From: an uncultured delta proteobacterium
GTDB lineage: Bacteria; Desulfobacterota; WTBG01; CAIYCZ01; CAIRTM01
Assembly (NCBI GenBank): GCA_963804955.1
Contig: CAWDSQ010000016.1
Coordinates: 125,285 to 189,284 of the forward strand
Direction of reading: 5' to 3'
Length of the DNA stretch: 64,000 nucleotides
Shown here: piece after piece, positions 1-64,000 of the stretch
How positions within the stretch are numbered: the first letter of the stretch is position 1
Layout: the number at the start of each line of letters is the position of its first letter
The notes under the pieces: generated by a model
What the model saw: only the letters and a program-made list of their open reading frames with translations
The model's database searches: none
What the model was told of the DNA's origin: nothing
Made by a program: the position numbers and the translations under genes

Positions 1-492
1 CGTGCCCGTGTCGGGCTCTGCCGCAGCCCTTGAAAAACAGCCGGCCCAGATCATGGCCGCGGCATTGTCTCAATGACCACATGCACCTGTTTGCCCGCTT
101 CAAAGCCCGGACCCAGGGCAATTGTAAGCGGCGCCATGTCCATGCGCATGCCCGTATCGCGCTTGGCAAGGGTGGCATCAACGACGACATCTGCCTTATA
201 GTCTTTCAGAACAGCAGCCGCAGGATCGACCAGCACCGGGATTTGACCCGCTGCCAGGCTCTCTTGAATTTCATGATATTGAGTGCGCATTTCGTGCGCG
301 GTACATCTCTTCAACCAGCAGTTTCCCCGTCGATAACCGCCTGGGCAAAAGACACGGTCCGCCGCACGACCAGCGGCTGGCAACTTCAAGCAGCAGCACC
401 TTAAACCCGCTGCGGAACAGACGGTGCGCAACACCGGTGGCCAGATCGCCACCGCCGCGAATAATGACGCACATGTCTTTAATCTCTTTCAT
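1..492 (-). CDS. yqeB: YqeB/EF2563-family selenium-dependent molybdenum hydroxylase maturation protein (frameshifted, runs off window)
   Basis: N-term VIIRGGGDLATGVAHRLFRSGF (ORF 271-492), then IPVLVDP..DVVVDATLAKR..IALGPGFEAG..VVIET (ORF 51-452), the YqeB signature. Confidence 0.85.
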
Positions 493-726
493 AAAAAGCC
501 TTTATGATGAGGCTTTTAGAGCACCTTTGCCGAAGTGCATTCCAAGACCTCCGGCAAAAGCGCTTAAAGGGTATTTGAGGAAACGAACCGAACGAAGTCG
601 TTCGGGTTCGATGAACAGCCTGAGCGGTCAAACTGTTCGGTCATGGCAGGACGCTTCTATCTGCCATCACCGGAAAGCTGGACAGTGTCTGAACCAACAA
701 GGCGGATTAACATCCCGAAACTTAAT

Positions 727-760
727 AAAAGCAGGCGCCCCTTTCGGGGCGCCTGCTTTT
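727..760. terminator. Bidirectional intrinsic terminator after the Mo-hydroxylase operon
   Basis: AAAAGCAGGCGCCCC-TTTC-GGGGCGCCTGCTTTT perfect hairpin just past the stop at 772. Confidence 0.9.
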
Positions 761-771
761 GTACAGCACTT

Positions 772-3159
772 TTACTTAATACCCTGTTCCTTGATAGCCT
801 TCAGCACCTTCTCAGCGGTGATGGGGGCTTCGTTAAACTGGATGCCGATGGCGTCGTAAATTGCATTTGCAACCGAGCCGATCGGACCCATGAGTGCCGA
901 TTCACCGCAGCTCTTTGCTCCCATCGGGCCGATGGGATCAGGAGCGCTTTCAACCAGAATGATTGTAGCATCGGGCATATCAGACGGTCCGAGCATCTTG
1001 TAGTCGGTAAAGTCAGTGTTCAGCACGCGGCCCTGCTTGTCATAGGCGTACTCTTCCGTGAGCACAAACCCGAGACCCTGGTGCGCGCCGCCTTCCAGCT
1101 GACCTTCGACTGAAGGCGGATGGATGGCTTTGCCGATATCGTGAGCATTCACCAGCTTAAGCACTTTCACCTCGCCGGTCTCGGTGTCCACTTCGACTTC
1201 GGAGATGCAGGCGCCGAAGGGCGGTGAGCAGTGCTTGGCAAAGTAGCTTGAATAGCCCTGGATCTGGCCCGGGATACCAATGGTCTTGCCGGTGGCTGCA
1301 TCAATGTAGTTATAGACGCCTTCCTTGGCGATCTTCACGGCGCTGATCGACTTCTGGGGATTGCCCTTAACGCTTATGATCTTGTCTTTCATTTCAAGAT
1401 CTTTCACATTGGCTTCCAGAAGCTGGGCAGCCCGCTCAAGCAGCTGCTTCTTGACGCTTTCGCAGGCTTCGATGGTGGCAGGTCCTGCGCAGTATACGGT
1501 ACGGCTTGCATGAGCGCCGATGTCAAAACCGCACATATCGGAGTCGCCGGACCGCAGATGGATATCCTCCATCGGGAAACCCAGCGTTTCAGCCGCCATC
1601 TGCGTTATGGCGGTATGGCCGCCGGTGCCGAGATCGGATATCTGCTGAATCAGCTCGACCGTGCAGTCTTCATTGAGCTTGGCCGTGCAGACGGAATGCT
1701 CAAGCAGCATGGGAAAAGCGCCTGAGGTGTGCTGCATGACGGCAACGCCCAGACCGCGGCGCTTGATGCCGGTCTGCTTGGCATACTTTTTCTTCTTTTC
1801 ATACCAGCCGATCTCTTTGGCTGCAAGATCGATGCAGTCATTGAGACCGTCGGAGGCGTAGGTCACGCCCTTCAGCCATGTCTCATCGCCGATACGACTT
1901 GTGCCACTTCTTGCGCCACTCGAGCTCGTCCAGACCGAGCTCCTTGCACATCCGCGTGATCATCTGCTCGCCGGCAGAAGGTCAGCTGCGGGTTGCCGTA
2001 GCCGCGGTAGGCGCCGGTGGGCACTTCATTGGTGAAGTAGCCTTCGGTCTGGCAGCCCATGGCCTGCCATTTGTACATGCCGTGAAGAAAAGCGGCGCGC
2101 AGAATGGCGGCCCGGAGCCATGGGTATAGTAGCCGCCTTTGCGGGCCATGATACATGGCATCGAGTGCGACGGGGGTGCCGTCTTTTTTGAAGCCGCATC
2201 TTGAACCAGCAATGGCCGGGATAGCGGGTTTCAGAGGCTACCCAGTCTTCCTCGCGCAGGAACTCCATGCGCACGGGGTGGCCGGGCACTGCCATGGCCA
2301 TGGCGCAGGCATGGGGCTCGCCGATCATGCCCAGGCGAACGCCGAAACCGCCGCCCACAATGGTCTGCACCAGGCGAACGCGGGTCAGGGGCAGCTCGAA
2401 CAGCTCGGCAATCAGCACCTGCACGGGCTTGGGCATCTGGGTTGATGTCCAGATGTTCAGGCGGCCGCGCTCATCATAATGGGCCACATAGGAGTGGTTT
2501 TCCATCTGGCACTGCTTCTGCTTGGGAACATAAAAGCGTGTCTTCGATTACATAATCGCACTTGTCAAACAGCTGGACCGCGCGTTTTGCCGTTCTTGTC
2601 GTTCCAGCCATAGCGCTTGCCCGGGAAGAACGATTCGGGCAGATCAAAAGCCATGTTGCCGGGCTTGAGCGGGCGTGAACAGATAGCCGTTCTTCTTGTC
2701 GCCTTCGGCCTTTGATGCCTCGCAGGTCATAAAAACGGGCAGGGGCTCATAGGTGACCTTGATCTTGTCTGCTGCGCGCTCGGCTGCTTCTTCGGTTCTT
2801 GCGATAACGCCGCAAATGGCATCGCCCTGATGCTTGACGACCTTGTTGAAGATGTTCAGGTCGGCGATTTCGCCGAATACTTCGCCGAAAATTTCAGGCA
2901 CGAGCAGCTTCATAACCGTCGTGTTGTAGGGTTTTTTCGTGACATCATCGGGGCCGATGATTTTTACGACGCCGGGCACCTTCAATGCTTCGGTAAAATC
3001 AAGCTTTTTGACTTTAGCGTGAGCATATTCCCAGCAGCGCACGACTTTGCCGTAGTACATGCCGGGCATGCGCATGTCGCCGGCATAGATGGACTGACCG
3101 GTTACCTTCTCACGGGAGTCAACTTTGGGGATTCGTTTTCCAATAACGGATTCTGCCAT
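772..3159 (-). CDS. Xanthine dehydrogenase-family molybdopterin-binding large subunit (several frameshifts)
   Basis: IGKRIPKVDSREKVTG, VGGGFG, GAYRGYGNPQ, DTETGEVKVLK..HDIGKAIHP..GQLEGG, GAKSCGE across ORFs 2644-3159, 2026-2505, 1872-2156 and 772-1866. Confidence 0.9.
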
Positions 3160-3174
3160 GCTGTTCCTCCTTTC

Positions 3175-3726
3175 CTATCGCTTGCCGGCGGCTGTTTTTT
3201 TACTAGCCACCTGAACAGCTTTGACAATTTTTACATATCCGGTGCAGCGGCAGATATTGCCTTCCAGACCGCGCCGGATTTCCTCTTCCGTGGGCTTTGG
3301 GTTCTTCTCAAGAATGGAAACTGCCTTGAGAACCATGCCCGGCGTGCAGAAGCCGCATTGTATGGCGCTTTCATCGACAAAGGCCTTCTGAACGGGATGC
3401 AGCTCGCCATCTTTTGCAAGACCGGCAGCGGTGATGATATGCTTGCCGTCCATGGTGGCTGCCAGTGCTATACAGGCAAGAATGGGTTTCTTCTTCGCCT
3501 TTTCGATGGAGCAGTAGGTTGTGTGGGCGTCGACGGTCTTGCATTTCATGCCGCCTTCTTCCACCAGCAGCACGGTGCAGGCGCCGCATTCGCCGCGGCC
3601 GCAGCCGTATTTAACGTCAGTCAGGTTCAGCTGATCCCTGATGACCTGAAGAAGGGTATGATGAACGGGTACGTTCAGATTATACTCCTCCCCATTTATA
3701 TACAGGGTTATTGCACGTTTTTTCAT
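3175..3726 (-). CDS. (2Fe-2S)-binding small subunit of XDH-family enzyme
   Basis: GCGRGECGACTV and QCGFCTPG..GNICRCTGY motifs. Confidence 0.95.
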   Translation of the reverse strand: MKKRAITLYINGEEYNLNVPVHHTLLQVIRDQLNLTDVKYGCGRGECGACTVLLVEEGGMKCKTVDAHTTYCSIEKAKKKPILACIALAATMDGKHIITAAGLAKDGELHPVQKAFVDESAIQCGFCTPGMVLKAVSILEKNPKPTEEEIRRGLEGNICRCTGYVKIVKAVQVASKKTAAGKR

Positions 3727-3769
3727 GATTAAATCTCCTTAAAGATAATGTTGTGAAATAGTCCTGTAA

Positions 3770-4640
3770 TTACTTTCCAAGTGCTTCAACAATTATGCGC
3801 TTGACCATGACGCCCGCTACATCGCGCCGATACTCTGCCGTGGAGCGAACATCATCAATGGGCTTAATTTCCGTGGGGACTGTTTCAACAATCTTCTGGA
3901 GAACATCGTCGGTAATCTGGCTGCCTTTCAGGAGCGCCTCGACTTTTTTCAGCCGAATGGTGGTCGGCGCCACTGCGCCGATGGCAACGCGTGCTTCCTT
4001 GCAGGTCTTGCCTGACATGTCCAGACGCACGGCAACATTGACCTTGGAAAGGTCAAGGGTGGTGCGGGTCATGCGGGCAAACGCATTGCAGGAGCCGGTT
4101 GTCACCGGGGGCAGCTTTATTTCGACGGCAAGTTCATCGCTTTTGCAGGCCGTTTCTTTATACTTCACGATAAAAGTCATCGATGCTGACTTCCCGCTTG
4201 CCCTTGGGGCCGCGCAGGACCAATTTGCCGCCAATCGCAAGGATCGCGCAGCAGCAGTCCCCTGAGGGGGAAGCGCGCATGATATTACCAACAACGGTGC
4301 CCATATTGCGTGTCTGGGGCGTACCGTTAATGGCTGCTGATTTCCACAGAGCAGGATATCTCTTCTGCACGTCGGCATTGTCGGCAACCTGTTGCAGCGT
4401 TGCCATGGCGCCGATGCGCAGCCCGTTTTTGCTGTCGTACTCGACATAGTCAAGACCGGGAATTTCGGCAAGACTGATAACATTGGGGCTGCCAAATCCC
4501 TTGGTCAACGAGATCACTACGTCGGTGCCGCCAGCCATGACGGAAGCCTTGTTTTTCAGCTTGCCAAGCAAGTCAACGGCTTCCTTGATGCTCTGGGGCA
4601 TCAGCAGCTCGAATTCCGGCAGTATTCGACTACTGGCCAT
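3770..4640 (-). CDS. FAD-binding medium subunit of XDH-family enzyme (one frameshift)
   Basis: MAGGTD, IGAMATL, RNMGTVVGN, AIGAVAPT, PIDDVRSTAEYR; RBS AGGAGG. Confidence 0.9.
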
Positions 4641-4821
4641 AAGTTAAACCTCCTTATTCAATTAGTTTAAACGTGTACGTGGGTTTCTACCAAATATAAA
4701 GGCTTTCTGTTCCAGCCACCTCCTTTCGAAACTGATTTGTATAAAATAAAAAGAACTGAATGATTCTTGCGTCGTGCTGCTATCGCTTCCGCAACAGCGG
4801 CATACTCAGACTGCTGCCAAT

Positions 4822-4852
4822 AAAAAACCGGTCCCGTGACGTCAAGGACCGG
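4822..4852 (-). terminator. Riboswitch expression-platform terminator upstream of the XDH operon
   Basis: Minus strand CCGGTCC-TTGACGTCACG-GGACCGG-TTTTTT. Confidence 0.75.
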
Positions 4853-4874
4853 CTCGCTTACAATCGCGAACCGT

Positions 4875-4972
4875 ATCTCCTTTCCGCCACGGGAGGCATG
4901 ACCTTTCGGGCCATGCCCTGTCGTCCGTCTGTTCACAAGCTTGGGCTTTTAGAATGCGGCCGGCTTGGAGAT
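4875..4972 (-). ncRNA. Moco/Tuco riboswitch aptamer (P3-less form)
   Basis: Minus strand CUCCAAG..P2..AGGG-CAUGGCC-CGAAA-GGUCAUG-CCUCCCGUGGCGGAAAGGAG, matching the Moco motif 3' core; lies upstream of a molybdoenzyme. Confidence 0.85.
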
Positions 4973-5080
4973 CCCTGCTGTTCCGAATCTCTGCCGCGTA
5001 TGCCTGCTCTGCCGCTACGAGACTTTACACTCTACCCTTACGCACCCGGGAGCGTCAACGCGTCGCCGGTAAAAAATGCG

Positions 5081-6412
5081 GCAACATAAAAATGTCACCC
5101 CAGCGGGCTCAGTCACACGCGCTGCCATGGGCCAGCACCGCATAGGCCCAGGTCGAATTTCCCGGCTCGCTGCGCGGTTTGGAGCTATTTGCCGGTCACC
5201 GGCTCGCGCACCGGCGTGGGACCATGGCCGGCAATAACAGTCATTGCCATAATAGACCCGCCACGAGCCGTCCAGAAGCTGCCGCACCTCGACCGGCGCT
5301 TTTGCATATGATATGCGCTTGCGGCCGGGCGGCACATCGATTCGGATATCCCCGAGCACGACCTTATTATCATGCTGCACGGTTGCGGGATAATAAAAGC
5401 TGCAGACCCGCTCAAGATCAACGCCTTCGGGCAGCTTCCGCCATGCAGGCTCGGGCTGTTCGGGCTCGCAGGCATGGCTGCGGTTGAATGCCGCTATAAG
5501 GCCATGATCAAGCAGCTTATTGGCCTTGTCAGTTCTGCTATATCTCTGCCTTCAAACTGGCCGGCAAGAAATGTTTCAAACAGAAGCCGTAATGCTCATG
5601 ATCCGGCGCTTGCTTTCAAGATAATGCGCGATGCCCAGCGCCTGCAGCGCCCGCTCGACCTGGCTCGGGTCCCGCTCGCCGCGCAGCTCCTCTTCAAGAG
5701 TCCAGGAGCGGTCGCTGCGGCGCACGGCGCTGCGGCTGTGCTGGCAGAATGCCGGTGGCACGCCGCAGGTGCGCACAACCTCACGCATCAGCCAGAGATA
5801 CGCCTCTGCTTGTTTGTGCCGGGAAAAAGCGCGCCGCAAGACAGCTCAGCGTGGCCGTGTCGACCGCTGCCATAAAGCAGCTTTCGTGCTCGCCAAACCA
5901 TTTTTTCGTAATGCCGCCCCACAGCACCATCATGCCTTCACTGGCATAGCAGGCTGACCGCGGGTCGCCGCTGCCTGTCCTTCCGGCCTGGTTCGCTTGA
6001 TGCCCTCGGCGCGCAGAATTCTTCGAATTGTTTCACGGCTGAGGCTGATGCCGTGCTCGGCCTGCAGCCGCAGCGTTAGCTGCGTATCATTTAGAGCCGC
6101 GTACCGCGTGCGGGCAAGATGCAGAATGCGCGTGCGCACATGATCACTTAAGGCCCTGTGCGAGCGCCTGCCGATATTGCCGTGCAGCACGCCGCGCGCG
6201 CCGTTGCGGACAAATGCCTGCTTGAGCCGTTTTGCCTGCCGGTAGCTGACGCCTATTTTACCTGCGCGCCTCTCGCAGCGTAATATAGCCGTCAAGCACC
6301 ATCTGCAGAAAATGGATGCGCTGGAGCTGACCGGGGCTGAACGCGAGCAACTGCGTTTGCAGGCCGGCGCATCGGCGGCTATCTTCTTGTTGAGCTGTTC
6401 TGCATGGCTCAA
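5081..6412 (-). mobile_element. ISNCY-family transposase derivative, frameshifted and lacking DDE residues
   Basis: LQRIHFLQMVLDGYITLREA..GVSYRQAKRLK..HGNIGR..ISLSRETIRRIL; AAVDTAT; YAKAPVEVRQLLDGSWRVYY; IS-end-like GGTGACATTTTTATGTTGC at 5081-5099. Confidence 0.75.
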
Positions 6413-6487
6413 AAAAACCCCTTCTGCATCATATAGGAAAAAAACAGCGGGGTTTCGCAGTCGGCCATGGTCTGCTCATTGAATATT

Positions 6488-7148
6488 TCACGCGGGGTGC
6501 CCATGTCCACGTTCTTTGCCGTCGGCATATACAATGACTCTATCTGCCAGGCAGTAGGCCTCGAAAATATCATGGGTCACCAAAACAACCGGTATGCGGT
6601 AAAGTTGTGCCTGATGTCGCGCAGAAAGTCGCGCATCTCCGTGCGCAGATGCTGAGTCGAGGGCTGAGAAGGGCTCGTCAAGCAGCAGCAGATCGGGCTG
6701 CCGGATAAGTGCCCGGGCAAATGCCACACGCTGTTTCTGCCCACCTGAAATTTCGCAGGGCAATTTATACTCAAGTCCTTCAAGGTGAAAAAGATCCATG
6801 ATGTCCCGCAGACGCCGGTTGCGATCCTGCGGGCTGATGCCTGCGGCGCCGTACAGAATATTTTTTTCAACGGTCATATGGGGGAACAGGGCAAGATCCT
6901 GAAACACATAGCCGATGCGGCGCTTCTGAGGGGGCAGACATATATTCGCTGACGGTATCAAGCAGCACGGTGTCACCAAGCGTTATGAAGCCCTTGTCGG
7001 GCTTCATGTGGCCCGCAATCAGCTGCAGGGTCAGTGACTTGCCTGCTCCGGATGGCCCGAAAATGACGGCGAGCTCATCCCCGACCTCCCAGGAAACAGC
7101 AAGATGAAATCCTTTTACTTTTTTATCGACCGTGACTTTAAAACCCAT
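6488..7148 (-). CDS. modC: Molybdate ABC transporter ATPase (frameshifted)
   Basis: GPSGAGKS Walker [35 protein letters not shown]. Confidence 0.9.
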
Positions 7149-7193
7149 ATCGATATCCTTGCATTCCGGGCTACATGCTCTGTTGCGTGTTTT

Positions 7194-7902
7194 TTAAAAC
7201 GGCGACAGGCCGTTTCTGCCGCATTTGCGAAACCGCGCGGTCAGGCTGTTTGCGATCAGGAGCAGCCCGCCGGATACGACTGTAAAAACCGCGACCATGA
7301 CATGCGCCCGCGGCCAGTCGCCGCTTGCAGCGCTTGTGTAAATGGCAAGGGGCATGGTGTCGGTTCGGCCGGGAATATTGCCGGCCATCATGAGGGTTGC
7401 CCCGAATTCGCCCATAGCACGGCAAAAGAGAGCAGAAGCGCGCCGGCAATGATTCCCGGTTTTGCCAGGGGCAGTATCACTTTGAAAAAAGTTTCAAGCT
7501 CGGAGCGGCCCAGGGAATATGATGCATTTACTAAATTGACATCGACCGACTTCAATGGCGGCCCGTGATGTCTTGACCATCAGCGGCAGAGACACGACAA
7601 ACGAGGCCAGCACAGCGGCATACCAGGTAAACATGATGCTCAGGCCCTGTACTCTCGTATATCCAGCTGCCCAGAAAGCCGTTTCTGCCAAAAAAGATAA
7701 TCAGGTAGTACCCTGTCACGCTCGGCGGCAGCACCAGCGGCAGGGTGCAGAGCATGTCAAGCAGCTGCCTGCCGCGAAAGTCACATCGCGCAAGAACATA
7801 GGCAGCTGCCATACCAATAACGATCACAAAGCAGGTTGCGGTCAGTGCGACCTGCAGCGACAATCGGAGTGAAAAAAGTGTTGTGCCGTCAAGACCGCTC
7901 AT
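7194..7902 (-). CDS. modB: Molybdate ABC transporter permease (frameshifted)
   Basis: LSLQVA, TLPLVLPPSVTGY, GEFGATLMMAGNIPGRTDTMPLAIY. Confidence 0.9.
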
Positions 7903-8676
7903 GGTTTTGCAAAACCGTATTTTTCAAGAATGCTGCGTGCTGCGGTGTCACCGGCAACAAACTCGCACAAACGTTCTTGCCGCTTGTGGGCTTTTCGTGT
8001 TTTTTATAACCGCTGCCGGATACAGCACCGGGCTGTGAGCTGCTTGCGGGACACGCAAAAAAAATGCTCGCCCCGGTCGGCTGCGTGAGCGCATCGGTTT
8101 TGTACACAATGCCCGCATCGACTTCTCCGCGAACCACATAATCGAGCACCTGTCGCACATTTTCACCCATAATGAGTTTTTCTTTGAGCACATCGCTCAA
8201 CTTGAAAAAAGCAAGCACTTCCCCTGCATACCGTCCGGCGGGAACGGTCTGCGGATTGCCGATACCGATTCTGCGAACTTCGGGTTTTTTTAAATCGTCC
8301 ATGCCTGCAAGCTTCAGGCTCGACTGGGAGGGTTTCACAAGGACGATACTGTTGCCGGCAAACACAGCCCGGGTTTCGGGGATCGAGTAGATGTTTGCTT
8401 TCTATGTCATTCATGTCTTTGGGCGATGCCGAGGCAAACACATCAACCGGCGCGCCCGCTTCGATCTGCCGGGCAAGGTCGCCGGAACCGCCGAAATTGA
8501 AAAGCACTTTAACCGTCGGGTTTATTGCTTCAAAGCTCTTGCCAATCTCTTAAAAAGCGTTTTTCAGGCTGATGGCGGCGGACACGGTTATCTCGGCCTG
8601 TCCGGAAGCATTGAAACGGGTAGACAGAGAAAAAGCAAAGGGCTGCGGCGGCAAACAGGAAACGTTGACGATTCAT
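7889..8676 (-). CDS. modA: Molybdate ABC transporter substrate-binding protein (frameshifted)
   Basis: FNFGGSGDLARQIEAGAPVDVFASA, GNPQTVPAGRYA, ENVRQVLDYVVRGEVDAGIVYKTDA; RBS AAGGAGG before ATG 8676. Confidence 0.9.
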
Positions 8677-8703
8677 GGTCCTCCTTCATGAAAAACGGGC
8701 AAT

Positions 8704-8738
8704 AAAAAAAGCCGCTCCCGTGGCGACACGAGACCGGC
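8704..8738 (-). terminator. Riboswitch expression-platform terminator upstream of modA
   Basis: Minus strand GCCGGTCTCGTG-TCGC-CACGGGAGCGGC-TTTTTTT. Confidence 0.75.
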
Positions 8739-8757
8739 TCATTGGAGCAATCGACCA

Positions 8758-8855
8758 ATCTCCTTTCCGCCACGGGAGGCATGACGTCTTTCGGCATAAG
8801 CCCTATCGGTCGAACATCCATTGTTTTTTTACGGTAGGACTTTCGACTCGGAGAT
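8758..8855 (-). ncRNA. Moco/Tuco riboswitch aptamer (P3-less form) upstream of modABC
   Basis: Minus strand CUCCGAG-UCGAA..UUCGA..AGGG..GAAA..CCUCCCGUGGCGGAAAGGAG; 3' core identical to the 4875-4972 copy. Confidence 0.88.
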
Positions 8856-8875
8856 ATAGTTTGTAATTATTAGTA

Positions 8876-8904
8876 ATAATAATGATTTTGTCTATGTGCG
8901 TCAA
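8876..8904 (-). promoter_or_regulatory. sigma70-type promoter for the riboswitch-modABC transcript
   Basis: TTGACG-17bp-TATTAT about 20 nt upstream of the aptamer. Confidence 0.6.
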
Positions 8905-9070
8905 GGGTTGAATAGAAAAAACTAATTGCAGAATTATTTTGTCCCCATGGCCGGATGACCTTGTAGCTTCCCTCATGCGCCCTGCCCCCGCTGGGTTGTG
9001 GCTTTGATGCTGCGCGTACTCTATTGTTCCCATATTTTGTCCCTAGCAAGCTCCCTGCTGCAAGGATTCT

Positions 9071-9087
9071 TTCAATAGTCGTGCCAA
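9071..9087 (-). promoter_or_regulatory. Putative sigma54 (-24/-12) promoter
   Basis: TTGGCAC-GACTA-TTGAA, divergent from a sigma54 activator gene; the -12 element is TTGA rather than TTGC. Confidence 0.55.
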
Positions 9088-9159
9088 GATAAACGGTGGG
9101 TAATTGCAATGAAAAAACGGCCCTTTTTACGGGAAAAACTTGACACGGGGTAGGAATTG

Positions 9160-9194
9160 TGTCCAAATATGGACAGCGTGACCATTTGTGGTCA
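9160..9194. promoter_or_regulatory. Tandem palindromic enhancer (UAS) candidates for the adjacent activator
   Basis: TGTCCA-AATA-TGGACA (9160-9175) and TGACCA-TTTG-TGGTCA (9179-9194). Confidence 0.6.
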
Positions 9195-9296
9195 GAAGAC
9201 GGGCACATCGCCGACAAAATGATGTGGCAGAAACAGGGGCAGACAAAAGACCTGCGGCTGCTGGCCGTACAGGCCTGTCCTATGAAAGAAACCCGC

Positions 9297-10799
9297 ATGG
9301 ATGAGCTGCAAAACTATCAGACTCTTCTGCAAATCACCAACGCCACCATCAATGAGCGCACGCGGGAGGGTCTATTCCGGGAGATTGCGACCGTGCTCAG
9401 CCCTGTCTTGCTTTGACCGCATCGAGCATTCTGATCAACAACCCCGGTAAATCCCACTGGGAATATTTCACACCCGCTCTGGGTGCTACCATCCCGGACT
9501 TAAAAATAACACCATACCCCCGGAGCGGGCGGCGGTGCCCGTGCGCGTCATGACGGAAAAACGAACCATCATCACTGATCTTGACCGGGACAGCGGCCTT
9601 CCGGAAGCCGCGCTTTTGCGGCGGGCCCGGATTCGCTCTTTTGTCTGCACGCCGCTGCTCATGCGCGACCAGGTGCTCGGATCGGTACAGTTTTTTACCG
9701 CGACGCCCGCCCCTATGCGCCGAGGAGATCGAGCTGTGCGAAAAAGCATGTCGGCAGATCGCCCTTGCCATCGACAATATGCTCGCCTACGAGTCCCTCG
9801 AACAGATGCGGGACCAGCTCTCTAGGAAACAGCCTTCCTCCGACGGGAAATGGCCAGCATCGACTGCGCCGAGATCGGTATGCAAGCCCTGCATGGAGCG
9901 TATCATCGAAATCATTAAGGCCGTTGCCGACGCCGACACGACCGTGCTCGTCACCGGCGAAACCGGCACAGGCAAAGACCTCGTCGCACGCAAGATCCAT
10001 GAATGGAGCTCCCGCCGGGCAATTCTTCATAAGGTCAATTGCGCCGCCCTGGTGCCCACGCTGATAGAAAGTGAACTGTTCGGCCATGAAAAAGGCGCCT
10101 TTACCGGCGCTGCGGCACGCAAAATTGGACGGTTTGAGCTTGCCCAGAACAGCACGCTGTTTCTTGATGAAATCGGCGAGCTGCCGCTGCAACGCAGGCA
10201 AAGCTGCTGCAGGTTCTGCAGGAGCACGAGTTCGAGCGCGTGGGCGGCACGGAAACCATTCGTACCGATGCTCGCATCATCGCGGCAACCAATCACAACC
10301 TCAGCGCGATGGTGGTGGAGGCAAGGTTTCGTGAGGACCTGTTCTACCGGCTCAATATCTTCCCCGTGCCGTGCCGCCCCTGCGGGAACGGCGCGAGGAT
10401 ATAGCAGTTCTGGGCAGGTACTTCGCGCCGCTGTAGCACAAAGCTTCGACGGCCGCAGCCCCGCTTCAACAAAAGCGCGTTGACGTGCTGTTGCGTTACG
10501 ACTGGCCCGGCAATGTGCGGGAGCTTCAGAACTTCATGGAAAGGGTGATCATACTGAAATCGAACCAAACCATGACCGGCGACGATATAGCACCATGCTC
10601 AACAGTTCAGCGACGCAGCGCGACGGCGCGTGACCCTTGAAGACGCCGAACGACGCCACATCGAAACATGCTCTGAAAAATGCAACGGTGTCATTGCAGG
10701 CCCGCGGGGCGCTGCCGAGCAGTTGAACATGAAACGAGCACGCTGCAGCACCGCATGAAAAAGCTGGGGGTTCAGGCAGACACGTACAGAAAGGCTTGA
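9297..10799 (+). CDS. sigma54-dependent transcriptional activator, GAF-AAA+-HTH (FhlA-like; frameshifted)
   Basis: [52 protein letters not shown]-terminal GAF-like region. Confidence 0.9.
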
Positions 10800-10822
10800 T
10801 CTCTTCCGGCAGCAGGGCACAC

Positions 10823-10858
10823 AAAAAGCTCCGGCTGTACGTACAGCCGGAGCTTTTT
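10823..10858. terminator. Bidirectional terminator between the convergent activator and hemA
   Basis: Perfect 36-bp palindrome AAAAAGCTCCGGCTGTAC-GTACAGCCGGAGCTTTTT. Confidence 0.85.
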
Positions 10859-10923
10859 ATAGAGAGCATATCTTCATTAAAAAAGTTCCCGGCAGACCTT
10901 GAAATACAGATAAAGCTCTAAAA

Positions 10924-12252
10924 CTACTGTGGCATCGGAGTGCCTGATGGTGGGTCGGGGGGTTTCTTGTGCGTGCATGAGTCTGCATCGCCATCAAGGT
11001 TGAATAGTTTTCTCGCCGCCTCAACATAGAGGCTGCCGTCATGATTTTCCGACTGCTTTTTCAGCACAACCACGGGAGCATGCAGGAGCTTGTTAACGAT
11101 TGCCGCGGTCAGGCCCTCTATGGCATCGATGTGTTCAGGGGTGAGGCCCTTTGTTTTGGCAAGCATTTTTTCCATTTCAGCTGTTTTTATACGCTCGCCT
11201 TTTTCCCGAATCGCAACAATCGTCGGCACAACCTCAAGGGATTTCATCCAGGTTGCCGCCTCGGCAACCTCGGCCTCGACAACCGACTCGGCCTGTCGGG
11301 CCTGCAGCGTGCGCTCTTTCATGTTTTCCCGGACAATGGTGTTCAGGTCATCAACATCAAAAAGGAAAACATTGTCAATCTCATTGACGCCGGGGTCGAT
11401 GTTGCGGGGCACTGAAATATCGATCATGAACATGGGCCTGTTTTTACGCTCTTTTTCCAGCGCGGCAATGTCCCCGGGCTTAATGAGATAATGAGGCGCT
11501 CCGGTTGAGCAGATAACAATATCGGCGCGGTGGAGCTGGGAGAGAAAGCCTTCAAACGGTACGGCCGTTCCCCTGAATTCAGCGGCCAGGGCTTCGGCCT
11601 TCGCAAAATCCCGGGTGGTGATCAGCACCTCGCTGGCGCCGCTTCCCACCAGGTGCTTGAGGGCAAGCTCTGCCATTTCCCCGGCGCCGACGATAAAAAC
11701 TATCTTTTTTGCAAGCGAGCCGAAAATTTTTTCCGCAAGCTCGACGGCAACGGAACTTACGGAAACGCGCAGCTGGGAGATGGCCGTTTCGGTCCGTACT
11801 TTTTTCGCCACCGAAATCGCTTTTTTGTAAATGCTGTTCAGCACGACGGCCGTGGACTTTTGGGCAAGGGCCGCCTCGAAGGCGTCCTTGACCTGCCCCA
11901 GGATCTGAGCCTCGCCGACAACAAGGGAGTCGAGGCTTGAGGCGACCCGGAAGATGTGCTTGATGGCATCGGTGGCACAGTAGCGGTACAGGTGGGGAAG
12001 CAGCTGGCTTCTGTCGATGCCGAATTTCTCGACAAGAAAACCGACGATTTTTTCAAAGCCTTCTTCGGTGTCTTTTACTGCAGCGGCAATTTCAACGCGG
12101 TTGCAGGTCGAAAGGATGAGGGACTCATCAACCGTGGGCAGGTTCAAAAGGCTGCAGAGGGCCTCGGGCAGCTCTTCCGCTTTGAACGCCAGCTTTTCGC
12201 GAAGCGCAACATCTGCGGTCTTATGATTGAGCCCTACCAGAATTAAGTTCAT
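10924..12252 (-). CDS. hemA: Glutamyl-tRNA reductase
   Basis: GLNHKTA, LSTCNRVE, SLDSLVVGEAQILGQVK, GAGEMA, DISVPRNI. Confidence 0.97.
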   Translation of the reverse strand: MNLILVGLNHKTADVALREKLAFKAEELPEALCSLLNLPTVDESLILSTCNRVEIAAAVKDTEEGFEKIVGFLVEKFGIDRSQLLPHLYRYCATDAIKHIFRVASSLDSLVVGEAQILGQVKDAFEAALAQKSTAVVLNSIYKKAISVAKKVRTETAISQLRVSVSSVAVELAEKIFGSLAKKIVFIVGAGEMAELALKHLVGSGASEVLITTRDFAKAEALAAEFRGTAVPFEGFLSQLHRADIVICSTGAPHYLIKPGDIAALEKERKNRPMFMIDISVPRNIDPGVNEIDNVFLFDVDDLNTIVRENMKERTLQARQAESVVEAEVAEAATWMKSLEVVPTIVAIREKGERIKTAEMEKMLAKTKGLTPEHIDAIEGLTAAIVNKLLHAPVVVLKKQSENHDGSLYVEAARKLFNLDGDADSCTHKKPPDPPSGTPMPQ

Positions 12253-12288
12253 ACAGGAAGTTTCATGCCGTGTAAAACACGTTCGGGT

Positions 12289-13107
12289 TTAAAAAAATGC
12301 ATGCCATTCATTTTGCGAAAAATACGTCGTTGCCGCAAATGCGGCCATGACAAGCACAAAGCCAAGGACCGACAGGAAAGCCCCCTTTTTCGCCCGCCAG
12401 CCCAAACTGTATCTGCCGTGAAAAATCACGAGATAGAAAACCCATGAAAGCATGGCAAACAGCATTTTTGTATCGGTAATCGAGATGCTGCCGAATGCTG
12501 TTTTTGCCCAGAAAAAACCCGCCATAATGCCTATGGTCAAAAGAAAAAAACCGATGGACAGTACTTTTATGCTGATATCATCAAGCATATTCAGGGGCGG
12601 CAGCTTGTAGAAGAAGTTGGTAAGCCGCTTTTGTTTCAGAAGCCTGTCCTGAATAAGGTACATGATGCCCACAGAAAAAGAGATGCCGAAAAAAACAAAG
12701 CCCGTGACCGAAAAAATGGTATGGATTAAAAACCAGTTGCTGTGCAGCAGGGGATCAAAGGGGGTTATACTCTTGGGCAGCAGCAGGGCGCCGCACAGGC
12801 TGGCAACAGCAACAGGAAGAATAAAAGCTCCCAGGGCATATATTTTATACCAGCGCCCTAAAACCAGAGAGATAATCACCAGGGCCCAGCTGAAAAATGC
12901 TATTGATTCATATACCTTGCTGAACGGGAAATAGCCGCTCTCGATCATGCGGGAGCACAGGGACAGCGTATGCAGTATCAGGCCGATACAGCACAGAGCA
13001 ACTGAGCTGAAGGCCAGTTTTTCTGTTTTATTGTATACATAGAACCAGCAGGAAATGGTCCCGAAAAAATAAAGCAGGAGAGCTGCGTACATGAATGAAA
13101 TGTTCAT
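12289..13107 (-). CDS. ccsA: Cytochrome c assembly family membrane protein (CcsA/HemX-like)
   Basis: About 8 TM helices, WFLIHT, YLIQDRLLK, LPPLNMLD, GWRAKK; directly upstream of hemA. Confidence 0.8.
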   Translation of the reverse strand: MNISFMYAALLLYFFGTISCWFYVYNKTEKLAFSSVALCCIGLILHTLSLCSRMIESGYFPFSKVYESIAFFSWALVIISLVLGRWYKIYALGAFILPVAVASLCGALLLPKSITPFDPLLHSNWFLIHTIFSVTGFVFFGISFSVGIMYLIQDRLLKQKRLTNFFYKLPPLNMLDDISIKVLSIGFFLLTIGIMAGFFWAKTAFGSISITDTKMLFAMLSWVFYLVIFHGRYSLGWRAKKGAFLSVLGFVLVMAAFAATTYFSQNEWHAFF

Positions 13108-13272
13108 AGTTCGTGCCCGTGCGAGTTTTTTATGTGGCTGAGGGGAACAATGAATATATCGAATTGTTCATACTATCATTTTAATTGACAGGCAACAATT
13201 AGAAATATAAATTGCTGTTCTTTGTTGTCTTTTTCAAACACGCTCACTATGGCTGCTCCAGGGGACAACTCC

Positions 13273-14175
13273 ATGAAAATAAGAATCGGCACCAGAGGCA
13301 GCGACCTGGCACTGTGGCAGGCTGACTATGTTTCAGAGCTGATCGGCAGGCAGCAGACCGAAATAATTATCATCAAGACGCAGGGCGACATAATTCAGAA
13401 TGTCTCCTTTGAAAAAATGGAGGGCAAGGGATTTTTCACCAAGGAAATTGAAAATGCCCTGCTTGAAAAAAGCATTGATGTTGCCGTTCACTCCCTCAAA
13501 GACCTCCCGACCGACAGCCTTCCCGAGCTGTGCATTGCGGCAATCCCCGTGCGGGAAGAGCCGTCGGATGTTTTGCTTATCCGGCCCGAAGCGCTTGATA
13601 CAGCCCGTATCCTGCATCTGCGTGAGCATGCCATTGTGGGCACCAGCTCTGTACGCAGGCTCGCTCAGCTCAAGCATGCTGATCCGACACTGGAGGTACA
13701 GCCCCTGCGGGGCAATGTAAATACCCGCCTGCGCAAGCTGCGCGAAGGCCGCTATGATGCAATTATGCTGGCCCAGGCCGGCATTGCGCGCCTGAAGCTT
13801 GATATATCATCGTTGCACAGGTATATACTCCCCTTTGACATCTTTCTGCCGGCTCCCGCCCAGGGAGCGCTCGGGCTCCAGGTACGAACAGATGATGAGC
13901 AGACCCGCAGCGTGATACGGAAGCTAAACCACGAGGACACAGAGCTGGCGGTAACAGCGGAGCGGGAGTTTTTAAAGCATTTTGGCGGCGGCTGCCATAT
14001 CCCCCTGGGGGCTCTTGCGACCATTGAGGCGGGCAGCATTCATCTGACCGGAGTTATTGCCGCCACAGACGGATCAAAAACCATGCGGCAGTCCGTTTCC
14101 GGCACTGACCCCGGACAGATCGGGGCTGAGCTTGCCCGCATACTAAAAGAACAGGGAGCTGCGGAGCTTGTATGA
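13273..14175 (+). CDS. hemC: Hydroxymethylbilane synthase
   Basis: IGTRGSDLALWQA, GKGFFTKEIE, AVHSLKD, GTSSVRR, RGNVNTRL, PAPAQGALG. Confidence 0.97.
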   Translation: MKIRIGTRGSDLALWQADYVSELIGRQQTEIIIIKTQGDIIQNVSFEKMEGKGFFTKEIENALLEKSIDVAVHSLKDLPTDSLPELCIAAIPVREEPSDVLLIRPEALDTARILHLREHAIVGTSSVRRLAQLKHADPTLEVQPLRGNVNTRLRKLREGRYDAIMLAQAGIARLKLDISSLHRYILPFDIFLPAPAQGALGLQVRTDDEQTRSVIRKLNHEDTELAVTAEREFLKHFGGGCHIPLGALATIEAGSIHLTGVIAATDGSKTMRQSVSGTDPGQIGAELARILKEQGAAELV

Positions 14176-15674
14176 AAAAAGGTTTTGTGTATCTGGCCGG
14201 CGCCGGCCCGGGCGACCCTGAGCTGATAACGGTAAAGGCGCTCAATGCCCTTGCTCAGGCCGATTGTATTATCTATGATTTTCTCGCCAACCCCGCCCTT
14301 GTTGAGGGATATGCCTGCGAAAAGATCTATGTCGGGAAAAAGGGTGGCGATCACACCCTGCCGCAGGAGGGGATCAATGAGCTTATCATTCAGAAAGCCC
14401 GGGAAGGCAAGACCGTGGTGCGCCTCAAGGGCGGCGACCCTTTTATTTTCGGCCGCGGCGGCGAAGAGGCTGAAGACCTTGCTGCGTCTGGCATCCCCTT
14501 TGCAATAATTCCGGGCATATCTTCATTTTACGGAGCGCCTGCCTATGCAGGCATACCGGTGACGCATCGCGATTTTGCCCATGCCATGGAAATTATTACC
14601 GGGCACCGGCGTGAGGATGCGGCCGAAGGAGAGGATGTAAATTTTCCGGAATATGACAGCGACCGGACTTTTGTTTTTCTCATGGGTGTTAAAAACCTGC
14701 CCCATATTACCGACTCTCTGATCAATAAAAAACATTTCCCGCAGGAAACGCCCGTTGCTCTCATCTCCTGGGGCACCAGGCCCGAGCAGCGTGTTGTGAC
14801 CGGCACACTGCAGGACATTGTCGCCAAAAGGTGAAAAGGAAAAGATCAAGCCTCCTTCCATTATTATTGTCGGCGGCGTTGTCACGCTGCGGGAAAAGCT
14901 TCGCTGGTTTGACAATCAGCCTCTGTTCGGAAAAAAAATTGTCGTTACCCGGACGCGCAAGCAGTCTTCAAAACTTTCGCAGCAGTTGAGCAGGCTTGGT
15001 GCTGCTGTTATCGAATTTCCCACAATAGAGATACGGCCGCAGCAGGACCTCAGCCGGGCTTGAGACAGCTATCAGGAACCTGCGGGAGTTTCGCGTGGCT
15101 GTTTTTCACCTCGCAGAATGCGGTGGGCATCTTTTTTGACAAGCTCTTCAGCCTGGGCCTTGATGTGCGCGCTCTGGGCTCTGTAAAGATTGCCGCCATA
15201 GGACCTGCAACGGGAGATGAACTCATCAAATACGGATTGAAGCCTGATCTTGTTCCCAAAGAATTTGTTGCCGAGAGCCTGCTTGAGGAAGCCCGCAGCC
15301 TGAAGCTTGCCGGCAGCAAAGTGCTGCTGCCCTGCGCCCGGGAAGCCCGCTCCGTGCTTGCCGAGGGCCTTCAGAAGCTTGGCGCCACGGTTGAGCGCAT
15401 TCATATGTATGAGACAGTCAAGCCGGAGAACATAGGGCCTGAAACCATTGCCCACGTGCAGGAGGCTGACCTCATTACCTTTACCAGCTCATCAACGGCA
15501 CGGAATTTCTTCTCCCTCGTGCCTTCGGTGAAGGCAGAGCTTGCCTCCATCGGCCCGGTCACCTCGCAAACCATCCGAGAGCTGGGCCACAGCCTGACCA
15601 TTGAGGCTTCTGAATACACGATTGACGGGCTGGTGCAGGCAATCATGGAACATTACGCCAATAGGCGGGGATAA
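14172..15674 (+). CDS. cobA/hemD: Fused uroporphyrinogen-III C-methyltransferase / uroporphyrinogen-III synthase (frameshifted)
   Basis: GAGPGDPELIT, RLKGGDPFIFGRGGEE; then PLFGKKIVVTR, FTSQNAV, FTSSST, SIGPVT. Confidence 0.92.
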
Positions 15675-15676
15675 GT

Positions 15677-15840
15677 CGTCACCCCGGTGAAAACCGGGGG
15701 CCAGATGTAGGGGCAGATCAGCGTGTCTGTCCGGCACAAGGGCGCACACACAAATGCGCCCCTACATGAAAATCCCGGATACCGGCTTGTCGCCGGTATG
15801 ACGATAAAACGACATTGTTAGACTTTTTACGGGACCATCA
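15677..15840. repeat. Nested REP/MITE-like palindromic elements
   Basis: Outer CGTCACCCCGGTGAAAACCGGGG..GGATACCGGC..GCCGGTATGACG; inner TGTAGGGGC..GCCCCTACA doublet (15706-15766); GACTTTTTACGGGACCATCA end at 15821-15840. Confidence 0.7.
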
Positions 15841-15875
15841 TACCGTTGCCTTAATAACCGCTCCGGAGAAATTTC

Positions 15876-16848
15876 ATGGACTTAATTAAAAGACCGCGGC
15901 GCCTGCGCAGCGCACCCTGCATACGCAACCTCTCTGCTGAAACCATTGTCAGTTCGGAGAAGTTGATCATGCCCTACTTTGTCTGCGAGGGGTCAGGGAT
16001 CAGGGTGCCCATTGAATCCATGCCGGGCATCGACCGGGTATCGGTTGACAATCTGCTGGCTGATCTTGAAAAAGATTCCGCCCTTGGCATAGCAGCAATC
16101 ATTCTCTTTGGCATTCCCGACACAAAAGATGAAAAAGGCTCCGGGGCCTATGCCGATAGACGGCATTGTGCAAAAAGCCGTCCGCGCAATTAAAAAAAAG
16201 TTCCCCGACCTGTATGTCATAACCGATGTCTGCCTGTGCGAATTTACCAGCCACGGCCACTGCGGCATGGTTGACAAAGGAAAAATTTTAAATGACCCTA
16301 GCCTTGAGCTGCTGGCAAAGACCGCTGTGTCGCATGCCGCAGCCGGGGCTGATATGGTGGCGCCGTCAGACATGATGGATGGCCGCGTGGCAGCCATCAG
16401 GCAGGGCCTTGACAGCAATGGCTTTTCAGATATTCCCATACTGGCCTATGCGGCAAAATATGCGTCCGCCTTTTACGGCCCCTTTCGCGATGCCGCGGGC
16501 AGCGCGCCCCAGTTCGGCGACCGGCGCAGCTATCAGATGGATTTTCGCAATGCCGCTGAGGCGGAGCGCGAAGTGCTGCTTGATATCGAAGAGGGCGCGG
16601 ATATCGTCATGGTCAAGCCGGCCCTTTCTTATCTTGATATCATTCATCGGATTAAAAACATCGTGAAAGTTCCCGTCTGCGCCTATAATGTGAGCGGCGA
16701 ATATGCCATGGTCAAAGCAGCCGGCCGCTTCGGGTTCGGCGATGAGCAGCGCCTGACCACCGAGATTCTGACCTCAATCTTCCGCGCCGGCGCCGACATG
16801 ATTATTTCGTATCACACCCGCGATGTTTTGAAGAACAAGTGGTTTTAA
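15876..16848 (+). CDS. hemB: Porphobilinogen synthase (one frameshift)
   Basis: [55 protein letters not shown]. Confidence 0.96.
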
Positions 16849-16865
16849 CTGCCGGAGCGCATTGC

Positions 16866-18156
16866 ATGAACACAGAAAAATCAGCGGCCCTTTTCAGCGA
16901 GGCCTTACAGTATCTGCCCGGCGGCGTCGACTCTCCGGTGCGGGCTTTCCGCTCCGTGGGGGGAACCCCGCTTTTTATGAAAACAGGGCGCGGGCTCGCG
17001 TATTATTGATGAGGATGACAATGAGTATATCGATTACTGCATGTCCTGGGGCCCCCTGATTCTCGGGCATGCCGACGCTGATGTACTCCGCGCCATTCAG
17101 GAAACCGCCGCGAGCGGCACAAGCTTTGGAACGCCTCACCGCTTTGAGGTGGAAATGGCAAAGCTGGTGACAGGCGCGTACCCATCAATTGAAAAGGTGC
17201 GGTTTGTCAATTCCGGCACGGAAGCTGTCATGAGCGCTGTGCGCCTTGCGCGGGGCTTTACGGGCCGGGATAAAATCATTAAATGCGACGGCTGCTATCA
17301 CGGCCATGCCGATTTTATGCTTGTTGCCTCGGGCTCGGGCCTTGCAACCTTCGGAACCCCGGACTCAGCCGGCGTTACCCCCGGCAATGCGCAGGACACC
17401 CTGGTCGTGCCTTACAATGATCCTGAGCAGCTGGAAGCCTGCCTGAAAAAAAATGAGGGCTCTGTTGCCGCCGTCATTATGGAGCCTGTTCCCTGCAACT
17501 ATGCCCTGCTGCTGCCGGGTGATGATTATTTGAAGACCGTGCGCGGCCTCTGCGACCGCTACGGCGTGCTGCTCATCTTTGATGAAGTGATCAACGGCTT
17601 CCGCCTGGCATGGGGCGGCGCGCAGGAGTATTACGGCGTCAGGGCCGATCTGACAACGCTTGGCAAGATTATCGGCGGCGGGCTGCCGGTGGGCGCCTAT
17701 GGCGGCCGCAGGGACATTATGAGCAAAATTGCGCCCGATGGGCCGGTGTATCAGGCGGGCACCCTGTCGGGCAACCCCCTTGCCATGGCTGCGGGTATTG
17801 CAACCCTGAAAAAACTTGCGGGAACAAAAGCCTATGCAGCATTGCGGGAAAAGGCGGAGCTCCTGCGCCACAAGCTGCAGCCTGTGCTGCAGCAGTATGC
17901 AGGAAGGGTTCTTGTCCAGCAGCTTGAATCAATATTCTGTTTCTATTTCACCGATGCCGAAAAAATCAAAACCCTTGATGCAGTAAAAAAATGCGACATG
18001 CAGCTTTTTGCGCGCTATCACCGGGAGATGCTGAACCGGGGAATCTATCTTGCCCCCTCAGGCTATGAAGTCGGCTTTCTTTCCCTTGCTCATACGGAGG
18101 CCGATCTTGACCGCACGGTTGCAGCGGTCGGGGCATCGCTGAAGGCAATTCTATAA
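16866..18156 (+). CDS. hemL: Glutamate-1-semialdehyde 2,1-aminomutase (one frameshift near the N-terminus)
   Basis: [61 protein letters not shown]. Confidence 0.96.
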
Positions 18157-18191
18157 ACACTACTCGACTCTCTTGAAGAAATGCTGCTGAA

Positions 18192-18344
18192 ATGAAAATG
18201 CCGAACATACCCCGCCTGATATTCTGGGAGCTCACCAAGCGCTGCAATCTGGCTTGCGCGCACTGCCGGGCGCAGTACGTTGCAGGCGATTATCTGGCGG
18301 AGGAGCCCTCCTGCGTCTATCAGCCGAAAAGGACTGCCCTGTGA
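18192..18344 (+). pseudogene. ahbD: Internally deleted AhbD-like radical SAM gene (50-aa in-frame remnant)
   Basis: MKMPNIPRLIFWELTKRCNLACAHCRA joined directly to QYVAGDYLAEEPSCVYQP; stop overlaps the GTG of the next gene; absent from the ORF track. Confidence 0.8.
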
Positions 18345-19372
18345 CGGAGTTCAGCAAAAACGAAGCAGCGGTGCTCAACTACATACAGCGCTCAATCCCC
18401 CTGGTCGAACGCCCTTTTCAAAAAATAGGAGCTGATACCGGTCTGTCAGAGGAAGCGGTGCTTGAAATTATCTTCCGCCTGAAACAGCAGGGGATAATCA
18501 GAAATATCGCCGCTATTTTTAATGGCGAAAGCCTCGGGTATCAGCTGAGCCTTATTGCCTGTGAAGTGCCGGAAGCATCCCTTGAAAAAGCGACCGCCGC
18601 CATTAATGCCCATCCGGGCATAAGCCATAACTATCTGCGGGGGCATCGCTACAATATCTGGTTTACCCTTGCCCTTGAAAAATCTCTTCCTTTTGACGAT
18701 GCGGTGCGGCATATCGCGCACAGGGCAGGCGCCAGGGATTTTTTAATTCTTCGCAATGAAAAGCTGCTGAAAATCGGCTTAAAGCTCCCTATCGGAGATG
18801 ACTGTCATGAAGCAGAAGAGGCGGCTTCGGGCCTTGCCCCCCAGCGGGCTGAGGCTCGCGCCTTTACCGAAGAAGAACGCATGGCTGTACTCCTTCTGCA
18901 GACCGATCTGCCCATTGTTGCGCGGCCGTTTCTTGAGATGGTGAACAGCACCGGACAGCAGCTCTCAGAGGCGCGGCTCATTGAGCTTGCCTGCCTGTTT
19001 GAGAAGCAGTCTGTCATGCGCCGCTTTGCCGCTGTGCTGCGGCATATGCAGGCAGGGTTTAATCACAATGCCATGACCGCATGGAAGCCAAAAGCAGACA
19101 TACCTATCGAAGAGCAGGTCAAGCCCTTTCTTGACGCCATGGCGGTAACCCATCTGTACCTGCGCACTGTGTATCCGGGCCGATGGGAGCATCCCCTGTT
19201 TGCCATGGTGCATGCGCGCACAGAAGCTGAGCTGGACGAGCTTATAAAAAATTTATCGGCAGCCTCCGGGCTGACTGACTTTCTGGTGCTGAAAAGTCTT
19301 AAGGAATTAAAAAAACAAAGGGTCTTGTATTTTTCACCCGATTTCATGGAATGGGAGCGGCGCAACCAATGA
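18341..19372 (+). CDS. ahbAB: Fused siroheme decarboxylase AhbA-AhbB (NirDL/GH-like)
   Basis: QRSIPLVERPF, HPGISHNYLRGHRYNIWFT; QTDLPIVARPF, RRFAAVLRH..GF..NAM, VTHLYLR..W..LFAMVH. Confidence 0.9.
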   Translation: MTEFSKNEAAVLNYIQRSIPLVERPFQKIGADTGLSEEAVLEIIFRLKQQGIIRNIAAIFNGESLGYQLSLIACEVPEASLEKATAAINAHPGISHNYLRGHRYNIWFTLALEKSLPFDDAVRHIAHRAGARDFLILRNEKLLKIGLKLPIGDDCHEAEEAASGLAPQRAEARAFTEEERMAVLLLQTDLPIVARPFLEMVNSTGQQLSEARLIELACLFEKQSVMRRFAAVLRHMQAGFNHNAMTAWKPKADIPIEEQVKPFLDAMAVTHLYLRTVYPGRWEHPLFAMVHARTEAELDELIKNLSAASGLTDFLVLKSLKELKKQRVLYFSPDFMEWERRNQ

Positions 19373-19758
19373 TTGATATAGGAAAAATATACTGCGGGAG
19401 AAGCTCAACCGGTGTGGGAATCGGCAATATGCACCCCGACCAGTTCTGGCAGGACTACGCGTTCGGAAATATCCGCGAGCGCCGCTGTGGCGATATCTGG
19501 CTTGATGAAAGCGAACAGCTCATGCACGGCCTGAAGCACAAGGCCGACTATATCAAGGGCCGGTGCCGCCACTGCCAGTACCGCGCCATGTGCACGGGCT
19601 CCATGCGGGTGCGGGGATACCGCACCTATGGAGATTTCTGGGCGCCTGAACCCCAGTGCTATATAACAGATGAGAGAATAGGTCTTGGTGCGGCAAAAAA
19701 GCTGGACCTTATTGAAAACAACGAGGCATTACCCATGCCAAAGGAGCTTATGGCCTGA
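19369..19758 (+). pseudogene. ahbC: Internally deleted AhbC-like radical SAM gene (129 aa, SPASM tail only)
   Basis: MIDIGKIYCG N-terminus fused in frame to GNMHPDQFWQDY..GNIRER..IW..KGRCRHC..C.GSMRVR..GDFWAPEPQCY; no CxxxCxxC motif. Confidence 0.8.
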
Positions 19759-20426
19759 TGCAGCTCTATCCCGTCATGATAAATCTTGAAAACAAACAGG
19801 TCGTCATTATCGGCGGCGGCGATGTGGCCCTGCGCAAAGCCAGCGATCTGCTTGAAGCCGGCGCCCGGGTGCTCGTCATTGCACCCGATGTGCATCAGGA
19901 TTTTAAACCACTTGCCGGCTCTTCTGGCGCAAGCCTTGAAATTTTTCAGCGGCCCTATCAGCCGGGGGACCTTGCCGGTGCGGCCCTTGTTTTTGCAGCA
20001 ACCAGTACTGCAGAAGTCAACAAAGCTGTGTTCAAAGAGGCTCAGGAACGGAATATTTTTATTAATGCTGTCGATGACCCGCCCAACTGTTCGTTTTTTA
20101 TTCCCTCTTTTATAAAAAAGGGCGACCTGATTCTGGCGCTGTCAACCAGCGGAAAATCGCCAGCCCTGGCTGCCCGGCTCAGAAGAGAAATCGAGAAACA
20201 TATCCCTGAGGACATTGAGCAGACGCTCACCGCTTTGAGTGAAATTCGCCACATTTTCAAGTCACATAAAAATTTTACCGAAATCAGCTCTTCGGACAGG
20301 GGCAGAATTCTCAAGCTCATTGCAAACAGCGACACCCTGCTGCAGGAAGCGGTTGCTGCTTCAGCCTCCGGCCGCCTCTACCAGTTCCTGCTGCGTCTTT
20401 TGAAAATCCCGCCCGCAGATGCGTAA
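19758..20426 (+). CDS. cysG: Precorrin-2 dehydrogenase / sirohydrochlorin ferrochelatase (CysG N-terminal / SirC type)
   Basis: LYPVMINL, IIGGGDVALRK, INAVDDPPNCSF, STSGKSPALA. Confidence 0.9.
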   Translation: MQLYPVMINLENKQVVIIGGGDVALRKASDLLEAGARVLVIAPDVHQDFKPLAGSSGASLEIFQRPYQPGDLAGAALVFAATSTAEVNKAVFKEAQERNIFINAVDDPPNCSFFIPSFIKKGDLILALSTSGKSPALAARLRREIEKHIPEDIEQTLTALSEIRHIFKSHKNFTEISSSDRGRILKLIANSDTLLQEAVAASASGRLYQFLLRLLKIPPADA

Positions 20427-20572
20427 TCTTTTTTTCTCTCATAAATGAAAAGGGGCGGGGGGCGTATTTCCCCAGGCCTTTCACGCCACGGCCGGCATGA
20501 AATGAAACGGGCGGCTGTGTGAAGTACCCACACGCCGCCCGTTAAACAAAAATGCAATACGCTGTCGTTTTT

Positions 20573-20757
20573 TAGAGCATTTTTCAAAATAGTATAGCCC
20601 TCTGCGCACAGGTGAGCTTTTGGTGAAGGCAGCCCGTGCGGTTCGAGCGATAGCTTTTCCATCATTGCCGGTTGCTCGTGCGAGAATAGAGCACGGGCAA
20701 ACGAATCAAAAGCTCATCACCTGTGCGCATGGTTACAACAAAAAGAAAAATGCTCTA
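20573..20757. mobile_element. MITE with 13-bp terminal inverted repeats, overlapping the porin stop codon
   Basis: TAGAGCATTTTTC..GAAAAATGCTCTA with internal long palindrome TGCGCACAGGTGA..TCACCTGTGCGCA. Confidence 0.75.
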
Positions 20758-22048
20758 GAACTTGAAATTCAGGTCAAGCTGCAGCTTTTTTTCATCAAGC
20801 GACTCTCCGCTGATACGTTCATGGTCAAAATAGGCCACGGCAAAATCGATATTCTCGAACAGCCCATAGGTAAATGCGGCCTTATAGCCCTTGATATTTG
20901 TTTCGCCGTCATAATTGTCGGCATCCGTCAGGGCATCAACCCAGGCATCGCGCTCGAGCTTCATATACCGCGTCATGAACTGCCAGTCATGGCGCTTTTT
21001 GACTTTATCCGAACCTACCCGGAAACCTGCGGCATAACCCGTGTCGCCCTGGCCCGCCGAGGTATTCTTCACGGCTTCGCCGAACAGCGCGACAAACGGC
21101 ATGCGGGCATACGGCGTCTTCCACCCCAGCTCGCCGGTAAAGGCCAGCGCATCGTAATCATATTTCAATGTGTTCTCGAACTTACGCAGGGTATTTGACT
21201 TGCTGGTGTAGTCAAGCGTGGTAGTTTTTCACATTGTCGAACTGATAGTAGGTAATGGCATTTTTGAAATACACATATTTGCCAAGCTTGATCTTGGTGC
21301 CGGGCTGCACCACGTACATGGTCGGGTCATTTTCATCATCCTTGCGCTCGTCAACCACCCAGTAGCCCGTTGTGGCGAATACGTCCAGCCAGTCATAGAC
21401 CGGGTGGTTAAACACTACCGATGCGCCTTCGGGACGGATATCGCTGTCCCACAGCATATCGGTGGTGACAAACAGGGGGTTTTCAAACTTGCCGCCCACA
21501 AGGGACATCCAGCTGTAGGGCTTGTAGCGGGCATAGGCATAGTCAAGGCGCAAATCACCGCGCTCAAATGTATTGTTCATGTCTTCATTGGTCGAGCGGG
21601 GATTGGAATCACCGCTGGCAACGCCGAAGCCCACGTCGACCTTATCGTTGAGCTGGGTAACAACGCCCAGGCGCAGGCGGTAGCGGCCCTGGTTGCGCTC
21701 TGCTTTTTCATCGCGGTCTGTGTGTTGATAGCGGAGGCGCAAATCGCCCTTGAGCTGCATTTTGCGAATCCACTGGGGCAGCGCTTCAGCAAAAACCTTC
21801 GGGTCCTTCTTGATATCCTCGCGCACCGCTTCTTTGGTGCTGCGAATAAGCTCCTGCCGCTCCGCGTCTTTCTCCTGTGCCGCCTCCTCTTTGACATCTT
21901 TGATAATTTCGGCGGCATCCTGTTTGGTGAGAATGCCCTTCTTCACCAGCTTCTCAACCAGGATGTCGACCTCGCCGGCTTGCGCCGAAGCGAGAAAAAG
22001 GCCGGCGGTAAAAAGACAGCCTGCAAGTAGTACGAGTAACCGTTTCAT
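20755..22048 (-). CDS. Putative outer-membrane porin (one frameshift)
   Basis: Signal peptide, LVEKLVKKGILT, LKGDLRLRY..RYRLRLG, PRSTN, WDSDIRPEG, C-terminal QLDLNFKF. Confidence 0.85.
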
Positions 22049-22073
22049 AGACGCTCCTTTCCGGTACGGCAGG

Positions 22074-22559
22074 TTATTTGCCGACTGCCCAGCTGAAGGT
22101 TATGGAAAACTGGGCCGGAAGCAGGACATCGCCGTCGATGTTCTTGATGAAGGCGACCGCCAGCACCAGGCCGTACGCGGCGCTCATCTTCACGGTTTTG
22201 GTAAGCGTCAGCGGAGCTGCTGATTTCACATTAATAAATGCGGGCTTGCCGCCCAGCGGATAGGCCAGCCCAAGCAGGCTGTACTCGAGCACGGCGCCGA
22301 AATCCTTGGTGACCGTGGGCTTAAGCGTAATGGTCAGATCACCCAGTTTGGTTTCATTGTCGCCCGTGCCGATAAGCAGGTATGTTTCCATCGGGCCAAA
22401 CGTGCGGCTGTCGAACTCATCATACAAATAAAATTCCCGGATCGTGCTTTCGCCGGGGTCGAGGGTCAGCAGGCTGCCAGCCTGCACCTGCACAGCTGCC
22501 ATGCTCATCGCACAGACGAGAACGGCACTTGTAAAAAATTTTTTCCATCCCTTTTTCAT
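22074..22559 (-). CDS. Secreted hypothetical protein upstream of the porin
   Basis: Signal peptide ending VQA, beta-rich, RBS GGGAGG. Confidence 0.75.
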   Translation of the reverse strand: MKKGWKKFFTSAVLVCAMSMAAVQVQAGSLLTLDPGESTIREFYLYDEFDSRTFGPMETYLLIGTGDNETKLGDLTITLKPTVTKDFGAVLEYSLLGLAYPLGGKPAFINVKSAAPLTLTKTVKMSAAYGLVLAVAFIKNIDGDVLLPAQFSITFSWAVGK

Positions 22560-23036
22560 GCAAACCTCCCTTTATATGTGTTTTTCCGATATCGGGAACC
22601 AGATAGCAGCCCCCGGCATTATTGTCTTTCGAAAACCATCGTCTTGGCGATGATTCCTCAAGAAGGCAACTCAAACACGCCGTGTTTTTTGACTTCATAA
22701 TCGCTTGCACTTTGCGGGCCCACTGCAGTTTCACAGACAAAAGCCCGTATCTGATGCTTTATTAGCCTTGTTAAAAAATGAAGCTGGCAGAATTATAGTA
22801 TCAAAAGCCAAAAAACACCGTACAATTTGCCAACTAAAAACTTTGCCTATTATAGCACTACAATTAGAGCCTAGTCTAGCATATTTTTGCGTGTTTTTTT
22901 GCTTCACAGACAGTGGCGAAAAAAATTTCTTCCAGCAAGTCTCTTTTAAACAAAAAATGGTCTATTTTTATAATTAATTAAATTATATAATAAACATGCT
23001 GGTTAATCCTGTCAAAAGACGTCGAAACCTGCATGC

Positions 23037-23195
23037 TAGAGCATTTTTCTAAAAGGTGTAGCCCCATTGTCATTTCGAATCTGCCGTAGGCGGTGAGAAA
23101 TCCGGAACCATGGTTGTTCTTCGGCCAAAGATCTCTCCCTGCGGTCGAGATGACAGAAAAGTCAAAGCGTCTATAGTAAAAAGAAAAATGCTCTG
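23037..23195. mobile_element. Second MITE of the TAGAGCATTTTTC family carrying a different internal REP-like element
   Basis: TAGAGCATTTTTC..GAAAAATGCTCT; inside TGTCATTTCGA..GAGAAATC..AGATCTCTC..TCGAGATGACA. Confidence 0.7.
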
Positions 23196-23421
23196 AGTTT
23201 TTTATCAATGCTGCATCGAACCGCCGCGTTCTGCAGGTATGAATTGTCTTTTTAGCCATAAAAAAGCCGGCTCATGTACCCGTTCATTCAAACGAGCACA
23301 CTGCCGGCTTGTCTTCAGAATCAGATCAGCAGAAGGCGACGTAAACCAGCGCACTGTGTCAGCAAAAAGGAAAGCTTTTTCCATGACAGGGCAAATCCGC
23401 TGTACGGAAAATCTCTCCGGC

Positions 23422-24156
23422 TCAAGACGCCTCTTCATTGATCAGATATTTTGCGGCTACAGCTTCAAGCGAGCAGGGGGCCGTCTGCCCTTTTGCCAGC
23501 AGGCGCAGGGCCGCAAGGTCGGATGCCCAGGCAACATTACCGGGCGCCAGCAGGCAGACGCTGCCGGGTTCATAGGCGGTAAAAAGTTTTCCATCTTTAT
23601 AGTAATAATGTTCATTGCTGGCTTGAGTAGAGTAAATGCGCATGGCCGGCGGCAGATCGCTGGGCTTGAACCACAGCTTGACCTCGCGCTCGGCATCTGC
23701 GGCATTGGCCGATGCGTGAATAAGGTTGTCCATGCGCTCGTCAAGCACTTTGCCCGAGGCGTCCTTGACCGGGAAAAGCGTACCCAGGGCGCGAATGCAG
23801 CCCGGCCGCTTTTCCCGCGCATCATGCGGGTTGGTGGGACCGGCAATGTTGCGTATTTTCTGTATGGCGTCCGGGCCCATGTACACCAGCGCGATCACGC
23901 GGCGCTTCCAGGCCTCATCGGGATAGTGGGACGCGCCCATGATATACTCAAGCAGCGATTCAAAAAACACCTTCCCCTTATGCTCGGCATAATGCTCTTC
24001 GGCCAGCATGCGGTGTACTTTCACGATCTTTGTCGCGGCAAAACGCAGTCCCGTGTGAAATTCGGAAAGCTGCGAGAGCACATATCCGGTCAGCGAATGC
24101 CTGAGCGCATCGGGCTTAATGAGCACAAGCGTCTGTTCAAAATCTTTCGTTTCCAT
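23422..24156 (-). CDS. ndk: Nucleoside diphosphate kinase with C-terminal extension
   Basis: EQTLVLIKPDA, HYAEHKGKVFF, GPTNP..PGCIR, NLIHAS; RBS AAGGAG. Confidence 0.9.
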   Translation of the reverse strand: METKDFEQTLVLIKPDALRHSLTGYVLSQLSEFHTGLRFAATKIVKVHRMLAEEHYAEHKGKVFFESLLEYIMGASHYPDEAWKRRVIALVYMGPDAIQKIRNIAGPTNPHDAREKRPGCIRALGTLFPVKDASGKVLDERMDNLIHASANAADAEREVKLWFKPSDLPPAMRIYSTQASNEHYYYKDGKLFTAYEPGSVCLLAPGNVAWASDLAALRLLAKGQTAPCSLEAVAAKYLINEEAS

Positions 24157-24430
24157 GCGGAAATCTCCTTTATTTAAACATTTTGTATTTTTGTGCACGG
24201 AGAAAAAATAAAGGGCCGGCTCATGTGCCCCGCCCTTTACATCTGGTCTTCATGCGGTTTTTTTGAGGTGCTGATTTTAGCATGCTTTTATATTTAATTC
24301 AATTCTTGTGAGGCCCCGGGCATCGCTTCGCCGAAAGCCCCCGGCGGAAAAGGCTTGCAAAAAAGGCTTATTTTCTTAATAATAGTCGGGTTTTACTAAA
24401 CGCATCATTTTTTCTACAGAAGGAGGAAGT

Positions 24431-25078
24431 ATGAGAATTATCCTGTTAGGCCCCCCCGGCGCCGGCAAAGGAACCGTGGCTAACCAGCTGAAGGCCACTG
24501 ATGGCTCCGTGCACATTTCCACGGGCGACATTCTGCGCAATAATGTCAAGGCTGGCACAGACCTTGGCAAAAAGGCAAAAGAGTACATGGACAAGGGCGA
24601 GCTGGTGCCCGATCAGCTCATCATGGACATGATGGAAGTGAGGCTCCAGGAAGCCGACTGCGCCAAAGGCTTTATGCTTGACGGTTTCCCGCGCACCATT
24701 CCCCAGGCTGATGCCCTCGGCAAGCTGCTTGAGAAAATAAAAATAAAGCTCGATGCAGCCATCAACCTCGACATTCCACGCGAAGTGGTGCTGGATCGCC
24801 TGACCACGCGGCGCACCTGCAACAACTCCGCCTGCCAGACCATTTACAATGTGAAGACCAACCCGCCCAAGGTCGAAGGAAAATGCGACAAGTGCGGCAG
24901 CCCGGTCATTCAGCGCAGCGATGAAACCGAAGAGGCCATACTCAACCGCCTTGAAGTCTACAACAAGCAGACTTCGCCCCTCATCGAGTATTATGCCAAC
25001 AAGGGCATGCTCAAAAGCGCCTCCAAGCTCAAGCTCGACGAGCTCGTGCAGGAGGTTCTTGCAAGCCTGAAAAATTAA
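24431..25078 (+). CDS. adk: Adenylate kinase with a zinc-binding lid
   Basis: GPPGAGKGT, HISTGDILR, LDGFPRT, lid Cys pairs, QRSDET. Confidence 0.97.
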   Translation: MRIILLGPPGAGKGTVANQLKATDGSVHISTGDILRNNVKAGTDLGKKAKEYMDKGELVPDQLIMDMMEVRLQEADCAKGFMLDGFPRTIPQADALGKLLEKIKIKLDAAINLDIPREVVLDRLTTRRTCNNSACQTIYNVKTNPPKVEGKCDKCGSPVIQRSDETEEAILNRLEVYNKQTSPLIEYYANKGMLKSASKLKLDELVQEVLASLKN

Positions 25079-25106
25079 GTGTAGTCTTCGGGCATGACGA
25101 CACGAT

Positions 25107-26960
25107 ATGCCCAACAAACAGACACCGGCTGAAAAGGCCGCAGAGCTACCGACGAACCCTGGCGTGTACCTGATGAAGGACCGCCAGGGTTCTGTTATTT
25201 ATGTGGGCAAGGCAAAGGCGCTGCGCAGCCGCGTGCGCTCTTATTTCCAGCGCCCGCAGGAGGCTACGACCAAGACCCGCTTTATGGTTTCAAAAATAGC
25301 CGATATTGAAACCATCGTCACCTCCACGGAAAAAGACGCCCTCATTCTTGAAAACAATCTCATTAAAAAGTACCGCCCCCGCTACAATGTCGTCTTTCGC
25401 GACGACAAGGAATACCCCTACCTGCGCCTGGCCGCGGGCGAACTGTACCCCAACCTTACCATCGTGCGCAGAACCCGGAAAGACGGCTCAACCTATTTCG
25501 GCCCTTTTGCCTCGGTGCAGGCCTTGCGGGAAACCTTAAAGGCGATCAATGCTGATATTTCCCCTGCGTAAGTGCTCGGGCAAGCGGTTTGAAAAAAAGC
25601 GGCCCTGCATCTATCATCAGCTCGGGCAGTGCCCGGCGCCGTGCTGCTGCATGGTTGAGCCGGCGCAGTACCAGAAAACGGTCATGGACGTGAAGCTCTT
25701 TCTGCAGGGCAGAAGCACCGAGGTGCTTGACGGCCTGCGAAAACGCATGGATGAGGCAGCCGGCAGAGCTCAACTTCGAGCTTGCCGCGCAGCTGCGGGA
25801 CCGCATCACGGCCATTGAAACCACGCTTGAGAAAACCACGCTGGTGAATCTCGACCTCATCGACCGCGACGTATTTGCGTTCTGGCGCGAGGATACTCAG
25901 CTGGCCGTAGCGATTCTGTTTGTTCGCAATGGCCGCATGATGGGCAGCCGTACCGTGCTGCTGCGAAAAATTCAGATAGAAGATGACGAGGCCATCTCTT
26001 CCTTTATCTCCCAGTACTACGCGGCAGGGGAATACATCCCTCAGGAGGTTGATCGCGCCTCTGCCGTTTGAAGAAATGGATGTGTTGGAGGACTTCCTGC
26101 GCGAACAGAAAGGCGGGCCGGTAACGCTTACCTGGCCGCAGCGGGGCCCGAAAATGGACTTGCTGCGCATGGCAACGCAGAATGCGGAGATCTTCTTTAA
26201 GCGCAACCGCGAGATTGAGCAAAAAGACGAAAACCTTTTAAAAGATTTACAGGAGCGGCTCCATTTGTGCAGGTATCCTGCCCGCATCTGCTGTTTTGAT
26301 ATTTCAAATATCCAGGGAACCTCGGCCGTTGGCTCCATGGTCTATTTCGAGGACGGCAGGTCTGTCAAAGACGGCTACCGCCGCTTTCGAATCAAAAGCG
26401 TGCATCAGCCCGATGACTATGCCATGATGCATGAGGTGCTCACTCGCTATCTTGCACAGGCAAAAGAGCTTGAAAGCCTGCCCGATCTCATCATGGTCGA
26501 CGGCGGCAAGGGGCAGCTGAATGTGCTGGGTCAGGCTTTCATCGATACCGGCGTCACCTCTGTCGATGCCGTTGCACTTGCCAAGGGACGCCTTGATGAA
26601 AAAACTAATGAAAAAGAAGAAGATAAGGTCTTTCTCCCCCATCGCAAAAACCCTGTGGTCTTTCCCAAACAGTCGCAGACGCTCTATCTGCTGCAGCGCA
26701 TCCGCGATGAGGCACACCGCTTTGCCATCGCCTATCACAGGGCTCTGAAGAAGAAAAAGGACTTCACCTCGGCCCTTGAAGCCGTGCCGGGCCTTGGCGC
26801 AAAAACCAGCCGCGGGGTCTTAAAACATTTCGGGAGCATCGAGGCAGCCCGCCAGGCCGGGTTGGAGCAGCTTATTGAAGTGCCGGGCATGACCCGGCCA
26901 CGGGCAGAAGCGCTGTTTGATTTTTTTAAAAAAAATTTAATTGATGAAAAACCGCTTTGA
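25107..26960 (+). CDS. uvrC: Excinuclease ABC subunit C (frameshifted)
   Basis: PGVYLMKD..YVGKAKALRSRVRSYF, CFDISN, DDYAMM, DGGKGQL, QRIRDEAHRFAI. Confidence 0.95.
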
Positions 26961-27316
26961 GATGGGCTGGCAGCGTCCCGGAAAACAATCAGACATACGC
27001 TTTAAAAAGGCGCCGGTCTGCAATGCCGTTTATAGCGGCGTTGTGTCAGCAGTACGGATTTTTTGTGCGCACCTCGATCGCTTCACAGCAAAGGCTCGAA
27101 AAATTAAGCCCCTGCTCACAAAGGACCCCTTCTATAACCTCCGTTGTTTTCTCTGTGTACCGCCCCAGCAATCGCTCTGTGCAATCAGAAACAAGCTATA
27201 AAAACAGCCCTGCGGACTGCGACAGGGTTTGTTGGTATCTTCCTTGACATTCCCCGGTTTTAAATCTTATATATACAGTTGTAAACAGAGTGTCCTTTTA
27301 TTTTCAAATTGATACT

Positions 27317-27883
27317 ATGACGGCCGGTCAAATAATAATGGTCTGGATATCTGCGGCTTGCGTCGTGATTCTCCTTGGAGGATTTGCCTGGTTTCGACTG
27401 CGCGGGCACACAACCGGAAAGGGAAATACCGGCAAGCAGCGCCAACAAGCCTGCGATGCACCTGAAAAAATCCGGGCTTTCCTGATCCCCCTGACCGATA
27501 AAGCGTGGCGGGCCTCTTTGGAAAAGAATATCCCGATCAGGCAGTATCCTTTCCGGGTGGGGCGGGAGTGCCGTATGCACATTGAAGACGGCAACCAGGT
27601 CTCAGCCGAGCGCCGCAGGACAGGAGCAGCCCCGAACAATGATCTGTACCTGCAGGACAGCGCGGAAAAAATGCAAATATCAAGGGAGCATTTCCAGATC
27701 GAGCAGCGGGCGGACGGCGGCTTCGAACTCGTCGATCGCGGCAGCGCCTGCGGAACGCGTGTCGGCAAAAGGACTATTCCCGGCGGCGACAGGGGCGGCA
27801 GGTGCGAACTCAAGCATGGTGATACCATAGCCATCGGCTTAAATGCATCGCCCTATGTATTCCGTTTTGTTGTGCAGGACTGA
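27317..27883 (+). CDS. Membrane-anchored FHA-domain protein
   Basis: N-terminal TM; FRVGR..ISREH..DRGSACGT. Confidence 0.8.
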   Translation: MTAGQIIMVWISAACVVILLGGFAWFRLRGHTTGKGNTGKQRQQACDAPEKIRAFLIPLTDKAWRASLEKNIPIRQYPFRVGRECRMHIEDGNQVSAERRRTGAAPNNDLYLQDSAEKMQISREHFQIEQRADGGFELVDRGSACGTRVGKRTIPGGDRGGRCELKHGDTIAIGLNASPYVFRFVVQD

Positions 27884-28038
27884 TATTCCGTCAAAAGGTG
27901 AAGCCCGACGCATCTTCCTGCAGGACGTATTCAGTCTGCTGCCGGCAGAGCACTACTCCTGCAGTATCTCGATGATTTTTTTGAGCGGTTTTTCGTTGAA
28001 TAAAAAATTTCAGGAGCCAACAACTAAGGAGAACCCTC

Positions 28039-28587
28039 ATGCCAAAAATAATCCAGCACCCGGTTCCGGATTTTGTGAAGCCGTACTTCAAGGCCGCCGG
28101 TATCAAAATCAAAAAGCACGCAACGGTCGCGGCCTTTGAAAAGGATCTGAAAAAATTTCTGGCGCGCAATCACGTTCTTCATCTCGGCACCTGCAAGGGC
28201 AGGGTGCCCCGCGTAACGCCCCTTGAATACCGGCTCAATGGACTGACTTTCTTCATTCTTTCCGAGGGCGGCGGCAAATTCGCCAATCTTAAAGAGAACA
28301 GACGGGTCTCTTTCGGCATTGCCGAGCCCTATGACTCGCAGGCTGATTTTTTCAGCAACAAGGGCGTTCAGGCCTGGGGCACGGCGGCCGTGTACAGCCT
28401 GCGGGATGAACCGGCAAAATTTCGCACCGCTCTCGCGATGATGAATGCGGCAAGGGGATACCACAAAATTGAAATAAAGAACCTTCTGCCGCAGTTTAAC
28501 TATCGCATTATTGAAATTGCTCCCGACAAGATCAAGTACGGCAATCCCCGGGAGGGAGTGTTTCAGATTACCTGGGCAAAAAAATAG
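28039..28587 (+). CDS. Pyridoxamine 5'-phosphate oxidase-like FMN-binding protein
   Basis: LHLGT..PRVTPLEY..GGKFANLKENRRVS..GVQAWG; RBS AAGGAG. Confidence 0.75.
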   Translation: MPKIIQHPVPDFVKPYFKAAGIKIKKHATVAAFEKDLKKFLARNHVLHLGTCKGRVPRVTPLEYRLNGLTFFILSEGGGKFANLKENRRVSFGIAEPYDSQADFFSNKGVQAWGTAAVYSLRDEPAKFRTALAMMNAARGYHKIEIKNLLPQFNYRIIEIAPDKIKYGNPREGVFQITWAKK

Positions 28588-28636
28588 CTTTGGCGCCCTG
28601 CATAGCATGAGTGGCTGCTGTCGTATCAGGGTAGCC

Positions 28637-29002
28637 CTAGAAAATAATCTTCTTCTGATCCTGCTGGCCAGGCACCACAATACGCGAGGCGGCCTCCCGC
28701 TGCATGCGTTTTGCCTCTTCGATCAGCTCCTCGACAGCCTTATTGACTGCCGCGGGAAATACTGCTATGGCCTCGTTAAGATTATTCGCTTCAAGCATGC
28801 ACTGGATCGGCAGCGGGCCTCCCCCCGACATAATCTGCGTCTGGCCCATGTACACGGCCGTGCGGCTCGTATCTTCTGATCCGTCCGGCTTGATCGGAAT
28901 AAAACGTTTGATCGTTCCTGCATGCAGGTCGGTAAATGTTTCTTCCCGGTACAGGCCGTTTTTATCAATGCTTACATCAAGAAGCGGTTTCTGGTCAGTC
29001 AT
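28637..29002 (-). CDS. Conserved hypothetical cytoplasmic protein
   Basis: LYREETFTD..GTI..P..DGSED..GQTQ..PLPI; RBS AAGGAG. Confidence 0.75.
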   Translation of the reverse strand: MTDQKPLLDVSIDKNGLYREETFTDLHAGTIKRFIPIKPDGSEDTSRTAVYMGQTQIMSGGGPLPIQCMLEANNLNEAIAVFPAAVNKAVEELIEEAKRMQREAASRIVVPGQQDQKKIIF

Positions 29003-29235
29003 GCTCGGGTCTCCTTATTGGTAAGTGCTCATGTTGCCGGTTTATATGTATCTGGCGCGTATGGTATACTATGTACCAAATTATGAACAAAAAATCTAAC
29101 CTCTATTTTGTTCAAACAATGCTGCATAGTGGTCAAAAAGCTGCTCATCCTCTGGCCGACCGGCAGCTGCAGACAGGGGAGCGCGTGTAGAAATGGCCGT
29201 TCGAAATTAAAAATGCACCAGCAAAGGAGCTTTTT

Positions 29236-29589
29236 ATGAAATACTGTGTTTTTTTGCTGGCAGCCGTGATCGTGCTGACCAGCGGCTGTATCCGCATGAA
29301 AGCAGGGTTCTATCCGGAGTCGTACAAGGCTGATTTCCAGGGCTGGTTTAAGGGCTATGCAAGCTACAAAGAGATGCCCAAATGGGACGGCACCTTTTTG
29401 AAAATCGCCACTTTTGATGATAGCGAGAGGCCGGGAGAGCTGCTGACCCTGGACATACCGTTTCTTGCCGGTGTGGGTATCGGTCCCATAGGCGCGCAGG
29501 ATTCGCATTCTGCCTTTTGCCTTGGGCGTGGGAACCATAGCCTATGACCCAAAGCCTCATTGTGGCCGGGCTGAAAAAAAAGAGCTTAA
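29236..29589 (+). CDS. Hypothetical lipoprotein (probable frameshift near the 3' end)
   Basis: Lipobox LTSG-C, RBS AAGGAG; end coordinate approximate. Confidence 0.6.
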
Positions 29590-29685
29590 AAAAGAACAAA
29601 AAAAATAAATCCGCGCTCTGAACTGTTACTGAGCCCGCGGAAGCAAGCTGCGGGCCCATATTTTCCATTTGAAAAGGTATGCGCT

Positions 29686-30120
29686 TTGCCAGATATGCTC
29701 CACATACTCTGTCCGGCCTGCGATATCGCAAACCGGGCGCCCGCCGACAGGCCGATTGTAAAAGGCAGCTGCGGCAAATGCCACAGGCCGCTTTTTACCG
29801 GTATGCCGCTGGAGCTGAATGCCGCGCGGTTTCTGCGGCACCTGCATGAAAGCGGCATTCCGCTGCTGGTTGATTTCTGGGCTTCCTGGTGCGGACCCTG
29901 CAAAATGATGGCGCCCGTATTCGCGCAGGCAGCGCGCAAGCTTGAGCCTCAGGTGCGCCTTGCAAAGGTGGATACCGAGGCAGAGCAGGCTCTTTCCGCA
30001 AGCTTTGGCATCTCGGCCATCCCGACGCTTATACTTTTCAGCAATGGTGTTGAAATTGCACGGCAGTCAGGAGCCCTCGACCTGCCGCGCCTGCTGACCT
30101 GGACAAGACTGCATGTCTGA
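29686..30120 (+). CDS. trxC: Thioredoxin 2 (zinc ribbon plus WCGPC)
   Basis: CPAC..NR..CGKC then VDFWASWCGPCK. Confidence 0.93.
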   Translation: MPDMLHILCPACDIANRAPADRPIVKGSCGKCHRPLFTGMPLELNAARFLRHLHESGIPLLVDFWASWCGPCKMMAPVFAQAARKLEPQVRLAKVDTEAEQALSASFGISAIPTLILFSNGVEIARQSGALDLPRLLTWTRLHV

Positions 30121-30232
30121 TCCTTCCTCCTGATGCTCGTGTTTGGCAGATTTTTGAAATAGCCCTCGGTTGAAAAAGATGGGGCTGGCCGTGCAGGGTT
30201 TTCTCAGGAGCTTCAGGCGGGATGCTCTCGCG

Positions 30233-30571
30233 TTACGTTTCTAAATTTAATCTGGCAAACAACTCTTCCGGCAGCAGAGAAATAAAATGAATGCCGCCGA
30301 TAAGGCTGTCTCCGTGTTTATATATTGTTTTCACTTCACCCTTGAGGCTCAACTGCTCAAGTGTTTTTGGCACAAACAGCTCCAGAAAAACCTGAGCTCC
30401 TATGGTAAGCAGCTCATTCAGGGGGAACAGCACCCCCGCACCGCTGCGGCTCAGATTAATAATAGTTCCCTCCTTGTATCGCGTGCTTTCACCCTTTATG
30501 AAATATTGAACCGGGATCTGAACGGTTTCCCTGCTCCATTTTCGCCGATTGACTTTAAGATCATTCAACAT
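30233..30571 (-). CDS. Stand-alone PilZ-domain protein (paralogue 1)
   Basis: RRKWSR and NLSRSG motifs, GGIHF. Confidence 0.85.
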   Translation of the reverse strand: MLNDLKVNRRKWSRETVQIPVQYFIKGESTRYKEGTIINLSRSGAGVLFPLNELLTIGAQVFLELFVPKTLEQLSLKGEVKTIYKHGDSLIGGIHFISLLPEELFARLNLET

Positions 30572-30606
30572 TTCTCAAACCTCAATAATAAAAATCCCTT
30601 CTCGGC

Positions 30607-30633
30607 TTATCGGACAAATATCGACCGGCTTTA
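30607..30633 (-). promoter_or_regulatory. sigma28 (FliA)-type promoter upstream of PilZ paralogue 1
   Basis: TAAA-15bp-TCCGATAA. Confidence 0.6.
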
Positions 30634-31005
30634 GTCCAAAATCGCATGGCTCTACCCGGCTCCCGATGAGCTCAGACCCGGCTCCTTATAAATGAATTAT
30701 ACCCGGGGTATTGTGCCGATAACTCCCGATATCACCAGGAAACCGTATAACGGGGCTGGGGCTCATGCTGTCGCCGATCAAAGAAGGAACACGGCCATAC
30801 TTCAAAGCAGGAGGACCGGGGTTCCCTCGGGGCTGTGTTTCTTGACTTTATGCAGCGGCAGTGATACCCGCAGCCAGACTCAGCGCGAAACCAGCCTGTT
30901 TCTTACGGGGCAAGCAGAGAGTCTTTTCGAATAAAAATAATAGGGGGGTGCGTACGGCCTTTTTTTGCTGGTGAGTTGGAGACAGGGTAATCCTTTGTTC
31001 TTTTT

Positions 31006-31338
31006 CTAAGCGAGCTTGGCAAACATTTCTTCGGGCAACAGAGATACAAATTCAACACCGCCAACCAAACCGTCATGTCTTGTGTTTTTATTTTTGAGCT
31101 CTCCCCTGACTGTCACCTGCTCGAAAGTTTTGGGTACAATAAGCTCGAAAAAAACAGAGGATTTTGCTTTGAGCTGCTCGCTCACCGGGAACAGCACTCC
31201 GGCTCCGCTGCGGCTGAGATTTATAATAGTGCAATCCATATACCGTGAACTTTGCCCCTTGATGAAATACTGAGCAGGTAATTGCACAGCTGCCCTGTGC
31301 CATTTCCGTGGGTTAAAATTAAATCTTGTGTCCAGCAT
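31006..31338 (-). CDS. Stand-alone PilZ-domain protein (paralogue 2)
   Basis: PRKWHR and NLSRSG motifs, GGVEF. Confidence 0.85.
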   Translation of the reverse strand: MLDTRFNFNPRKWHRAAVQLPAQYFIKGQSSRYMDCTIINLSRSGAGVLFPVSEQLKAKSSVFFELIVPKTFEQVTVRGELKNKNTRHDGLVGGVEFVSLLPEEMFAKLA

Positions 31339-31557
31339 GCATCAAGTCCCCATGATAAAAATTAGCCCTGTTAATAAATTTTTTTTTCGGCTCTACTCCA
31401 ATCGTAATTTAATTATAACCAATGGATAATAAAAAATAAAGGTCTTAATAATTTTAGCACTAAACAATTATACCATAGCCGGGAACACTCATAAAAAAAC
31501 ACCTCAAAAATGTCTTATTTTGAATGCTTAATAAACCCTGTTCCTGGCAAACAAGGG

Positions 31558-32415
31558 CTACGAGGTCCTTTTTCCTATTCGAAACTTATTTTGAGCAAAT
31601 TTGACTATCCGCTTAAGCAGCTTCAAGAATCTTTGTACCGGTCTTAGCATCGTGGACCGGACAAATGCGTTGACGGCTGCACGTGTTTTAATTTTTCGAA
31701 TTATCCCCTGTTGCTTATTCACTTCCTCCGAAGTAAATGCATGTTTACATGCTTTTAGTATCAGAACAAATTCGATGGCGGTAAGGGGGGTGTTTTTATA
31801 ATCGACAACAGAGTATTGAACACCCTGGCTGTCCTTCATATAGCTGACAATGTCCAGAATATCATCGATGGTCCACACGTGATTATGAACGCAATACCCT
31901 TTGCGGATTTGATTATCGACCCAGGCATTCCATTGAGGTGATTTTTCCGGCAATTTTTCTACATACGTTGCCCATTCATATAAATGTTTTAGGTTGCGCT
32001 GCTGTTCGGGCACAACACTTTGATGGTCTTCAATAAGGTGTGCGAGCAGTGTCCTTGGTCTGCCGTGATCAAACGTATACCGTTTGTCAGGAAGTGTAAG
32101 AAATAGAATGCCGCTGTTTTTAAGTATTCGATGCCATTCACCAAGGGCTCGAATTGGATCAGTAACATGTTCAAGCACATGATTGGCGACAACAAAATCA
32201 AAAGTATTCGTTGGCGTGTCCGGATATTCTTCGCTGTTGCTGATAATGTCCGGATATTTAGATCCCGGATAGGAACGGTCAAGCTGTTCAGGGGTTAGAA
32301 TATCCGAATAGATTGCCTTTGCGTTTTTTGGTAAAGGCAGAGGATTATTGAGCGCACCAATTTCCAGGCCAAACCCATTAAGATACCGGGTAAAAAGCAA
32401 GCGGTGATTGATCAT
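31558..32415 (-). CDS. Class I SAM-dependent methyltransferase
   Basis: GLEIGA, FDFVVANHVLEH..W.RILK..G..FL.LPDKR.TFD; lower GC than its flanks. Confidence 0.85.
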   Translation of the reverse strand: MINHRLLFTRYLNGFGLEIGALNNPLPLPKNAKAIYSDILTPEQLDRSYPGSKYPDIISNSEEYPDTPTNTFDFVVANHVLEHVTDPIRALGEWHRILKNSGILFLTLPDKRYTFDHGRPRTLLAHLIEDHQSVVPEQQRNLKHLYEWATYVEKLPEKSPQWNAWVDNQIRKGYCVHNHVWTIDDILDIVSYMKDSQGVQYSVVDYKNTPLTAIEFVLILKACKHAFTSEEVNKQQGIIRKIKTRAAVNAFVRSTMLRPVQRFLKLLKRIVKFAQNKFRIGKRTS

Positions 32416-32600
32416 TTTTTTAATAAAAAGCGGTTTTTTAGTAAAAGAAGTATAACTATGGGGCGATAGCGTGTCAAGGAATAACCTGCCGCAGGCAGAA
32501 TATGACGTGGCCGAGGGGAATCTGACCCTGGAAACGGCTGTCAGATTTGCCATGTCCGGAAAAGCTGCGCCCCGGCGTTCAGGGCCGAGGGAAGAAATCT

Positions 32601-33248
32601 TTATGCCGGTTGGGCTGAGGGGGCGCTTTTCAGGCAGATGCCCTGTACGACCTCGTGCACCATAGCGGTAATAACCTCGACATCATCATTAATCTGGCCG
32701 GTGAGGAGCCGGTACCAGCTGTAGCCGAACAGAATATCAACCACCGTCTCGAGCTGGATGCCGGGGCGCAGCTCGCCGCGGTCGGCGGCGCGCTGCAGAG
32801 CAAAAAGAAGCCGCCGCCTCCGTTCGGGAAGAAATCGCAACCGCCAATGCTCGAATGCCTCAGGATCGCCCTGAAGTTCGGCTATCATCGACTTAAAGGC
32901 CTGCCCGCTGGGGGTCTCGCGCCATAGTTTCCATATGGCGCGGGTGAGAAAAATAATTTCCTGCTCGATATTGCCGAAATCGGGAACCACTATCATCTTT
33001 TCGACATCACCGCCGTAGATATCAAGCAGCAGAAGCATTTTGCTTGACCACCACCGGTATATGGTGCTTTTTGATGCCCCCGAGCGGCGCGCAACCTCCT
33101 CGATCGTGAAATTAGCATAGCCCTTTTCCTGCAGGAGCGACGAAGCCGCATCAAGAATAGCTTTGCTGGTTTCGGCATTGCGCCTGCAGCCGGTTGATTT
33201 CTTGGCCTTGTCCTGCCCGGGTCTTTTTGTCTCTGGATCCTTCTGCAT
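32601..33248 (-). CDS. TetR/AcrR family regulator, last gene of the efflux operon
   Basis: AILDAA..GY..FTIEEVARRSGASKSTIYRWW; RAADRGELR. Confidence 0.92.
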   Translation of the reverse strand: MQKDPETKRPGQDKAKKSTGCRRNAETSKAILDAASSLLQEKGYANFTIEEVARRSGASKSTIYRWWSSKMLLLLDIYGGDVEKMIVVPDFGNIEQEIIFLTRAIWKLWRETPSGQAFKSMIAELQGDPEAFEHWRLRFLPERRRRLLFALQRAADRGELRPGIQLETVVDILFGYSWYRLLTGQINDDVEVITAMVHEVVQGICLKSAPSAQPA

Positions 33249-33283
33249 AGTTTCCCTTTTGCGGCATAGCCGCAACGTGTCAT

Positions 33284-34708
33284 TTAGTACAGACGGGCTT
33301 CATCGGTATTGTCCCGCCAGCCGCCGCCCAGGGTCCTGCACAGGGCAAGGACCGAGTCAAGCTGGCCCTGGCGTGCAGCCGAAAGTACAAACTCGGCCTC
33401 AAGCGATCGGCGCTGGATATCAAGCACATCGATAATGCTGATATACCCGCGGGCATGCTGCTTCCGGGAAAGCTCGAAGCTCCGGCGCATGGCCCGTACT
33501 CGCTCAATGGATGCCGCAAGCACCTGCGAAGTTTTAGTTCCGGAAACAAGGGCGTCGCGGGTTTCCCTGAACGCGCTCTGCACCGTTTGCTCATAGTGCG
33601 CAAGCATCTGCTCCTGGCGGGCCCTGGCAGCCTTTTCCCGGGCAAACAATTTGCCGCCTTCAAAAATGGGCTGGGATAGCCCAGCCGCTATATGCCAGAC
33701 ATTGGCGCCGCCCGCGAACAGATCCTGCAGCTCGGAGCTTGCAAACCCGTACTGGCCGGTGAGCGTAATCGACGGAAAAAATGCCGCCCGCGCAGCGCCG
33801 ATGCGGGCATTGGCCGCTATCAGCATTTCTTCATCGCGGCGTATATCGGGTCTGCGGGCGAGAAGGTCGGAAGGTATGTTTTCAGGAATGAGCGGAAACG
33901 TATTCAGCTCTTCAAGCGTTTTACCCTCTTCGGTAAAGCCCTGCACGATTCCGCGCGGGCTGCGCCCGAGCAGCATGGCAAGCGCGGTTTCGGCCTTTGA
34001 CTGTTCATTTTCCCGCTGATACAGCAGGGCTTCGGTCGCAAGCCGGTCTGCTTCTATCCGGCGCAGGTCAAGCTCCTGCGTATAGCCCCAGCGGTACCGT
34101 TTGCGATAGATCTCGCAGGTTTTATCATAGGTGGCGAGCTGGTCCCGGGCTATGCGCGTCTGGGCCTGCAGCGTGCGCAGGCGGAAATACATGGCCGCCA
34201 CATCCGCCGTGAGAGACAGCTGCACCGCATCGCGGCCGGCCGCGGTCGCCAGCAGCTCTGCGCGCGCCGCTTCATCAAGGCGGCGATATTTGCCCCACAG
34301 GTCAAGTTCAAATGATGCAAAGCCGAGCGCGTCATAGGATTCATACATTCTGCTTTCACCCTGCGGCGTGCCGTCCTTTGTCGAGCGGCCCCGCGCAGCA
34401 TCGCCGCCAATCCCCGCAGCAGGAAGCCTGTCGGCAAAAGCAATGCGCGCAAGGGCGCGCGCTTCCTCGACCCGCGCCATGGCGATTTTCAGATCACGGT
34501 TACAGGCAAGCGCTTCAACCTCGATTCTGTCAAGCGTCGAGTCATTAAACAGCTTCCACCAGTTAATGGCGGTAAACGGAGCGCTCTGGGCTGTAGCATT
34601 ATCTGGTGCAGCGGGCAGCACAAGCTCTGGCCGGATATAATCAGGGCCCATGGCGCAGCCTGCAAGCAGTAGGGGAATCAGCAGATAAAAAAGCCTGTAG
34701 CGCGGCAT
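33284..34708 (-). CDS. RND efflux outer membrane lipoprotein (OprM/NodT-like)
   Basis: LAG-C lipobox, WWKLFND, SFELDLWG, PSDLLARRPDI, LGGGW. Confidence 0.93.
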   Translation of the reverse strand: MPRYRLFYLLIPLLLAGCAMGPDYIRPELVLPAAPDNATAQSAPFTAINWWKLFNDSTLDRIEVEALACNRDLKIAMARVEEARALARIAFADRLPAAGIGGDAARGRSTKDGTPQGESRMYESYDALGFASFELDLWGKYRRLDEAARAELLATAAGRDAVQLSLTADVAAMYFRLRTLQAQTRIARDQLATYDKTCEIYRKRYRWGYTQELDLRRIEADRLATEALLYQRENEQSKAETALAMLLGRSPRGIVQGFTEEGKTLEELNTFPLIPENIPSDLLARRPDIRRDEEMLIAANARIGAARAAFFPSITLTGQYGFASSELQDLFAGGANVWHIAAGLSQPIFEGGKLFAREKAARARQEQMLAHYEQTVQSAFRETRDALVSGTKTSQVLAASIERVRAMRRSFELSRKQHARGYISIIDVLDIQRRSLEAEFVLSAARQGQLDSVLALCRTLGGGWRDNTDEARLY

Positions 34709-34709
34709 A

Positions 34710-37700
34710 TCAGCCTCTCTCTTTCCGGTTGAGCGCGGATTGTGCAGCAGTGCGCAGAAAAGCGGCAATCTTAAGTGAGCCGAGTTTTTCAGTGAAGCGC
34801 ATAATGCCCACAAAAAACAGTGGCACGAAATAGGTCGCGATAAAGGTCGAGGCGAGCATGCCGCCCACAACGCCCGTGCCGATGGAGTGGCGGCTGGCTG
34901 ACCCTGCGCCCGAGCTCAGGGCAAGGGGCAGGCACCCCAGCACGAATGCCATGGAGGTCATCACAATGGGCCTGAAGCGCTGGCGCGCCGCTTCAATGGC
35001 GGCCTCGGCAAGAGGCATGCCGGCCTCATGCTTATGCAGTGCGAATTCAACAATCAGAATGGCGTTTTTCGCCGACAGGCCTATGAGCGTCACCAGTGCT
35101 ATCTGGAAGTACACATCATTCGGGAGTCCCCGCAGCCAGACAAGGGCAATGGCGCCGAACATGGCAAACGGCACGCTCACCAGCACGACCAGCGGCAGGC
35201 TCCACCGTTCATACTGCGCTGCAAGAATGAGAAACACCACGATGAGCCCCATGATGAAGGCAAGCAGGGAGGCGCCGCCGGCGAGCTTTTCCTGATAGGA
35301 GCTGCCGGTCCAGGCAAGAGTATAGCTCTCCGGAAAACTTTGAAGACCGAGCTCCTCAAGGGCCTGCAGGGCCTGGCCAGAGCTGTAGCCGGGCGCAGGC
35401 GCGCCGACGATTTTTCCAGCCGGGAACACATTGAAGCGTTCCACGATATCGGGCCCGACTATGGGGTCGAGCCGCACCAGCGACGACAGGGGGATCATTT
35501 GCCCCGATGATGACCGCACGAACACCTCGCGCAGATTTTCCGGCAGGCTCCGAAACGGCGCCGCCGCCTGCATCATGACCTTGAACGTGCGGCCCGCTTT
35601 ATTGAAATCGTTGATATAGAAGGCGCCGAAGGTCGACTGCATGGTGGTGAAGAGCATGTCTTTTGTAACGCCAAGAGCATAGGCTTTTTCAAGGTCCGCC
35701 TCCGCCATGTACTGCGGGGTTGCGGCCCGGAAGGTGGTGGCGATGCGTCCGATCTCTGGCCGCGCCATGGCGGCTTTTATAAAACGCTGTATCTCCGCGG
35801 CAAGCTGGCTGCTGTCGCCGTCGCCGCGATTTTGTATATAGCCTTCAAATCCGCCAGTTAAGCTCATGCCGAGTATCGGCGGCGGGCTGAAAACAATAAA
35901 CCGGGCGCCGGGTATGGTCTCTTCGGCCTGCCGCATGAGATCAGCGGCGATATTCTCCGGCGTCTGGGCTGCCGAGCGCTCGCCCCAGGGCAGGGTATTC
36001 ATGAAGCAGGAGCCCGCATTGTTTTTCATGGCCCCCGACAGCATGTCAAAGCCTGCAAAAGTCTGAATGCTTGTCCATCAGGGGATGGGACAGCACAATT
36101 TTCTCGAAGGCGTCCATTGCCCGCTCTGCCCGCTTGAGCGATGCTCCCTCATCAAGGGCCGCAAAGGCAAACAGCTTTGCCTGATCTTCATTGGGCACGA
36201 GGCTCCCCGGCACCCGTAAAAACAAAAACAGCGTGAGGCCCGCCATCAAAAAAAAGACGATGAGCGCAGCCGGCGCATGATGGATAACGGCCGTGACCGC
36301 CCGGGCATAGCGGCCCGTGCTCCGGCCGAACCAGGCATCGAAGCGCTCAAGCAGGTTTTTGCTGGTGCCGTGGCCGGGCTTTAAAAGAAGCGCGGAGAGC
36401 GCCGGGGTGAGCGTCAGGGCGACAATGCCCGAGATGATCACCGAGATGCTGATCGTGATGGCAAACTGCCGGTACATGGTGCCGGCAAGGCCCTGCATGA
36501 AGGCAACCGGTACAAACACGGCGCACAGCACCAGCACGATGGCGATGATGGGGCCCGTGACCTGCTCCATGGCCTTGATGGTGGCCTCGCGCGGGGGGAG
36601 CCCTTCCGAGCGCATGATGCGCTCGACGTTTTCAATCACCACGATTGCATCATCTACCACGATACCGATCGCCAGTACCAGGCCGAACAGCGTCAGGGTG
36701 TTTATTGAAAACCCGAAGGCATACATGCCGGCAAAAGCCCCTATTATGGATACCGGCACGGCAAGGCAGGGAATGAGGGTCGCGCGCAGGCTCTTTAAAA
36801 ATATAAAAACGATGAGAAAGACCAGCAGCCACTGCCTCAAAGAGGGTTATGACCACCTCTTTGATGGAGATGCGCACGAAGGTCGTGGTGTCATGGGGTA
36901 TGGTATAGACAACGCCGGGCGGAAAGCGCCGAGCGAGCTCTTCCATGCGCGCCATGATAGCGTCGGCGGTTGCAATGGCATTGGCGCCTGACTGGAGATT
37001 GACCACGATCGGCACAGACAGCATGCCGTTTTTCTTGCCGGTAAATTCATAGGTCAGGGCACCCAGCTCGACCTTTGCCACATCCTTCAGCCGCAGGCTG
37101 CTGCCGTCGGGATTTGCGCGCAGAATGATATTTCCGAACTGCTCGGGGCTGTCGAGCCGCCCCTTCACGATGAGCGAGTACACGCGGCCCATGTCTTCGC
37201 CCACGGGGGGCTGGCCGAGCTTGCCCGCAGCATATTGCATGTTTTGCGCCCGCACTGCCGCGGCAACATCTGAGGCCGAAAGCCCGAGCTGCGCCATTTT
37301 ATCGGGCTTGAGCCAGATGCGGATGGAATAGTCCCGGGCGCCGAACAGCCAGACGCCCCCTACGCCGGGAATGCGCTTGAGATCATCCATGACGTTTATG
37401 AGGGCGTAATTGGAGAGATAGGTGGTGTCGTAGACGCCGCCCGGCGACATGAGGGTCACGGCCATGAGCACGGTCGGGGATTTTTCTTCCACGATGATGC
37501 CGAACCGGCGCACATCCTCGGGCAAGGTGGACAGCACGGTCTGCACGCGGTTATTGACATCAATGGTCGCCTGATTGGGGTCGGTCCCGACGGCGAAGGT
37601 CACGTTAAGCTCAAGCTTGCCGTCGCTTGACGCCAGAGAGCTCATGTAGATCATATCGTCAACGCCGTTTATGGCCTGCTCAAGCGGTGCTGCAACGGTT

Positions 37701-37879
37701 TGCGCGACCACCTCGGCGCTGGCGCCGGTGTAGGTGGCTTTCACCGATACCGCAGGCGGAACAAGCTCGGGATACTGGGCTATGGGAAGCTCTATGAGGG
37801 CAATAAGTCCGGCCAGAATGAACAAGAGCGATATGACGCTGGCAAAAATAGGCCTGTCGATAAAGAAGCGTGAAATCAT
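34710..37879 (-). CDS. RND efflux permease, HAE1/AcrB family (frameshifted)
   Basis: [52 protein letters not shown]. Confidence 0.95.
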
Positions 37880-37888
37880 GCGGCCCCC

Positions 37889-39046
37889 TTAGTTCGCTGC
37901 GGCAGGCGCGGCTTCGCGCACCGTGGCGCCGGGCTGTACCTTCAGCATGCCTGACGTGATAATGCGCTCGCCGCCCTGAAGGCCCGATGAAATAACGCTC
38001 TGTTTGCCGATGGCCAGCTGCTCGGTGACCTGCCGCATCCCGGCTTTCATGTCCGTATCAACGACATAGACCGAGGGGCCCTGCTGGGTAATAAATATCG
38101 CCTGCCGGGGTATGAGCACCACGTTTGTAAGCCGCAGTCCCCGGGGCCGCACGCGCACGAACTGGCCGGGCATGAGAGCGGCATCGGGATTGGCAAGCTC
38201 TACTTTTGAGCGCACGGTCGCGGTTTTCGGGTCTTCCGTGCTGTCGGTAAATATAATTGAGCCCGGCTGCGGGTGCAGCCTGCCGTCAGGGTACACGACC
38301 GTTACCTGCTGTTTGCCCTCGGGTCGGGTGAGAAGGCCGCTGTTCTGAAGCTGCCGCAGCAGGGCGAAGTCGGAGCCGGGAACCGAAAAGTTGACATACA
38401 GCGGATCGACCTGCACCATGGTGGTCAGCAGGCTTGCCTCGGCGGTTGTCGATACCAGGGTGCCGACGGAGCAGGACTCCTTGCGCACAATGCCCGCTAT
38501 CGGCGAATACACCCGCGTATAGGCGAGCTTCACTTCCGCATCATGGAGATTTGCCCGGGCAACCTGCAGGTCCGCCGTTGCAGCCTTAAACGCCATTTCC
38601 GCCTCATCCAGCTCCTTTTCGCTGATGGCGTCCTCCTTAAAGAGCGCGGCCGTGCGCACATGCTCGCGCCGGTTGCGCTCAAGCTGGGCCTCGGCCTGCG
38701 CAACAACGCCGCGGGCCCGCTCCAGGGCTATTTTATACGGCACGGGGTCTATCTGAAAGAGCTGGGTTCCCTGCTTGACGAACTGGCCTTCCTCAAAGAT
38801 ACGCTTCTCCAGGATGCCGCCCACGCGGGCGCGTATCTCGACTTCAAGAAAGCCTGCTGTCTGGCCGACGAACTCAGGCTCCCAGTCAGCATCTGTGGCT
38901 TTAACATTCATAATTTCCACAACCGGCGGAGGCGGGGCTTTTTTTGATTTGTCAGAGCTGCATGCTGCCACAGCAAGCAGACAGAGCATAAACAGGAGAT
39001 GTTTTACAGACAATGAATCATATGAGCCGTGCATGTCTTTCCTCAT
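37889..39046 (-). CDS. RND periplasmic adaptor (MFP) lipoprotein
   Basis: VAA-C, EIRARVGGIL..EGQFV..LFQID, LMPGQFVRV. Confidence 0.93.
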   Translation of the reverse strand: MRKDMHGSYDSLSVKHLLFMLCLLAVAACSSDKSKKAPPPPVVEIMNVKATDADWEPEFVGQTAGFLEVEIRARVGGILEKRIFEEGQFVKQGTQLFQIDPVPYKIALERARGVVAQAEAQLERNRREHVRTAALFKEDAISEKELDEAEMAFKAATADLQVARANLHDAEVKLAYTRVYSPIAGIVRKESCSVGTLVSTTAEASLLTTMVQVDPLYVNFSVPGSDFALLRQLQNSGLLTRPEGKQQVTVVYPDGRLHPQPGSIIFTDSTEDPKTATVRSKVELANPDAALMPGQFVRVRPRGLRLTNVVLIPRQAIFITQQGPSVYVVDTDMKAGMRQVTEQLAIGKQSVISSGLQGGERIITSGMLKVQPGATVREAAPAAAN

Positions 39047-39078
39047 TAACCAGGGTTAAATTTCCAAGCATAATAGAT

Positions 39079-39092
39079 ACGATACGTATCGT
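39079..39092. promoter_or_regulatory. Probable TetR operator upstream of the efflux operon
   Basis: Perfect palindrome ACGATACGTATCGT between a TACAAT -10 element (minus strand) and the MFP start. Confidence 0.65.
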
Positions 39093-39559
39093 TTTATTTA
39101 TCATTGTAAAGAAATAAAATCAAGTCACAAGTGCAAAACGAAAAGCTCTAAAGAAGGAATTCAGGGGGTGGATGGCAACCGGGGGTTAAAAGTGTAAAAA
39201 ATTGGATTTTAACTAACTGTTTTCAAAAACAACTTTGCCTTTATCGGAAAATGCCATATTACCCAAGCAAACATGTAATGGTTTTGTGCTGACTGCTAAT
39301 CAAACTTATATCACGTAGTGTTGACTTTTTAGAAAAAAGGCCTAACCACAATATATAGCAAAAGCGGAGCCGTTGATGGCCCCGCTTTTAGCCAGTTATG
39401 CACTGGTTCAAGATTCAGTATAAACAACTTGTTTTAGTCTTTAGTTCTCTGTAAAGCTCGGCATAACCCTGCCGGTTTTTTCTACATGACGGTTCAGGCA
39501 TATATTTGTATTTTATTTCCTCGCCCGCAATGAGGTTGGAAGCCACCACTCTAAACCCT

Positions 39560-39934
39560 TTATGGTGTATCCTTGAGGGTGTTCCCGTCCCAGTACAGGT
39601 CAAAAAGCTCCATCGAAGTAGGGTATATGGCAATTAACTCCTGCGTATACACCTCATTACCGTCTTGGCCTACGTGTATCCAAACCTCCCCATACAATTT
39701 ACCGTCAATTAAATTAGTTTCAAAAGACATCCATTTCCTGATTGTTATACTTGAACCGGGGTCGACTTTGTTCATAGCAGAACATTTACCATCATGTACC
39801 CAAAAATGGTATGGCTCAACTGTATTATTGAAAATAGTTATTGTAACGACATCAGATCTTCTTGCACACCCTGTAAGCATGAACGCCAAGCTCAATCCAA
39901 CAATAGCCAAGGCAACGAAACTTGTTTTTTTCAT
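39560..39934 (-). CDS. Hypothetical lipoprotein in an AT-rich segment
   Basis: RBS AGGAGG, signal MKK..LTG-C. Confidence 0.75.
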   Translation of the reverse strand: MKKTSFVALAIVGLSLAFMLTGCARRSDVVTITIFNNTVEPYHFWVHDGKCSAMNKVDPGSSITIRKWMSFETNLIDGKLYGEVWIHVGQDGNEVYTQELIAIYPTSMELFDLYWDGNTLKDTP

Positions 39935-40370
39935 CTTGTGTCCTCCTTTTAACAGATCCTTGAATATCCAAACCCACATTGGGATAGGTAACATGATAAA
40001 ATAAGAGCGATTGTGAGTCAAGGCAAATGACGGCGAAAGATGCAGGATGGGGTTTAGGATGCGTAACTACTGTCACTGAACACTATCGCAACATATTGTG
40101 GCAGTGCTTGTTCCCCAAAACTCCACATTACGGCTCTCATGTTTGACAAATCAAAATCCCGGAAATTACAGTTTACCAAACGTAAGATGCAGTAAATGGT
40201 ATTTAGATTGACACACAATCGCCCCCCATTTTATAGTCTGCCCATCACAATGCAATTTTCTGGCAGTATGACATATGAAGCTGTGCCCCCTTGCCGCGCA
40301 AGAAAAAGTAACCAGGACCTGAATTTAGCCAGTTTCAACAACAAGTGAGATATTTAAAAAGGAAGGCAAC

Positions 40371-40931
40371 ATGGGCAAAAAAATAGCAGTCGTTCTGGTT
40401 AGCTTGATTATCCTGCTCGGTGGAGCTGGATTTTACGGCACGCCATACTTGGCCTATCGCAACATGCGGATAGCAGCAGAAAATAAAGATATAGAGACAT
40501 TAAGCAGCTATGTGGACTTTCCGTCTCTCAAAAAAAGCGTGATAGCAAACTTAAATGATGAGATCGCGCGTGGTTTAGGGGGTAAGGGAGACGGAGAACC
40601 CATGGATAAACTGGGCGCCGCAATTGCTTCAGCTTTCATCAATCCCATGCTGGATGCTTTCGTTACTCCTGAAGGGTTGACTATGATAGTGCGGGGATCT
40701 ATACCGGATCGCAAGGGATCAAAACTTTTTTCAGAAAACAAGCCAGGAGATAGTTCAGAAAAGAAATCATCCCGCAAAGATTCAGGGACAGAAGCCTCTA
40801 TGAATTATGAGAATTTCAATACCTTTGTAGTCGCATTCAATCAGAAAGGCTCTGCTGAAGATCAGATTCACCTGGTATTTAAGCGACATGGGGTTGTTTC
40901 CTGGAAATTATCTGCCATAAAGTTACCATAA
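40371..40931 (+). CDS. DUF2939-like membrane-anchored protein
   Basis: N-terminal TM then PY..A....D...L..YVDFPSLK, VTPEGL, WKLSAI. Confidence 0.75.
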   Translation: MGKKIAVVLVSLIILLGGAGFYGTPYLAYRNMRIAAENKDIETLSSYVDFPSLKKSVIANLNDEIARGLGGKGDGEPMDKLGAAIASAFINPMLDAFVTPEGLTMIVRGSIPDRKGSKLFSENKPGDSSEKKSSRKDSGTEASMNYENFNTFVVAFNQKGSAEDQIHLVFKRHGVVSWKLSAIKLP

Positions 40932-41073
40932 CAGAGGCAGGGACGTTGGTTTGAAATGTTGTAAAAAGCTATAATGAACTATATGCGCACAGGTGAACTT
41001 TTGTTAAAACCCCAGCAAAAATGATGCTCCTCGGAACTACCTTCCGCAGCGATGCCTTGTTCTCCTGAAAGCC

Positions 41074-42078
41074 TTATGCCAGCTTCACCACCATCTTGCC
41101 CACATTGCGCCCCTGGAATAACCCTATGAATGCCTCCACCGCCGTATCGATTCCCTCAACCACCGTTTCTTTATGTTTCAGCTTCCCGTCCCGGAAATAC
41201 CCGCCAACTTCATTTTCAAATTCAGCCTGGCGGTCCAGCCAGTCAAAAACAATCATGCCCTTCATCGTCAGCCGCTTGATCGTGATGTTGAATAGATTGG
41301 CTGGCCCGCGAGGGGGTATTTCATCATTGTACATGGATATGCCGCCGCAGGCGATAATCCGGCCGTGCACGCGCAAAACCGAAAGCGCAGCTTCCAGTGC
41401 TTGGCCGCCGACATTGTCGAAATACACATCAATGCCGTCGGGGGCTGCCGTATGGAGCTGCTTCAGCAGAGAACCTGCTTTGTAATTGAAGGCGCTGTCA
41501 AAACCGCATTCTTCAAGGAGAAAAGCAACTTTTTCCGTTGAGCCGGCAGAGCCGATAACGCGGCAGTCGCGCAATTTGGCCAGCTGACCGGCCACGCTGC
41601 CCACCGCGCCGGCTGCGCCTGAAATATAGATGCTATCACCTGCCTGTACATTGACCAGCTGAAGGCCTGCCCAGGCGGTCATGCCCGTCATGCCCAGGGC
41701 GCCCAGATACACCGAGAGAGGCTGGTTGCGGCTGTCCACCGGGCGCAACTCCTGCGGCGGGGAGATAAAATATTCCCGCCATCCAAGGCTTGAAAGAACG
41801 GCATCGCCCGGCTTGAATTGCGGGGCGCGAGACTCGATGACCTCGCCGACAGCACCGCCCTGCAGGGGCTTGCCGATCTCAAAAGGCGGAATATAGGAAT
41901 GCCCCGGGTTCATGCGGCCGCGCATATACGGGTCAACAGACATGAAAAGATTGCGAACCAGCACGAACCCGTCCTGCAGCGGCTCCTGCTGCACCTGCGC
42001 CATGATAAAATTTTCGGGTGCCGGAATTCCGTGGGGGCGGGAGGCAAGTCGTATCTCGCGGCTTATAATCGTTGTCAT
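41074..42078 (-). CDS. NADP-dependent oxidoreductase (CurA / prostaglandin reductase-like MDR)
   Basis: LASRPHG, SVDPYMRGRM, SGAAGAVGS, GIDVYFDNVGG, GKMVV. Confidence 0.93.
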   Translation of the reverse strand: MTTIISREIRLASRPHGIPAPENFIMAQVQQEPLQDGFVLVRNLFMSVDPYMRGRMNPGHSYIPPFEIGKPLQGGAVGEVIESRAPQFKPGDAVLSSLGWREYFISPPQELRPVDSRNQPLSVYLGALGMTGMTAWAGLQLVNVQAGDSIYISGAAGAVGSVAGQLAKLRDCRVIGSAGSTEKVAFLLEECGFDSAFNYKAGSLLKQLHTAAPDGIDVYFDNVGGQALEAALSVLRVHGRIIACGGISMYNDEIPPRGPANLFNITIKRLTMKGMIVFDWLDRQAEFENEVGGYFRDGKLKHKETVVEGIDTAVEAFIGLFQGRNVGKMVVKLA

Positions 42079-42723
42079 AAAAAACCTCCTTTATTAAAAA
42101 CTGCAGCCGCTTCATACATGCAGAGCGGTCTGCCCGTTTCTCTGCCGTTTGATCAGCGGGTTATCAAACACTGTATGAGAGTGTAATGATTATCTTTTAT
42201 TGTACAAGCCTTCCGGCAACGGGGTGTGCTGGCCAGGTATCCTTTCGGGACTGTCCAGGCGGTACTGGATGCAGTTCAGGTGGAGATCATTTCCGCCGCT
42301 GCTGGGCGGTATACCAATCGGCAGGCGGATAAGCAAAAGCCAAAACACTACTGACCTCCGGTCGCAACCACTGTATGGCCTGCAAGTAGACAAGAATATT
42401 ATTGTCCGTCTCCCCTGCGGTAAAAATGACGGAACCCGGTTGCCCCATCCGGGTTGTCTAATAGTGAGAGCCTTAAATCGACAGGGTGAAAATTGAGGCG
42501 TCGTTTTCCTTTAAGATCTCCTCCGGGTCGGGCAGACCGGCTTCTACTGACAGGAGCCGGCTTTTGGATGAAATGAATATAATTTGGGGGAGTGAGCGTG
42601 TCAAGATAAACAGAGAGGCGGATCTGCGCACCCGGAGGGTGCAGCGCGCTGCGTATTCTTCTTTGACGGGAGATAGCGGGGCGGATTTTTTTGTCAGAGG
42701 GAAGGCTGCCAGCCTTGCCCCTT

Positions 42724-43053
42724 CTACTTGAACTTGCGGAAGATATCTTCCTGCAGCAATGTAGCAAATTGAATACCGCCCACCAGGCCGGATCGGTTTC
42801 TGTATTTTATTTTCAACTCGCCCCTGATCGAGAGCTGCTGAACTGTTCTCGGCACCAGCAGATCCAGAAAAATAGGAACCTTTGCCTGAAGAAACTCATA
42901 GACCGGAAACAGCACTGCCGCTCCGTTGCGGCTGAGATTAATAACCGTACAGTCCTGATATTTCGTGCTTTGGTTTTTTATGAAATACTGCGCCGGTATT
43001 TGAACAGCTTCCCGGGGCCATTTTCGCCGGTTCCCTTTAAATTCCTGTACCAT
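42724..43053 (-). CDS. Stand-alone PilZ-domain protein (paralogue 3)
   Basis: RRKWPR and NLSRNG motifs; closely similar to the 30233 and 31006 proteins. Confidence 0.85.
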   Translation of the reverse strand: MVQEFKGNRRKWPREAVQIPAQYFIKNQSTKYQDCTVINLSRNGAAVLFPVYEFLQAKVPIFLDLLVPRTVQQLSIRGELKIKYRNRSGLVGGIQFATLLQEDIFRKFK

Positions 43054-43289
43054 TTCCGAAGCCTCTTCAATAAAACAACATCTTATTATAACCTCATCTC
43101 CCCGTATCCTGCAAGTCGAAATTCCCGGCAAAAAATACTACGGCGCATGGAGCGCAGAAAGGAACTGCTAACCTCGTCACCTATCGGGGGCGAGAGGTCG
43201 GAGCATACGGTTGTGACCGGTGCCTGCAAATTGCATTACAACACACTGTCTCTTCTGCACCTCGAGCGCAGCGAATGGTGAAAAGTGAT

Positions 43290-44500
43290 TTACGGCAGCA
43301 TTTTATCCGGCCGACGAAGCTTTTCCGGCAGATAGGTTTCAAGCACGTAGTTGAGGCCGCGGGCGGCAAAGGCCTGCTGCTCAACGCGCACGCCCATTTT
43401 CACCATGTCCTGCAGCGCATGAATCCAGGGCTTGTTGTCCTTGAAGAACGGATCATTCTTGATGGCGTCCTGAGCGCGCTTTTTGTCCTTGTCTTCAAGG
43501 GGGTGCGTGGGCAGGCTGTAGTCGCGGATGTCCTGCGGCGTCACGCCGATAAGCTTGGCATGGGGCACGCAGAAAAATTCGCTGATGTGAGCGGCATTGC
43601 CCGAGCCCACCTTCATGGTGCGGTAGATATTGCAGTAGCCGTAGGGGTCGCCGTCGGTGAACACATACACGGGCAGCTTGCAGGCATCGGCCAGCAGGCG
43701 CACGAAGCGCCGGTTTGCCCGCGTGGGCACGCCTCCCATGGCAGTGATGATGCATTTGCCGTCGCGCCAGTAGGCATGGCCGTTTAAGCGCTCAAAAAGG
43801 GCCGCGGTTTCAACCGCCAGCACGAATTTGGCCTTGGTGCGGAACTCAAGGCCTTCGACGCGGGAGGGAATTGAGTAGCTGCCGCGGCCGAAGGCCGTGC
43901 AGTCGATCTCGATGCGTCTGCCCGTTGACGGGTCGATATCGATGACGATCAGCTCGCCTGCCACCGACCCGTTCTGCTCGGCAGGGATAAAGCCGAGCTG
44001 CTCGCGGTTGACGCCGACCATGGCCTCCATGTCGTCCATGATGGCATCCGACTCATCCTGCTCCTTGAACGCTGCCGGGCCCCAGCCCGCATTGCCCGGC
44101 TCGCTGCCGCGCTTGGCCGAGCCCTTGGCCGTGTAGTAGACCTCTCTTTTTGAGGCAAAGTCGTCGGTCTCGATCAGGTTTTTTGAAAATGCCATCATGC
44201 GCACGGTCTGGGCAAAGGGCTTGACGGTCTGATAGGAGAGCGTGCGCTTGCTCACCTTGTCGCCGATGGTGAAGAAATCCCTTGCGCGGGGAGAAGGTCA
44301 CATTTGACAGGCCGCGGATCGGCACGCGCAGCGACGGCCTGCGGCCGTTTTTGATATCGTTGTAAATATCCTCCTGCCTGCCCGATAAGCTCCTTCATGG
44401 CAGGCGAGCGAGAAAGATCAAGTGCGGTCGAGCGCTTTTTTGCTGCCTTTTTTCAGGTTTCTTTTTCGGCAGCTGGTTTTGCTGTTGTCTTTTTTGCCAT
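43290..44500 (-). CDS. top6A: DNA topoisomerase VI subunit A (frameshifted N-terminus)
   Basis: SKREVYY catalytic Tyr, QDESD, TOPRIM VET, GGVPTR, DGDPYG, EQQAF; RBS AGGAG before 44500. Confidence 0.92.
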
Positions 44501-44516
44501 TACACTCCTGATTTCT

Positions 44517-44612
44517 AATTCGTTTCGTAAGAATCCGTTAGGAACAGGTCGTAAGACCGTCCCTACATATTGCACCGCATAGCCGTAAACTAAGTCGGAT
44601 TTAACGCGAATT
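44517..44612. repeat. REP-containing palindromic insertion between top6B and top6A
   Basis: GTAG-type REP (minus strand TGTAGGGACGGTC-TTAC-GACCTGTTCCT) flanked by imperfect IR AATTCG..AATCCG / CGGATT..CGAATT. Confidence 0.55.
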
Positions 44613-44649
44613 TGTGGTGATCGAAGGCGGGTTAGCACTCGCTTCATAT

Positions 44650-46284
44650 TCATTCTCTATGCCTCTCAAGTAACCCCGTGAGCGTCTCCACAACCTTCTG
44701 CTCTTCTTTCTCCGACAGGCCCAGTATTTCCCGCAGGCCGATGCCGATATGGGGCAGATAGGTCGAGATATAATCCTGCTTGCGCTGGGCATCAACCTCG
44801 TTTGCGGCGGTGCGAAAGAAAGAGCTTCAGCTTGCGGCCGCATTCCTGCAGGGCCTTGATGATTTCATCCTCTATTTCCGGATAGGCCGCTATGGCTTCC
44901 TTCGACTCGCTGGTGAACGGCACCCAGACCGATGCCATATGCACGACGATGGTCAGCGGCCCCACTGGCAGAGCGCCGCGGGGCTGCGTGAGGCCGTAGT
45001 TGCGCCAGTTGGTCTGCACCACCGACTGATACGAGCAGCAGGCGCCCTGCTGGTACAGCAGCGGCACGCGGTTGGCGATGCGCAGCACGCGCGCCGGGCC
45101 GTCAGCCTCCTGGCCCTGGCCGCCGATAGGCAAGGGCTGCCTCGATGATGAAGGGATTGCCGCGGTACACCGCAGGCGGCCGCGTGGTGGAGGCATAAAA
45201 ATCAGCAGGCACCACAGACCCGAGGCCCCGCACCAGCTGCTCTTCGCCGATCGGGGCCACGCAGTTGGTGGGCGGGTTCATGATCTTTGTTTTGCGTAAT
45301 GCCATCCATCAGCTTTACAAGCTCTGCATGGCCGATGCGCGAAACCGAGGCGCTGGATTTAAGCCCTGCTGCTGCGCAAATATCATCAGCCACCTTTTTT
45401 GATACGCGCGAAAATTCATGCTGCAAAAAACCGGCGAGATTGCGCGCCCGGGTGTCCTTGAGCATGGCCTGCATGACCCCCAGCTCGACGCCGAGCGGGT
45501 GGGGCTTGATCTCCTGCGTGTGCGCGGGCGGCTCCTGGGTGGAGCGCTCATAGATGATGGTTGCGCCACCGGGCTCAAGATAGGTAATCAGCACATGGGG
45601 GTTTGCGATGGCGGTCTGCCGCAGGTATTCATCAACCGACTGGCGGCCCTGCATGTGCTTGCCTTCAAGCTCGATGGCAACCTTTGTGCCGTGGTCAGCA
45701 TCCCACTCGATTTCCGTGTCGCTGACGATTTCGGGCTTGTTCTTCTTGGTGTCGATCTGGAGCCGGAAGTGGTGGGCCGGCTTGCCCTTGCCCGTGCGGC
45801 TGATGATCTCGACGGGCTTGCCCGTGGTCAGCATGCCGTACATGCCTGCAGCGCTGATGCCGATGCCCTGCTGGCCGCGGCTCATCTTGAGGCGGTGAAA
45901 TTTGGAGCCGTAGAGCAGCTTGCCGAAAATGTTGGGAATCTGCTTCTTCATGATGCCCGGGCCATTGTCCTGCACGCTTATGATATAGCGGTCCTTGCCG
46001 AGGTTTTTCACCTCAACGATGATGGCCGGCAGTATGCCCGCCTCTTCGCAGGCATCAAGGGAATTGTCGACCGCCTCTTTGATGGCCGTGAGCAGGGCTT
46101 TGCGGGGGCTGTCAAAGCCCAGCAAATGACGGTTCTTGGCGAAAAACTCAGAGACGGAAATCTCGCGCTGCTGCGCTGCCATGGATTCAGCGGTTGCATG
46201 CGCATGCTTGCGCTGCCGCGGCTTGCGCACTGCGGCGGCTGTTTCATCTTCCCGGTGCTTTATTGCCTGTGCTTTGTTTGCCAT
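44650..46284 (-). CDS. top6B: DNA topoisomerase VI subunit B (frameshifted)
   Basis: [72 protein letters not shown]. Confidence 0.95.
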
Positions 46285-46545
46285 GGGCCCTGTCTTTCAG
46301 AGGATTCCAAAAAAGGATTTACCGGATTTGACCGGTATTGTGCATAAACTGATAAAGGAATATAAAAAAATAAAAGGGGCTTGTCAAAGTATTATGGCGG
46401 GATTGCTATGGAATAAAAAATTTTTCCGTGGCGGGCAGGCACAAAACTTCAAGGAACCGGTACTGTGCGGGCAGACTCCTTAACAAATCAATCCCGCCTT
46501 TATGCCGCGAAAAAGCAGGGGGCGTTTACCTTTTTTCTCTATCCC

Positions 46546-46707
46546 TTACCCCACCTTCTCGAACTGGTCTTTGCCTGCGCCGCAGATGGGGCAGACCCAA
46601 GAGTCGGGGAGGTCTTCAAAGGCCGTGCCCGGTGCAATGCCATTATCCGGGTCGCCTTTTTCCGGGTCGTACTCATAGCCACAAATAATGCATGTCCATT
46701 TCTGCAT
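46546..46707 (-). CDS. Rubredoxin (53 aa, below the ORF-track cutoff)
   Basis: [62 protein letters not shown]. Confidence 0.96.
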
Positions 46708-46753
46708 CGCTATATCCTCCTTATAAAAAACCTGCCCGGCGGGCCGGTCCAGA

Positions 46754-49474
46754 TCATGCTCTGCTGTACCGTGATGCGAATCTTTTATCCACAGTTACTA
46801 CAACCATTGCCGCAAGGCATGCCCCGGCAATTTGCCCCCAGTGCGCAAAAGAAATCGGCGAGGTATGAAAGAGCCGGTTCATCAGCGGCAGATAGGTAAA
46901 GCCCAGCTGCAACAGAATCATAACGCACGAGCCGCCAAGTATCCAGGGGTTGGAAAAAAAATTCATTTTAAATATTGACCGGGTCAGCGACCTGCACTGA
47001 AACAGGTAGCACAGCTCGATCATCACGAACACATTGACCGCTATCGTGCGCGCGACTGCTATATCGCTGCCCTGCCGGAGCGCACTATTATACAGGGTAA
47101 ACGCTCCCGCCATCATCACCACGCTCACCAGCACGATGCGCTGAAGCAGCATCCGGGTGAGAATGGGGGCCTGCGGATTGCGGGGAGGCCGGTCCATCAG
47201 GCCGGCCTCCTTGGGCTCAAAGGCCAGCATCATGCCGAGCAGCACCGCCGTGGTCATGTTGATCCAGAGTATCTGCAGCGGCAGTATCGGCAGGCTCACG
47301 CCGGCAAACACCGCCGCGAGAATGATCAGGCCCTCGCCCATATTCGTGGGCAGGGTCCAGGTTATAAACTTGGTCAGGTTGTCGAATACGCCCCGGCCTT
47401 CCTCCACGGCAGCCTCGATAGTGGCGAAATTATCATCCGTGAGCAGCATGTCCGATGCCTCTTTTGCAACCTCGGTGCCGGTTATGCCCATGGCAATGCC
47501 GATATCGGCCTGCTTGAGCGCCGGAGCATCGTTGACGCCGTCGCCGGTCATGGCAACCACATGGCTGCGCGCCTGCAGCGCCTCAACGAGGCGCAGCTTC
47601 TGCTCAGGCGCAACCCGGGCAAACACCATGGTTTTTTCGACGGTATTGATGAGGTCCTCATCGGAAATCAGGCTCAACTCCTGGCCGGTCACGACCGGGA
47701 CAATCTCCGTGCCGCCGCGATAGGTTTGCTGCAGATTAAGCTCGCGCGCTATGGCATCTGCGGTTTTGGCATGGTCGCCTGTAATCATCTTGACCATGAT
47801 GCCTGCGCGCGCACAGGCGCCGATTGCCTCGCGGGCTTCGGGCCGCGGCGGATCGATCATTGCCTGCAGCCCGATAAAAGTCAAGCCGTGGGGTACGCCC
47901 GTATCGTCAAACCGCTTGCTGCCGGCCGGCAGGCTGCCCCGGGCAAAGGCAAGCACGCGCAGGCCGCGGGCTGCCAGGCTGTCTGCCTGCCGAACCAGGG
48001 CTTCGGTATTCAGGGGCTCTGACTCCCCCCGACCGTCCATCTGGCTGCTGCATTTCTCCAAAATCCGCTCCAGTGCGCCTTTCGCGTACAGCACCGGCTC
48101 CTGCCCCGCCCCCTGTTCATACAGGGTTGCCATATACTGCCGGGCCGATTCAAAAGGAATAACATCGATGCGATGCAGGCGGGCGTGAAGCTCCTGCTCG
48201 GAAAAACCGCCCTTACCTGCCGAAACATGCAGCGCCCCTTCCGTCGGGTCGCCCTGAACCACCCACTGCCCTTCGGCCTGCGCCAGCTGCGAGTCATTGC
48301 ACAGAGTTCCTGCAACAAGACACTCCTTGAGCGGGACGGAGCTGCCGCCTTCCAGCGGCTGTCCGTTCTCTTGCGCAATCTTTCCTTCAGGGGCATAGCC
48401 TGTGCCGCTTACAGCATAGGTTTCGCCGCCCGCATATACCGCCGTTACCGTCATCTGGTTCTGCGTAAGCGTGCCGGTTTTATCCGAACAAATGACCGTT
48501 GTGCTCCCGAGCGTTTCAACCGCCGGCAGCCGCCGAATAATGGCCCGCCGGCGGGCCATGGTGCGCACGCCCAGGGCAAGCGTTATGGTGACCGCAGCAG
48601 GAAGCCCCTCTGGTATCGCGCCCACGGCCAGGGCCACGGATGCCATAAACATGTCAAAAACGCTTTGCCCCTGCACAAGGCCGACCAAAAAAGTTACACC
48701 GGCAAGGCCGAGAATTATAAAGAGAAGCACTTTGCTGAACTGGGCGATCCGGCGCGTCAGCGGCGTCATCAGTTCGGCAGCGCTGGAAATAAGCTGTGAA
48801 ATGCGCCCCGTTTCCGTGGCGTCGCCGATGGCCACAATAACGCCCGATGCCTGGCCGTAGGTCACAAGCGATCCGCCATAGGCCATGTTCTTGCGGTCGG
48901 CCAGCACCGTATCTTCGGCCATTACCGCGCCTGATTTCTCAACCGGCACGGATTCGCCGGTCAGGGCCGATTCGTCGATCTGCAAATCGCGGACGGAAAA
49001 AAGGCGCAGGTCCGCCGGCACCTTGTCGCCCGACTGCAAAAAAACCACATCACCGGGCACAAGCTCTGCTGAAGGAATCCGCAGCTTTTTGCCCTCGCGA
49101 ATAACCGTGGCCTCGGTGGTGACCATGCGCTTGAGCGATTCTATGGCCTCTTCAGCCTTGGCTTCCTGAAGAAACCCGACAATGGCATTGACGATAACCA
49201 CGCCCAGGATAACGCCCGCATCGACCCACTCCTGCAGAGCTGCTGTTATCAGGCCGGCTCCCAGCAGAATATACACAAGCGGCTGATTGAACTGCAGCAG
49301 AAACCGGACAAAGGGGCTCTGCGGCTTCTTGGCGGTAATGCTGTTGGGCCCGAACTCTTTCTGCCGATGGCCAACATCAAACAGCGACAAACCGTGAGCC
49401 CGGCTGGTTTCATAAATTTTCTCAACTTCATCAAAAGGCATGTGATGGCAATGCCCGTATATGGTGCTACTCAT
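46754..49474 (-). CDS. Cation-transporting P-type ATPase (type II)
   Basis: [48 protein letters not shown]. Confidence 0.95.
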
Positions 49475-49622
49475 AGTATACCTCCCTGTAAAGATACCGG
49501 GCGTTTTAATCATGCAAAGGGCAGTGTTTTCCGCGACGTACAGTATAGTAACTATAGCATATGCTCAAGCCGCATTCATCCGGCAATGATCGCGGCCGGC
49601 GAAAGCCCTGATGCGCGAACCG

Positions 49623-49748
49623 CTACTGCTTGCTGCTGTCCTGGTCTTTGCCCGCGGTTTTTCGGCTGGCAATGGCGATCCAGACAAAAACCCCGAAAAC
49701 TAAGCCGACAAGCACATACGCTATGATATCCTGTAAACTTATATTCAT
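49623..49748 (-). CDS. 41-aa single-pass membrane peptide (unannotated)
   Basis: GGAGG RBS; MNISLQDIIAYVLVGLVFGVFVWIAIASRKTAGKDQDSSKQ. Confidence 0.7.
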   Translation of the reverse strand: MNISLQDIIAYVLVGLVFGVFVWIAIASRKTAGKDQDSSKQ

Positions 49749-49926
49749 GACAGCCTCCATTGATTGAGTGTTGTAAAAATCAAACCACGACTATTGAATC
49801 GGTTCTTGTTCCTTGTTGGGAACCCGCACAGCCGGGAGCTGTTCCCGCCTGTGCGTTTGAATCCCCGGCCAGCTAAACTTCCCTTATTCTTTGCTCGTGC
49901 ATGTTCGGGCGGCTGTTCAGACAAAT

Positions 49927-50016
49927 AAAAAAGCCGCTGCCCGAAAGAAAGCCTTTCAGATAGCGGCCCGACTATCATTTTCCTCTATAAATTAATTTCT
50001 TAATTTATAGACCCGT
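49927..50016 (-). ncRNA. Na+-I (DUF1646)-like riboswitch with overlapping terminator, copy 1
   Basis: GGGUCU-hairpin-AGGAAAAU-GAUAGUCGGGCCGC followed by GCCGCUAUCUGAAAG..CUUUCGGGCAGCGGC-UUUUUU; class assigned from recalled consensus. Confidence 0.7.
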
Positions 50017-50032
50017 TTCCGTATTTTTTATC

Positions 50033-50061
50033 GCTATAGCCGCTCAGCGGCGGGTTGTCAA
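50033..50061 (-). promoter_or_regulatory. sigma70 promoter of riboswitch copy 1
   Basis: TTGACA-17bp-TATAGC. Confidence 0.65.
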
Positions 50062-50183
50062 TACCGTCTCACAGCAAACCGCGCGCCGAGCCGCAGGTTC
50101 TGCGAAAAAAAGCTTTTTAATTCATGATTAATCCCATCACCCCTCCTGGCAGACGGTTTTCTGATAATGGTAGCTGTGGGCAT

Positions 50184-50657
50184 TTAAGATTCACTGAATT
50201 CGGAACCGTTTCCGCCGGGAAGCGTGTTTTGCTTCCAGATAAATATGCTGATATTATCAGAATCAAACCTTACTTCGGCTGAAATGCGATCTGGTGATAC
50301 CTGCGGGACAAAACTGTTGTCTGCTGCAAGCGAATGGTCTTCATGATCATGCTCAGAAACAATGTTCCTGGTTTCTTTGTCGCCATGGGGGGGAAAACCC
50401 AAAAACACGCCTGGAATGTTTCGGCTTTTTTTTGTCTCTGCATCGCTTATAATCTTATAATATGAAATGTGCGCTTCTGTGTGCTCCAGCTTGTCCTTTT
50501 TGAGTGAAACAAAACTTTTCATATTCATGCTGTGGTTCATCAACGTATCGTTTTCCCGTGAAACCTTCTGAAAGAAAACCGCACCTATTCTTTCCCGGCA
50601 ACAGACAACCAGAAAAAACAGCATGAGTATCATGATTACCTTCGGGGCTAAGCGCAT
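50184..50657 (-). CDS. Hypothetical exported or membrane-anchored protein
   Basis: Hydrophobic N-terminus ending VVCC, His-rich EHDHEDH; first gene after riboswitch copy 2. Confidence 0.55.
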   Translation of the reverse strand: MRLAPKVIMILMLFFLVVCCRERIGAVFFQKVSRENDTLMNHSMNMKSFVSLKKDKLEHTEAHISYYKIISDAETKKSRNIPGVFLGFPPHGDKETRNIVSEHDHEDHSLAADNSFVPQVSPDRISAEVRFDSDNISIFIWKQNTLPGGNGSEFSES

Positions 50658-50810
50658 ATAATGCTCCCTCATATAGCCGGTTGAGTGGCGGTGCCGCCTT
50701 GCTGCCCAGGCTTTACCCTGTTGCCGGCTCACGGAAGTATTGCTCTCTTACAAAAGCTGTGTTCTTTTCGGCAGGATCCGGCATGAAAAATTCCCTGCTC
50801 TGATAAGCGC

Positions 50811-50901
50811 AAAAAAGCCGCTGCCTGAAAAATAGCTTTCAGATAGCGGCCCGACTATCACATCCCTCTATAAAATTAATTTCTTAATTTCATAGACCCG
50901 T
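50811..50901 (-). ncRNA. Na+-I (DUF1646)-like riboswitch with terminator, copy 2
   Basis: Near-duplicate of 49927-50016 with the same GAUAGUCGGGCCGC core. Confidence 0.7.
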
Positions 50902-50917
50902 TTCCATATTTTTCTAT

Positions 50918-50946
50918 ACTATAACTACTAGCCGGAGATTTGTCAA
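50918..50946 (-). promoter_or_regulatory. sigma70 promoter of riboswitch copy 2
   Basis: TTGACA-17bp-TATAGT. Confidence 0.7.
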
Positions 50947-51095
50947 TACATGCCGGCAAGCGCGCCGTCTATGGCCATGGCTATTTTCAGGAAATACCGC
51001 TGTGCTTTCGGCGGTTATCACGATGCGCCGTATGGACAGCAGCATGCTCCGCAGTCTGCTGATGCTTACAATAGAGCCTGTGATATTTTTAAAAA

Positions 51096-53087
51096 CTAGA
51101 GCGCCTTCACCTCTATCGTGCCTTTACATTCACCAAGGGTCACCTCAACATCGCCCGGCTCCAGGGCAAGGGGTTTTACAAAAACAATGGCGATGACAAC
51201 TTTTTTGCCGACTTTCAGCTTAAAAAGATGTTTGATGGCTTCGCTGTCCCAAACGGGCTTATCTGCTCTGACAAACTCCGTATCATCCTCGCCGATCAGA
51301 ACAAACCCCTTAATCGGCTCAAGCAGGCTCAGCAGTTTATGCAGCTTTTTCGGGATCACCTTCAGCGTGCAGGTTTCATTATCAGTGCCGTTATCAGCAG
51401 GAGTTACCTGGTTGCGCGGATTACCGGTTGTATTGTCGATAGTGTAGAGCTCTTTGCCGGCAGCCCCGTTATATTCGCATACCATAACCCTATAAATGGT
51501 TTCCGGCGTCAGGCCCGTCACCGTCGCACCGGTGCCTGTGCCGCTGTAGATGCTGTACCACCCGGTTGAGCCGATCTGGGAGCCTGCGCCGAACGCTGCG
51601 TCTGCTGCGTAGGTGGCATTGTCAGCGGGGCTGGCTGTGCCATTGTCGGCTTGCTTCATGAACACCGCGCACCGTTCTCCGTTGCCCCGGGTCCAGGAAA
51701 TATCCATCTGCTCCTGCTGCACATTTGAAAACACGATATCGCTCGCCTGCGTTGCCGGCGGCAGGAGTAGTTTGGCCAAAAAAACATCGTCGGTGCCGCT
51801 GTAGGCCCGAACGGGATCACCCCAGGCTGCATCGCTTTGGCCGGCAGCAAACACGTTGCCATTGTTGTGCAAGGCGATGCCGTATGGGTAGTCCGTGCCG
51901 CTGCCGCCGAAAAAGGTGTTCCAGGAAAGAGCACCGTTAGGGGCAAGCCTTGCAATAAAAGCGTCCTGCCCTGCTATATGCGGCCATGCGGGTGTTCCCC
52001 AGGTGGCCCCGCTGCTTCCCGCAACAAAAACATTGCCGGAAGGGTCAACGGCTATGGCATCACCTTCATCATACTCGCTGGTGCCAACAAAGGTATGCCA
52101 GGCAAGAGCGCCGCCTGCGTCAACCTTTGCCACGAAGGCATCATCGCCTCCGGCATAGGGCAGCACCGGCGTTTCGCTCCAGGGGCCGCCCGAGTAGCCG
52201 GTCACATACGAATTGCCGCCGCTGTCTGCGGCTATGCCGTAGCCCTCTTCATAGCTTGTGCCGCCCAAAAACGTGTTCCAGATAAAAGTGCCGTTATCGG
52301 CAATTTTTACCACGAACGTGTCTTCATCGCCCGCATACGCCCGCACCGGGCTGCCCCATGTGCCGGTACTGAATCCCGACACATGCAGCCTGCCACTGCC
52401 GTCGCGGGCCAGATCATAGCCCCAGTCAGTCCCGCTGCCGCCCAGAAACGTGTGCCAGAGGCGGTTGCCGCTGCTGTCAAGCTTAGCCACGAAACCATCA
52501 CTGCCGCCGGTGTATGCACGAAGGGGCGTTCCCCAGGTGCCCTTGCTGGTCCCTGCAACATAGACATTGCCGCTGCCGTCCACCGCGATGCCGTAGCCGT
52601 AATCATCCTCTGTTCCGCCCATAAACGTATTCCAGAGAAGGTTACCGCTGCCGTCAAGCTTGGCCACAAAAGCGTCGAGCGCGCCAGCCCAGGGTTGCAC
52701 CGGCCCGGCCCACGTTGTCGAGCTGTTTCCCACGACGTAGACATTGCCGCTGCCGTCCACGGTAATCTTGCGGGATTCATCGCCGAAAAAATCGCCAAGG
52801 AAGGTGTTCCAGACCAGCGTGCCATTGTCGGCAATTTTAGCCACAAAAGCATCGCTTGCCCCGTTATATATCCGCACAGGGCTACCCCAGGTGGCGTTGC
52901 TGATACCTGCTACATGCGCATAGCCGCTGTCGTCTACGGCCACCCCGTAGCTCCGGTCGCCGCTGCTTTGGCCGAGGAATGTATTCCAGGCAAGTGCTGC
53001 CGCGCCTGCGCTGCAATGGGTGCTGAAAAGGAAGAGCAAGGTAAAAAAAACAGCGCTGGTACCCGCACAATATCGTTTGCTGTTCAT
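51096..53087 (-). CDS. Secreted SBBP beta-propeller repeat protein with an FN3-like module and a basic C-terminal domain
   Basis: Signal peptide; seven WNTF.GG...D.GY.IAVD.SGNVYV.G repeats. Confidence 0.85.
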   Translation of the reverse strand: MNSKRYCAGTSAVFFTLLFLFSTHCSAGAAALAWNTFLGQSSGDRSYGVAVDDSGYAHVAGISNATWGSPVRIYNGASDAFVAKIADNGTLVWNTFLGDFFGDESRKITVDGSGNVYVVGNSSTTWAGPVQPWAGALDAFVAKLDGSGNLLWNTFMGGTEDDYGYGIAVDGSGNVYVAGTSKGTWGTPLRAYTGGSDGFVAKLDSSGNRLWHTFLGGSGTDWGYDLARDGSGRLHVSGFSTGTWGSPVRAYAGDEDTFVVKIADNGTFIWNTFLGGTSYEEGYGIAADSGGNSYVTGYSGGPWSETPVLPYAGGDDAFVAKVDAGGALAWHTFVGTSEYDEGDAIAVDPSGNVFVAGSSGATWGTPAWPHIAGQDAFIARLAPNGALSWNTFFGGSGTDYPYGIALHNNGNVFAAGQSDAAWGDPVRAYSGTDDVFLAKLLLPPATQASDIVFSNVQQEQMDISWTRGNGERCAVFMKQADNGTASPADNATYAADAAFGAGSQIGSTGWYSIYSGTGTGATVTGLTPETIYRVMVCEYNGAAGKELYTIDNTTGNPRNQVTPADNGTDNETCTLKVIPKKLHKLLSLLEPIKGFVLIGEDDTEFVRADKPVWDSEAIKHLFKLKVGKKVVIAIVFVKPLALEPGDVEVTLGECKGTIEVKAL

Positions 53088-53382
53088 GGCTGTTCCCCTT
53101 TCTTAGAATCTATTTCACAAAAAGTTGAGCGGCACGAGGCATGCTTTTTCCCCTGCGTACCGGTGTTTACTTGCCTCCCACCATCGGAGCAATTGTGTTA
53201 AGCACCCTGCGCGCAACTGCCCGAAGTGACGGGCTGCTCTCAAGGGCGGCATTGCTGCTGTCGGCATTCCTGTAATAAATTTGAACCGCCAAGCGGCCAA
53301 CCGCGCGCCGAGCCGCGGGTTCTGCGAAAAAATTTAAAAACCATTTCGACTCCCTCGTCGGGCCAGACAATTAAAGAAGGTT

Positions 53383-53435
53383 CCGGGGGTCAAATCGTTA
53401 TAGTGACAATGCACAAATAACGATTTGACCCCCGG
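53383..53435. repeat. 19-bp perfect inverted repeat (REP or terminator) after the FG-GAP gene
   Basis: CCGGGGGTCAAATCGTTAT..ATAACGATTTGACCCCCGG. Confidence 0.7.
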
Positions 53436-53443
53436 TTTTTAAC

Positions 53444-56252
53444 TTATCTCGTTTCAATCATGGGCAGCAAAAGGTCAACAAGTGCTTTTGCTTTCCGCTG
53501 CAGACCACCATTGTCTTCCAACAAGCCGTCAAATACAGGAGCAAGGGTATAATAGAGCCGTATCATAAGCCTGCCCGGCGCCGTTTTAGCCAGGACCTCG
53601 TCGCGATAGCGGTAGAACTGCTCGATCTCTGCGGACTCCTCACCATACATTTTCGCAAGGGGGCATTTTTTTCCTACCAGTATTGTCACCTTGGCAGGCG
53701 CGCTCACGCTGACGCCATCGCTTGCCGTATAGGTGAAGCTATCGTTTCCCATGAAGCCTTTTTCCGGCGTATAGGCAAACGACCCGTCAGCCTGCAGCGT
53801 CAGCTCACCATGCGCGGGCTGGGTTACAATTGCTGCCGTGAGATTCTCGCTGTCTGCGGCGGTGTCATTGTCAAGAACGCCGGGCGCGGCAATGGTAAGC
53901 GTTTTGTTTTTTCGTATTGCATAGGCGTCTGCCAGGGCAAGGGGCGCCGTGTTTGTAATTTGGCTGCCCGTAGCCGGGTTTGCAGTCAGGTAATTCGGAG
54001 CCTCTGACTGCGAACTCTTGAAAGCATAGACCGTTACATGGTAGGTGGCGCCGGGCGTAAGACCGGTAACGGTAACCGAACCGCCGCTGCCGCTGTAGGC
54101 AGACAAAAGTATCCGTGCCGAGCTCAGAGCCCGACCCGAATGAGGGATTTGCCGCATAGGATGTGCCGTCAACAGGTTCGGCAGAAACCGCACTGCCTTC
54201 CCGTATCAGCACGAGGCTGCCAGCGCCGCTGGCCGGTGTCCAGCCCACGGTCATGGCGAGCGGATGAAACACCGGTAAAGGTTACTTCGCTTGCCTGCTG
54301 TGCCGGCTCATCTGCCACTACTCTGAAAATATAGGCTGAGCCCTGGTCTGCTTGTGCGGAAATATCTGCTTTATAAGCCCCCACAACCACCGTATCGGCG
54401 CTCACGGCAACGGCTTTTCCGAAATAATCCTCGAACTCTCCGTCTGCAGCAGAAAGCTTTGCGGTCTGAGAAGGGTTGCCCGACCAGCCCGCAGCAGGCT
54501 TCCGAAACACATAGGCCGCGCCCCTCGCTTGGCCGCTGATGGCAGCATAATGGGCTCCGACCACCACGGCATCGCCATTCACTGCAACGCTTGAGCCGAG
54601 CCTGTCGTTTGCCGCGCCATCCGAAGCGATAAGTTTTGCATTCTCTGTCGCATGGTCCCAGCCGGTCGAAGGCCGTACAAAAACATAGGCTGAGCCCTGT
54701 TTAGCTTTTGCTCCTATCATGGCCTGGTCTGCCCCGACAACAACGATATCACCTTCCACGGCAACGGAAACGCCGAAATAATCATTTGCCGCACGATCAG
54801 ATGAGGACAGTTGTTTGCCGGTTGCAGCGTACCAGCCATCAAGGGGCTTTTCAAATACATAGGCAAGCCCGGATGCTGTAATCGTCGGAATCGTATCGCG
54901 TGAAGCACCTGCCACAATTGTATCGCCGCTTATGGCTACGGCTGTACCGAAACGATCCCCCGCGTCGCCGTAGGGAGATAAAAGCCGTTCGCCAACGACA
55001 GTGCCGGCCCAACCGCCGGAGGGCTTTTCAAACACATAAATTGCGCCCTCTGAACTTTGATACCCGTAGGCCCCGACAACAATAGTATCGCCGCTCACGG
55101 CAACGCTATAGCCAAAACAATCATCCGCTGCGCCGGTTGCTGCAATGAGCTTTACAGTATATGACGATGTCGTAGCCCAGCCGCTCTCAGGTTTTGTAAA
55201 CACATAGGCTGAGCCCTGATTCGTTTTCGCGCCAATGTCATCGTAGGGTGCTCCCACCACCACCGTATCGCCGCTCACGGCAACGGATATGCCGAAACCA
55301 TCATTTGCCGATCCCTCAGAGGTCGTAAGTCTGGCAACATATGACGCTGTCGTAGCCCACCCACTCCGCGGGTTTTGTAAACACATAGGCTGCGCCCAGA
55401 TCTGCATTTGCAGAATACGCGCCCAACCACCACCGTATCGCCGCTCATCGCAACGGAATAGCCGAAACAATCGAATGCCGCGCCATCGGAGGCCGTGAGT
55501 TTGGCCTGCTGTATGACCGGGTCGATATACACAGGATAGCTCAGTCCTGTGTCATCAGCACAGATATGCAGCATACCGCCCTGCGCCTCAAGCCATGCCG
55601 GTGCCTCGCGGCCATTGGCATCCCGCACCACCAAACCGCTGTAGCGATACAAAGCAGAACCATCGACTCTCGTAAGCATTGCCCCGAGACCATCGGCATC
55701 AACACTGCCGCGTATGCGCCATCAATGAACAGACAACCCTCAACGCGCCGTTGCCAGCCTTCGCGGAGGCTTCTGCAATCGTAAAGCCCTGCTGCAGGCC
55801 CAGCGGACCATTTATATACCATTCGCTGACAGAACCGCGAGTGCTGACAACTATATTCCCATAAGACTGCGGCACAGCTGCCGGCAGCAGGCGCAAGCTC
55901 CTCACCATGGCCCCAGGCCACCGGCTGCAGCAAAATGTGCTGCCCGCCCGAGCCTATTTCAACGCCGCCGGAACCGAAACGGGCCGTGAGGCCGTGGCCG
56001 GTATTATCTGCCTGCACAACATCACCATACGGACGCGCATGATAGCCAGACTGGTCATGGCCGATGGCTGCCGATACGGCATACCGGGCCTCCATTGAAA
56101 GGCTTTCCAAACCCTGCTTTACCGCAGCCGTCGACGGGACCGGCCAGACAAGCAAGGCCAAAAAAAGAAGTGCGCTTCGGAGTAAAAAACGGGTACGCAG
56201 CCATGGTGCGTTCTGGCCTGGAAAATAATTCGCTACGGTCTTGTGTTTTCAT
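53444..56252 (-). CDS. Secreted FG-GAP repeat protein with FN3-like, Ig-like and CFI-box-CTERM-like domains (frameshifted)
   Basis: KL.ASDG...D.FG.SVAVSGDTVVVGA..GSAYVF repeats; APGVLDND..PAHG.L....DGSF.YTP..GF.G.DSFTY; C-terminal CP..KMYG..S.E....YRDEVL..T..G...I.LYY. Confidence 0.85.
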
Positions 56253-56293
56253 TCTGTGCTCTCCCTATCCAAAAACCACACATTTCCTACAGT

Positions 56294-58141
56294 TTAAAAA
56301 CCTCTGATACTCATGCTGCCCGTGCAGCCGCCCACGCTCACCTCATAGGTGTCGGTCACCTGCAGCAGCGATGCCTTAATGCGGACAAGGGCCAGCATAA
56401 AGCGCTTCTTTTTCCCCAGCGGAAACTGAAACAGCGCTTCGGCGGCTTCGTCAGGGAATACTATGGGGGTGTCTTTGGCGAACTGCATGCCGTCGGGCGC
56501 GCGAAACAGAAACAGCCGGACCGGCCGTATGATGCTGAACAGCTTGCTCAGCCGCCGGGGCAACAGTTTTACGGCGCAGGTTGAGCAGTTGTCCCACGCC
56601 AGCGGATCGTCATCGTCGCAGTCGGGCCCCAGGCAGTCAAGCCCGAGGCCGTAGCCGTCGCCGTCCTCATCGACGCAGCCCGGAGGAATCGTGGTCGTGG
56701 TTGTCGTTGAAACAGCGGGCGCCGGGAACTTCCACAGACCGTAGCCTTCCGTGCCGCTTGCATAGAAATAAATACTGTCGCCGATGCGCGCAAAAGAGGC
56801 CGGGGAACTGGAGCTGGAGCCGCTTGCAAGGTCGGCTACACGCACGGTGCCCGCCTCGGTGCCGTCGCTCTTCCACAGCTCTTCGCCGCTGGTGCCATCA
56901 TCGGCTCTGAAATAGAGCATGTCATTGACCACGATGCTGCCCTCATGGCCCCAATAGCTATCACCATCTCCGGGGTTGATATCTTTCACCATCTGGGTGC
57001 CGGCTTCCGTACCGTCGCTTATCCACAGCTCGCTGCCATGCACACCGTCGTAAACCCCGAACAGCAACTTGCTTGCCCACTGCTCTCATGCCATAGGGGC
57101 TGGCATTGGAGGCATCAGGAACAATATCCTTCACCAGATGCGTGCCGCCCTCTGTTCCGTCGGTCACCCACAGCTCCTTGCCATGAATTCCATCATCTGC
57201 CACAAAAAAAAGCTTTTCGTCATTAACATTGGTAAATTCCGGCGTAAGGGTCCAGTCGTTCAGGCCGGGCTCGTCCGTAGCGGGGTTTATTTCCTTCACC
57301 ATATACGTGCCAGCCGCCGTTCCGTCACTGCGCCACAGCTCCCGGTTATTGTTGGACATGTCGCTCGGGTCCGAGCTGTTGTCTGCGGCAAAATAGAGTA
57401 TGCCGCCCATCTCCGTAAGATAGGTCGGGCCATAGTCTGCCGAAGACCCCGGCTGTATGTCTTTAACAATGACGGTGTTTTCCGGGGTGCCGTCTGTCTT
57501 CCATAGTTCGGCGCCGCTCGTGCCGTCATTGGCGACAAAAAACAGCACTCCGTTAACGAGGGTGAACTGGTCGGGGTCTGAGGCGCTGCTGCCGGGGCGG
57601 ATATTTTTAAAAAGCGTTGTGCCGCCCGGCGTGCCGTCTGTCCGCCACAGCTCATAGCCCGTGGTGCCGTTGTCGCCGGCCGTATAAACATAGCCGTTAT
57701 AGGCCAGAATTTTCCCCCAGTTGGAAGGCACGCCGCTGCCGGTACCCGATCTGATGTTCTTGTATCAGCCCGGTGCCCGCTTCCGTGCCGTCGCTCTGTC
57801 CAGAGCTCGGAGCCGTAGGTACCGTTGTCGGCCACGAAAATAAGCTCAGACCCCAGGGGGCAGAGTCCAAGATTGTTGTAATACTTGATCGCGCTCCCGG
57901 TAGCTCCTGCCGTAAGATCCCGGACCATGTTCGTGCCGTCTGGAGTGCCGTCGCTTGTCCAAATTTCCCGGCCGGCACCGCCACCCGTTCCTACAAAAAA
58001 CGCCCTACCGCTCACGTCAAGTGGCGTGCTTTGTATGGTAATGCTTCCTTTTACCAGTTCCGGTGTTTGCGCCTGAGCGCCTGCGGTGAACGCGAGTAGC
58101 AACAGACAAAGCGAAATTCCTGCCTTAAGAATGTTTTTCAT
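56294..58141 (-). CDS. Secreted ELWxxDGT repeat protein with Thr linker, DxDGDG/DCDD motif and basic C-terminal domain (frameshifted)
   Basis: Repeated ELW.[ST]DGT..GT..VKDI; TTTTTT; DEDGDGYG..GPDCDDDD. Confidence 0.88.
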
Positions 58142-58196
58142 ATGCCATCACCTTTAAAAATAGTGTTTTTTTGCTTTCTCGTGCAGCGCCCGGTAT

Positions 58197-58270
58197 AAAA
58201 GCCGCTCTCTGCCCGAAGCAGATAGCGGCTTGACGATCAAGGTAGCGCCCCTCCAACCTTGATACACCAC
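58197..58270 (-). ncRNA. Variant of the Na+-like riboswitch/terminator cassette upstream of the ELWxxDGT gene
   Basis: GGUU..GAUCGUCAAGCCGCUAUCUGC-UUCGG-GCAGAGAGCGGCUUUU. Confidence 0.45.
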
Positions 58271-58447
58271 AGTCGCCCTTATCTTTGCCTTAGTTTATTG
58301 TTAGCTTGCATATTTTTATATACGCTTGGCTACAAAAAACACAAGAAAAAAAGCATTCCCGGGGTGAAAAATGAAGGGGTTAGGGGAGCTTCCTAAGGCA
58401 GCGCTGAACCTCACCGCAGCAAGCTTCGGGATTTTATTCTTAAAAAA

Positions 58448-59135
58448 TTAACCTTGAAGCGTATTGACGCGCACCTGCTGTGCCTGCTGCAGAGCATCAT
58501 ACAGGGCCTGATTATCGAAAAACCGCTCTATCGCTGAAGAGAGGGCCTTGTTTATTTCTCGCTGCATAAGGGCTTCTGAAAAATACACATGCTGCAGCGA
58601 GGATTCGGCATCAACGACCGTCCTGTAAATGACGCGCCTGCTGCGCACATCAGCCACTACCACCCGCAGCGAGACCTGTGTTCTATAGCGGGTAACCCCC
58701 ATGTCTTCCCAGGCCCTGGCTTCAAATTCATCAATGCTGCCGCCAATGGCAAACTGCCCCCACTGGCCGTCAATGCTCTCCGGCTTCATATCCCAGCCCG
58801 GCAGCCCTCCGTACACAGAGTGGCCGGATGAAAAAAGGTATGTTTTCATCGCCGCAGCAACAGCATATCCCGGCAGTAGAGCGGTGCTGTTGATCGGCAG
58901 TTCCGCGCCGTCGGCAGCAACACGGGTTCCCAGCCGCTGCTTGTCCGCCACGGAGTCGCGCGCATCGACAAAAATGCAGGCGCTAAACATGCTGCCGGGC
59001 TGCAGCAGCTCATTTGCTTGTGCCGGCTCCTGCGGTCTGATAATGCAGGGACAGGTTATAGTGGGTTGCACAGCCCGCTCCCAGGAGGATCAGGCAGAAA
59101 AGTATTACGCTGTTTATTGCTTTGCGTTTTGCCAT
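58448..59135 (-). CDS. Uncharacterised lipoprotein (frameshift after the signal peptide)
   Basis: LLGAG-C lipobox; VDAR, GSIDEF, INKALSSAIE; YajG-like fold is a guess. Confidence 0.65.
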
Positions 59136-59174
59136 GGCGCCGTTGAACTCCAAAAGTATTATTAAAGGTGGTTA

Positions 59175-59722
59175 TTACCGTTGCGTATACAGCTGTATCT
59201 TTTGCCCGTCATACTCAAGTGTCACCTGCTTGTCTTCAATGGCAACCAGGCGGTAATCGCCGAAACGGTCGCCAACGGAAACAATGCGCGTATCGGTGGT
59301 GCGGGAGGCGATAGCGGGGGCGGAAGGACTTCTGCTTCTTATGGTTCTTTTGCTTTTTCTGCTTTGTTTGGTTTGGTTTGCTTGCTGCTGGTTTTGATGA
59401 CCGGAACGGCGGTGCTCCGCCGAAATGAAAGAACCGCAAGCTTTGTGTCTTCGCTTATGATGGTGCCGCACAGCTCCGGCAGCATTGCCTTGCTGATCTT
59501 TTTTTTGGCCGGTGTTTTAGGTGGTGTCACCCATTTTTTTCGCGTGGGGCTGAAAAGATTTTTTTCTATCACAAGAGTAAAGTCTTCCGCCTGTGAAGAG
59601 ACACTTCCGAGGAAAAAGAAGCAGCAGCCAATAACAAAAATTTTTGTGCAGTGGTTTTTCATAAAATCGCTTTTTAGTTTAACCCGCGTCCGCAGACACC
59701 TGTTTGATTGCCCCATCAGCAT
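59175..59722 (-). CDS. GspC/PilP-like (type II secretion HR domain) protein (frameshifted)
   Basis: TM, IEKNLFSPTR, L.GTIIS...LAVL, VSVGDRFGDYRLVAIEDKQVTLEYDG. Confidence 0.6.
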
Positions 59723-59790
59723 AAATACACCTTCCTGTAAATCCCGCTCAAACAAGAATTCGACAGGTGAACTTCTTTCTGTTTCGAAGC

Positions 59791-59869
59791 AAAAGACGCA
59801 ACCTGAAGCACTGGCTCCAGATAGCGGCCCGACTATCCTGTTCCTTCGGGATTTTTAACCCGAACCCAT
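59791..59869 (-). ncRNA. Na+-I (DUF1646)-like riboswitch with terminator, copy 3
   Basis: GGGUU-CGGG..CCCG-AAGGAACAG-GAUAGUCGGGCCGC then GCUAUCUGGAGC..GCUUCAGGUUGCGUC-UUUU; the hairpin sequence differs from copies 1 and 2 but the structure is kept. Confidence 0.7.
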
Positions 59870-60255
59870 GCGAAGGATGCAAAAAATTTTTTGTGCAGGT
59901 TGCGACTTATTTATCACTGCCAAGCTGCTCTACCGGATCCCCCCTGTTGTTATGTTCTGTTGTTATGTTTTTTACCAAAAAACCATTCCTGCACAAATAG
60001 CAGAAGCCTATACGCATACTCTTCAATCTAATAAAATTGTTTCCAAGCCGAGGAGGGGAATAAAAAAGTCTCTTTCTCCGATAAAGCTGCCGCGCTGCTG
60101 TCCTTTTATTGGCGCTCCTGTCACCATTGCACTCCCTCGGTTTATAATTAAAATAATAATTAGCTATGGTGATTTTGTCAATTGATTTTTATTCCAATAG
60201 TTGCTATACAAATCAATATAACCATAAAGGCCATTATCAGCAAGGGGAACGCTTG

Positions 60256-60777
60256 ATGGGGGACAAAAACATGATTATCGCCAGCACGGTCGACAATCTG
60301 CGCCGCGTGCTTCAGGCCATTCACGAATATTCGAAAAAAGCGGAATACGCCACCGGACTCACCGGGCCTCAGCTCTGGGCGATCAAGGTTATTGCAGAAA
60401 ACGCCTCGATCTGCGTTTCAGATCTGGCTGCTAAAATGTATCTTCATGCTGCAACCGTCATCGGCATTCTTGACCGGCTCGAAGACCGCGGTCTCATTAC
60501 GCGTATCCGTTCCCGTAATGACCGCCGCTTTGTTGTCGTTGAGCTGTCAGAACAGGGCAAACAGCTGGTGAAAAATTCTCCTGAGGTTGCCCAGGGGTTG
60601 CTGGTAAAAGGGCTCGAGCAATTACCGATGCATTTGCTTGAAAGCGTCTCGGATGGTCTGGAAAAAATGGTTGAACTGCTGGGCGCAAGCACTGTTCCTC
60701 CCCGCATGATGCTCTCGCCGGAAATCAATATGCCCGCAAGAAAGGGCAGTGGAAGGCCTCGCAAGCAACAGGAATAG
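60256..60777 (+). CDS. MarR family transcriptional regulator
   Basis: GLTGPQLW..DLA..MYL..ATV.GILDRLE.RGLI.R.RS..DRR. Confidence 0.92.
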   Translation: MGDKNMIIASTVDNLRRVLQAIHEYSKKAEYATGLTGPQLWAIKVIAENASICVSDLAAKMYLHAATVIGILDRLEDRGLITRIRSRNDRRFVVVELSEQGKQLVKNSPEVAQGLLVKGLEQLPMHLLESVSDGLEKMVELLGASTVPPRMMLSPEINMPARKGSGRPRKQQE

Positions 60778-60780
60778 AGC

Positions 60781-62277
60781 ATGAATGCCTTAAAATTAAA
60801 AGAGTATCTAGCGCATGTTATGCATGGGGAGAAACTGATCGTCGTTTCCAACCGTGAACCGTGCCTGCACGAACTATCAGATGGTGTGATTAAGGCCGTC
60901 CGCCCGGCAAGCGGCATGGTAACAGCTCTTGAGCCTATTCTGAAAGCTGTCGGCGGCATTTGGGTCGCTCATGGTTCGGGTTCAGCAGACCGGTCTGTTG
61001 TTGACAGCCGGGATAGAATCCGGCTCCCCGAAGAACGGCCGGAATATGTGCTCAGGCGTGTCTGGCTTTCCCGCAAGGAAGAAGATGGCTATTATTATGG
61101 CCTGTCCAATGAAGCGCTCTGGCCCCTGTGCCATATTGTGTATACGCGGCCGCATTTTTCCCGCAGTGATTGGGAGACATATAAAACCGTCAATCAGCGC
61201 TTTTGCGATGCCGTGCTTGAAGAAGCCGGGGGCAACCCGGCAATTATCTTTATTCAGGACTATCATCTTGCGCTTCTGCCGCGCCTGCTCAGAAACAACA
61301 GGTCTGATCTGAAAATCATGCAGTTCTGGCATATACCCTGGCCCAATAAGGAGGCTTTCCGTATATTCCCCTGGGGGGAGGAGCTTCTGGATGGTCTGCT
61401 CGGCAATGACATTCTCGGCTTTCACATACAGTACCACTGCAATAATTTTCTCGATACCGTCGACCGGGGTATAGAAGCCCGCGTTGATTATGAACATTTT
61501 CGGATTTTTCGCGGCGGCAGGCCGACCTGCGTGAGGCCCTTCCCCATCAGCGTTGATTTCGAGCAGATCGCTGCCGATGCAAAATCGCCTCTGGTAACTG
61601 CAAGAAAAAAACGCCTTCTTAAGGCGCTCGGAGAAGCAACATATAAAACCAGGCTTTTCGTGGGTGCTGACCGTATCGACTACACCAAGGGTATACCGGA
61701 AAGACTCCGCGCTTTCTCTTTGATGCTGCAGCGGCATCCGGAGTTGCACGGCAAGGTGACTCTGGTGCAGCTTGCCGCGCCCAGCCGCACCCACATTGAA
61801 ACCTACAGAAATTTAAATGATGAGCTGGACGATCTTGTTGACGAAATCAACTGGCAGCACATGTCTGAGGATTGGGCGCCCATCCGGCTTATGCGCGCAC
61901 ATCATGACTATTATGATGTGCTGGCAGCCCACCGCATGGCTGATGTGCTGCTGGTAACCTCGCTGCATGACGGAATGAATTTGGTTGCTAAGGAATTCAT
62001 TGCAGCTCGCTCGGACAATGACGGTGTGCTTGTTCTGTCGCAGTATACGGGCGTTGCCCGTGAGTTTCCCGATGCTGTGATGGTTAATCCGTTTGATCCC
62101 GACCAGCTTGCCGATGCCCTTTATGATGCCTATATGATGCCGGAAATCGAGCGGACCCAGCGTATGCGCCGCATGAGGCCTCTGTTAGCGAAAAACACAA
62201 TTTTCGATTGGGGTGCTAAAATTTTCGAAACGCTTGAAGGCCTTCCCGCTTGTGAAAAAAGCACCTCTTCGTTATAA
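60781..62277 (+). CDS. otsA: Trehalose-6-phosphate synthase (GT20)
   Basis: [48 protein letters not shown]. Confidence 0.95.
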
Positions 62278-62280
62278 AAT

Positions 62281-63060
62281 ATGGAAAGCAGCGCTATGAT
62301 TAATAACCTGTGGATTTTTGATTTTGACGGAACGCTATCTGATATCGTCCCCGACCGGCATGCAGCGAGCCTCCATCCCTTGTGTCGCACAATGCTTGAA
62401 CAACTTGCTGCAACCGAAGGATTTTATACCGCCATCCTGTCAAGCCGAACTCTTGACGACCTGCTGCCGCGTATTGATATCAAAGGTGTTGCCCTGGGCG
62501 GCAATTGCGGCTCTGAATGGCTTTTGCCGGAGGGAACGCGCACAAGCCTCTCTCAAGAACGGTTGACATCGCTTCAGGCAGCACGTACCCTGCTTATTCC
62601 TGAGCTCCAGCATATAGACCAGATCGAAGGCGTGGAGATAGAGGATAAAAGGCTATCCATTGCAGTGCATGTCAGGCAGGTCTCGGGCAAGTACCGGCGC
62701 TTTATTCAGCGGCATCTGGAGTTTCTAAAACTTAATTATAATCTGACAATATACCCGGGCCCCGAAGCGTATGAAATTATGCTCCTGCCCGATATACATA
62801 AATCCAATGGTCTCGTAAATTTGTGCGATCTTATCGGATTTAATATTAATACTGGTTTTCTGCAGTATGCCGGCGATGACAGCCATGATGCCAAAGTCAT
62901 GGAGCGGGTTCTCCGGCTTGGCGGAATGGCCTTTACAGTCGGGCCAGAGCCCCTGGTGCCGGGTGCAGCAGTGGTTGCAAATCCCGAAGCCCTTGCCGGG
63001 GAGATACTAAAACTCATCAGCCCGGGGGCTCCCCGCCCTTCAGCACAGGCTGTGAGGTAG
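62281..63060 (+). CDS. otsB: Trehalose-6-phosphate phosphatase (HAD IIB)
   Basis: FDFDGTL, LSSR, EDK..SIAVH.R, YAGDD..D. Confidence 0.88.
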   Translation: MESSAMINNLWIFDFDGTLSDIVPDRHAASLHPLCRTMLEQLAATEGFYTAILSSRTLDDLLPRIDIKGVALGGNCGSEWLLPEGTRTSLSQERLTSLQAARTLLIPELQHIDQIEGVEIEDKRLSIAVHVRQVSGKYRRFIQRHLEFLKLNYNLTIYPGPEAYEIMLLPDIHKSNGLVNLCDLIGFNINTGFLQYAGDDSHDAKVMERVLRLGGMAFTVGPEPLVPGAAVVANPEALAGEILKLISPGAPRPSAQAVR

Positions 63061-63120
63061 GGCCGCGCTTATATGGAAGCACACGGGTTCAAAACAAGCC
63101 GGAAAGGACGACTGGTTGCC

Positions 63121-63896
63121 ATGAAAAAGGAAAAACTCTGGCTGTTTGATTTTGATGGCACGCTTGCCGCTATCGGTCACAACTATCATGCAGCGCGGCT
63201 TCACCCCGACTGCCAGGAAATGCTGATTATGCTCATAGAAAAATTTCCCGGCCGTGTCGCTGTCGTTTCAAGCAGGCCGCTGCGGGATCTGGTCTCAAGA
63301 ATACCTGTGCCCGGACTTTTTTTAGGCGGGAGCAGCGGCTTGGCCTGGCTGCTTCCAGGTGGAGAAAGAAAGATGTTTCACGCTGTTTTTGAAAAACACC
63401 TCAACAAAAACCGCAAGGCGGTACTGCTGAAAACACAAGAACTGGGGCTGCTGTACGGCGTTGACACAGAAGACAAACTGTCCTCCATTGCGCTTCATGC
63501 TCCGCATCTGCCCCGGCATATACAGAGGCATATTTTTAATACCGCTAAAAATTGCGGAAAAGCACATGCCTGTGAGGTTTTTGAGGGTCCCGAGTCCGTT
63601 GAAATTTATTTTTTGCCGGCGAACGTTAGGCTTGCCGTTATTCCGAATCTTTGCTCCCTGCTCGCTCTTGACCCTGGGGCTGTTAGTTACCTATGCCGGG
63701 GACGATGAACATGATATTCCGCTTATGCAGTGGATACTGCAGCATAATGGTTGTGTTTATCTGTCGGCTATCAGTCCCTTGTTGCTGGCGGACAGGTCAT
63801 TCAGAACGCCTCGCTGCTGGCGCAGGTTTTTATCCGCTTATGCGAAATTCCGGGCAGCGCTGCTGCATAAAGGAGAAGATCCATGGAGCCATTTGA
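63121..63896 (+). CDS. otsB: Second trehalose-phosphatase paralogue (frameshifted, end approximate)
   Basis: FDFDGTL, VSSR, EDK.SSIALH; YAGDDEHD in the +1 frame. Confidence 0.75.
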
Positions 63897-64000
63897 AATC
63901 AAAGACTGTACGTTGCTCACCAAAATGAGCGGGCTGCCGCCGGCCGTCAACCTGCGGGAACTGGAGGTCAATGGCCCTGTGCAGCACCAATGTTCTGTAT
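63883..64000 (+). CDS. DUF5752-like protein N-terminus (runs off window)
   Basis: RBS AAGGAG; MEPFEIKDCTLL..SG..AVNLREL, a family usually found beside otsA. Confidence 0.6.
   Translation, partial: MEPFEIKDCTLLTKMSGLPPAVNLRELEVNGPVQHQCSV

Follow-up and report, generated by a model that had tools for sequence, protein, structure and literature searches.

The window, that is the whole 64-kb stretch of DNA that was analysed, carries two riboswitches of the known Moco/Tuco class that lack the P3 stem, and both most likely turn off the operons that follow them. RS1 lies ahead of modABC and of a transposase-like gene with the same orientation, located between the two operons, and RS2 lies ahead of the genes of a three-subunit XDH-family hydroxylase and of YqeB (Table 1). 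The OFF-switch architecture and the regulon are very likely as described here, with the in vivo direction of control deduced from the leaders. The best explanation taken as a whole, in which this architecture, this regulon and a tungsten effector belong together, has about an even chance of being right.

Table 1. Regulatory elements and genes of the two units, in window positions
Feature	Position	Strand	Basis or remarks
RS1, P3-less Moco/Tuco-class aptamer	8744..8865	-	RF01055 alignment with P3 columns deleted; pattern match; sensitive scan
RS2, P3-less Moco/Tuco-class aptamer	4861..4982	-	RF01055 alignment with P3 columns deleted; pattern match; sensitive scan
σ70-like promoter, RS1	8876..8904	-	TTGACG, 17-nt spacer, TATTAT; 10/12; consensus match only
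σ70-like promoter, RS2	5029..5058	-	TTGACG, 18-nt spacer, TAGAGT; 9/12; consensus match only
Terminator-like hairpin just upstream of RS2 promoter	5099..5080	-	consensus match only
RS1 intrinsic terminator	8704..8738	-	hairpin 8738..8711 and U7 at 8710..8704
RS2 intrinsic terminator	4822..4852	-	hairpin 4852..4828 and U6 at 4827..4822
modA, molybdate/tungstate-binding protein	7889..8666	-	at least 3 frames; TIGR01256 80.3 bits on one fragment, cutoff 62.5
modB, permease	7194..7902	-	4 ORF fragments
modC, ATPase	6412..7148	-	at least 2 fragments
ISNCY-like transposase gene	5155..6400	-	fragmented; syntenic with intact 410-429-aa genes in L009, L016, L039
XDH-family FAD subunit	3770..4640	-	FAD_binding_5 and CO_deh_flav_C; one frameshift; 87-91% aa identity to L009
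XDH-family 2Fe-2S subunit	3175..3726	-	Fer2, Fer2_2; intact, 183 aa
XDH-family Mo-pterin subunit	772..3159	-	Ald_Xan_dh_C, MoCoBD_1, MoCoBD_2; at least 4 frame breaks
YqeB, maturation factor of selenium-dependent Mo hydroxylases	1..492	-	frameshifted, cut by window edge

Two aptamers without P3

RS1 and RS2 match the Rfam family RF01055 at the gathering threshold with 54.8 bits (E 2.3e-10) and 44.0 bits (E 3.3e-07) respectively, both above the gathering score of 36 bits and across model positions 1–135. The conserved core CUCCGAG ... AGGG ... GCCUCCC ... GGAAAGGAG is present in both together with P1, P2, P4 and P5, the P4 loop is GAAA in both, and GUCAUGCCUCCCGUGGCGGAAAGGAGAU is common to the two. 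Both Rfam alignments show a deletion of the P3 model columns, and P2 leads through a short junction to AGGG. P2 contains several non-standard pairs, and in RS2 the junction reads CUCC-A-AG instead of CUCC-G-AG, an A replacing the junction G. A pattern for the P3-less architecture has two matches in the window and none in 100 shuffles, and a sensitive scan finds no RF01055 copies other than RS1 and RS2 within 4400..9600; a second, tandem riboswitch 5' of modA, as in the relatives described below, was not found in the window at E up to 1. Both RNAs lie in leader position, RS1 5' of modABC and RS2 5' of the XDH-family genes and yqeB, as is the rule for RF01055 aptamers, which stand before genes of Mo/W uptake, of pterin cofactor synthesis or of enzymes that use the cofactor. 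Class membership, the absence of P3 and the shared core were all claimed in the original prediction, and the check that it proposed, with the Rfam Moco model, bears out all three with two matches and no P3 stem in either.

Promoters, terminators and the direction of control

The two units would be transcribed separately from the minus strand, each with a promoter-like site, a P3-less aptamer and an intrinsic terminator, and the inferred transcription start of RS1 is located just upstream of the Rfam match. The loop and 3' arm of the RS1 terminator, CGCCACGGGAG, are complementary to CUCCCGUGGCG of the aptamer with a predicted antiterminator duplex of -25.9 kcal/mol, and in RS2 the terminator's CGUCACGGGA pairs with the aptamer's UCCCGUGGCG, predicted at -19.8 kcal/mol. 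In the unconstrained minimum free energy folds of both leaders the aptamer's CCUCCCGUGGCG is paired to CGCCACGGGAG or CGUCACGGGA, which is the antiterminator state, and these folds have z values of -5.2 and -4.2, with one as good in none of 200 shuffles.

A hairpin and U-tract are found 3' of the aptamer in all 11 RNAs of the window and of the related loci L009, L016 and L039, and the antiterminator pairing covaries with the variable P5 loop, as in RS2 of L016 where the aptamer has CUGUUUUGGG and the terminator UUUCCCAGGCAG. Among 30 terminator-bearing P3-less RNAs the duplex with the RNA's own terminator has a mean energy of -14.82 kcal/mol, versus -11.87 kcal/mol for duplexes with the terminators of other RNAs (836 pairs), and 0 of 2000 permutations reach the mean seen for own terminators. 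The terminators had been predicted originally, with an arm complementary to CCUCCCGUGGCG, and are present after each aptamer; the OFF logic proposed at the same time is supported by the competition of the terminator 3' arm for the aptamer 3' segment and by the covariation over the 30 RNAs.

According to this model the aptamer 3' segment (the P4 3' strand, P5 and the P1 3' strand, CCUCCCGUGGCGG...) should pair with the loop and 3' arm of the terminator when no ligand is present, the antiterminator thus formed allowing transcription to read through. With ligand the aptamer would retain its 3' segment, the terminator could then fold and transcription should stop, and both units would therefore be OFF switches.

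The controlled genes and their frame breaks

The gene content agrees with what had been predicted, with modA, modB and modC after RS1 and the XDH-family FAD, 2Fe-2S and Mo subunits and YqeB after RS2. The ModB and ModC fragments of the window score below the equivalog cutoffs because the ORFs are split; among the orthologues with intact ORFs the cutoffs are passed by L039 ModA and ModB and by L009 ModA, and ModC of L039 has 228.0 bits, under the cutoff of 285.05. The domain set of all three XDH-family subunits is matched and none of them reaches an NCBIfam equivalog cutoff. For the L039 Mo-subunit orthologue the nearest solved relative is the alpha subunit of 4-hydroxybenzoyl-CoA reductase, and the solved relatives of the enzyme are all Mo-MCD enzymes. 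The YqeB fragments, split and cut by the window edge, have 88 and 39.8 bits to TIGR03309, below the cutoff of 220, versus 351 bits for the L039 orthologue. YqeB beside a hydroxylase, with selD in the genome, is given as a marker of SDMH systems in the accessible text of Haft and Self 2008.

All genes of the module except that of the 2Fe-2S subunit are frameshifted in the window, with at least 13 breaks in 8.7 kb, and neither this heavy frameshifting nor the transposase-like gene between the operons figured in the original prediction. The in-frame stops of the Mo subunit (TGA, TAA, TGA and TGA of the main frame at 2646, 2550, 2028 and 1962) were considered as selenocysteine codons, but the similarity changes frame between them, and they are therefore ascribed to paired frameshifts. 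A recent IS insertion that split one operon was likewise rejected as the origin of the transposase remnant, an intact ISNCY-like gene being found at the same place in L009, L016 and L039.

The frame breaks could be assembly errors or real decay. If they are real, the module would be a relic here, its modABC, xdh genes, yqeB and transposase-like gene all being pseudogenes and its riboswitches left without useful targets, a reading that is quite possible if somewhat below even in probability, and that concerns the state of this copy only and is compatible with either view of the ligand. The density of breaks is roughly tenfold higher in the module, with at least 13 in 1..8700 versus at least six clear ones in the other 55 kb, the orthologues of L009 and L039 are intact, and the window aptamers with their 54.8 and 44.0 bits score about 20 bits lower than the L009 orthologues (73.4 and 66.9). 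On the other hand, housekeeping genes in the rest of the window have frame breaks too (hemB one, uvrC and acrB two each, topo VI-B one), indicating that the assembly is error-prone. Bacterial gene decay tends towards deletions, whereas the indels relative to L009 are mostly insertions of 1–2 nt outside homopolymers without any large deletion, a profile closer to read error than to decay. The FAD subunit retains 87–91% amino acid identity at 85% nucleotide identity, indicating purifying selection until recently, and the terminator and the antiterminator pairing are undamaged in both leaders.

Related loci

The sample used for comparison holds 66 P3-less RNA matches in GTDB genomes; the 65 loci (numbered with L) do not include the window's own genome, and the locus nearest to the window is L009 with 80–85% nucleotide identity. 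The modABC and xdh/YqeB module recurs in three Thermodesulfobacteriota MAGs (L009, L016 and L039), where all RNAs are P3-less and terminator-linked; P3 is absent in six out of six RNAs in the printed alignments of L009 and L039, and the three RNAs of L016 are full-model matches of 118–123 nt. The mod operon of these relatives has a tandem pair of P3-less switches and, in two of them, also a MoCF_biosynth gene and an XdhC-type maturation factor. Control of the XDH-family/YqeB operon by a P3-less RNA is kept as well, and the conserved arrangement supports the predicted riboswitch control of the hydroxylase operon. The two units together make up a "Mo-hydroxylase module" that is conserved in a Thermodesulfobacteriota clade. 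A similar pairing is present in Desulfofundulus (L041), with ModA behind L041(-) and a Mo aldehyde oxidoreductase unit behind L041(+), the switch there being on a sigma-54 activator ahead of the MOP-type aldehyde oxidoreductase. No Moco RNA linked to XDH-family genes was found in a literature search that included the supplementary text of the RegPrecise survey and had subscription journals and bioRxiv supplements outside its scope.

In the whole sample W-specific transporters are downstream of 17 of the 66 RNAs (15 TupA-type and two WtpA-type), MoeA of 15, and ModA-type transporters of about nine, the three relatives included. The other ModA-type loci are L041(-), L042, L043, L045 and L056, or six with L057, where the operon begins at the permease, and one genome, that of Ammonifex, has P3-less RNAs 5' of both WtpA and ModA. 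In a Bacillota subgroup near-identical aptamer cores precede WtpA (L008), TupA (L022), ModA (L041-, L042, L043 and L045) and the L041+ unit, and within this subgroup no distinct aptamer subclass for Mo-type versus W-type genes was found. The only class-specific feature detected is the junction G, which does not vary in any of the 63 other P3-less RNAs and is changed in three of the four XDH-linked aptamers; this could indicate a relaxed constraint or an altered ligand. A bolder variant of the hierarchy reading given below is that the XDH-linked aptamers, alone in varying this G, might sense a different pterin species.

The metal of the ligand

The ligand is presumably a metal-bound pyranopterin cofactor, and by the P3 rule and the company in which this type of RNA is found the tungsten form should be the most likely effector, a choice that we make with a little less than even confidence, the metal and a tungsten-dependent counterpart enzyme both being presumed. 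Plentiful W-cofactor would then shut the entire Mo module, uptake as feedback and the enzyme as an alternative-metal isoenzyme, by the same logic as that of B12 riboswitches repressing B12-independent isozymes, for which metE and nrdDG under AdoCbl riboswitches are examples. ModA also binds tungstate. Repression of Mo import by tungsten is not needed to explain modABC. P3-less RNAs precede ModA-type transporters elsewhere; in the accessible text of Regulski 2008 (PMC2408646) a P3-less RNA before a molybdate-type transporter is explained by transport of tungstate as well by ModA-type systems, and Tuco genes are given for 17 of the 19 organisms with P3-less RNAs. In E. limosum, according to the portion of the report available (PMC11725836), W limitation raises the genes behind terminator-type P3-less RNAs, and "isozymes of B12-dependent enzymes" are among the riboswitch-controlled genes of the RegPrecise survey (PMC3766115). 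No tup, wtp or AFOR genes were found in the 64-kb window or in the 14-kb flanks of the relatives, which says little on whole genomes.

By annotation the genes under control are without exception of the Mo type (the XDH-family enzyme, the XdhC maturation factor, and ModA by TIGR01256), and plain Moco feedback would therefore be simpler for everything except the enzyme. With the same anatomy the effector could thus be Moco, or the aptamer blind to Mo versus W, giving ordinary end-product feedback on the Mo module and making a missing P3 an unreliable mark of W specificity, which we hold to be rather doubtful but a serious alternative. The ModA-type operons behind about nine of 66 P3-less RNAs are too many for mere exceptions, and the near-identical Bacillota cores before W-type and Mo-type genes argue that one ligand serves both. 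However, there would be little point in repressing an apo-enzyme under an ample supply of its own cofactor, and the xdh unit clearly has the OFF design. P3-less RNAs are also strongly associated with W, both in the 17 of 66 cases counted here and in the accessible data of Regulski 2008, and the P3-containing RNA of E. coli ignores tungstate (PMC2408646).

The P3 rule is a correlation, and the Moco RNA is "of unknown structure" in the available text of a 2024 review. A W-cofactor repressing a Mo regulon, as the original prediction had it, is a coherent idea and a candidate reading only. In its general form, which we put forward tentatively, P3-less riboswitches would enforce a W-over-Mo hierarchy at the RNA level, the W-cofactor terminating transcription of a complete Mo-hydroxylase regulon of oxyanion uptake, MoCF/XdhC maturation genes, XDH-family enzyme and YqeB in at least two phyla, represented by the Thermodesulfobacteriota clade and Desulfofundulus.

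W-cofactor sensing by P3-less Moco RNAs has been a question since 2008, as the instability of the ligands precludes binding assays, and a module with P3-less OFF switches on Mo-type genes only offers a sharp natural test of the P3 rule. Repression by tungstate alone would confirm the rule together with a W/Mo enzyme hierarchy at the RNA level, and repression by molybdate would overturn the rule. A similar pairing is available in culture, in Desulfofundulus thermobenzoicus DSM 14055 (L041). If the hierarchy is real, it parallels for pterin cofactors what B12 riboswitches do with B12-independent isozymes, and for annotation the XDH-family/YqeB operons should join the list of genes controlled by this riboswitch class.

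Comparison with known systems

AdoCbl riboswitches on B12-independent isozymes (PMC3766115) would, if the tungsten reading is right, follow a like logic, with a cofactor-sensing OFF switch on an enzyme that does not use the cofactor; the RNA family is unrelated and the ligand another, and the analogy is one of logic. The Moco riboswitch of E. coli moaABCDE belongs to the same family as RS1 and RS2, shares the conserved core and represses when the cofactor is made (PMC2408646, accessible text). In contrast to the window RNAs it has a P3 stem, acts on a ribosome-binding site within P1 and not on a terminator, controls cofactor synthesis and not uptake or an enzyme, and is unresponsive to tungstate.

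The Tuco riboswitches of E. limosum (PMC11725836, as far as available) are likewise P3-less RF01055 RNAs, two of the five being followed by terminators, and the terminator-linked genes rise on W limitation, indicating that the cofactor switches them OFF. Their targets are W-related or supporting (WOR1, tupABC, iron transporters and focA), whereas control in the window is predicted for Mo-type uptake and a Mo-family enzyme.

Also among the closest known systems are the P3-less, putative Tuco RNAs of Regulski 2008 (PMC2408646), which in the accessible text are of the same Rfam family, lack P3 and have intrinsic terminators after some copies. They include an RNA of P. carbinolicus that stands ahead of a predicted molybdate transporter, like RS1 before modABC, and RNAs of S. 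wolfei that occur in triple tandem and ahead of putative Mo sulfite oxidases; tandem copies with their own terminators are likewise found in L009, L016 and L039. Possible repression of a Mo enzyme by Tuco is already put forward in that work, where the isoenzyme switch is floated for S. wolfei. The word "xanthine" does not occur in the main text of that paper. The enzyme of the window differs from its sulfite oxidases in being a three-subunit XDH-family hydroxylase with YqeB, and the clade-conserved pairing of modABC with xdh genes is a further difference.

Aptamers, terminators and antiterminators

The search with the Rfam model that had been named in the original prediction gives two matches to RF01055 above the gathering score of 36, RS1 ahead of modABC and RS2 ahead of the genes for an XDH-family hydroxylase and YqeB, and a sensitive scan found no third copy in 4400..9600. 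In the Rfam alignment the model columns of P3 are deleted in both RNAs, AGGG being reached from P2 via a short junction, and GUCAUGCCUCCCGUGGCGGAAAGGAGAU is common to the two. A pattern for the P3-less architecture has exactly two matches in the window, compared with none in 100 shuffles. The claim of two P3-less aptamers with a common core, each followed by a terminator, therefore holds in every part.

The unconstrained folds of both leaders (-69.6 and -76.6 kcal/mol, z = -5.2 and -4.2, with 0/200 shuffles as good) show an alternative structure in which CCUCCCGUGGCG of the aptamer is paired with the loop and 3' arm of the terminator, the partner being CGCCACGGGAG in RS1 and CGUCACGGGA in RS2; in the RS1 fold the 5' arm of the terminator also pairs with the P1 3' strand. 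This helix takes up P5 together with the 3' strand of P4 and the first part of the P1 3' strand, and thus excludes the folded aptamer. A ligand that stabilises the aptamer would free the terminator, and both RNAs are therefore predicted to switch transcription OFF.

Across the orthologues the variable P5 loop of the aptamer and the terminator loop with its 3' arm vary together, for example in RS2 of the related locus L016, where the aptamer has CUGUUUUGGG and the terminator UUUCCCAGGCAG. A loosened pattern gives 72 P3-less RNAs, 30 of them with a terminator at most 160 nt away. The mean duplex energy between the last 24 nt of these 30 aptamers and the loop and 3' arm of their own terminators is -14.82 kcal/mol, compared with -11.87 kcal/mol for the terminators of other RNAs (836 pairs) and -11.07 kcal/mol for shuffled terminators. 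The own-terminator mean was reached in 0 of 2000 permutations. This count should not be read as a probability, because the set includes related and hence non-independent sequences, but the preference of the antiterminator pairing for the RNA's own terminator is clear in direction.

Table. Positions of RNA elements and genes in the window and in other loci
Feature	Position	Strand	Remarks
RS1 promoter-like site	8904..8876	-	10/12 consensus matches, just upstream of aptamer; consensus match only
RS1, RF01055 (Molybdenum/Tungsten riboswitch aptamer)	8865..8744	-	Rfam 54.8 bits
RS1 terminator	hairpin 8738..8711, U7 8710..8704	-	downstream of RS1
RS2 promoter-like site	5058..5029	-	9/12 consensus matches, just upstream of aptamer; consensus match only
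RS2, RF01055	4982..4861	-	Rfam 44.0 bits
RS2 terminator	hairpin 4852..4828, U6 4827..4822	-	downstream of RS2
Terminator-like hairpin	5099..5080	-	between the two units; consensus match only
Junction-G position concerned	4971		RS2; also L016 RS3, L039 RS3 and RS2
ISNCY-like transposase gene, window	5155..6400	-	
ISNCY-like transposase gene, L009	5569-6858		
ISNCY-like transposase gene, L039	5556-6788		
ISNCY-like transposase gene, L016	1079-2317	-	
Two divergent P3-less RNAs, L041	6985-7609		
nhaA-I RNA (RF03057), first	49958..50014	-	44.6 bits
nhaA-I RNA, second	50841..50899	-	38.5 bits
nhaA-I RNA, third	59819..59867	-	41.5 bits
P-type cation ATPase	49564..46757		936 aa
Topoisomerase VI A and B genes	43293..46296	-	bacterial context
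Heme cluster	10927..20423		siroheme-decarboxylase-like (NirDL/AhbAB-type) genes

Gene content and frame breaks

RS1 is followed by modA, modB and modC (NCBIfam, Pfam) and then by fragments of an ISNCY-like transposase gene. Downstream of RS2 are genes for a FAD subunit (FAD_binding_5, CO_deh_flav_C), a 2Fe-2S subunit, a Mo-pterin subunit (Ald_Xan_dh_C, MoCoBD_1, MoCoBD_2) and YqeB, which is cut by the window start. YqeB (TIGR03309) was proposed as a marker of selenium-dependent molybdenum hydroxylases by Haft and Self (2008). The XDH-family enzyme reaches no NCBIfam equivalog cutoff; the closest solved relative of the intact Mo-subunit orthologue in the related locus L039 is the alpha subunit of 4-hydroxybenzoyl-CoA reductase (E 1e-86), and 6-hydroxypseudooxynicotine dehydrogenase, quinoline 2-oxidoreductase and CO dehydrogenases are also close.

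The mod and XDH-family genes are present as predicted, but their frame breaks had been missed. All genes of the module except the intact 2Fe-2S gene (183 aa) are broken. Positions 1..8700 contain 13 or more frame breaks: 2 in modA, 1-3 in modB, 1-2 in modC, at least 3 in the transposase-like gene, 1 in the FAD subunit, at least 4 in the Mo subunit and at least 1 in yqeB. Selenocysteine codons are ruled out for the internal stops of the Mo subunit, which are paired frameshifts. Elsewhere in the window hemB and the topoisomerase VI-B gene are split in 2 pieces, and uvrC and acrB in 3, so the assembly is error-prone, but breaks are about ten times as dense within the first 8.7 kb as in the rest. 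Relative to L009, which has intact ORFs and 80-85% nucleotide identity, most indels of the window are insertions of 1-2 nt that lie outside homopolymers. Either error-prone assembly or local gene decay may account for the breaks in the module.

The window also contains a heme cluster, topoisomerase VI genes and three nhaA-I RNAs (gathering score 37), a motif described as a lithium/sodium-responsive riboswitch class. The first is located upstream of the gene for a P-type cation ATPase, the second and third upstream of small ORFs without a Pfam match.

The module in related genomes

A scan of GTDB genomes with the P3-less pattern gave 66 matches in 65 loci, and the same module is found in three of these: L009 (JAFGCP01, a Deltaproteobacteria MAG), with a FAD subunit 87-92% identical to that of the window, L039 (JANQGV01, Thermodesulfobacteriota), with identities of 74% (FAD), 63% (FeS), 80% (Mo) and 53% (YqeB), and L016 (CAYLYF01, Thermodesulfobacteriota), with the same layout. 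All three carry three RF01055 matches, a tandem pair ahead of modABC, whereas the window has a single RNA ahead of modA, and a third ahead of the xdh genes, a 90-aa ORF, YqeB and a MadB-like ATPase. In L016 and L039 modABC is preceded by a MoCF_biosynth gene and an XdhC-family maturation factor (403.7 bits, cutoff 350). P3 is absent from the alignments of all six RNAs of L009 and L039, and the three of L016 are full-model matches of 118-123 nt. Each of the 11 RNAs in the window and the three loci has its own hairpin and U-tract; the scores of RS1 and RS2 are lower than those of their L009 orthologues by about 20 bits.

Only one class-specific difference was found among the aptamers, at the junction G of CUCC-G-AG. 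This position is G in 63/63 P3-less RNAs outside the clade; the four XDH-linked RNAs have A, A, U and G, and the mod-proximal RNA of L039 has A. This could reflect a relaxed constraint or an altered ligand contact.

In the window and its three relatives alike, modC and the xdh riboswitch are separated by the ISNCY-like transposase gene. The copies of the relatives are intact (410-429 aa, 37-46% pairwise identity, 171-228 bits with a cutoff of 250), and those of L009 and L039 start 3-13 nt past modC. Such a syntenic transposase-like gene in a riboswitch-controlled operon suggests domestication, or that the module is mobile as a unit.

P3-less RNAs in other genomes

The first same-strand gene behind each of the 66 matches encodes a TupA-type binding protein in 15 cases and a WtpA-type one in 2, and a ModA-type operon follows in 6 (permease first in L057). 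MoeA, mostly with MoaA, is found in 15, formate-dehydrogenase-like or other bis-MGD enzymes in 7, an ABC ATPase with an NMT1-like protein in 2, and a NiFe hydrogenase and a TonB receptor in 1 each; 3 are the clade loci, 1 is the activator/MOP unit of L041(+), 7 have an unknown or other gene, and in 6 the flank is too short for a call. From these counts the tungsten association of P3-less RNAs is visible, and ModA-type transporters are not rare exceptions. Ammonifex thiophilus carries in one genome P3-less RNAs ahead of a WtpA-type tungstate transporter operon (L008) and of a ModA-type operon (L045), with the same P5 loop, GGUGC, and in a Bacillota subgroup near-identical aptamer cores precede W-type and Mo-type genes.

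In the Pelotomaculum-type MAGs (L004, L013, L015, L035, L052 and L059) the RNAs are located 22-25 nt ahead of formate-dehydrogenase-like genes. In five of these loci the genes show the same split, with ORFs of about 354 and 526 aa, L035 being cut by the locus end; a split this regular may point to an in-frame selenocysteine codon.

L041, from the cultured strain Desulfofundulus thermobenzoicus DSM 14055, offers a parallel to the module in two almost identical, divergently oriented P3-less RNAs, both followed by a terminator. Downstream of one of them are two modA genes and a gene for a permease; downstream of the other, a sigma-54 activator gene precedes that of a MOP-type molybdopterin aldehyde oxidoreductase (NF045668, 1623 bits, cutoff 1100). 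Whether tungsten or molybdenum is the effector could be tested in this strain.

Ligand and comparison with known systems

Earlier work already covers the RNA family and its P3-less subclass, as well as the terminator design, the occurrence of tandem copies and the idea of repression. In the literature searched, no description was found of a link between Moco RNAs and XDH-family/YqeB operons or of a conserved modABC-xdh module. For this motif the RegPrecise survey (PMC3766115) names no genes other than mod, tup, moa, mob and moe, and Regulski et al. 2008 (PMC2408646) never use the word 'xanthine' in the main text, but such genes may be listed in their Table 1 or Fig. S4. In a review of 2024 the RNA is still described as 'of unknown structure'.

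According to Regulski et al., P3 is missing from 58 of 176 Moco RNAs, and genes for the tungsten cofactor (Tuco) are present in 17 of 19 organisms having P3-less RNAs. The authors also suggest for the exception in P. carbinolicus, a P3-less RNA ahead of a molybdate transporter, that this transporter class may transport tungstate, and for S. wolfei that putative Mo sulfite oxidases behind P3-less RNAs might be repressed 'when Tuco concentrations increase'. The proposal that tungsten cofactor represses molybdenum genes has therefore already been published as speculation, for other genes. In E. limosum, tungsten limitation raises expression of genes behind terminator-type P3-less RNAs (PMC11725836).

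For RS1, feedback on an oxyanion importer carrying both metals is a sufficient explanation. An OFF switch on an enzyme operon would make poor sense with the enzyme's own cofactor as ligand and good sense with an alternative one, and for RS2 the tungsten cofactor is therefore favoured. All the controlled genes are, however, of the molybdenum type, and no tungsten gene was found in the 64-kb window or the flanks of the relatives, which speaks against the tungsten cofactor. Sensing of Moco, or of both metals without discrimination, is an explanation that we consider possible if rather doubtful. Tungsten cofactor as the effector is proposed tentatively, its chances being not quite even. With this effector RS2 would resemble the B12 riboswitches, among whose controlled genes B12-independent isozymes are listed (PMC3766115): in both, an alternative cofactor would be the ligand of an OFF switch on an enzyme.

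Follow-up and report, generated by a model that had tools for sequence, protein, structure and literature searches.

Background

The Li+-I riboswitch class is also known as the nhaA-I motif; its validated members are located upstream of nhaA and regulate mostly at the level of translation (PMC5737381; White et al. 2022). A terminator-bearing variant of nhaA-I from Desulfobulbus propionicus, termed Na+-II, responds to Na+ in vitro by switching on, and its KD is ~1.4 mM. Terminator-bearing variants of this kind are found in Deltaproteobacteria, where the genes behind them have no known function, an association that is absent from true Li+ switches (PMC9646797). When cytosine 54 of the D. propionicus RNA is replaced by uracil (C54U), selectivity for Na+ is lost and the mutant responds to Li+, Na+ and NH4+ (PMC9646797). 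The U-type RNAs that occur naturally, those of the Li+-I class, are selective in vivo, and the authors themselves remark that the nhaA-I and DUF1646 consensus models are alike (PMC9646797).

Three leaders carry the nhaA-I motif

We identified three nhaA-I aptamers in the window, by which we mean the whole 64-kb stretch of DNA that was analyzed. All three are 5' leaders with ORFs downstream on the same strand, and an Rfam covariance-model search assigns each of them to RF03057 above the gathering score of 37 bits (Table 1). A fourth copy, scoring 38.2 bits, is found on a different contig of the same genome. The shared motif that the earlier note had reported in the three leaders is therefore real, and an 18-mer common to them, GATAGTCGGGCCGCTATC, occurs exactly three times in the window compared with 0.03 occurrences expected by chance; none of 100 dinucleotide-preserving shuffles reached four matches.

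The motif consists of GGGU, a P1 hairpin, AGG and a P2 hairpin with an invariant CGGGCC loop, in that order in copies 1–3 in both the model alignments and the folds. Copy 2 is a near-duplicate of copy 1. The P1 sequence differs completely between copies, being AU-rich (CUAUAAAUU...) in copies 1 and 2 and UCGGG... in copy 3, while pairing is intact in each, in agreement with the earlier description of a hairpin that varies in sequence and keeps its pairing. An alignment of 13 aptamers with MAFFT and RNAalifold recovered P2 alone; the variable-length P1 was misaligned, and this analysis hence provides no evidence on P1.

The earlier note had placed these leaders in the DUF1646/Na+-I class. That identity is ruled out, as a permissive Rfam search of both regions returned no match to the DUF1646 model at any leader even at E ≤ 10 and reported no family other than nhaA-I at the leader sites at this threshold. 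The elements are new members of an already described class of ion-sensing riboswitches, which has been published together with its terminator-type variants.

Table 1. Features of the window, numbered from its first nucleotide
Feature	Position	Strand	Evidence and remarks
Type-II P-type cation ATPase	46754..49474	-	Pfam E1-E2_ATPase, Cation_ATPase_N/C
41-aa single-pass membrane micropeptide (MNISLQDIIAY...)	49623..49748	-	ORF; GGAGG 5 nt before ATG; first gene after copy 1
Intrinsic terminator, copy 1	49927..49967	-	Hairpin 49933-49967, U6 at 49927-49932, fold -21.0 kcal/mol
nhaA-I aptamer, copy 1	49958..50014	-	RF03057 44.6 bits, fold; specificity position U at 49971
Promoter-like site, copy 1	50033..50061	-	TTGACA, 17 nt, TATAGC; ~18 nt 5' of aptamer; read from sequence
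157-aa exported or membrane-anchored protein	50184..50657	-	ORF; GAGGGAG before ATG; sole gene after copy 2
Intrinsic terminator, copy 2	50811..50850	-	Hairpin 50817-50850, U6 at 50811-50816, fold -19.0 kcal/mol
nhaA-I aptamer, copy 2	50841..50899	-	RF03057 38.5 bits, fold; specificity position U at 50854
Promoter-like site, copy 2	50918..50946	-	TTGACA, 17 nt, TATAGT; 11/12 in promoter scan
Decayed nhaA-I-type leader	58197..58280	-	3-mismatch match to the 18-mer, alignment; before ELWxxDGT-repeat gene (start 58141)
Lipoprotein, ~228 aa	58448..59135	-	Signal peptide ...LLGAGC; homologues P0003-P0009
Exported protein, 183-aa type	59175..59722	-	Intact homologue P0010; AGGAAGG before ATG at 59722; first gene after copy 3
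Terminator-like hairpin, copy 3	59791..59828	-	Fold -17.2 kcal/mol; short interrupted U run (U4); also listed by the scan that lists the copy 2 promoter
nhaA-I aptamer, copy 3	59819..59867	-	RF03057 41.5 bits; specificity position U at 59832
MarR-family regulator, otsA, two otsB-like genes	60166..63708	+	Pfam; divergent from copy 3

Terminators, promoter-like sites and a decayed leader

When the aptamers are folded alone, both P1 and P2 form. In minimum-energy folds of the full-length leaders, the terminator takes the 3' arm of P2, and this half (GCCGC...) then forms the 5' side of a hairpin that leads into a U run. The dual role assigned to GCCGC in the earlier note is thus borne out by the folds of all three leaders. 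The terminators of copies 1, 2 and 4 are strong. That of copy 3 is the weakest of the set, and its counterpart in the same genus (L010) ends in U6. Membership in RF03057 together with the overlap of aptamer and terminator agrees with the view that monovalent-cation riboswitch aptamers are wired here as terminator-type switches, and likeness to the tested D. propionicus RNA suggests that the direction of regulation is ON. Promoter-like sites precede copies 1 and 2, the former absent from the promoter scan list because of the C that ends its second hexamer.

A fifth leader retains a P2-like stem and a terminator. Its loop reads CAAGCC compared with CGGGCC in the intact copies, a new hairpin lies upstream, and no Rfam family is matched at E ≤ 10. 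The decayed form also occurs in a second genome of the genus (G004), and P2 is intact in G006. This copy documents the erosion of such leaders.

Genes downstream of the aptamers

The list of downstream genes in the earlier note proved essentially right, and the first genes are indeed not canonical ion transporters; however, a P-type ATPase gene lies next after the copy 1 micropeptide. The micropeptide is genus-restricted and matches no Pfam or NCBIfam family, and its homologues sit downstream of nhaA-I switches in four other genomes. The ATPase gene starts 150 nt after it with no intervening terminator seen, and the two may be co-transcribed. NCBIfam PMR1/SERCA-type models match the ATPase with scores below their cut-offs, and among solved structures it is nearest to SPCA1 and Listeria LMCA1. 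Homology would place it only as a type-IIA, Ca-pump-like enzyme and does not narrow its ion specificity further. ATPase orthologues in relatives are not linked to switches. We rejected the ATPase as a conserved switch target, given that the matches in relatives are on other contigs than their RF03057 hits and that no ATPase is found behind the micropeptide there.

The protein encoded after copy 2 has a hydrophobic N-terminus (...LVVCC). Its earlier description as His-rich was overstated, as we count seven histidines among the 157 residues of the translation. No Pfam or NCBIfam family matches it, and a search of the ESM Atlas gave no usable match. It is a near-orphan, with one relative in a word-based search and three matches among 1.84 billion representatives.

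Copy 3 precedes an exported protein and a lipoprotein, both split by frameshifts in this assembly. In the exported protein the frameshift falls within a KQT-coding repeat; the intact homologue matches no Pfam family. The claim that this gene is GspC-like holds in part: the C-terminal beta domain is faintly GspC/PilP-like, but the score against NF041515 (GspC_delta) is 19.4 bits (E 7e-4) compared with a cut-off of 150, well short of membership. The lipoprotein, which is 65–96% identical to its listed homologues, carries a single-base frameshift downstream of its signal peptide. Two near-identical short-read contigs run 1 nt shorter across this site; read cover by related strains is patchy and was used solely for this 1-nt length difference. 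An ESM Atlas search with one homologue (P0003) returned only unnamed Thermodesulfobacteriota lipoprotein clusters, and an AlphaFold2 model of the lipoprotein had a mean pLDDT of 55.7, below what a fold search would require. The target of copy 4 is a large lipoprotein.

The otsA-otsB genes are divergent from copy 3, as previously stated, and this layout with the MarR-family gene is kept in the second genome of the genus noted above (G004). They have no aptamer of their own, since no RNA family is found on the + strand in the Rfam search at E ≤ 10. The nhaA gene and two CitMHS loci of this genome likewise match no RNA family at E ≤ 0.1.

Related aptamers in other genomes

The family is conserved in many phyla and always located 5' of genes. 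Elsewhere, aptamers with the same P2 precede genes for NhaD-like CitMHS proteins (10 of the 74 clusters scanned), NhaA (5), trehalose genes (5) and MscS (2), which reads as an osmotic or sodium regulon. The cluster studied here may accordingly be part of a salinity-response island, as had been proposed, in that trehalose, MscS and Na+/H+ antiporter genes stand behind related switches in other genomes; yet otsAB here is free of aptamers.

A comparison of the WT template with the M4 template (supplement 1 of PMC9646797) places the specificity position at nucleotide 54 of the D. propionicus construct. The corresponding base, which directly precedes the CGGGCC loop on its 5' side, is U in all four copies of this genome and in every scripted match in relatives of the family. 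In a sample of 100 terminator-bearing matches from named genomes, U occupies this position in 87 and C in 13. The published C/U discriminator does not track the terminator-type architecture and so does not by itself tell the ligand of most such variants. Besides the pair that closes P1, no further nucleotides discriminate nhaA-linked from other aptamers when compared by eye.

A possible regulatory mechanism and its alternatives

We consider it probable that the elements are transcriptional ON switches of the nhaA-I family, with Na+ as the most likely ligand, and that the envelope and membrane proteins they control make up a small regulon for salt stress. A sigma-70-type promoter would start the RNA ~10 nt 5' of the aptamer. 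In the ligand-free state, the 3' half of P2 (GCCGCUAUC...) would pair downstream to form the intrinsic terminator, and the transcript would stop before the gene. A bound monovalent cation, most likely Na+ although Li+ may perhaps be accepted too, would stabilize P2, thereby blocking the terminator and allowing RNA polymerase to enter the gene. The regulon would then comprise the micropeptide (perhaps with the P-type ATPase), the orphan exported protein, the pair of exported protein and lipoprotein, and the large lipoprotein on the other contig. Counting for this model are the four above-threshold copies, the promoter-like sites of copies 1 and 2, and the aptamer-free nhaA and CitMHS loci; counting against it are the U at the specificity position, the weak terminator of copy 3 and the two frameshifted target genes. 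Na+ sensing may well hold because terminator-bearing nhaA-I variants have been shown to sense this ion (PMC9646797). However, Li+ or broad cation sensing is possible because the loop-flanking base is U rather than C and because the C-to-U mutant has a broadened response. The regulon offers no independent clue to the ligand, as all of the first genes are without known function.

The copies could instead be ordinary Li+-I elements, in which case they would be ON switches selective for Li+ whose expression platform happens to be a terminator, and they would control proteins mitigating lithium toxicity. They belong to the same Rfam family, U is the state of the validated Li+-I RNAs, and U-type terminator-bearing aptamers precede nhaA in other genomes (L081, L088, L089). 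Nevertheless, we regard this as unlikely: the genome has nhaA and two CitMHS genes, yet no copy stands before these or any other antiporter gene; P1 is closed by a pair like that of the Na+ variant; true Li+ switches lack the association with genes of unknown function that is seen for terminator-type variants (PMC9646797); and four copies before envelope proteins would be more in keeping with a frequent stress than with a toxic ion that is seldom met. Sensing of monovalent cations in general, or of ionic strength, with Na+, Li+ and NH4+ acting alike as in the C54U mutant, would fit the presence of the mutant's U within an Na+-II-like scaffold in every copy, the prevalence of U among the terminator-bearing matches, and the downstream genes of those matches, which are related to osmotic stress rather than to a specific ion. 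Its basis is a single engineered mutant in a different sequence background, and natural U-type Li+-I RNAs show selectivity in vivo (PMC9646797), which makes such broad sensing quite improbable here.

Dispersed leader and terminator modules that sense no ligand might be suggested by the decayed leader, which lost the conserved loop and kept its terminator. This is very hard to reconcile with an aptamer core that is invariant in four copies while P1 co-varies, or with a family conserved so widely and always upstream of genes. Finally, the similarity of the two consensus models, remarked on by the authors themselves (PMC9646797), is what speaks for Na+-I (DUF1646 motif) riboswitches, an identity that is refuted at the covariance-model level and has next to no chance of being correct.

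Our preferred reading, a set of Na+-responsive switches, identifies a genome in which all four switches precede only uncharacterized exported or membrane proteins and the canonical antiporters are without a switch. It also provides functional leads ('induced by cation stress') for the family of 41-aa peptides, the near-orphan exported protein, and the exported protein and lipoprotein pair. More speculatively, and with little probability, U-type terminator-bearing nhaA-I RNAs, which make up 87 of the 100 matches sampled above, might be no rarity but the main form in anaerobic sediment lineages and act as general monovalent-cation or ionic-strength sensors (Na+, Li+, NH4+) of an envelope program that includes lineage-specific micropeptides, one of which might modulate the neighboring Ca-pump-like P-type ATPase as regulins do SERCA.

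Comparison with known riboswitch classes

The Na+-I class (DUF1646 motif; White et al. 2022, PMC9337991) resembles the elements described here in its two-hairpin outline, its ON logic in response to monovalent cations and its frequent terminators. However, it has a separate covariance model that leaves these copies unmatched at E ≤ 10. With Li+-I (nhaA-I motif, RF03057; Weinberg et al. 2017, PMC5737381; White et al. 2022) the copies have the covariance model and the U state in common. The three validated Li+-I constructs (supplement 1, PMC9646797) close P1 with a G-C pair whereas the copies here use a Y-R pair, and the validated members are associated with nhaA and are mostly translational whereas the four copies carry terminators and none precedes an antiporter.

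The 'hypo' RNA of D. propionicus that represents Na+-II (White et al. 2022, PMC9646797) belongs to the same Rfam family and has the same order of GGGUY, P1, AGG, linker and P2 with its CGGGCC loop. As in our copies, its terminator makes use of the 3' arm of P2, although the U run of copy 3 is weak, and a Y-R pair closes P1 (GGGUC.../GGGUU... here). The tested RNA has a C 5' of the loop, in contrast to the U found in this genome. Like our copies, it belongs to a deltaproteobacterial (Thermodesulfobacteriota) lineage and has hypothetical genes behind it.

nhaA-I leaders and their terminators

We identified three matches to the nhaA-I model (RF03057) when the whole window was scanned with Rfam at the gathering threshold, which is 37 bits for this family. 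The leaders have in common an 18-mer (GATAGTCGGGCCGCTATC) that occurs exactly three times in the window versus 0.03 occurrences expected from shuffles. The earlier note described the leaders correctly (three within 10 kb, a shared motif, and a GCCGC arm reused in a terminator), but its assignment to the DUF1646 (Na+-I) class is wrong, since the DUF1646 covariance model has no match at E<=10 in either 49700-51100 or 59600-60800. In this permissive Rfam search nhaA-I is the sole plausible family, and the plus strand ahead of the MarR and otsA genes (E<=10, within 59600-60800) yields no RNA family. The window also contains two Moco/tungsten riboswitch aptamers.

Folded alone, each leader forms the P1 and P2 hairpins. 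When downstream sequence is included, P1 is joined by a hairpin whose 5' arm (GCCGCU...) is the 3' half of P2 plus part of its loop, followed by a run of U residues. The predicted energies of the terminator hairpins in copies 1, 2 and 3 are -21.0, -19.0 and -17.2 kcal/mol; copies 1 and 2 end in U6, and copy 3, the weakest, in an interrupted U4. Promoter-like sites end 18-19 nt ahead of the aptamer in copies 1 and 2, and the sole promoter-consensus match for copy 3 lies ~290 nt upstream (promoter scan). Taking family and design jointly, the leaders are almost certainly members of the nhaA-I family built as terminator-type ON switches. The ON direction would follow that of the tested D. propionicus RNA.

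The source genome assembly (36 contigs, 87% complete) contains a fourth copy on another contig (RF03057 38.2 bits), with a strong predicted terminator (-25.6 kcal/mol, U7) preceding a lipoprotein gene that is at least 479 codons long. In addition, a decayed leader is found 56 nt ahead of an ELWxxDGT-repeat gene (start 58141). It aligns with the P2-plus-terminator part of the other copies and retains the terminator; the loop reads CAAGCC, one P2 base is altered, and Rfam does not report nhaA-I there at E<=10. The decayed form also occurs in one same-genus genome, where the new upstream hairpin still pairs despite a change on each side. Another same-genus genome has P2 and its loop intact before the homologous gene, with no recognisable P1.

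Coordinates of features in the window and in related sequences
Feature	Location	Strand	Basis or detail
nhaA-I copy 1	49958-50014	minus	RF03057 44.6 bits
nhaA-I copy 2	50841-50899	minus	RF03057 38.5 bits
nhaA-I copy 3	59819-59867	minus	RF03057 41.5 bits
Specificity base, copies 1, 2, 3	49971, 50854, 59832		U
Copy 1 promoter-like site	50061-50033	minus	TTGACA-17-TATAGC, read from sequence
Copy 2 promoter-like site	50946-50918	minus	TTGACA-17-TATAGT, promoter scan
41-aa single-pass peptide	49623-49748		first gene after copy 1; GGAGG 5 nt ahead of ATG
Decayed nhaA-I-type leader	58197-58280	minus	3-mismatch match to 18-mer at 58221-58238
Its same-genus counterparts	L168 about 150-225; L169 about 1480-1545		
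30-nt stretch, copy 3 leader	59672-59701	minus	93% identical to same-genus L010 232-261
Frameshift-split genes	53444-59722	minus	
Split nhaA	source genome (G000) contig 20, 67093-68347		
Topoisomerase VI A and B	43290-46284	minus	B: HATPase part 45202-46284, transducer part 44792-45196
Moco/tungsten aptamer	8744-8865	minus	RF01055 54.8 bits
Moco/tungsten aptamer	4861-4982	minus	RF01055 44.0 bits
NhaB-family gene	L025 2501-4240	plus	Pfam E 1e-219
~160-aa membrane-anchored protein	L137 5773-6252	minus	
~160-aa membrane-anchored protein	L141 275-772	plus	
~160-aa membrane-anchored protein	L139 6047-6631	minus	

Genes downstream of the leaders

Homologues of the micropeptide that follows copy 1 are 37-45% identical with 7 invariant positions; a further four genomes, from two genera, carry them 0.4-1.8 kb behind nhaA-I switches. 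A profile search of 42 genomes of the class gave six strong matches in five genomes plus one weak match; all six strong matches are downstream of a switch and on its strand. A type-II P-type ATPase gene (Pfam) begins 150 nt after the micropeptide, with no terminator visible between them. The protein scores below the NCBIfam cut-offs for PMR1 and SERCA types; among solved chains, SPCA1 and Listeria LMCA1 come nearest to it. Control of this ATPase by copy 1 is possible. It is not conserved among relatives, as their ATPase matches (<=61% identity) are on contigs other than those with RF03057 matches and the micropeptide is the last gene of the operon.

The target of copy 2, a 157-aa protein, has a hydrophobic N-terminus and is a near-orphan: a search against 1.84 billion representatives gave 3 matches. 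In two public runs, contigs carry a stretch about 91% identical to 54469-55678 fused directly to 50951-51693, a sign that related strains have either another gene order or a paralogue.

Copy 3 precedes an exported protein (183 aa in its intact homologue, P0010) whose C-terminal domain bears a faint likeness to GspC (19.4 bits versus a cut-off of 150), and then a lipoprotein of about 228 aa (homologues P0003-P0009). Because the decayed leader and its terminator come after the lipoprotein gene, the transcription unit probably ends there; beyond it are secreted repeat-protein genes (ELWxxDGT, FG-GAP, Big_9/cadherin-like, SBBP). The conserved 30-nt stretch in the copy 3 leader lies within the part of the first gene that codes for its N-terminal extension (..CLRTRVKLK..), an extension also present in P0010.

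Divergent from copy 3, a MarR gene is followed by otsA, otsB and a second otsB-like gene (Pfam), and the MarR/otsA/otsB layout is kept in one same-genus genome at 78% identity. An occasional target of nhaA-I RNAs (16/944; PMC9646797, available part), otsA is here a neighbour, not a target. The genome also carries nhaA and two CitMHS genes, with no RNA family match at E<=0.1.

The reading frame is broken in several genes, namely the two that follow copy 3, topoisomerase VI B, the repeat-protein genes, and the nhaA gene on a separate contig. Set against P0003, the lipoprotein gene has one extra base after the signal peptide, and two short-read contigs (4 and 2 letters different, ~99% identical) both span this break with 1 nt less; the break in the first gene lies within a 9-nt repeat of the coding sequence. 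Indels of the assembly are the most probable explanation, and real pseudogenes a less likely one. Topoisomerase VI genes for both subunits in a bacterial genome are a separate observation.

Distribution of terminator-bearing aptamers

The pattern GGGT..AGG..GNTAGYCGGGCCGCTANC, scanned across one genome per species, returned at least 118 stretches, and after removal of duplicates at least 136 matches in at least 117 loci; because most of P2 is set by the pattern, the family is not sampled without bias. Calling a terminator required a T run 20-75 nt past GCCGC and a hairpin at least as stable as -10 kcal/mol. Among the matches listed, the specificity base is U in 87 with a terminator and 23 without, and C in 13 with and 8 without; another 5 matches are cut by the locus end. 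The 80 record titles among the matches listed comprise 57 from former deltaproteobacterial lineages, 19 from other phyla (Elusimicrobia, Actinomycetota, Nitrospirota, Clostridia and others) and 4 unspecified. The available part of PMC9646797 calls these RNAs 'rare variants' found only in Deltaproteobacteria; in the present data they are neither rare nor so confined, and most carry U.

Tandem arrays of terminator-bearing aptamers occur at L042, L026, L068 and L033 and on contig 14 of genome G001 (L009, L014, L017), comprising a run of four (U type), runs of three (U and C type) and C-type doublets. A 2022 review (PMC9481103, available part) gives a single Li+-I triplet and no tandem Na+-II. Where relatives carry tandem switches, the gene directly behind them encodes a ~160-aa membrane-anchored protein (..GVIGAEIGRIAR..) without a Pfam or NCBIfam family, another recurrent target.

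For each switch cluster, up to two ORFs were chosen mechanically (longest non-overlapping, at least 75 aa, start within 1300 nt), so the choice includes ORFs other than the true first gene. Pfam searches of the resulting 110 ORFs from 74 clusters, among the matches listed, found CitMHS/NhaD-like proteins in 10 clusters, NhaA in 5 (all U-type; 0/11 C-type), NhaB in 1, trehalose genes (GT20, TreT, amylase-type) in 5, MscS in 2, small winged-helix proteins in 5, Peripla_BP_6 in 3 and large secreted repeat proteins (TIG, RCC1/TSP3, HYR, Vps62-like) in 4; in 19 clusters none of the scanned ORFs has a Pfam family. The set looks like a sodium/osmotic regulon in which many members are unknowns. The NhaB-family gene lies 61 nt behind its nhaA-I-type aptamer; nhaA-I RNAs are stated in the available part of PMC9646797 never to accompany nhaB. 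The winged-helix proteins (89-108 aa) are a recurrent first gene after U-type terminator-bearing aptamers (L061, L071, L079, L092, L098), which would place a transcription factor under switch control.

Ligand and relation to known classes

According to the available part of PMC9646797, nhaA-I RNAs are Li+-I riboswitches mainly ahead of nhaA (356/944 in the authors' table), and the genes behind the terminator-bearing variants are of unknown function and not seen with Li+ classes. The D. propionicus variant, named Na+-II, is turned on by Na+ with a KD of about 1.4 mM; it has C at position 54, where most nhaA-I RNAs have U, and its C54U mutant responded to Li+, Na+ and NH4+. Comparison of the WT and M4 templates (supplement 1) places position 54 immediately 5' of the CGGGCC loop.

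The ligand of the leaders described here is probably Na+, possibly with Li+. That they respond to Li+ only is unlikely. The downstream genes of the wider sample point to Na+ or to ionic stress in general more than to Li+ by itself. Broad cation sensing, as in the C54U mutant, is also quite improbable.

The class, terminator-type variants, targets of unknown function, tandem arrays and the trehalose link are already in print. Modestly new are the U state of most terminator-type variants in the sample scanned here, the micropeptide family as a conserved switch target, and the decayed leader.

RF03057 matches occur in 7 of 17 genomes of the family, source genome included. The specificity base is U in all four copies and in every script-matched copy of these relatives, unlike the C of Na+-II; one defining Na+-II feature is thus absent, and the ligand is not readable from sequence. 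However, the P1-closing pair is Y-R (GGGUC.../GGGUU...) in our copies, similar to the C-G of the D. propionicus RNA and different from the G-C of three validated Li+-I constructs and the Rfam consensus. Near-identical expression platforms are found in Thermodesulfobacteriota and 'delta proteobacterium' records, and the copies resemble Na+-II in architecture (a terminator built on P2), lineage and kind of downstream gene.

Follow-up and report, generated by a model that had tools for sequence, protein, structure and literature searches.

A probable new N-glycosylation sequon variant, D-N-x-S/T, in exported proteins of an uncultured delta proteobacterium

The window, a 64,000-nucleotide stretch of one contig of the genome of an uncultured delta proteobacterium (G000), carries a series of genes for exported proteins in which the dipeptide Asp-Asn (DN) is followed by x-Ser/Thr. 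The genes and their sites are as follows.

51096..53087, minus strand: gene for an exported SBBP beta-propeller protein of 663 aa (ORF and Pfam SBBP, 114 bits, cut-off 20.5)
52818..52829, minus strand: SBBP DNGT site 1, residue 87, in the hairpin of an SBBP repeat (KIADNGTLVW)
52287..52298, minus strand: SBBP DNGT site 2, residue 264, at the equivalent hairpin position of another repeat
51612..51647, minus strand: DNGT (residue 481) and DNAT (residue 489) of the SBBP middle domain, 8 residues apart (QADNGTASPADNATY)
51372..51437, minus strand: DNTT (551), DNGT (565) and DNET (569) in the SBBP linker directly N-terminal of the C-terminal domain
51099..51390, minus strand: SBBP C-terminal domain of ~95 aa, boundaries approximate
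53444..56161, minus strand: FG-GAP gene, a single exported gene in at least four frames (ORF pieces and Pfam)
53861-53872, minus strand: DNDT site of the FG-GAP protein
56294..58141, minus strand: ELWxxDGT-repeat (ELW) gene, a single exported gene in at least three frames (TIGR04534, 243 and 142 bits, cut-off 65), with a signal peptide at 58141 and, at ~56297-56590, the C-terminal domain also present in the SBBP protein
57818-57829, 57663-57674, 57372-57383 and 56582-56593, minus strand: ELW sites DNGT, DNGT, DNSS and DNCS, respectively
50184..50732, minus strand: small predicted exported protein with DNIS at 50247-50258; its other DN (AADNSF) is not a sequon
33284..34870, minus strand: outer-membrane efflux (OEP/TolC-like) lipoprotein (Pfam OEP, 155.7 bits) with DNAT at 34592-34603; its other DN is not a sequon
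22074..22559, minus strand: predicted exported protein of 161 aa with DNET at 22350-22361

The SBBP protein comprises a signal peptide of ~29 aa (assigned by our own heuristic), the propeller repeats, a fibronectin-like middle part and the C-terminal domain. This last domain is common to the ELW protein and at least 21 more ORFs of the genome (23 matches at E < 1e-3 in a phmmer search of all ORFs), and had no Pfam match at E <= 1, belonging to no matched family. The FG-GAP gene encodes six FG-GAP_2 repeats (Pfam 272.8 bits, cut-off 23), a Big_9/cadherin-like domain (Pfam Big_9, 74.7 bits) and a CFI-box-like C-terminus (NCBIfam CFI_box_CTERM, 35.6 bits, under the cut-off of 40). No Pfam family was matched by the small protein at 50184..50732.

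A previous inspection of these letters without database searches (the sequence-only reading) had proposed selection for an N-glycosylation sequon with Asp at position -1, and recounting reproduced its figures. All 7 DN of the SBBP protein are DNxT (DNGT four times, DNAT, DNTT and DNET), and Asp precedes the Asn in 7 of the protein's 9 N-x-S/T sequons; in the ELW protein, read over three frames, 4 of 4 DN are sequons; and the single cases in the FG-GAP, OEP, 22074 and 50184 proteins were all located. The contrast it had described between exported and cytoplasmic proteins was also seen, with DN sequons at 10/13 in predicted exported ORFs of the window versus 2/16 in ORFs lacking a signal peptide or membrane segment. 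Both of the latter belong to pieces of the exported FG-GAP and ELW genes that lie downstream of frameshifts. For the SBBP protein, the binomial probability of 7/7 DN as sequons is 2.8e-7 at a background rate of 0.116, and 20,000 shuffles of the mature protein gave a mean of 0.32 DNxS/T and a maximum of 4, versus 7 observed.

The residue at -1 was then analysed across the genome, with gene calls and signal peptides from our own crude heuristics in place of validated predictors. Among 560 predicted exported ORFs, 274 of 674 DN are sequons, versus 630 of 5423 other Asn (odds ratio 5.2, p 1.4e-69). Shuffling within each protein, which preserves its composition, gave an expectation of 55.1 +/- 7.7 DNxS/T sites for the 274 observed (z 28), and one or more sites are present in 146 of the 560 ORFs. 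The proteome-wide enrichment anticipated by the sequence-only reading is thus ~5-fold in predicted exported ORFs and weak in other classes. Asp alone is enriched at -1 of sequons in exported ORFs: ENxS/T occurs 38 times (38.2 expected), the reversed motif [ST]xND 57 times (53.8 expected), and sequons without Asp at -1, which make up 70% of those in exported ORFs, are slightly depleted (630 observed, 726 +/- 21 expected).

The sites follow a sequon-like grammar. In 351 pooled sites, Thr and Ser at +2 occur at 268:83 (3.2-fold), and Pro is depleted both at +1 (5/351 versus a background of 7.2%) and at +3 (2/351 versus 4.1%). Position +1 favours Gly and Ala, and position -2 favours Ser, Pro, Gly and Thr. 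Target sequons show no enrichment of D/E at -2, where Asp is depleted in DNxS/T sites (3.7% versus 7.6%, odds ratio 0.47).

Paralogy does not explain the enrichment. With one representative per paralogue cluster, 134/369 DN are sequons (odds ratio 4.4); singleton proteins alone give 92/231, removal of the C-terminal-domain family leaves 237/624, and unique 14-mer contexts comprise 264 DNxS/T and 339 other DN. The proteins that carry sites come from families unrelated to one another (OEP, PPIase, Beta_propel, BNR, LysM), and many match no Pfam family.

As the sequence-only reading had stated, no oligosaccharyltransferase gene lies in the window; no STT3 match was obtained on its contig, and one was found on contig C20 of the same genome, in a two-gene module of a GT2 and an STT3/PglB-type oligosaccharyltransferase (~133240-135750). 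The search for a PglB/STT3 homologue that it had suggested also recovered an enzyme of ~750 aa in 16/16 family relatives searched. The enzyme of the relative G007 scores 79.4 bits with Pfam STT3 (PF02516, cut-off 24.5) and 42.9 bits with STT3-PglB_core (PF21436, cut-off 23), and that of G016 63.8 and 40.4 bits, both above the gathering scores; the fragment in G000 gives 58.8 bits with STT3. Comparison with Campylobacter lari PglB gave an E of 9e-19 (phmmer), the alignment stopping at residue 523, and a crude hydropathy scan placed ~9 to 11 membrane segments in residues 54-441 of 745 and none beyond, in line with the multi-pass N-terminal membrane part and soluble C-terminal part of STT3/PglB/AglB oligosaccharyltransferases (GT66). 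The counterparts of D56, D154/D156 and E319 of C. lari PglB lie in the motifs TTFDAW, GRFDTDC and TISEQ, and the catalytic acidic residues (EL1 Asp, EL2 DxD, EL5 TIxE) are kept in every family sequence aligned, 8 of them full-length or fragmented and 4 partial. The WWD motif, which binds the +2 Ser/Thr, reads WWDHG in 10 relatives and WWDNG in G000 and G003. At the position of the DGGK motif the family has N-D-G-S-I-H, with the Asp and first Gly retained and Gly-Lys replaced by Ser-Ile. R331 of C. lari PglB, which binds the acidic residue at -2, is replaced by Tyr or Phe, or by Ser or Thr in genus g7. Scores with the NCBIfam equivalog for Campylobacter-type PglB (NF050801) were 103.6 and 106.3 bits, under its cut-off of 1300. 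The gene is split by ~five 1-base indels in the G000 assembly, which, like probably that of G003, contains many frameshifts; we read the indels as assembly errors, the less likely alternative being a pseudogene.

The GT2 gene lies directly upstream of the enzyme gene in 7/7 family genomes checked. Its product scores 105.8 bits with Pfam Glycos_transf_2 and has two to three C-terminal membrane segments (hydrophobic stretches 207-239 and 252-270 of 285 residues). AglJ is the best NCBIfam model, followed by PpgS, ArnC and Dol-P hexose transferases; the AglJ score (135 bits) is under the cut-off of 325, too low to assign a specific sugar. The enzyme gene is accompanied by this polyprenyl-phosphate-type GT2 only, not by a pgl cluster.

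Three relatives, each from a different genus, show the signal again in the parts of their genomes that were sampled. Exported ORFs gave 26/52 DN sequons in G003 (5.2x shuffles), 16/51 in G005 (3.3x) and 37/75 in G007 (4.9x), versus 28/92, 15/111 and 10/96 in the respective cytoplasmic ORFs, which are flat where assemblies appear intact (observed/expected ~1.0 in G005 and G007). No enrichment was seen in exported ORFs of G018 (4/31 DN sequons) or G029 (7/37), both genomes without a strong STT3 match. Two observations weigh against a glycosylation signal: BamA orthologues, a housekeeping protein, are nearly devoid of sites (4/42 DN over 20 genomes), and within the genus the sites show no extra conservation (21/36 versus 200/349 for other Asn).

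Taken together, these results make it somewhat better than an even bet that this bacterium and several genera of its family possess a general system of N-linked glycosylation in which D-N-x-S/T serves as the acceptor signal and the PglB-like enzyme as the transferase, and DNxS/T is a probable new sequon variant. Selection for a distinct D(-1) sequon is supported, in that none of the three points at which the sequence-only reading had expected the idea to fail (proteome-wide enrichment, presence of an oligosaccharyltransferase gene, homologues from other taxa) came out against it.

It is unlikely that the signal on exported proteins is real but is read by something else, be it another glycosyltransferase or a different modification or binding system, which genera g1, g2 and g4 would have and g7 would lack. 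Such a system would account for G016, a member of g7, which has the orthologous GT2-oligosaccharyltransferase module in the same synteny and yet shows no enrichment in the exported ORFs of 769 kb (11/70 DN sequons, 7.6 expected), a result that also weighs against the preferred explanation. Enrichment accompanies the enzyme in 4/5 genomes and is seen in 0/2 without it, an association that is weak, coming from few and related genomes and being confounded by phylogeny. On the other side, STT3-type enzymes characteristically read N-x-S/T, favour Thr above Ser and exclude Pro at +1 and +3, the pattern seen here, and the WWD motif binding the +2 hydroxyl residue is retained. Three sites close to the peptide-binding loops moreover set the g7 enzymes apart from the others, a difference that could itself account for the exception. 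No other enzyme came to light as a candidate, and GtrA does not follow the trait.

About as improbable, or marginally more so, is an enzyme that accepts any N-x-S/T, with Asp at -1 selected secondarily (for occupancy, loop conformation or charge by the glycan) and not required. A precedent is offered by the PglBs of Desulfovibrio (D. gigas, D. alaskensis, D. vulgaris, D. marinus), which are likewise deltaproteobacterial and single-subunit and need no acid at -2. Three of them glycosylated the internal RDNAT site of a test protein and not FSNYS, and RQNAT was left unglycosylated by DdPglB and DgPglB (PMC4894442); on XXNXT libraries they were relaxed at both -2 and -1 with no Asp preference at -1, and DmPglB slightly preferred Thr at -1, with no Asp rule stated (PMC4894442, PMC12229607), a finding that counts against the preferred reading. 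Judged by this described sequon behaviour, they differ from the present family, whose genomes point to an Asp-specific -1 position. The large share of sequons without Asp at -1 would suit a relaxed enzyme, but use of any sequon should raise their number too, and they are slightly depleted, while Glu at -1 is not enriched.

It is more doubtful still that DNxS/T reflects no modification and is a structural turn motif (an Asx turn or beta-hairpin cap) of beta-rich secreted proteins in these lineages. Two SBBP sites do lie in repeat hairpins, where the family consensus KLDSSG is replaced by KIADNGT, and the residues favoured at +1 and -2 would fit a turn. However, the identical folds elsewhere lack the motif. 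The 113 distant SBBP homologues, among which the sequence-only reading had suggested looking for it, show no excess (20/162 DN, 12.3%), versus 24/34 in 6 near-orthologues, and 119 Beta_propel homologues have 33/304 (10.9%), versus 4/9, 4/4 and 6/8 in the copies of the bacterial family itself. DNxS/T is therefore not a property of these folds. Linkers and folds of unrelated kinds carry sites as well, neither the reversed motif nor ENxS/T is in excess, and the exported ORFs of G018, G029 and G016 show no enrichment. That the whole signal is an artefact of home-made gene calls, the signal-peptide heuristic or the frameshifts of G000 and probably G003 is very improbable, given that three other genomes put through the identical pipeline had ratios between 1.1 and 1.4 and the cytoplasmic ORFs of G005 and G007 one of ~1.0, that shuffles hold the composition of each protein constant, and that database proteins from other pipelines give the same contrast for SBBP homologues.

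The preferred reading, N-linked glycosylation at DNxS/T by the PglB-like enzyme, can be set beside known systems. Like the PglBs of Campylobacter jejuni and C. lari, the enzyme is a single-subunit STT3-family protein that keeps the EL1 Asp, DxD, TIxE and WWD; an acidic residue lies upstream in both signals, and the enzyme here would act periplasmically on many exported proteins. In contrast to the D/E-x-N-x-S/T sequon of Campylobacter, with its acid at -2, the residue here is Asp only and at -1, Asp at -2 is depleted, the Arg that reads -2 is Tyr or Phe, and the pgl cluster is missing. An Asp immediately before the modified residue is also found in the general O-glycosylation motif of Bacteroidetes, D-[ST]-[AILVMT], which acts on exported proteins; that system is O-linked and belongs to another enzyme family and another phylum. 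Euryarchaeal AglB pathways resemble the present one in the AglJ-type GT2 neighbour, although the host here is bacterial and the AglJ score is far under its cut-off. The DGGK-type region (DGSI) is of the PglB/euryarchaeal kind, in the motif nomenclature of PMC8342417. Eukaryotic oligosaccharyltransferase shares N-x-S/T, the exclusion of Pro at +1, its disfavour at +3 and the preference for Thr; its bias at -1 is opposite, Asp being under-represented there in the human glycoproteome and reported to lower efficiency (bioRxiv 10.64898/2026.09.03.749169).

In the proposed pathway, several genera of a family related to uncultured Thermodesulfobacteriota would share the DNxS/T acceptor signal, with x not Pro and Thr preferred. 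The AglJ/ArnC/GtrB-like GT2 would load a sugar onto polyprenyl phosphate, and in the periplasm the STT3/PglB-type enzyme would pass the glycan on to Asn residues located in exposed loops and linkers of exported proteins. Having no counterpart of the Arg with which the Campylobacter enzyme reads -2, it would favour or require Asp at -1 instead, and selection would for this reason have built ~220 extra DNxS/T sites in at least a quarter of predicted exported proteins, among them the surface proteins of SBBP, ELWxxDGT and FG-GAP type encoded in the window. A stricter version, which we hold only tentatively and regard as less likely than the general one, is a minimal archaeal-style module of an AglJ-like and a PglB-like protein that requires Asp at -1 and serves ~200 to 300 sites over a quarter or more of the exported proteome. 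In the sister genus, with substitutions in loop EL5 and beside the DGGK region, the rule may have been lost or changed. If the proposal is correct, these substitutions would point to the residues reading position -1, and the family would follow an Asp -1 rule that has been described for no oligosaccharyltransferase and is opposite to the eukaryotic bias.

The sequence-only reading had proposed that Asp-Asn dipeptides (DN) in the window's exported proteins are unusually often followed by x-Ser/Thr, forming candidate N-glycosylation sequons with Asp at position -1 relative to the Asn (DNxS/T), and this enrichment was confirmed. Three repeat-protein genes carry the motif:

51096-53087 (-), open reading frame of the SBBP beta-propeller protein, 663 aa, with a signal peptide
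53444-56161 (-), FG-GAP/Big_9/CFI-box gene, broken, containing DNDT
56294-58141 (-), ELWxxDGT gene, spread over at least 3 frames

In the SBBP protein all seven DN are followed by x-Thr, and seven of its nine sequons have Asp at -1; 20,000 shuffles of the mature protein gave a mean of 0.32 DNxS/T and a maximum of 4. All four DN of the ELWxxDGT gene are sequons. Across the window, sequons make up 10/13 DN in predicted exported ORFs and 2/16 in ORFs with neither a signal peptide nor a membrane segment; both of the latter lie in downstream fragments of the broken ELWxxDGT and FG-GAP genes, in keeping with the claim that DN in the window's cytoplasmic proteins are rarely sequons. The FG-GAP protein ends, after a Big_9/cadherin-like domain, in a CFI-box-CTERM-like segment (53444-54193, -) scoring 35.6 bits, slightly below the cut-off of 40.

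The analysis was extended to G000, the genome of the same organism, using a self-written codon-usage ORF caller (4395 ORFs, 77% of the genome) and a self-written von Heijne-style and lipobox signal-peptide heuristic. All proteome-wide figures depend on both of these tools, which are crude.

DNxS/T among DN in predicted ORF classes of G000
Exported (560 ORFs): 274/674 (40.7%)
No signal peptide or membrane segment: 195/1087
Membrane: 79/413
Ambiguous: 28/148

Among other Asn of the exported ORFs, 630/5423 (11.6%) are in sequons, corresponding to an odds ratio of 5.2 for DN (p 1.4e-69); the expected proteome-wide enrichment of Asp at -1 is thus present. Within-protein shuffles that keep composition predicted 55.1 ± 7.7 DNxS/T (z = 28). 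At -1 the enrichment is limited to Asp: Glu is flat (38 observed, 38.2 expected), as is the reversed motif (57 observed, 53.8 expected), and non-Asp sequons are slightly depleted (630 versus 726 ± 21 expected). At least one site occurs in 146 of the 560 exported ORFs, with a maximum of 8. The signal persisted under a stricter lipoprotein rule in the first pass (215/556 DN in 449 exported ORFs), with a single representative for each paralogue cluster (134/369), and in singleton exported ORFs (92/231). Raw DNA counts of GAYAAYNNNACN in five genomes did not separate the genomes (against a control pattern, 635 vs 430 in G000 and 831 vs 778 in G007, a genome of genus g4) and were not used further.

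A domain of about 95 aa was observed at the extreme C-terminus of at least 23 G000 ORFs:

window 51099-51390 and 56297-56590 (-), the domain in the window
21 further G000 ORFs, e.g. C21:20487-21230, C31:11581-13980 and C5:164746-165357 (contig:positions)

It follows the pattern C-x-[LV]-x-[VI]-x-P-[KR]...W[GDE][TS]xAI...V-G-x-C-x-G-x-[IL]-x-[VI]-[KR], gave no Pfam match at E <= 1, and could represent a novel domain for sorting or anchoring. In most cases a linker containing DNxT/S or poly-Thr stands in front of it, and its carriers within the exported set have sequons at 37/50 DN; removal of this family leaves 237/624. A giant exported repeat protein on G000 contig C7, whose ORF extends past the contig start, repeats a CDGIDNNCNGAVDEGY unit, nearly unchanged, about 55 times; this unit is similar to the MopE-type metal-binding motif, for which a protein of G005 (genus g2) has a Pfam match. 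An apparent DNxC excess in G000 (59 cases) was discarded, as 55 of the 59 come from one giant repeat protein.

The sites were further characterized by pooling the exported ORFs of G000, G003 (same genus), G005 and G007, which together supplied 351 D-N-?-S/T sites. Thr outnumbers Ser 268:83, and Pro is rare at +1 (5/351, background 7.2%) and at +3 (2/351, background 4.1%). Ala and Gly are preferred at +1, and Asp is depleted at -2. As judged from these residue frequencies, the grammar is that of oligosaccharyltransferase sequons with an additional Asp at -1 and without the Campylobacter-type acidic residue at -2. The exported ORFs sampled in G007 and G005 number 92, of which 22 carry a site and 70 do not; a Pfam scan of all 22 carriers and 8 of the others (30 in total) identified OEP, PPIase, Beta_propel, BNR/sortilin-like, LysM, SdrD_B-like and CarboxypepD_reg families among the carriers; many carriers matched no Pfam family.

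Homologous repeats elsewhere do not share the DNxT frequency. A database set of 119 sequences homologous to the SBBP protein contains six full-length ones at 51-72% identity, with DNxS/T at 24/34 DN; in the other 113 the figure is 20/162 (12.3%), with Asp at -1 in only 2.7% of sequons; the repeat hairpin reads KLDSSG in the family consensus versus KIADNGT in the window's protein. In Beta_propel, the second family compared, the figure was 33/304 (10.9%) over 119 homologues, and the copies in G007, G005 and G000 gave 4/9, 4/4 and 6/8, respectively. Outside the near-orthologue set, three 920-aa homologues in public metagenomes are also rich in DNxS/T (P0132, 3/6; P0133, 4/6; P0140, 3/7), so the same rule may operate in other lineages. 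In orthologues of G000 exported proteins, a residue other than Asn mostly lies opposite the G000 sites, in 7/8 cases in G016 (genus g7) and 5/8 in G018 (sister family). In G000-G003 pairs (identity 35% or more, coverage 70% or more), DNxS/T sites were conserved in 21/36 cases, not above the level of other Asn (200/349) or of DN outside sequons (16/27). The feature that is kept seems to be DNxS/T density, not position.

The window's contig gave no match to STT3, in agreement with the earlier statement that the window holds no oligosaccharyltransferase (OST) gene. The PglB/STT3 homologue that had been suggested as a search target was found on G000 contig C20, above the Pfam cut-off and immediately downstream of a GT2 glycosyltransferase gene. 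STT3 homologues with open frames of ~624-764 aa were present in 16/16 family relatives searched, and none scored above cut-off in the four sister-family genomes. The OST protein has hits to Pfam STT3 and STT3-PglB_core, and to structures of C. lari PglB at E 9e-19. It keeps the EL1 Asp (TTFDAW), DxD (GRFDTDC), TIxE (TISEQ) and WWDHG motifs, the last being WWDNG in G000's genus, and has an altered DGGK region (DGSI); the names DGGK, TIxE and MI/DK follow PMC8342417. Where C. lari PglB uses R331 to bind the -2 Asp, it has Tyr or Phe, and its score of 103.6 bits with the Campylobacter equivalog model falls far short of the cut-off of 1300. The neighbouring GT2 scores best, all under cut-offs, with AglJ, PpgS, ArnC and Dol-P hexose transferases, and has C-terminal membrane helices like those of polyprenyl-phosphate sugar synthases. 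GT2 lies immediately upstream of OST in 7/7 family genomes checked, and the order mnmE-GT2-OST was seen in G007, G016 and one public MAG. Relatives of the OST occur at 80 loci in public MAGs (Thermodesulfobacteriota, Deltaproteobacteria, Desulfobulbia, Desulfatitalea and others).

The G000 OST gene is split over at least 4 frames, with switches placed by hand from the alignment near positions 361, 438, 870, 975 and 1503 of the extracted locus L001. Public sequence matches to the gene are confined to contigs of related strains (88-99% alike), and relative to their short-read contigs, from three studies, the switches coincide with 1-base insertions or deletions. The essential BamA is also broken (open frame 388 aa, versus 904-966 aa in 17/19 other genomes). 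The frameshifts, including those in the window's ELWxxDGT and FG-GAP genes, are therefore read as indel errors of the assembly, although the OST gene may instead be a real pseudogene. The G000 assembly seems generally rich in such errors, with OST, GT2, BamA, ELWxxDGT and FG-GAP genes split between frames. Frame-split genes lie at:

window 53444-58141
C20:133240-135750
C7:550111-550716

Window 1-10000, where the ORF caller gave few long ORFs among numerous short, overlapping ones, is probably another frameshifted region.

The same pipeline was applied to sampled parts of six relatives, giving enrichment values for seven genomes including G000.

DNxS/T among DN in relatives (STT3, result of the family-wide STT3 search; obs/exp, observed over expected)
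G003, same genus: STT3 yes; 337 kb; exported 26/52; obs/exp 5.2; cytoplasmic 28/92
G005, genus g2: STT3 yes; 400 kb; exported 16/51; obs/exp 3.3; cytoplasmic 15/111
G007, genus g4: STT3 yes; 347 kb; exported 37/75; obs/exp 4.9; cytoplasmic 10/96
G016, genus g7: STT3 yes; 769 kb; exported 11/70; obs/exp 1.4; cytoplasmic 25/224
G018, sister family: STT3 no; 395 kb; exported 4/31; obs/exp 1.1; cytoplasmic 6/97
G029, same class: STT3 no; 400 kb; exported 7/37; obs/exp 1.3; cytoplasmic 12/107

The weak cytoplasmic excess in G000 and G003 fits broken genes whose downstream pieces lack a signal peptide, and in-gene stops were also seen in G003. Other markers were poorly suited to mapping the trait: BamA has 1 to 5 DN per protein (sequons 4/42 over 20 genomes), SBBP orthologues are present in only 3/21 genomes of the order, and the pooled flanks of the 80 public-MAG OST loci hold too few exported DN (sequons 4/20). 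A GtrA-type flippase, found in 4/21 genomes, is distributed without relation to the trait.

G016 lacks the enrichment despite having the GT2-OST module. Its GT2 is frameshifted, and this explanation is unsupported because GT2 is intact (286 aa) in two further g7 genomes, G010 and G015. Three positions close to the peptide-binding region distinguish the g7 OSTs from the others: SEQ-F versus SEQ-S/T/A; Ser or Thr versus Tyr or Phe at the R331 equivalent; and, following the DGGK region, GEL versus GER. All three are candidates for determining specificity; they are confounded with phylogeny, and the g7 enrichment value comes from one genome. The variant was seen in G016 (L035, C10:135061-138161) and in the partial OSTs of G010 and G015 (L232, L234). 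N-[VI]-T after DTDC is absent from g7 OSTs and present in 9/10 other aligned sequences (G014, N-V-V). Exported ORFs of G016 show a weak ENxS/T excess (14 versus 7.4 expected, z 2.5).

The premise that Campylobacter PglB requires Asp or Glu at -2 and that deltaproteobacterial enzymes are relaxed agrees with PMC4894442 and PMC12229607, the latter enzymes being from Desulfovibrio. In PMC4894442, an internal RDNAT site was glycosylated by all three Desulfovibrio enzymes whereas FSNYS was not, and RQNAT was left unglycosylated by DdPglB and DgPglB; the authors ascribed these differences to context. The same paper gives TANGT as the native site in D. gigas. When DgPglB and DmPglB were screened on libraries, no Asp preference appeared at -1 (PMC4894442, PMC12229607), and Asp at -1 is under-represented in human glycosites (bioRxiv 10.64898/2026.09.03.749169). 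A search of the full-text literature, main articles only, turned up no description of a D-N-x-S/T rule.

The DNxS/T enrichment is real, large and limited to Asp at -1, to exported proteins and to certain lineages, with a sequon-like grammar. Its most likely reading, held with moderate confidence, is N-glycosylation by a general system, with a PglB-like enzyme that would favour or require Asp at -1. The only bacterial N-glycosylation systems understood in detail, to our knowledge, are those of the Campylobacter type, with an acidic -2 residue, and a few relaxed Desulfovibrio enzymes. If the reading is true, an Asp-at-(-1) transferase would represent a third acceptor rule, offer a short glycoengineering tag orthogonal to PglB and eukaryotic enzymes, and allow the reading of -1 to be mapped by comparing two natural enzyme clades, one that follows the rule and one that does not. 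Acceptor rules would be readable from genomes alone, by comparing exported with cytoplasmic proteins. For this uncultured family related to sulfate reducers, it would mean that a large part of the surface and periplasmic proteome is glycosylated.
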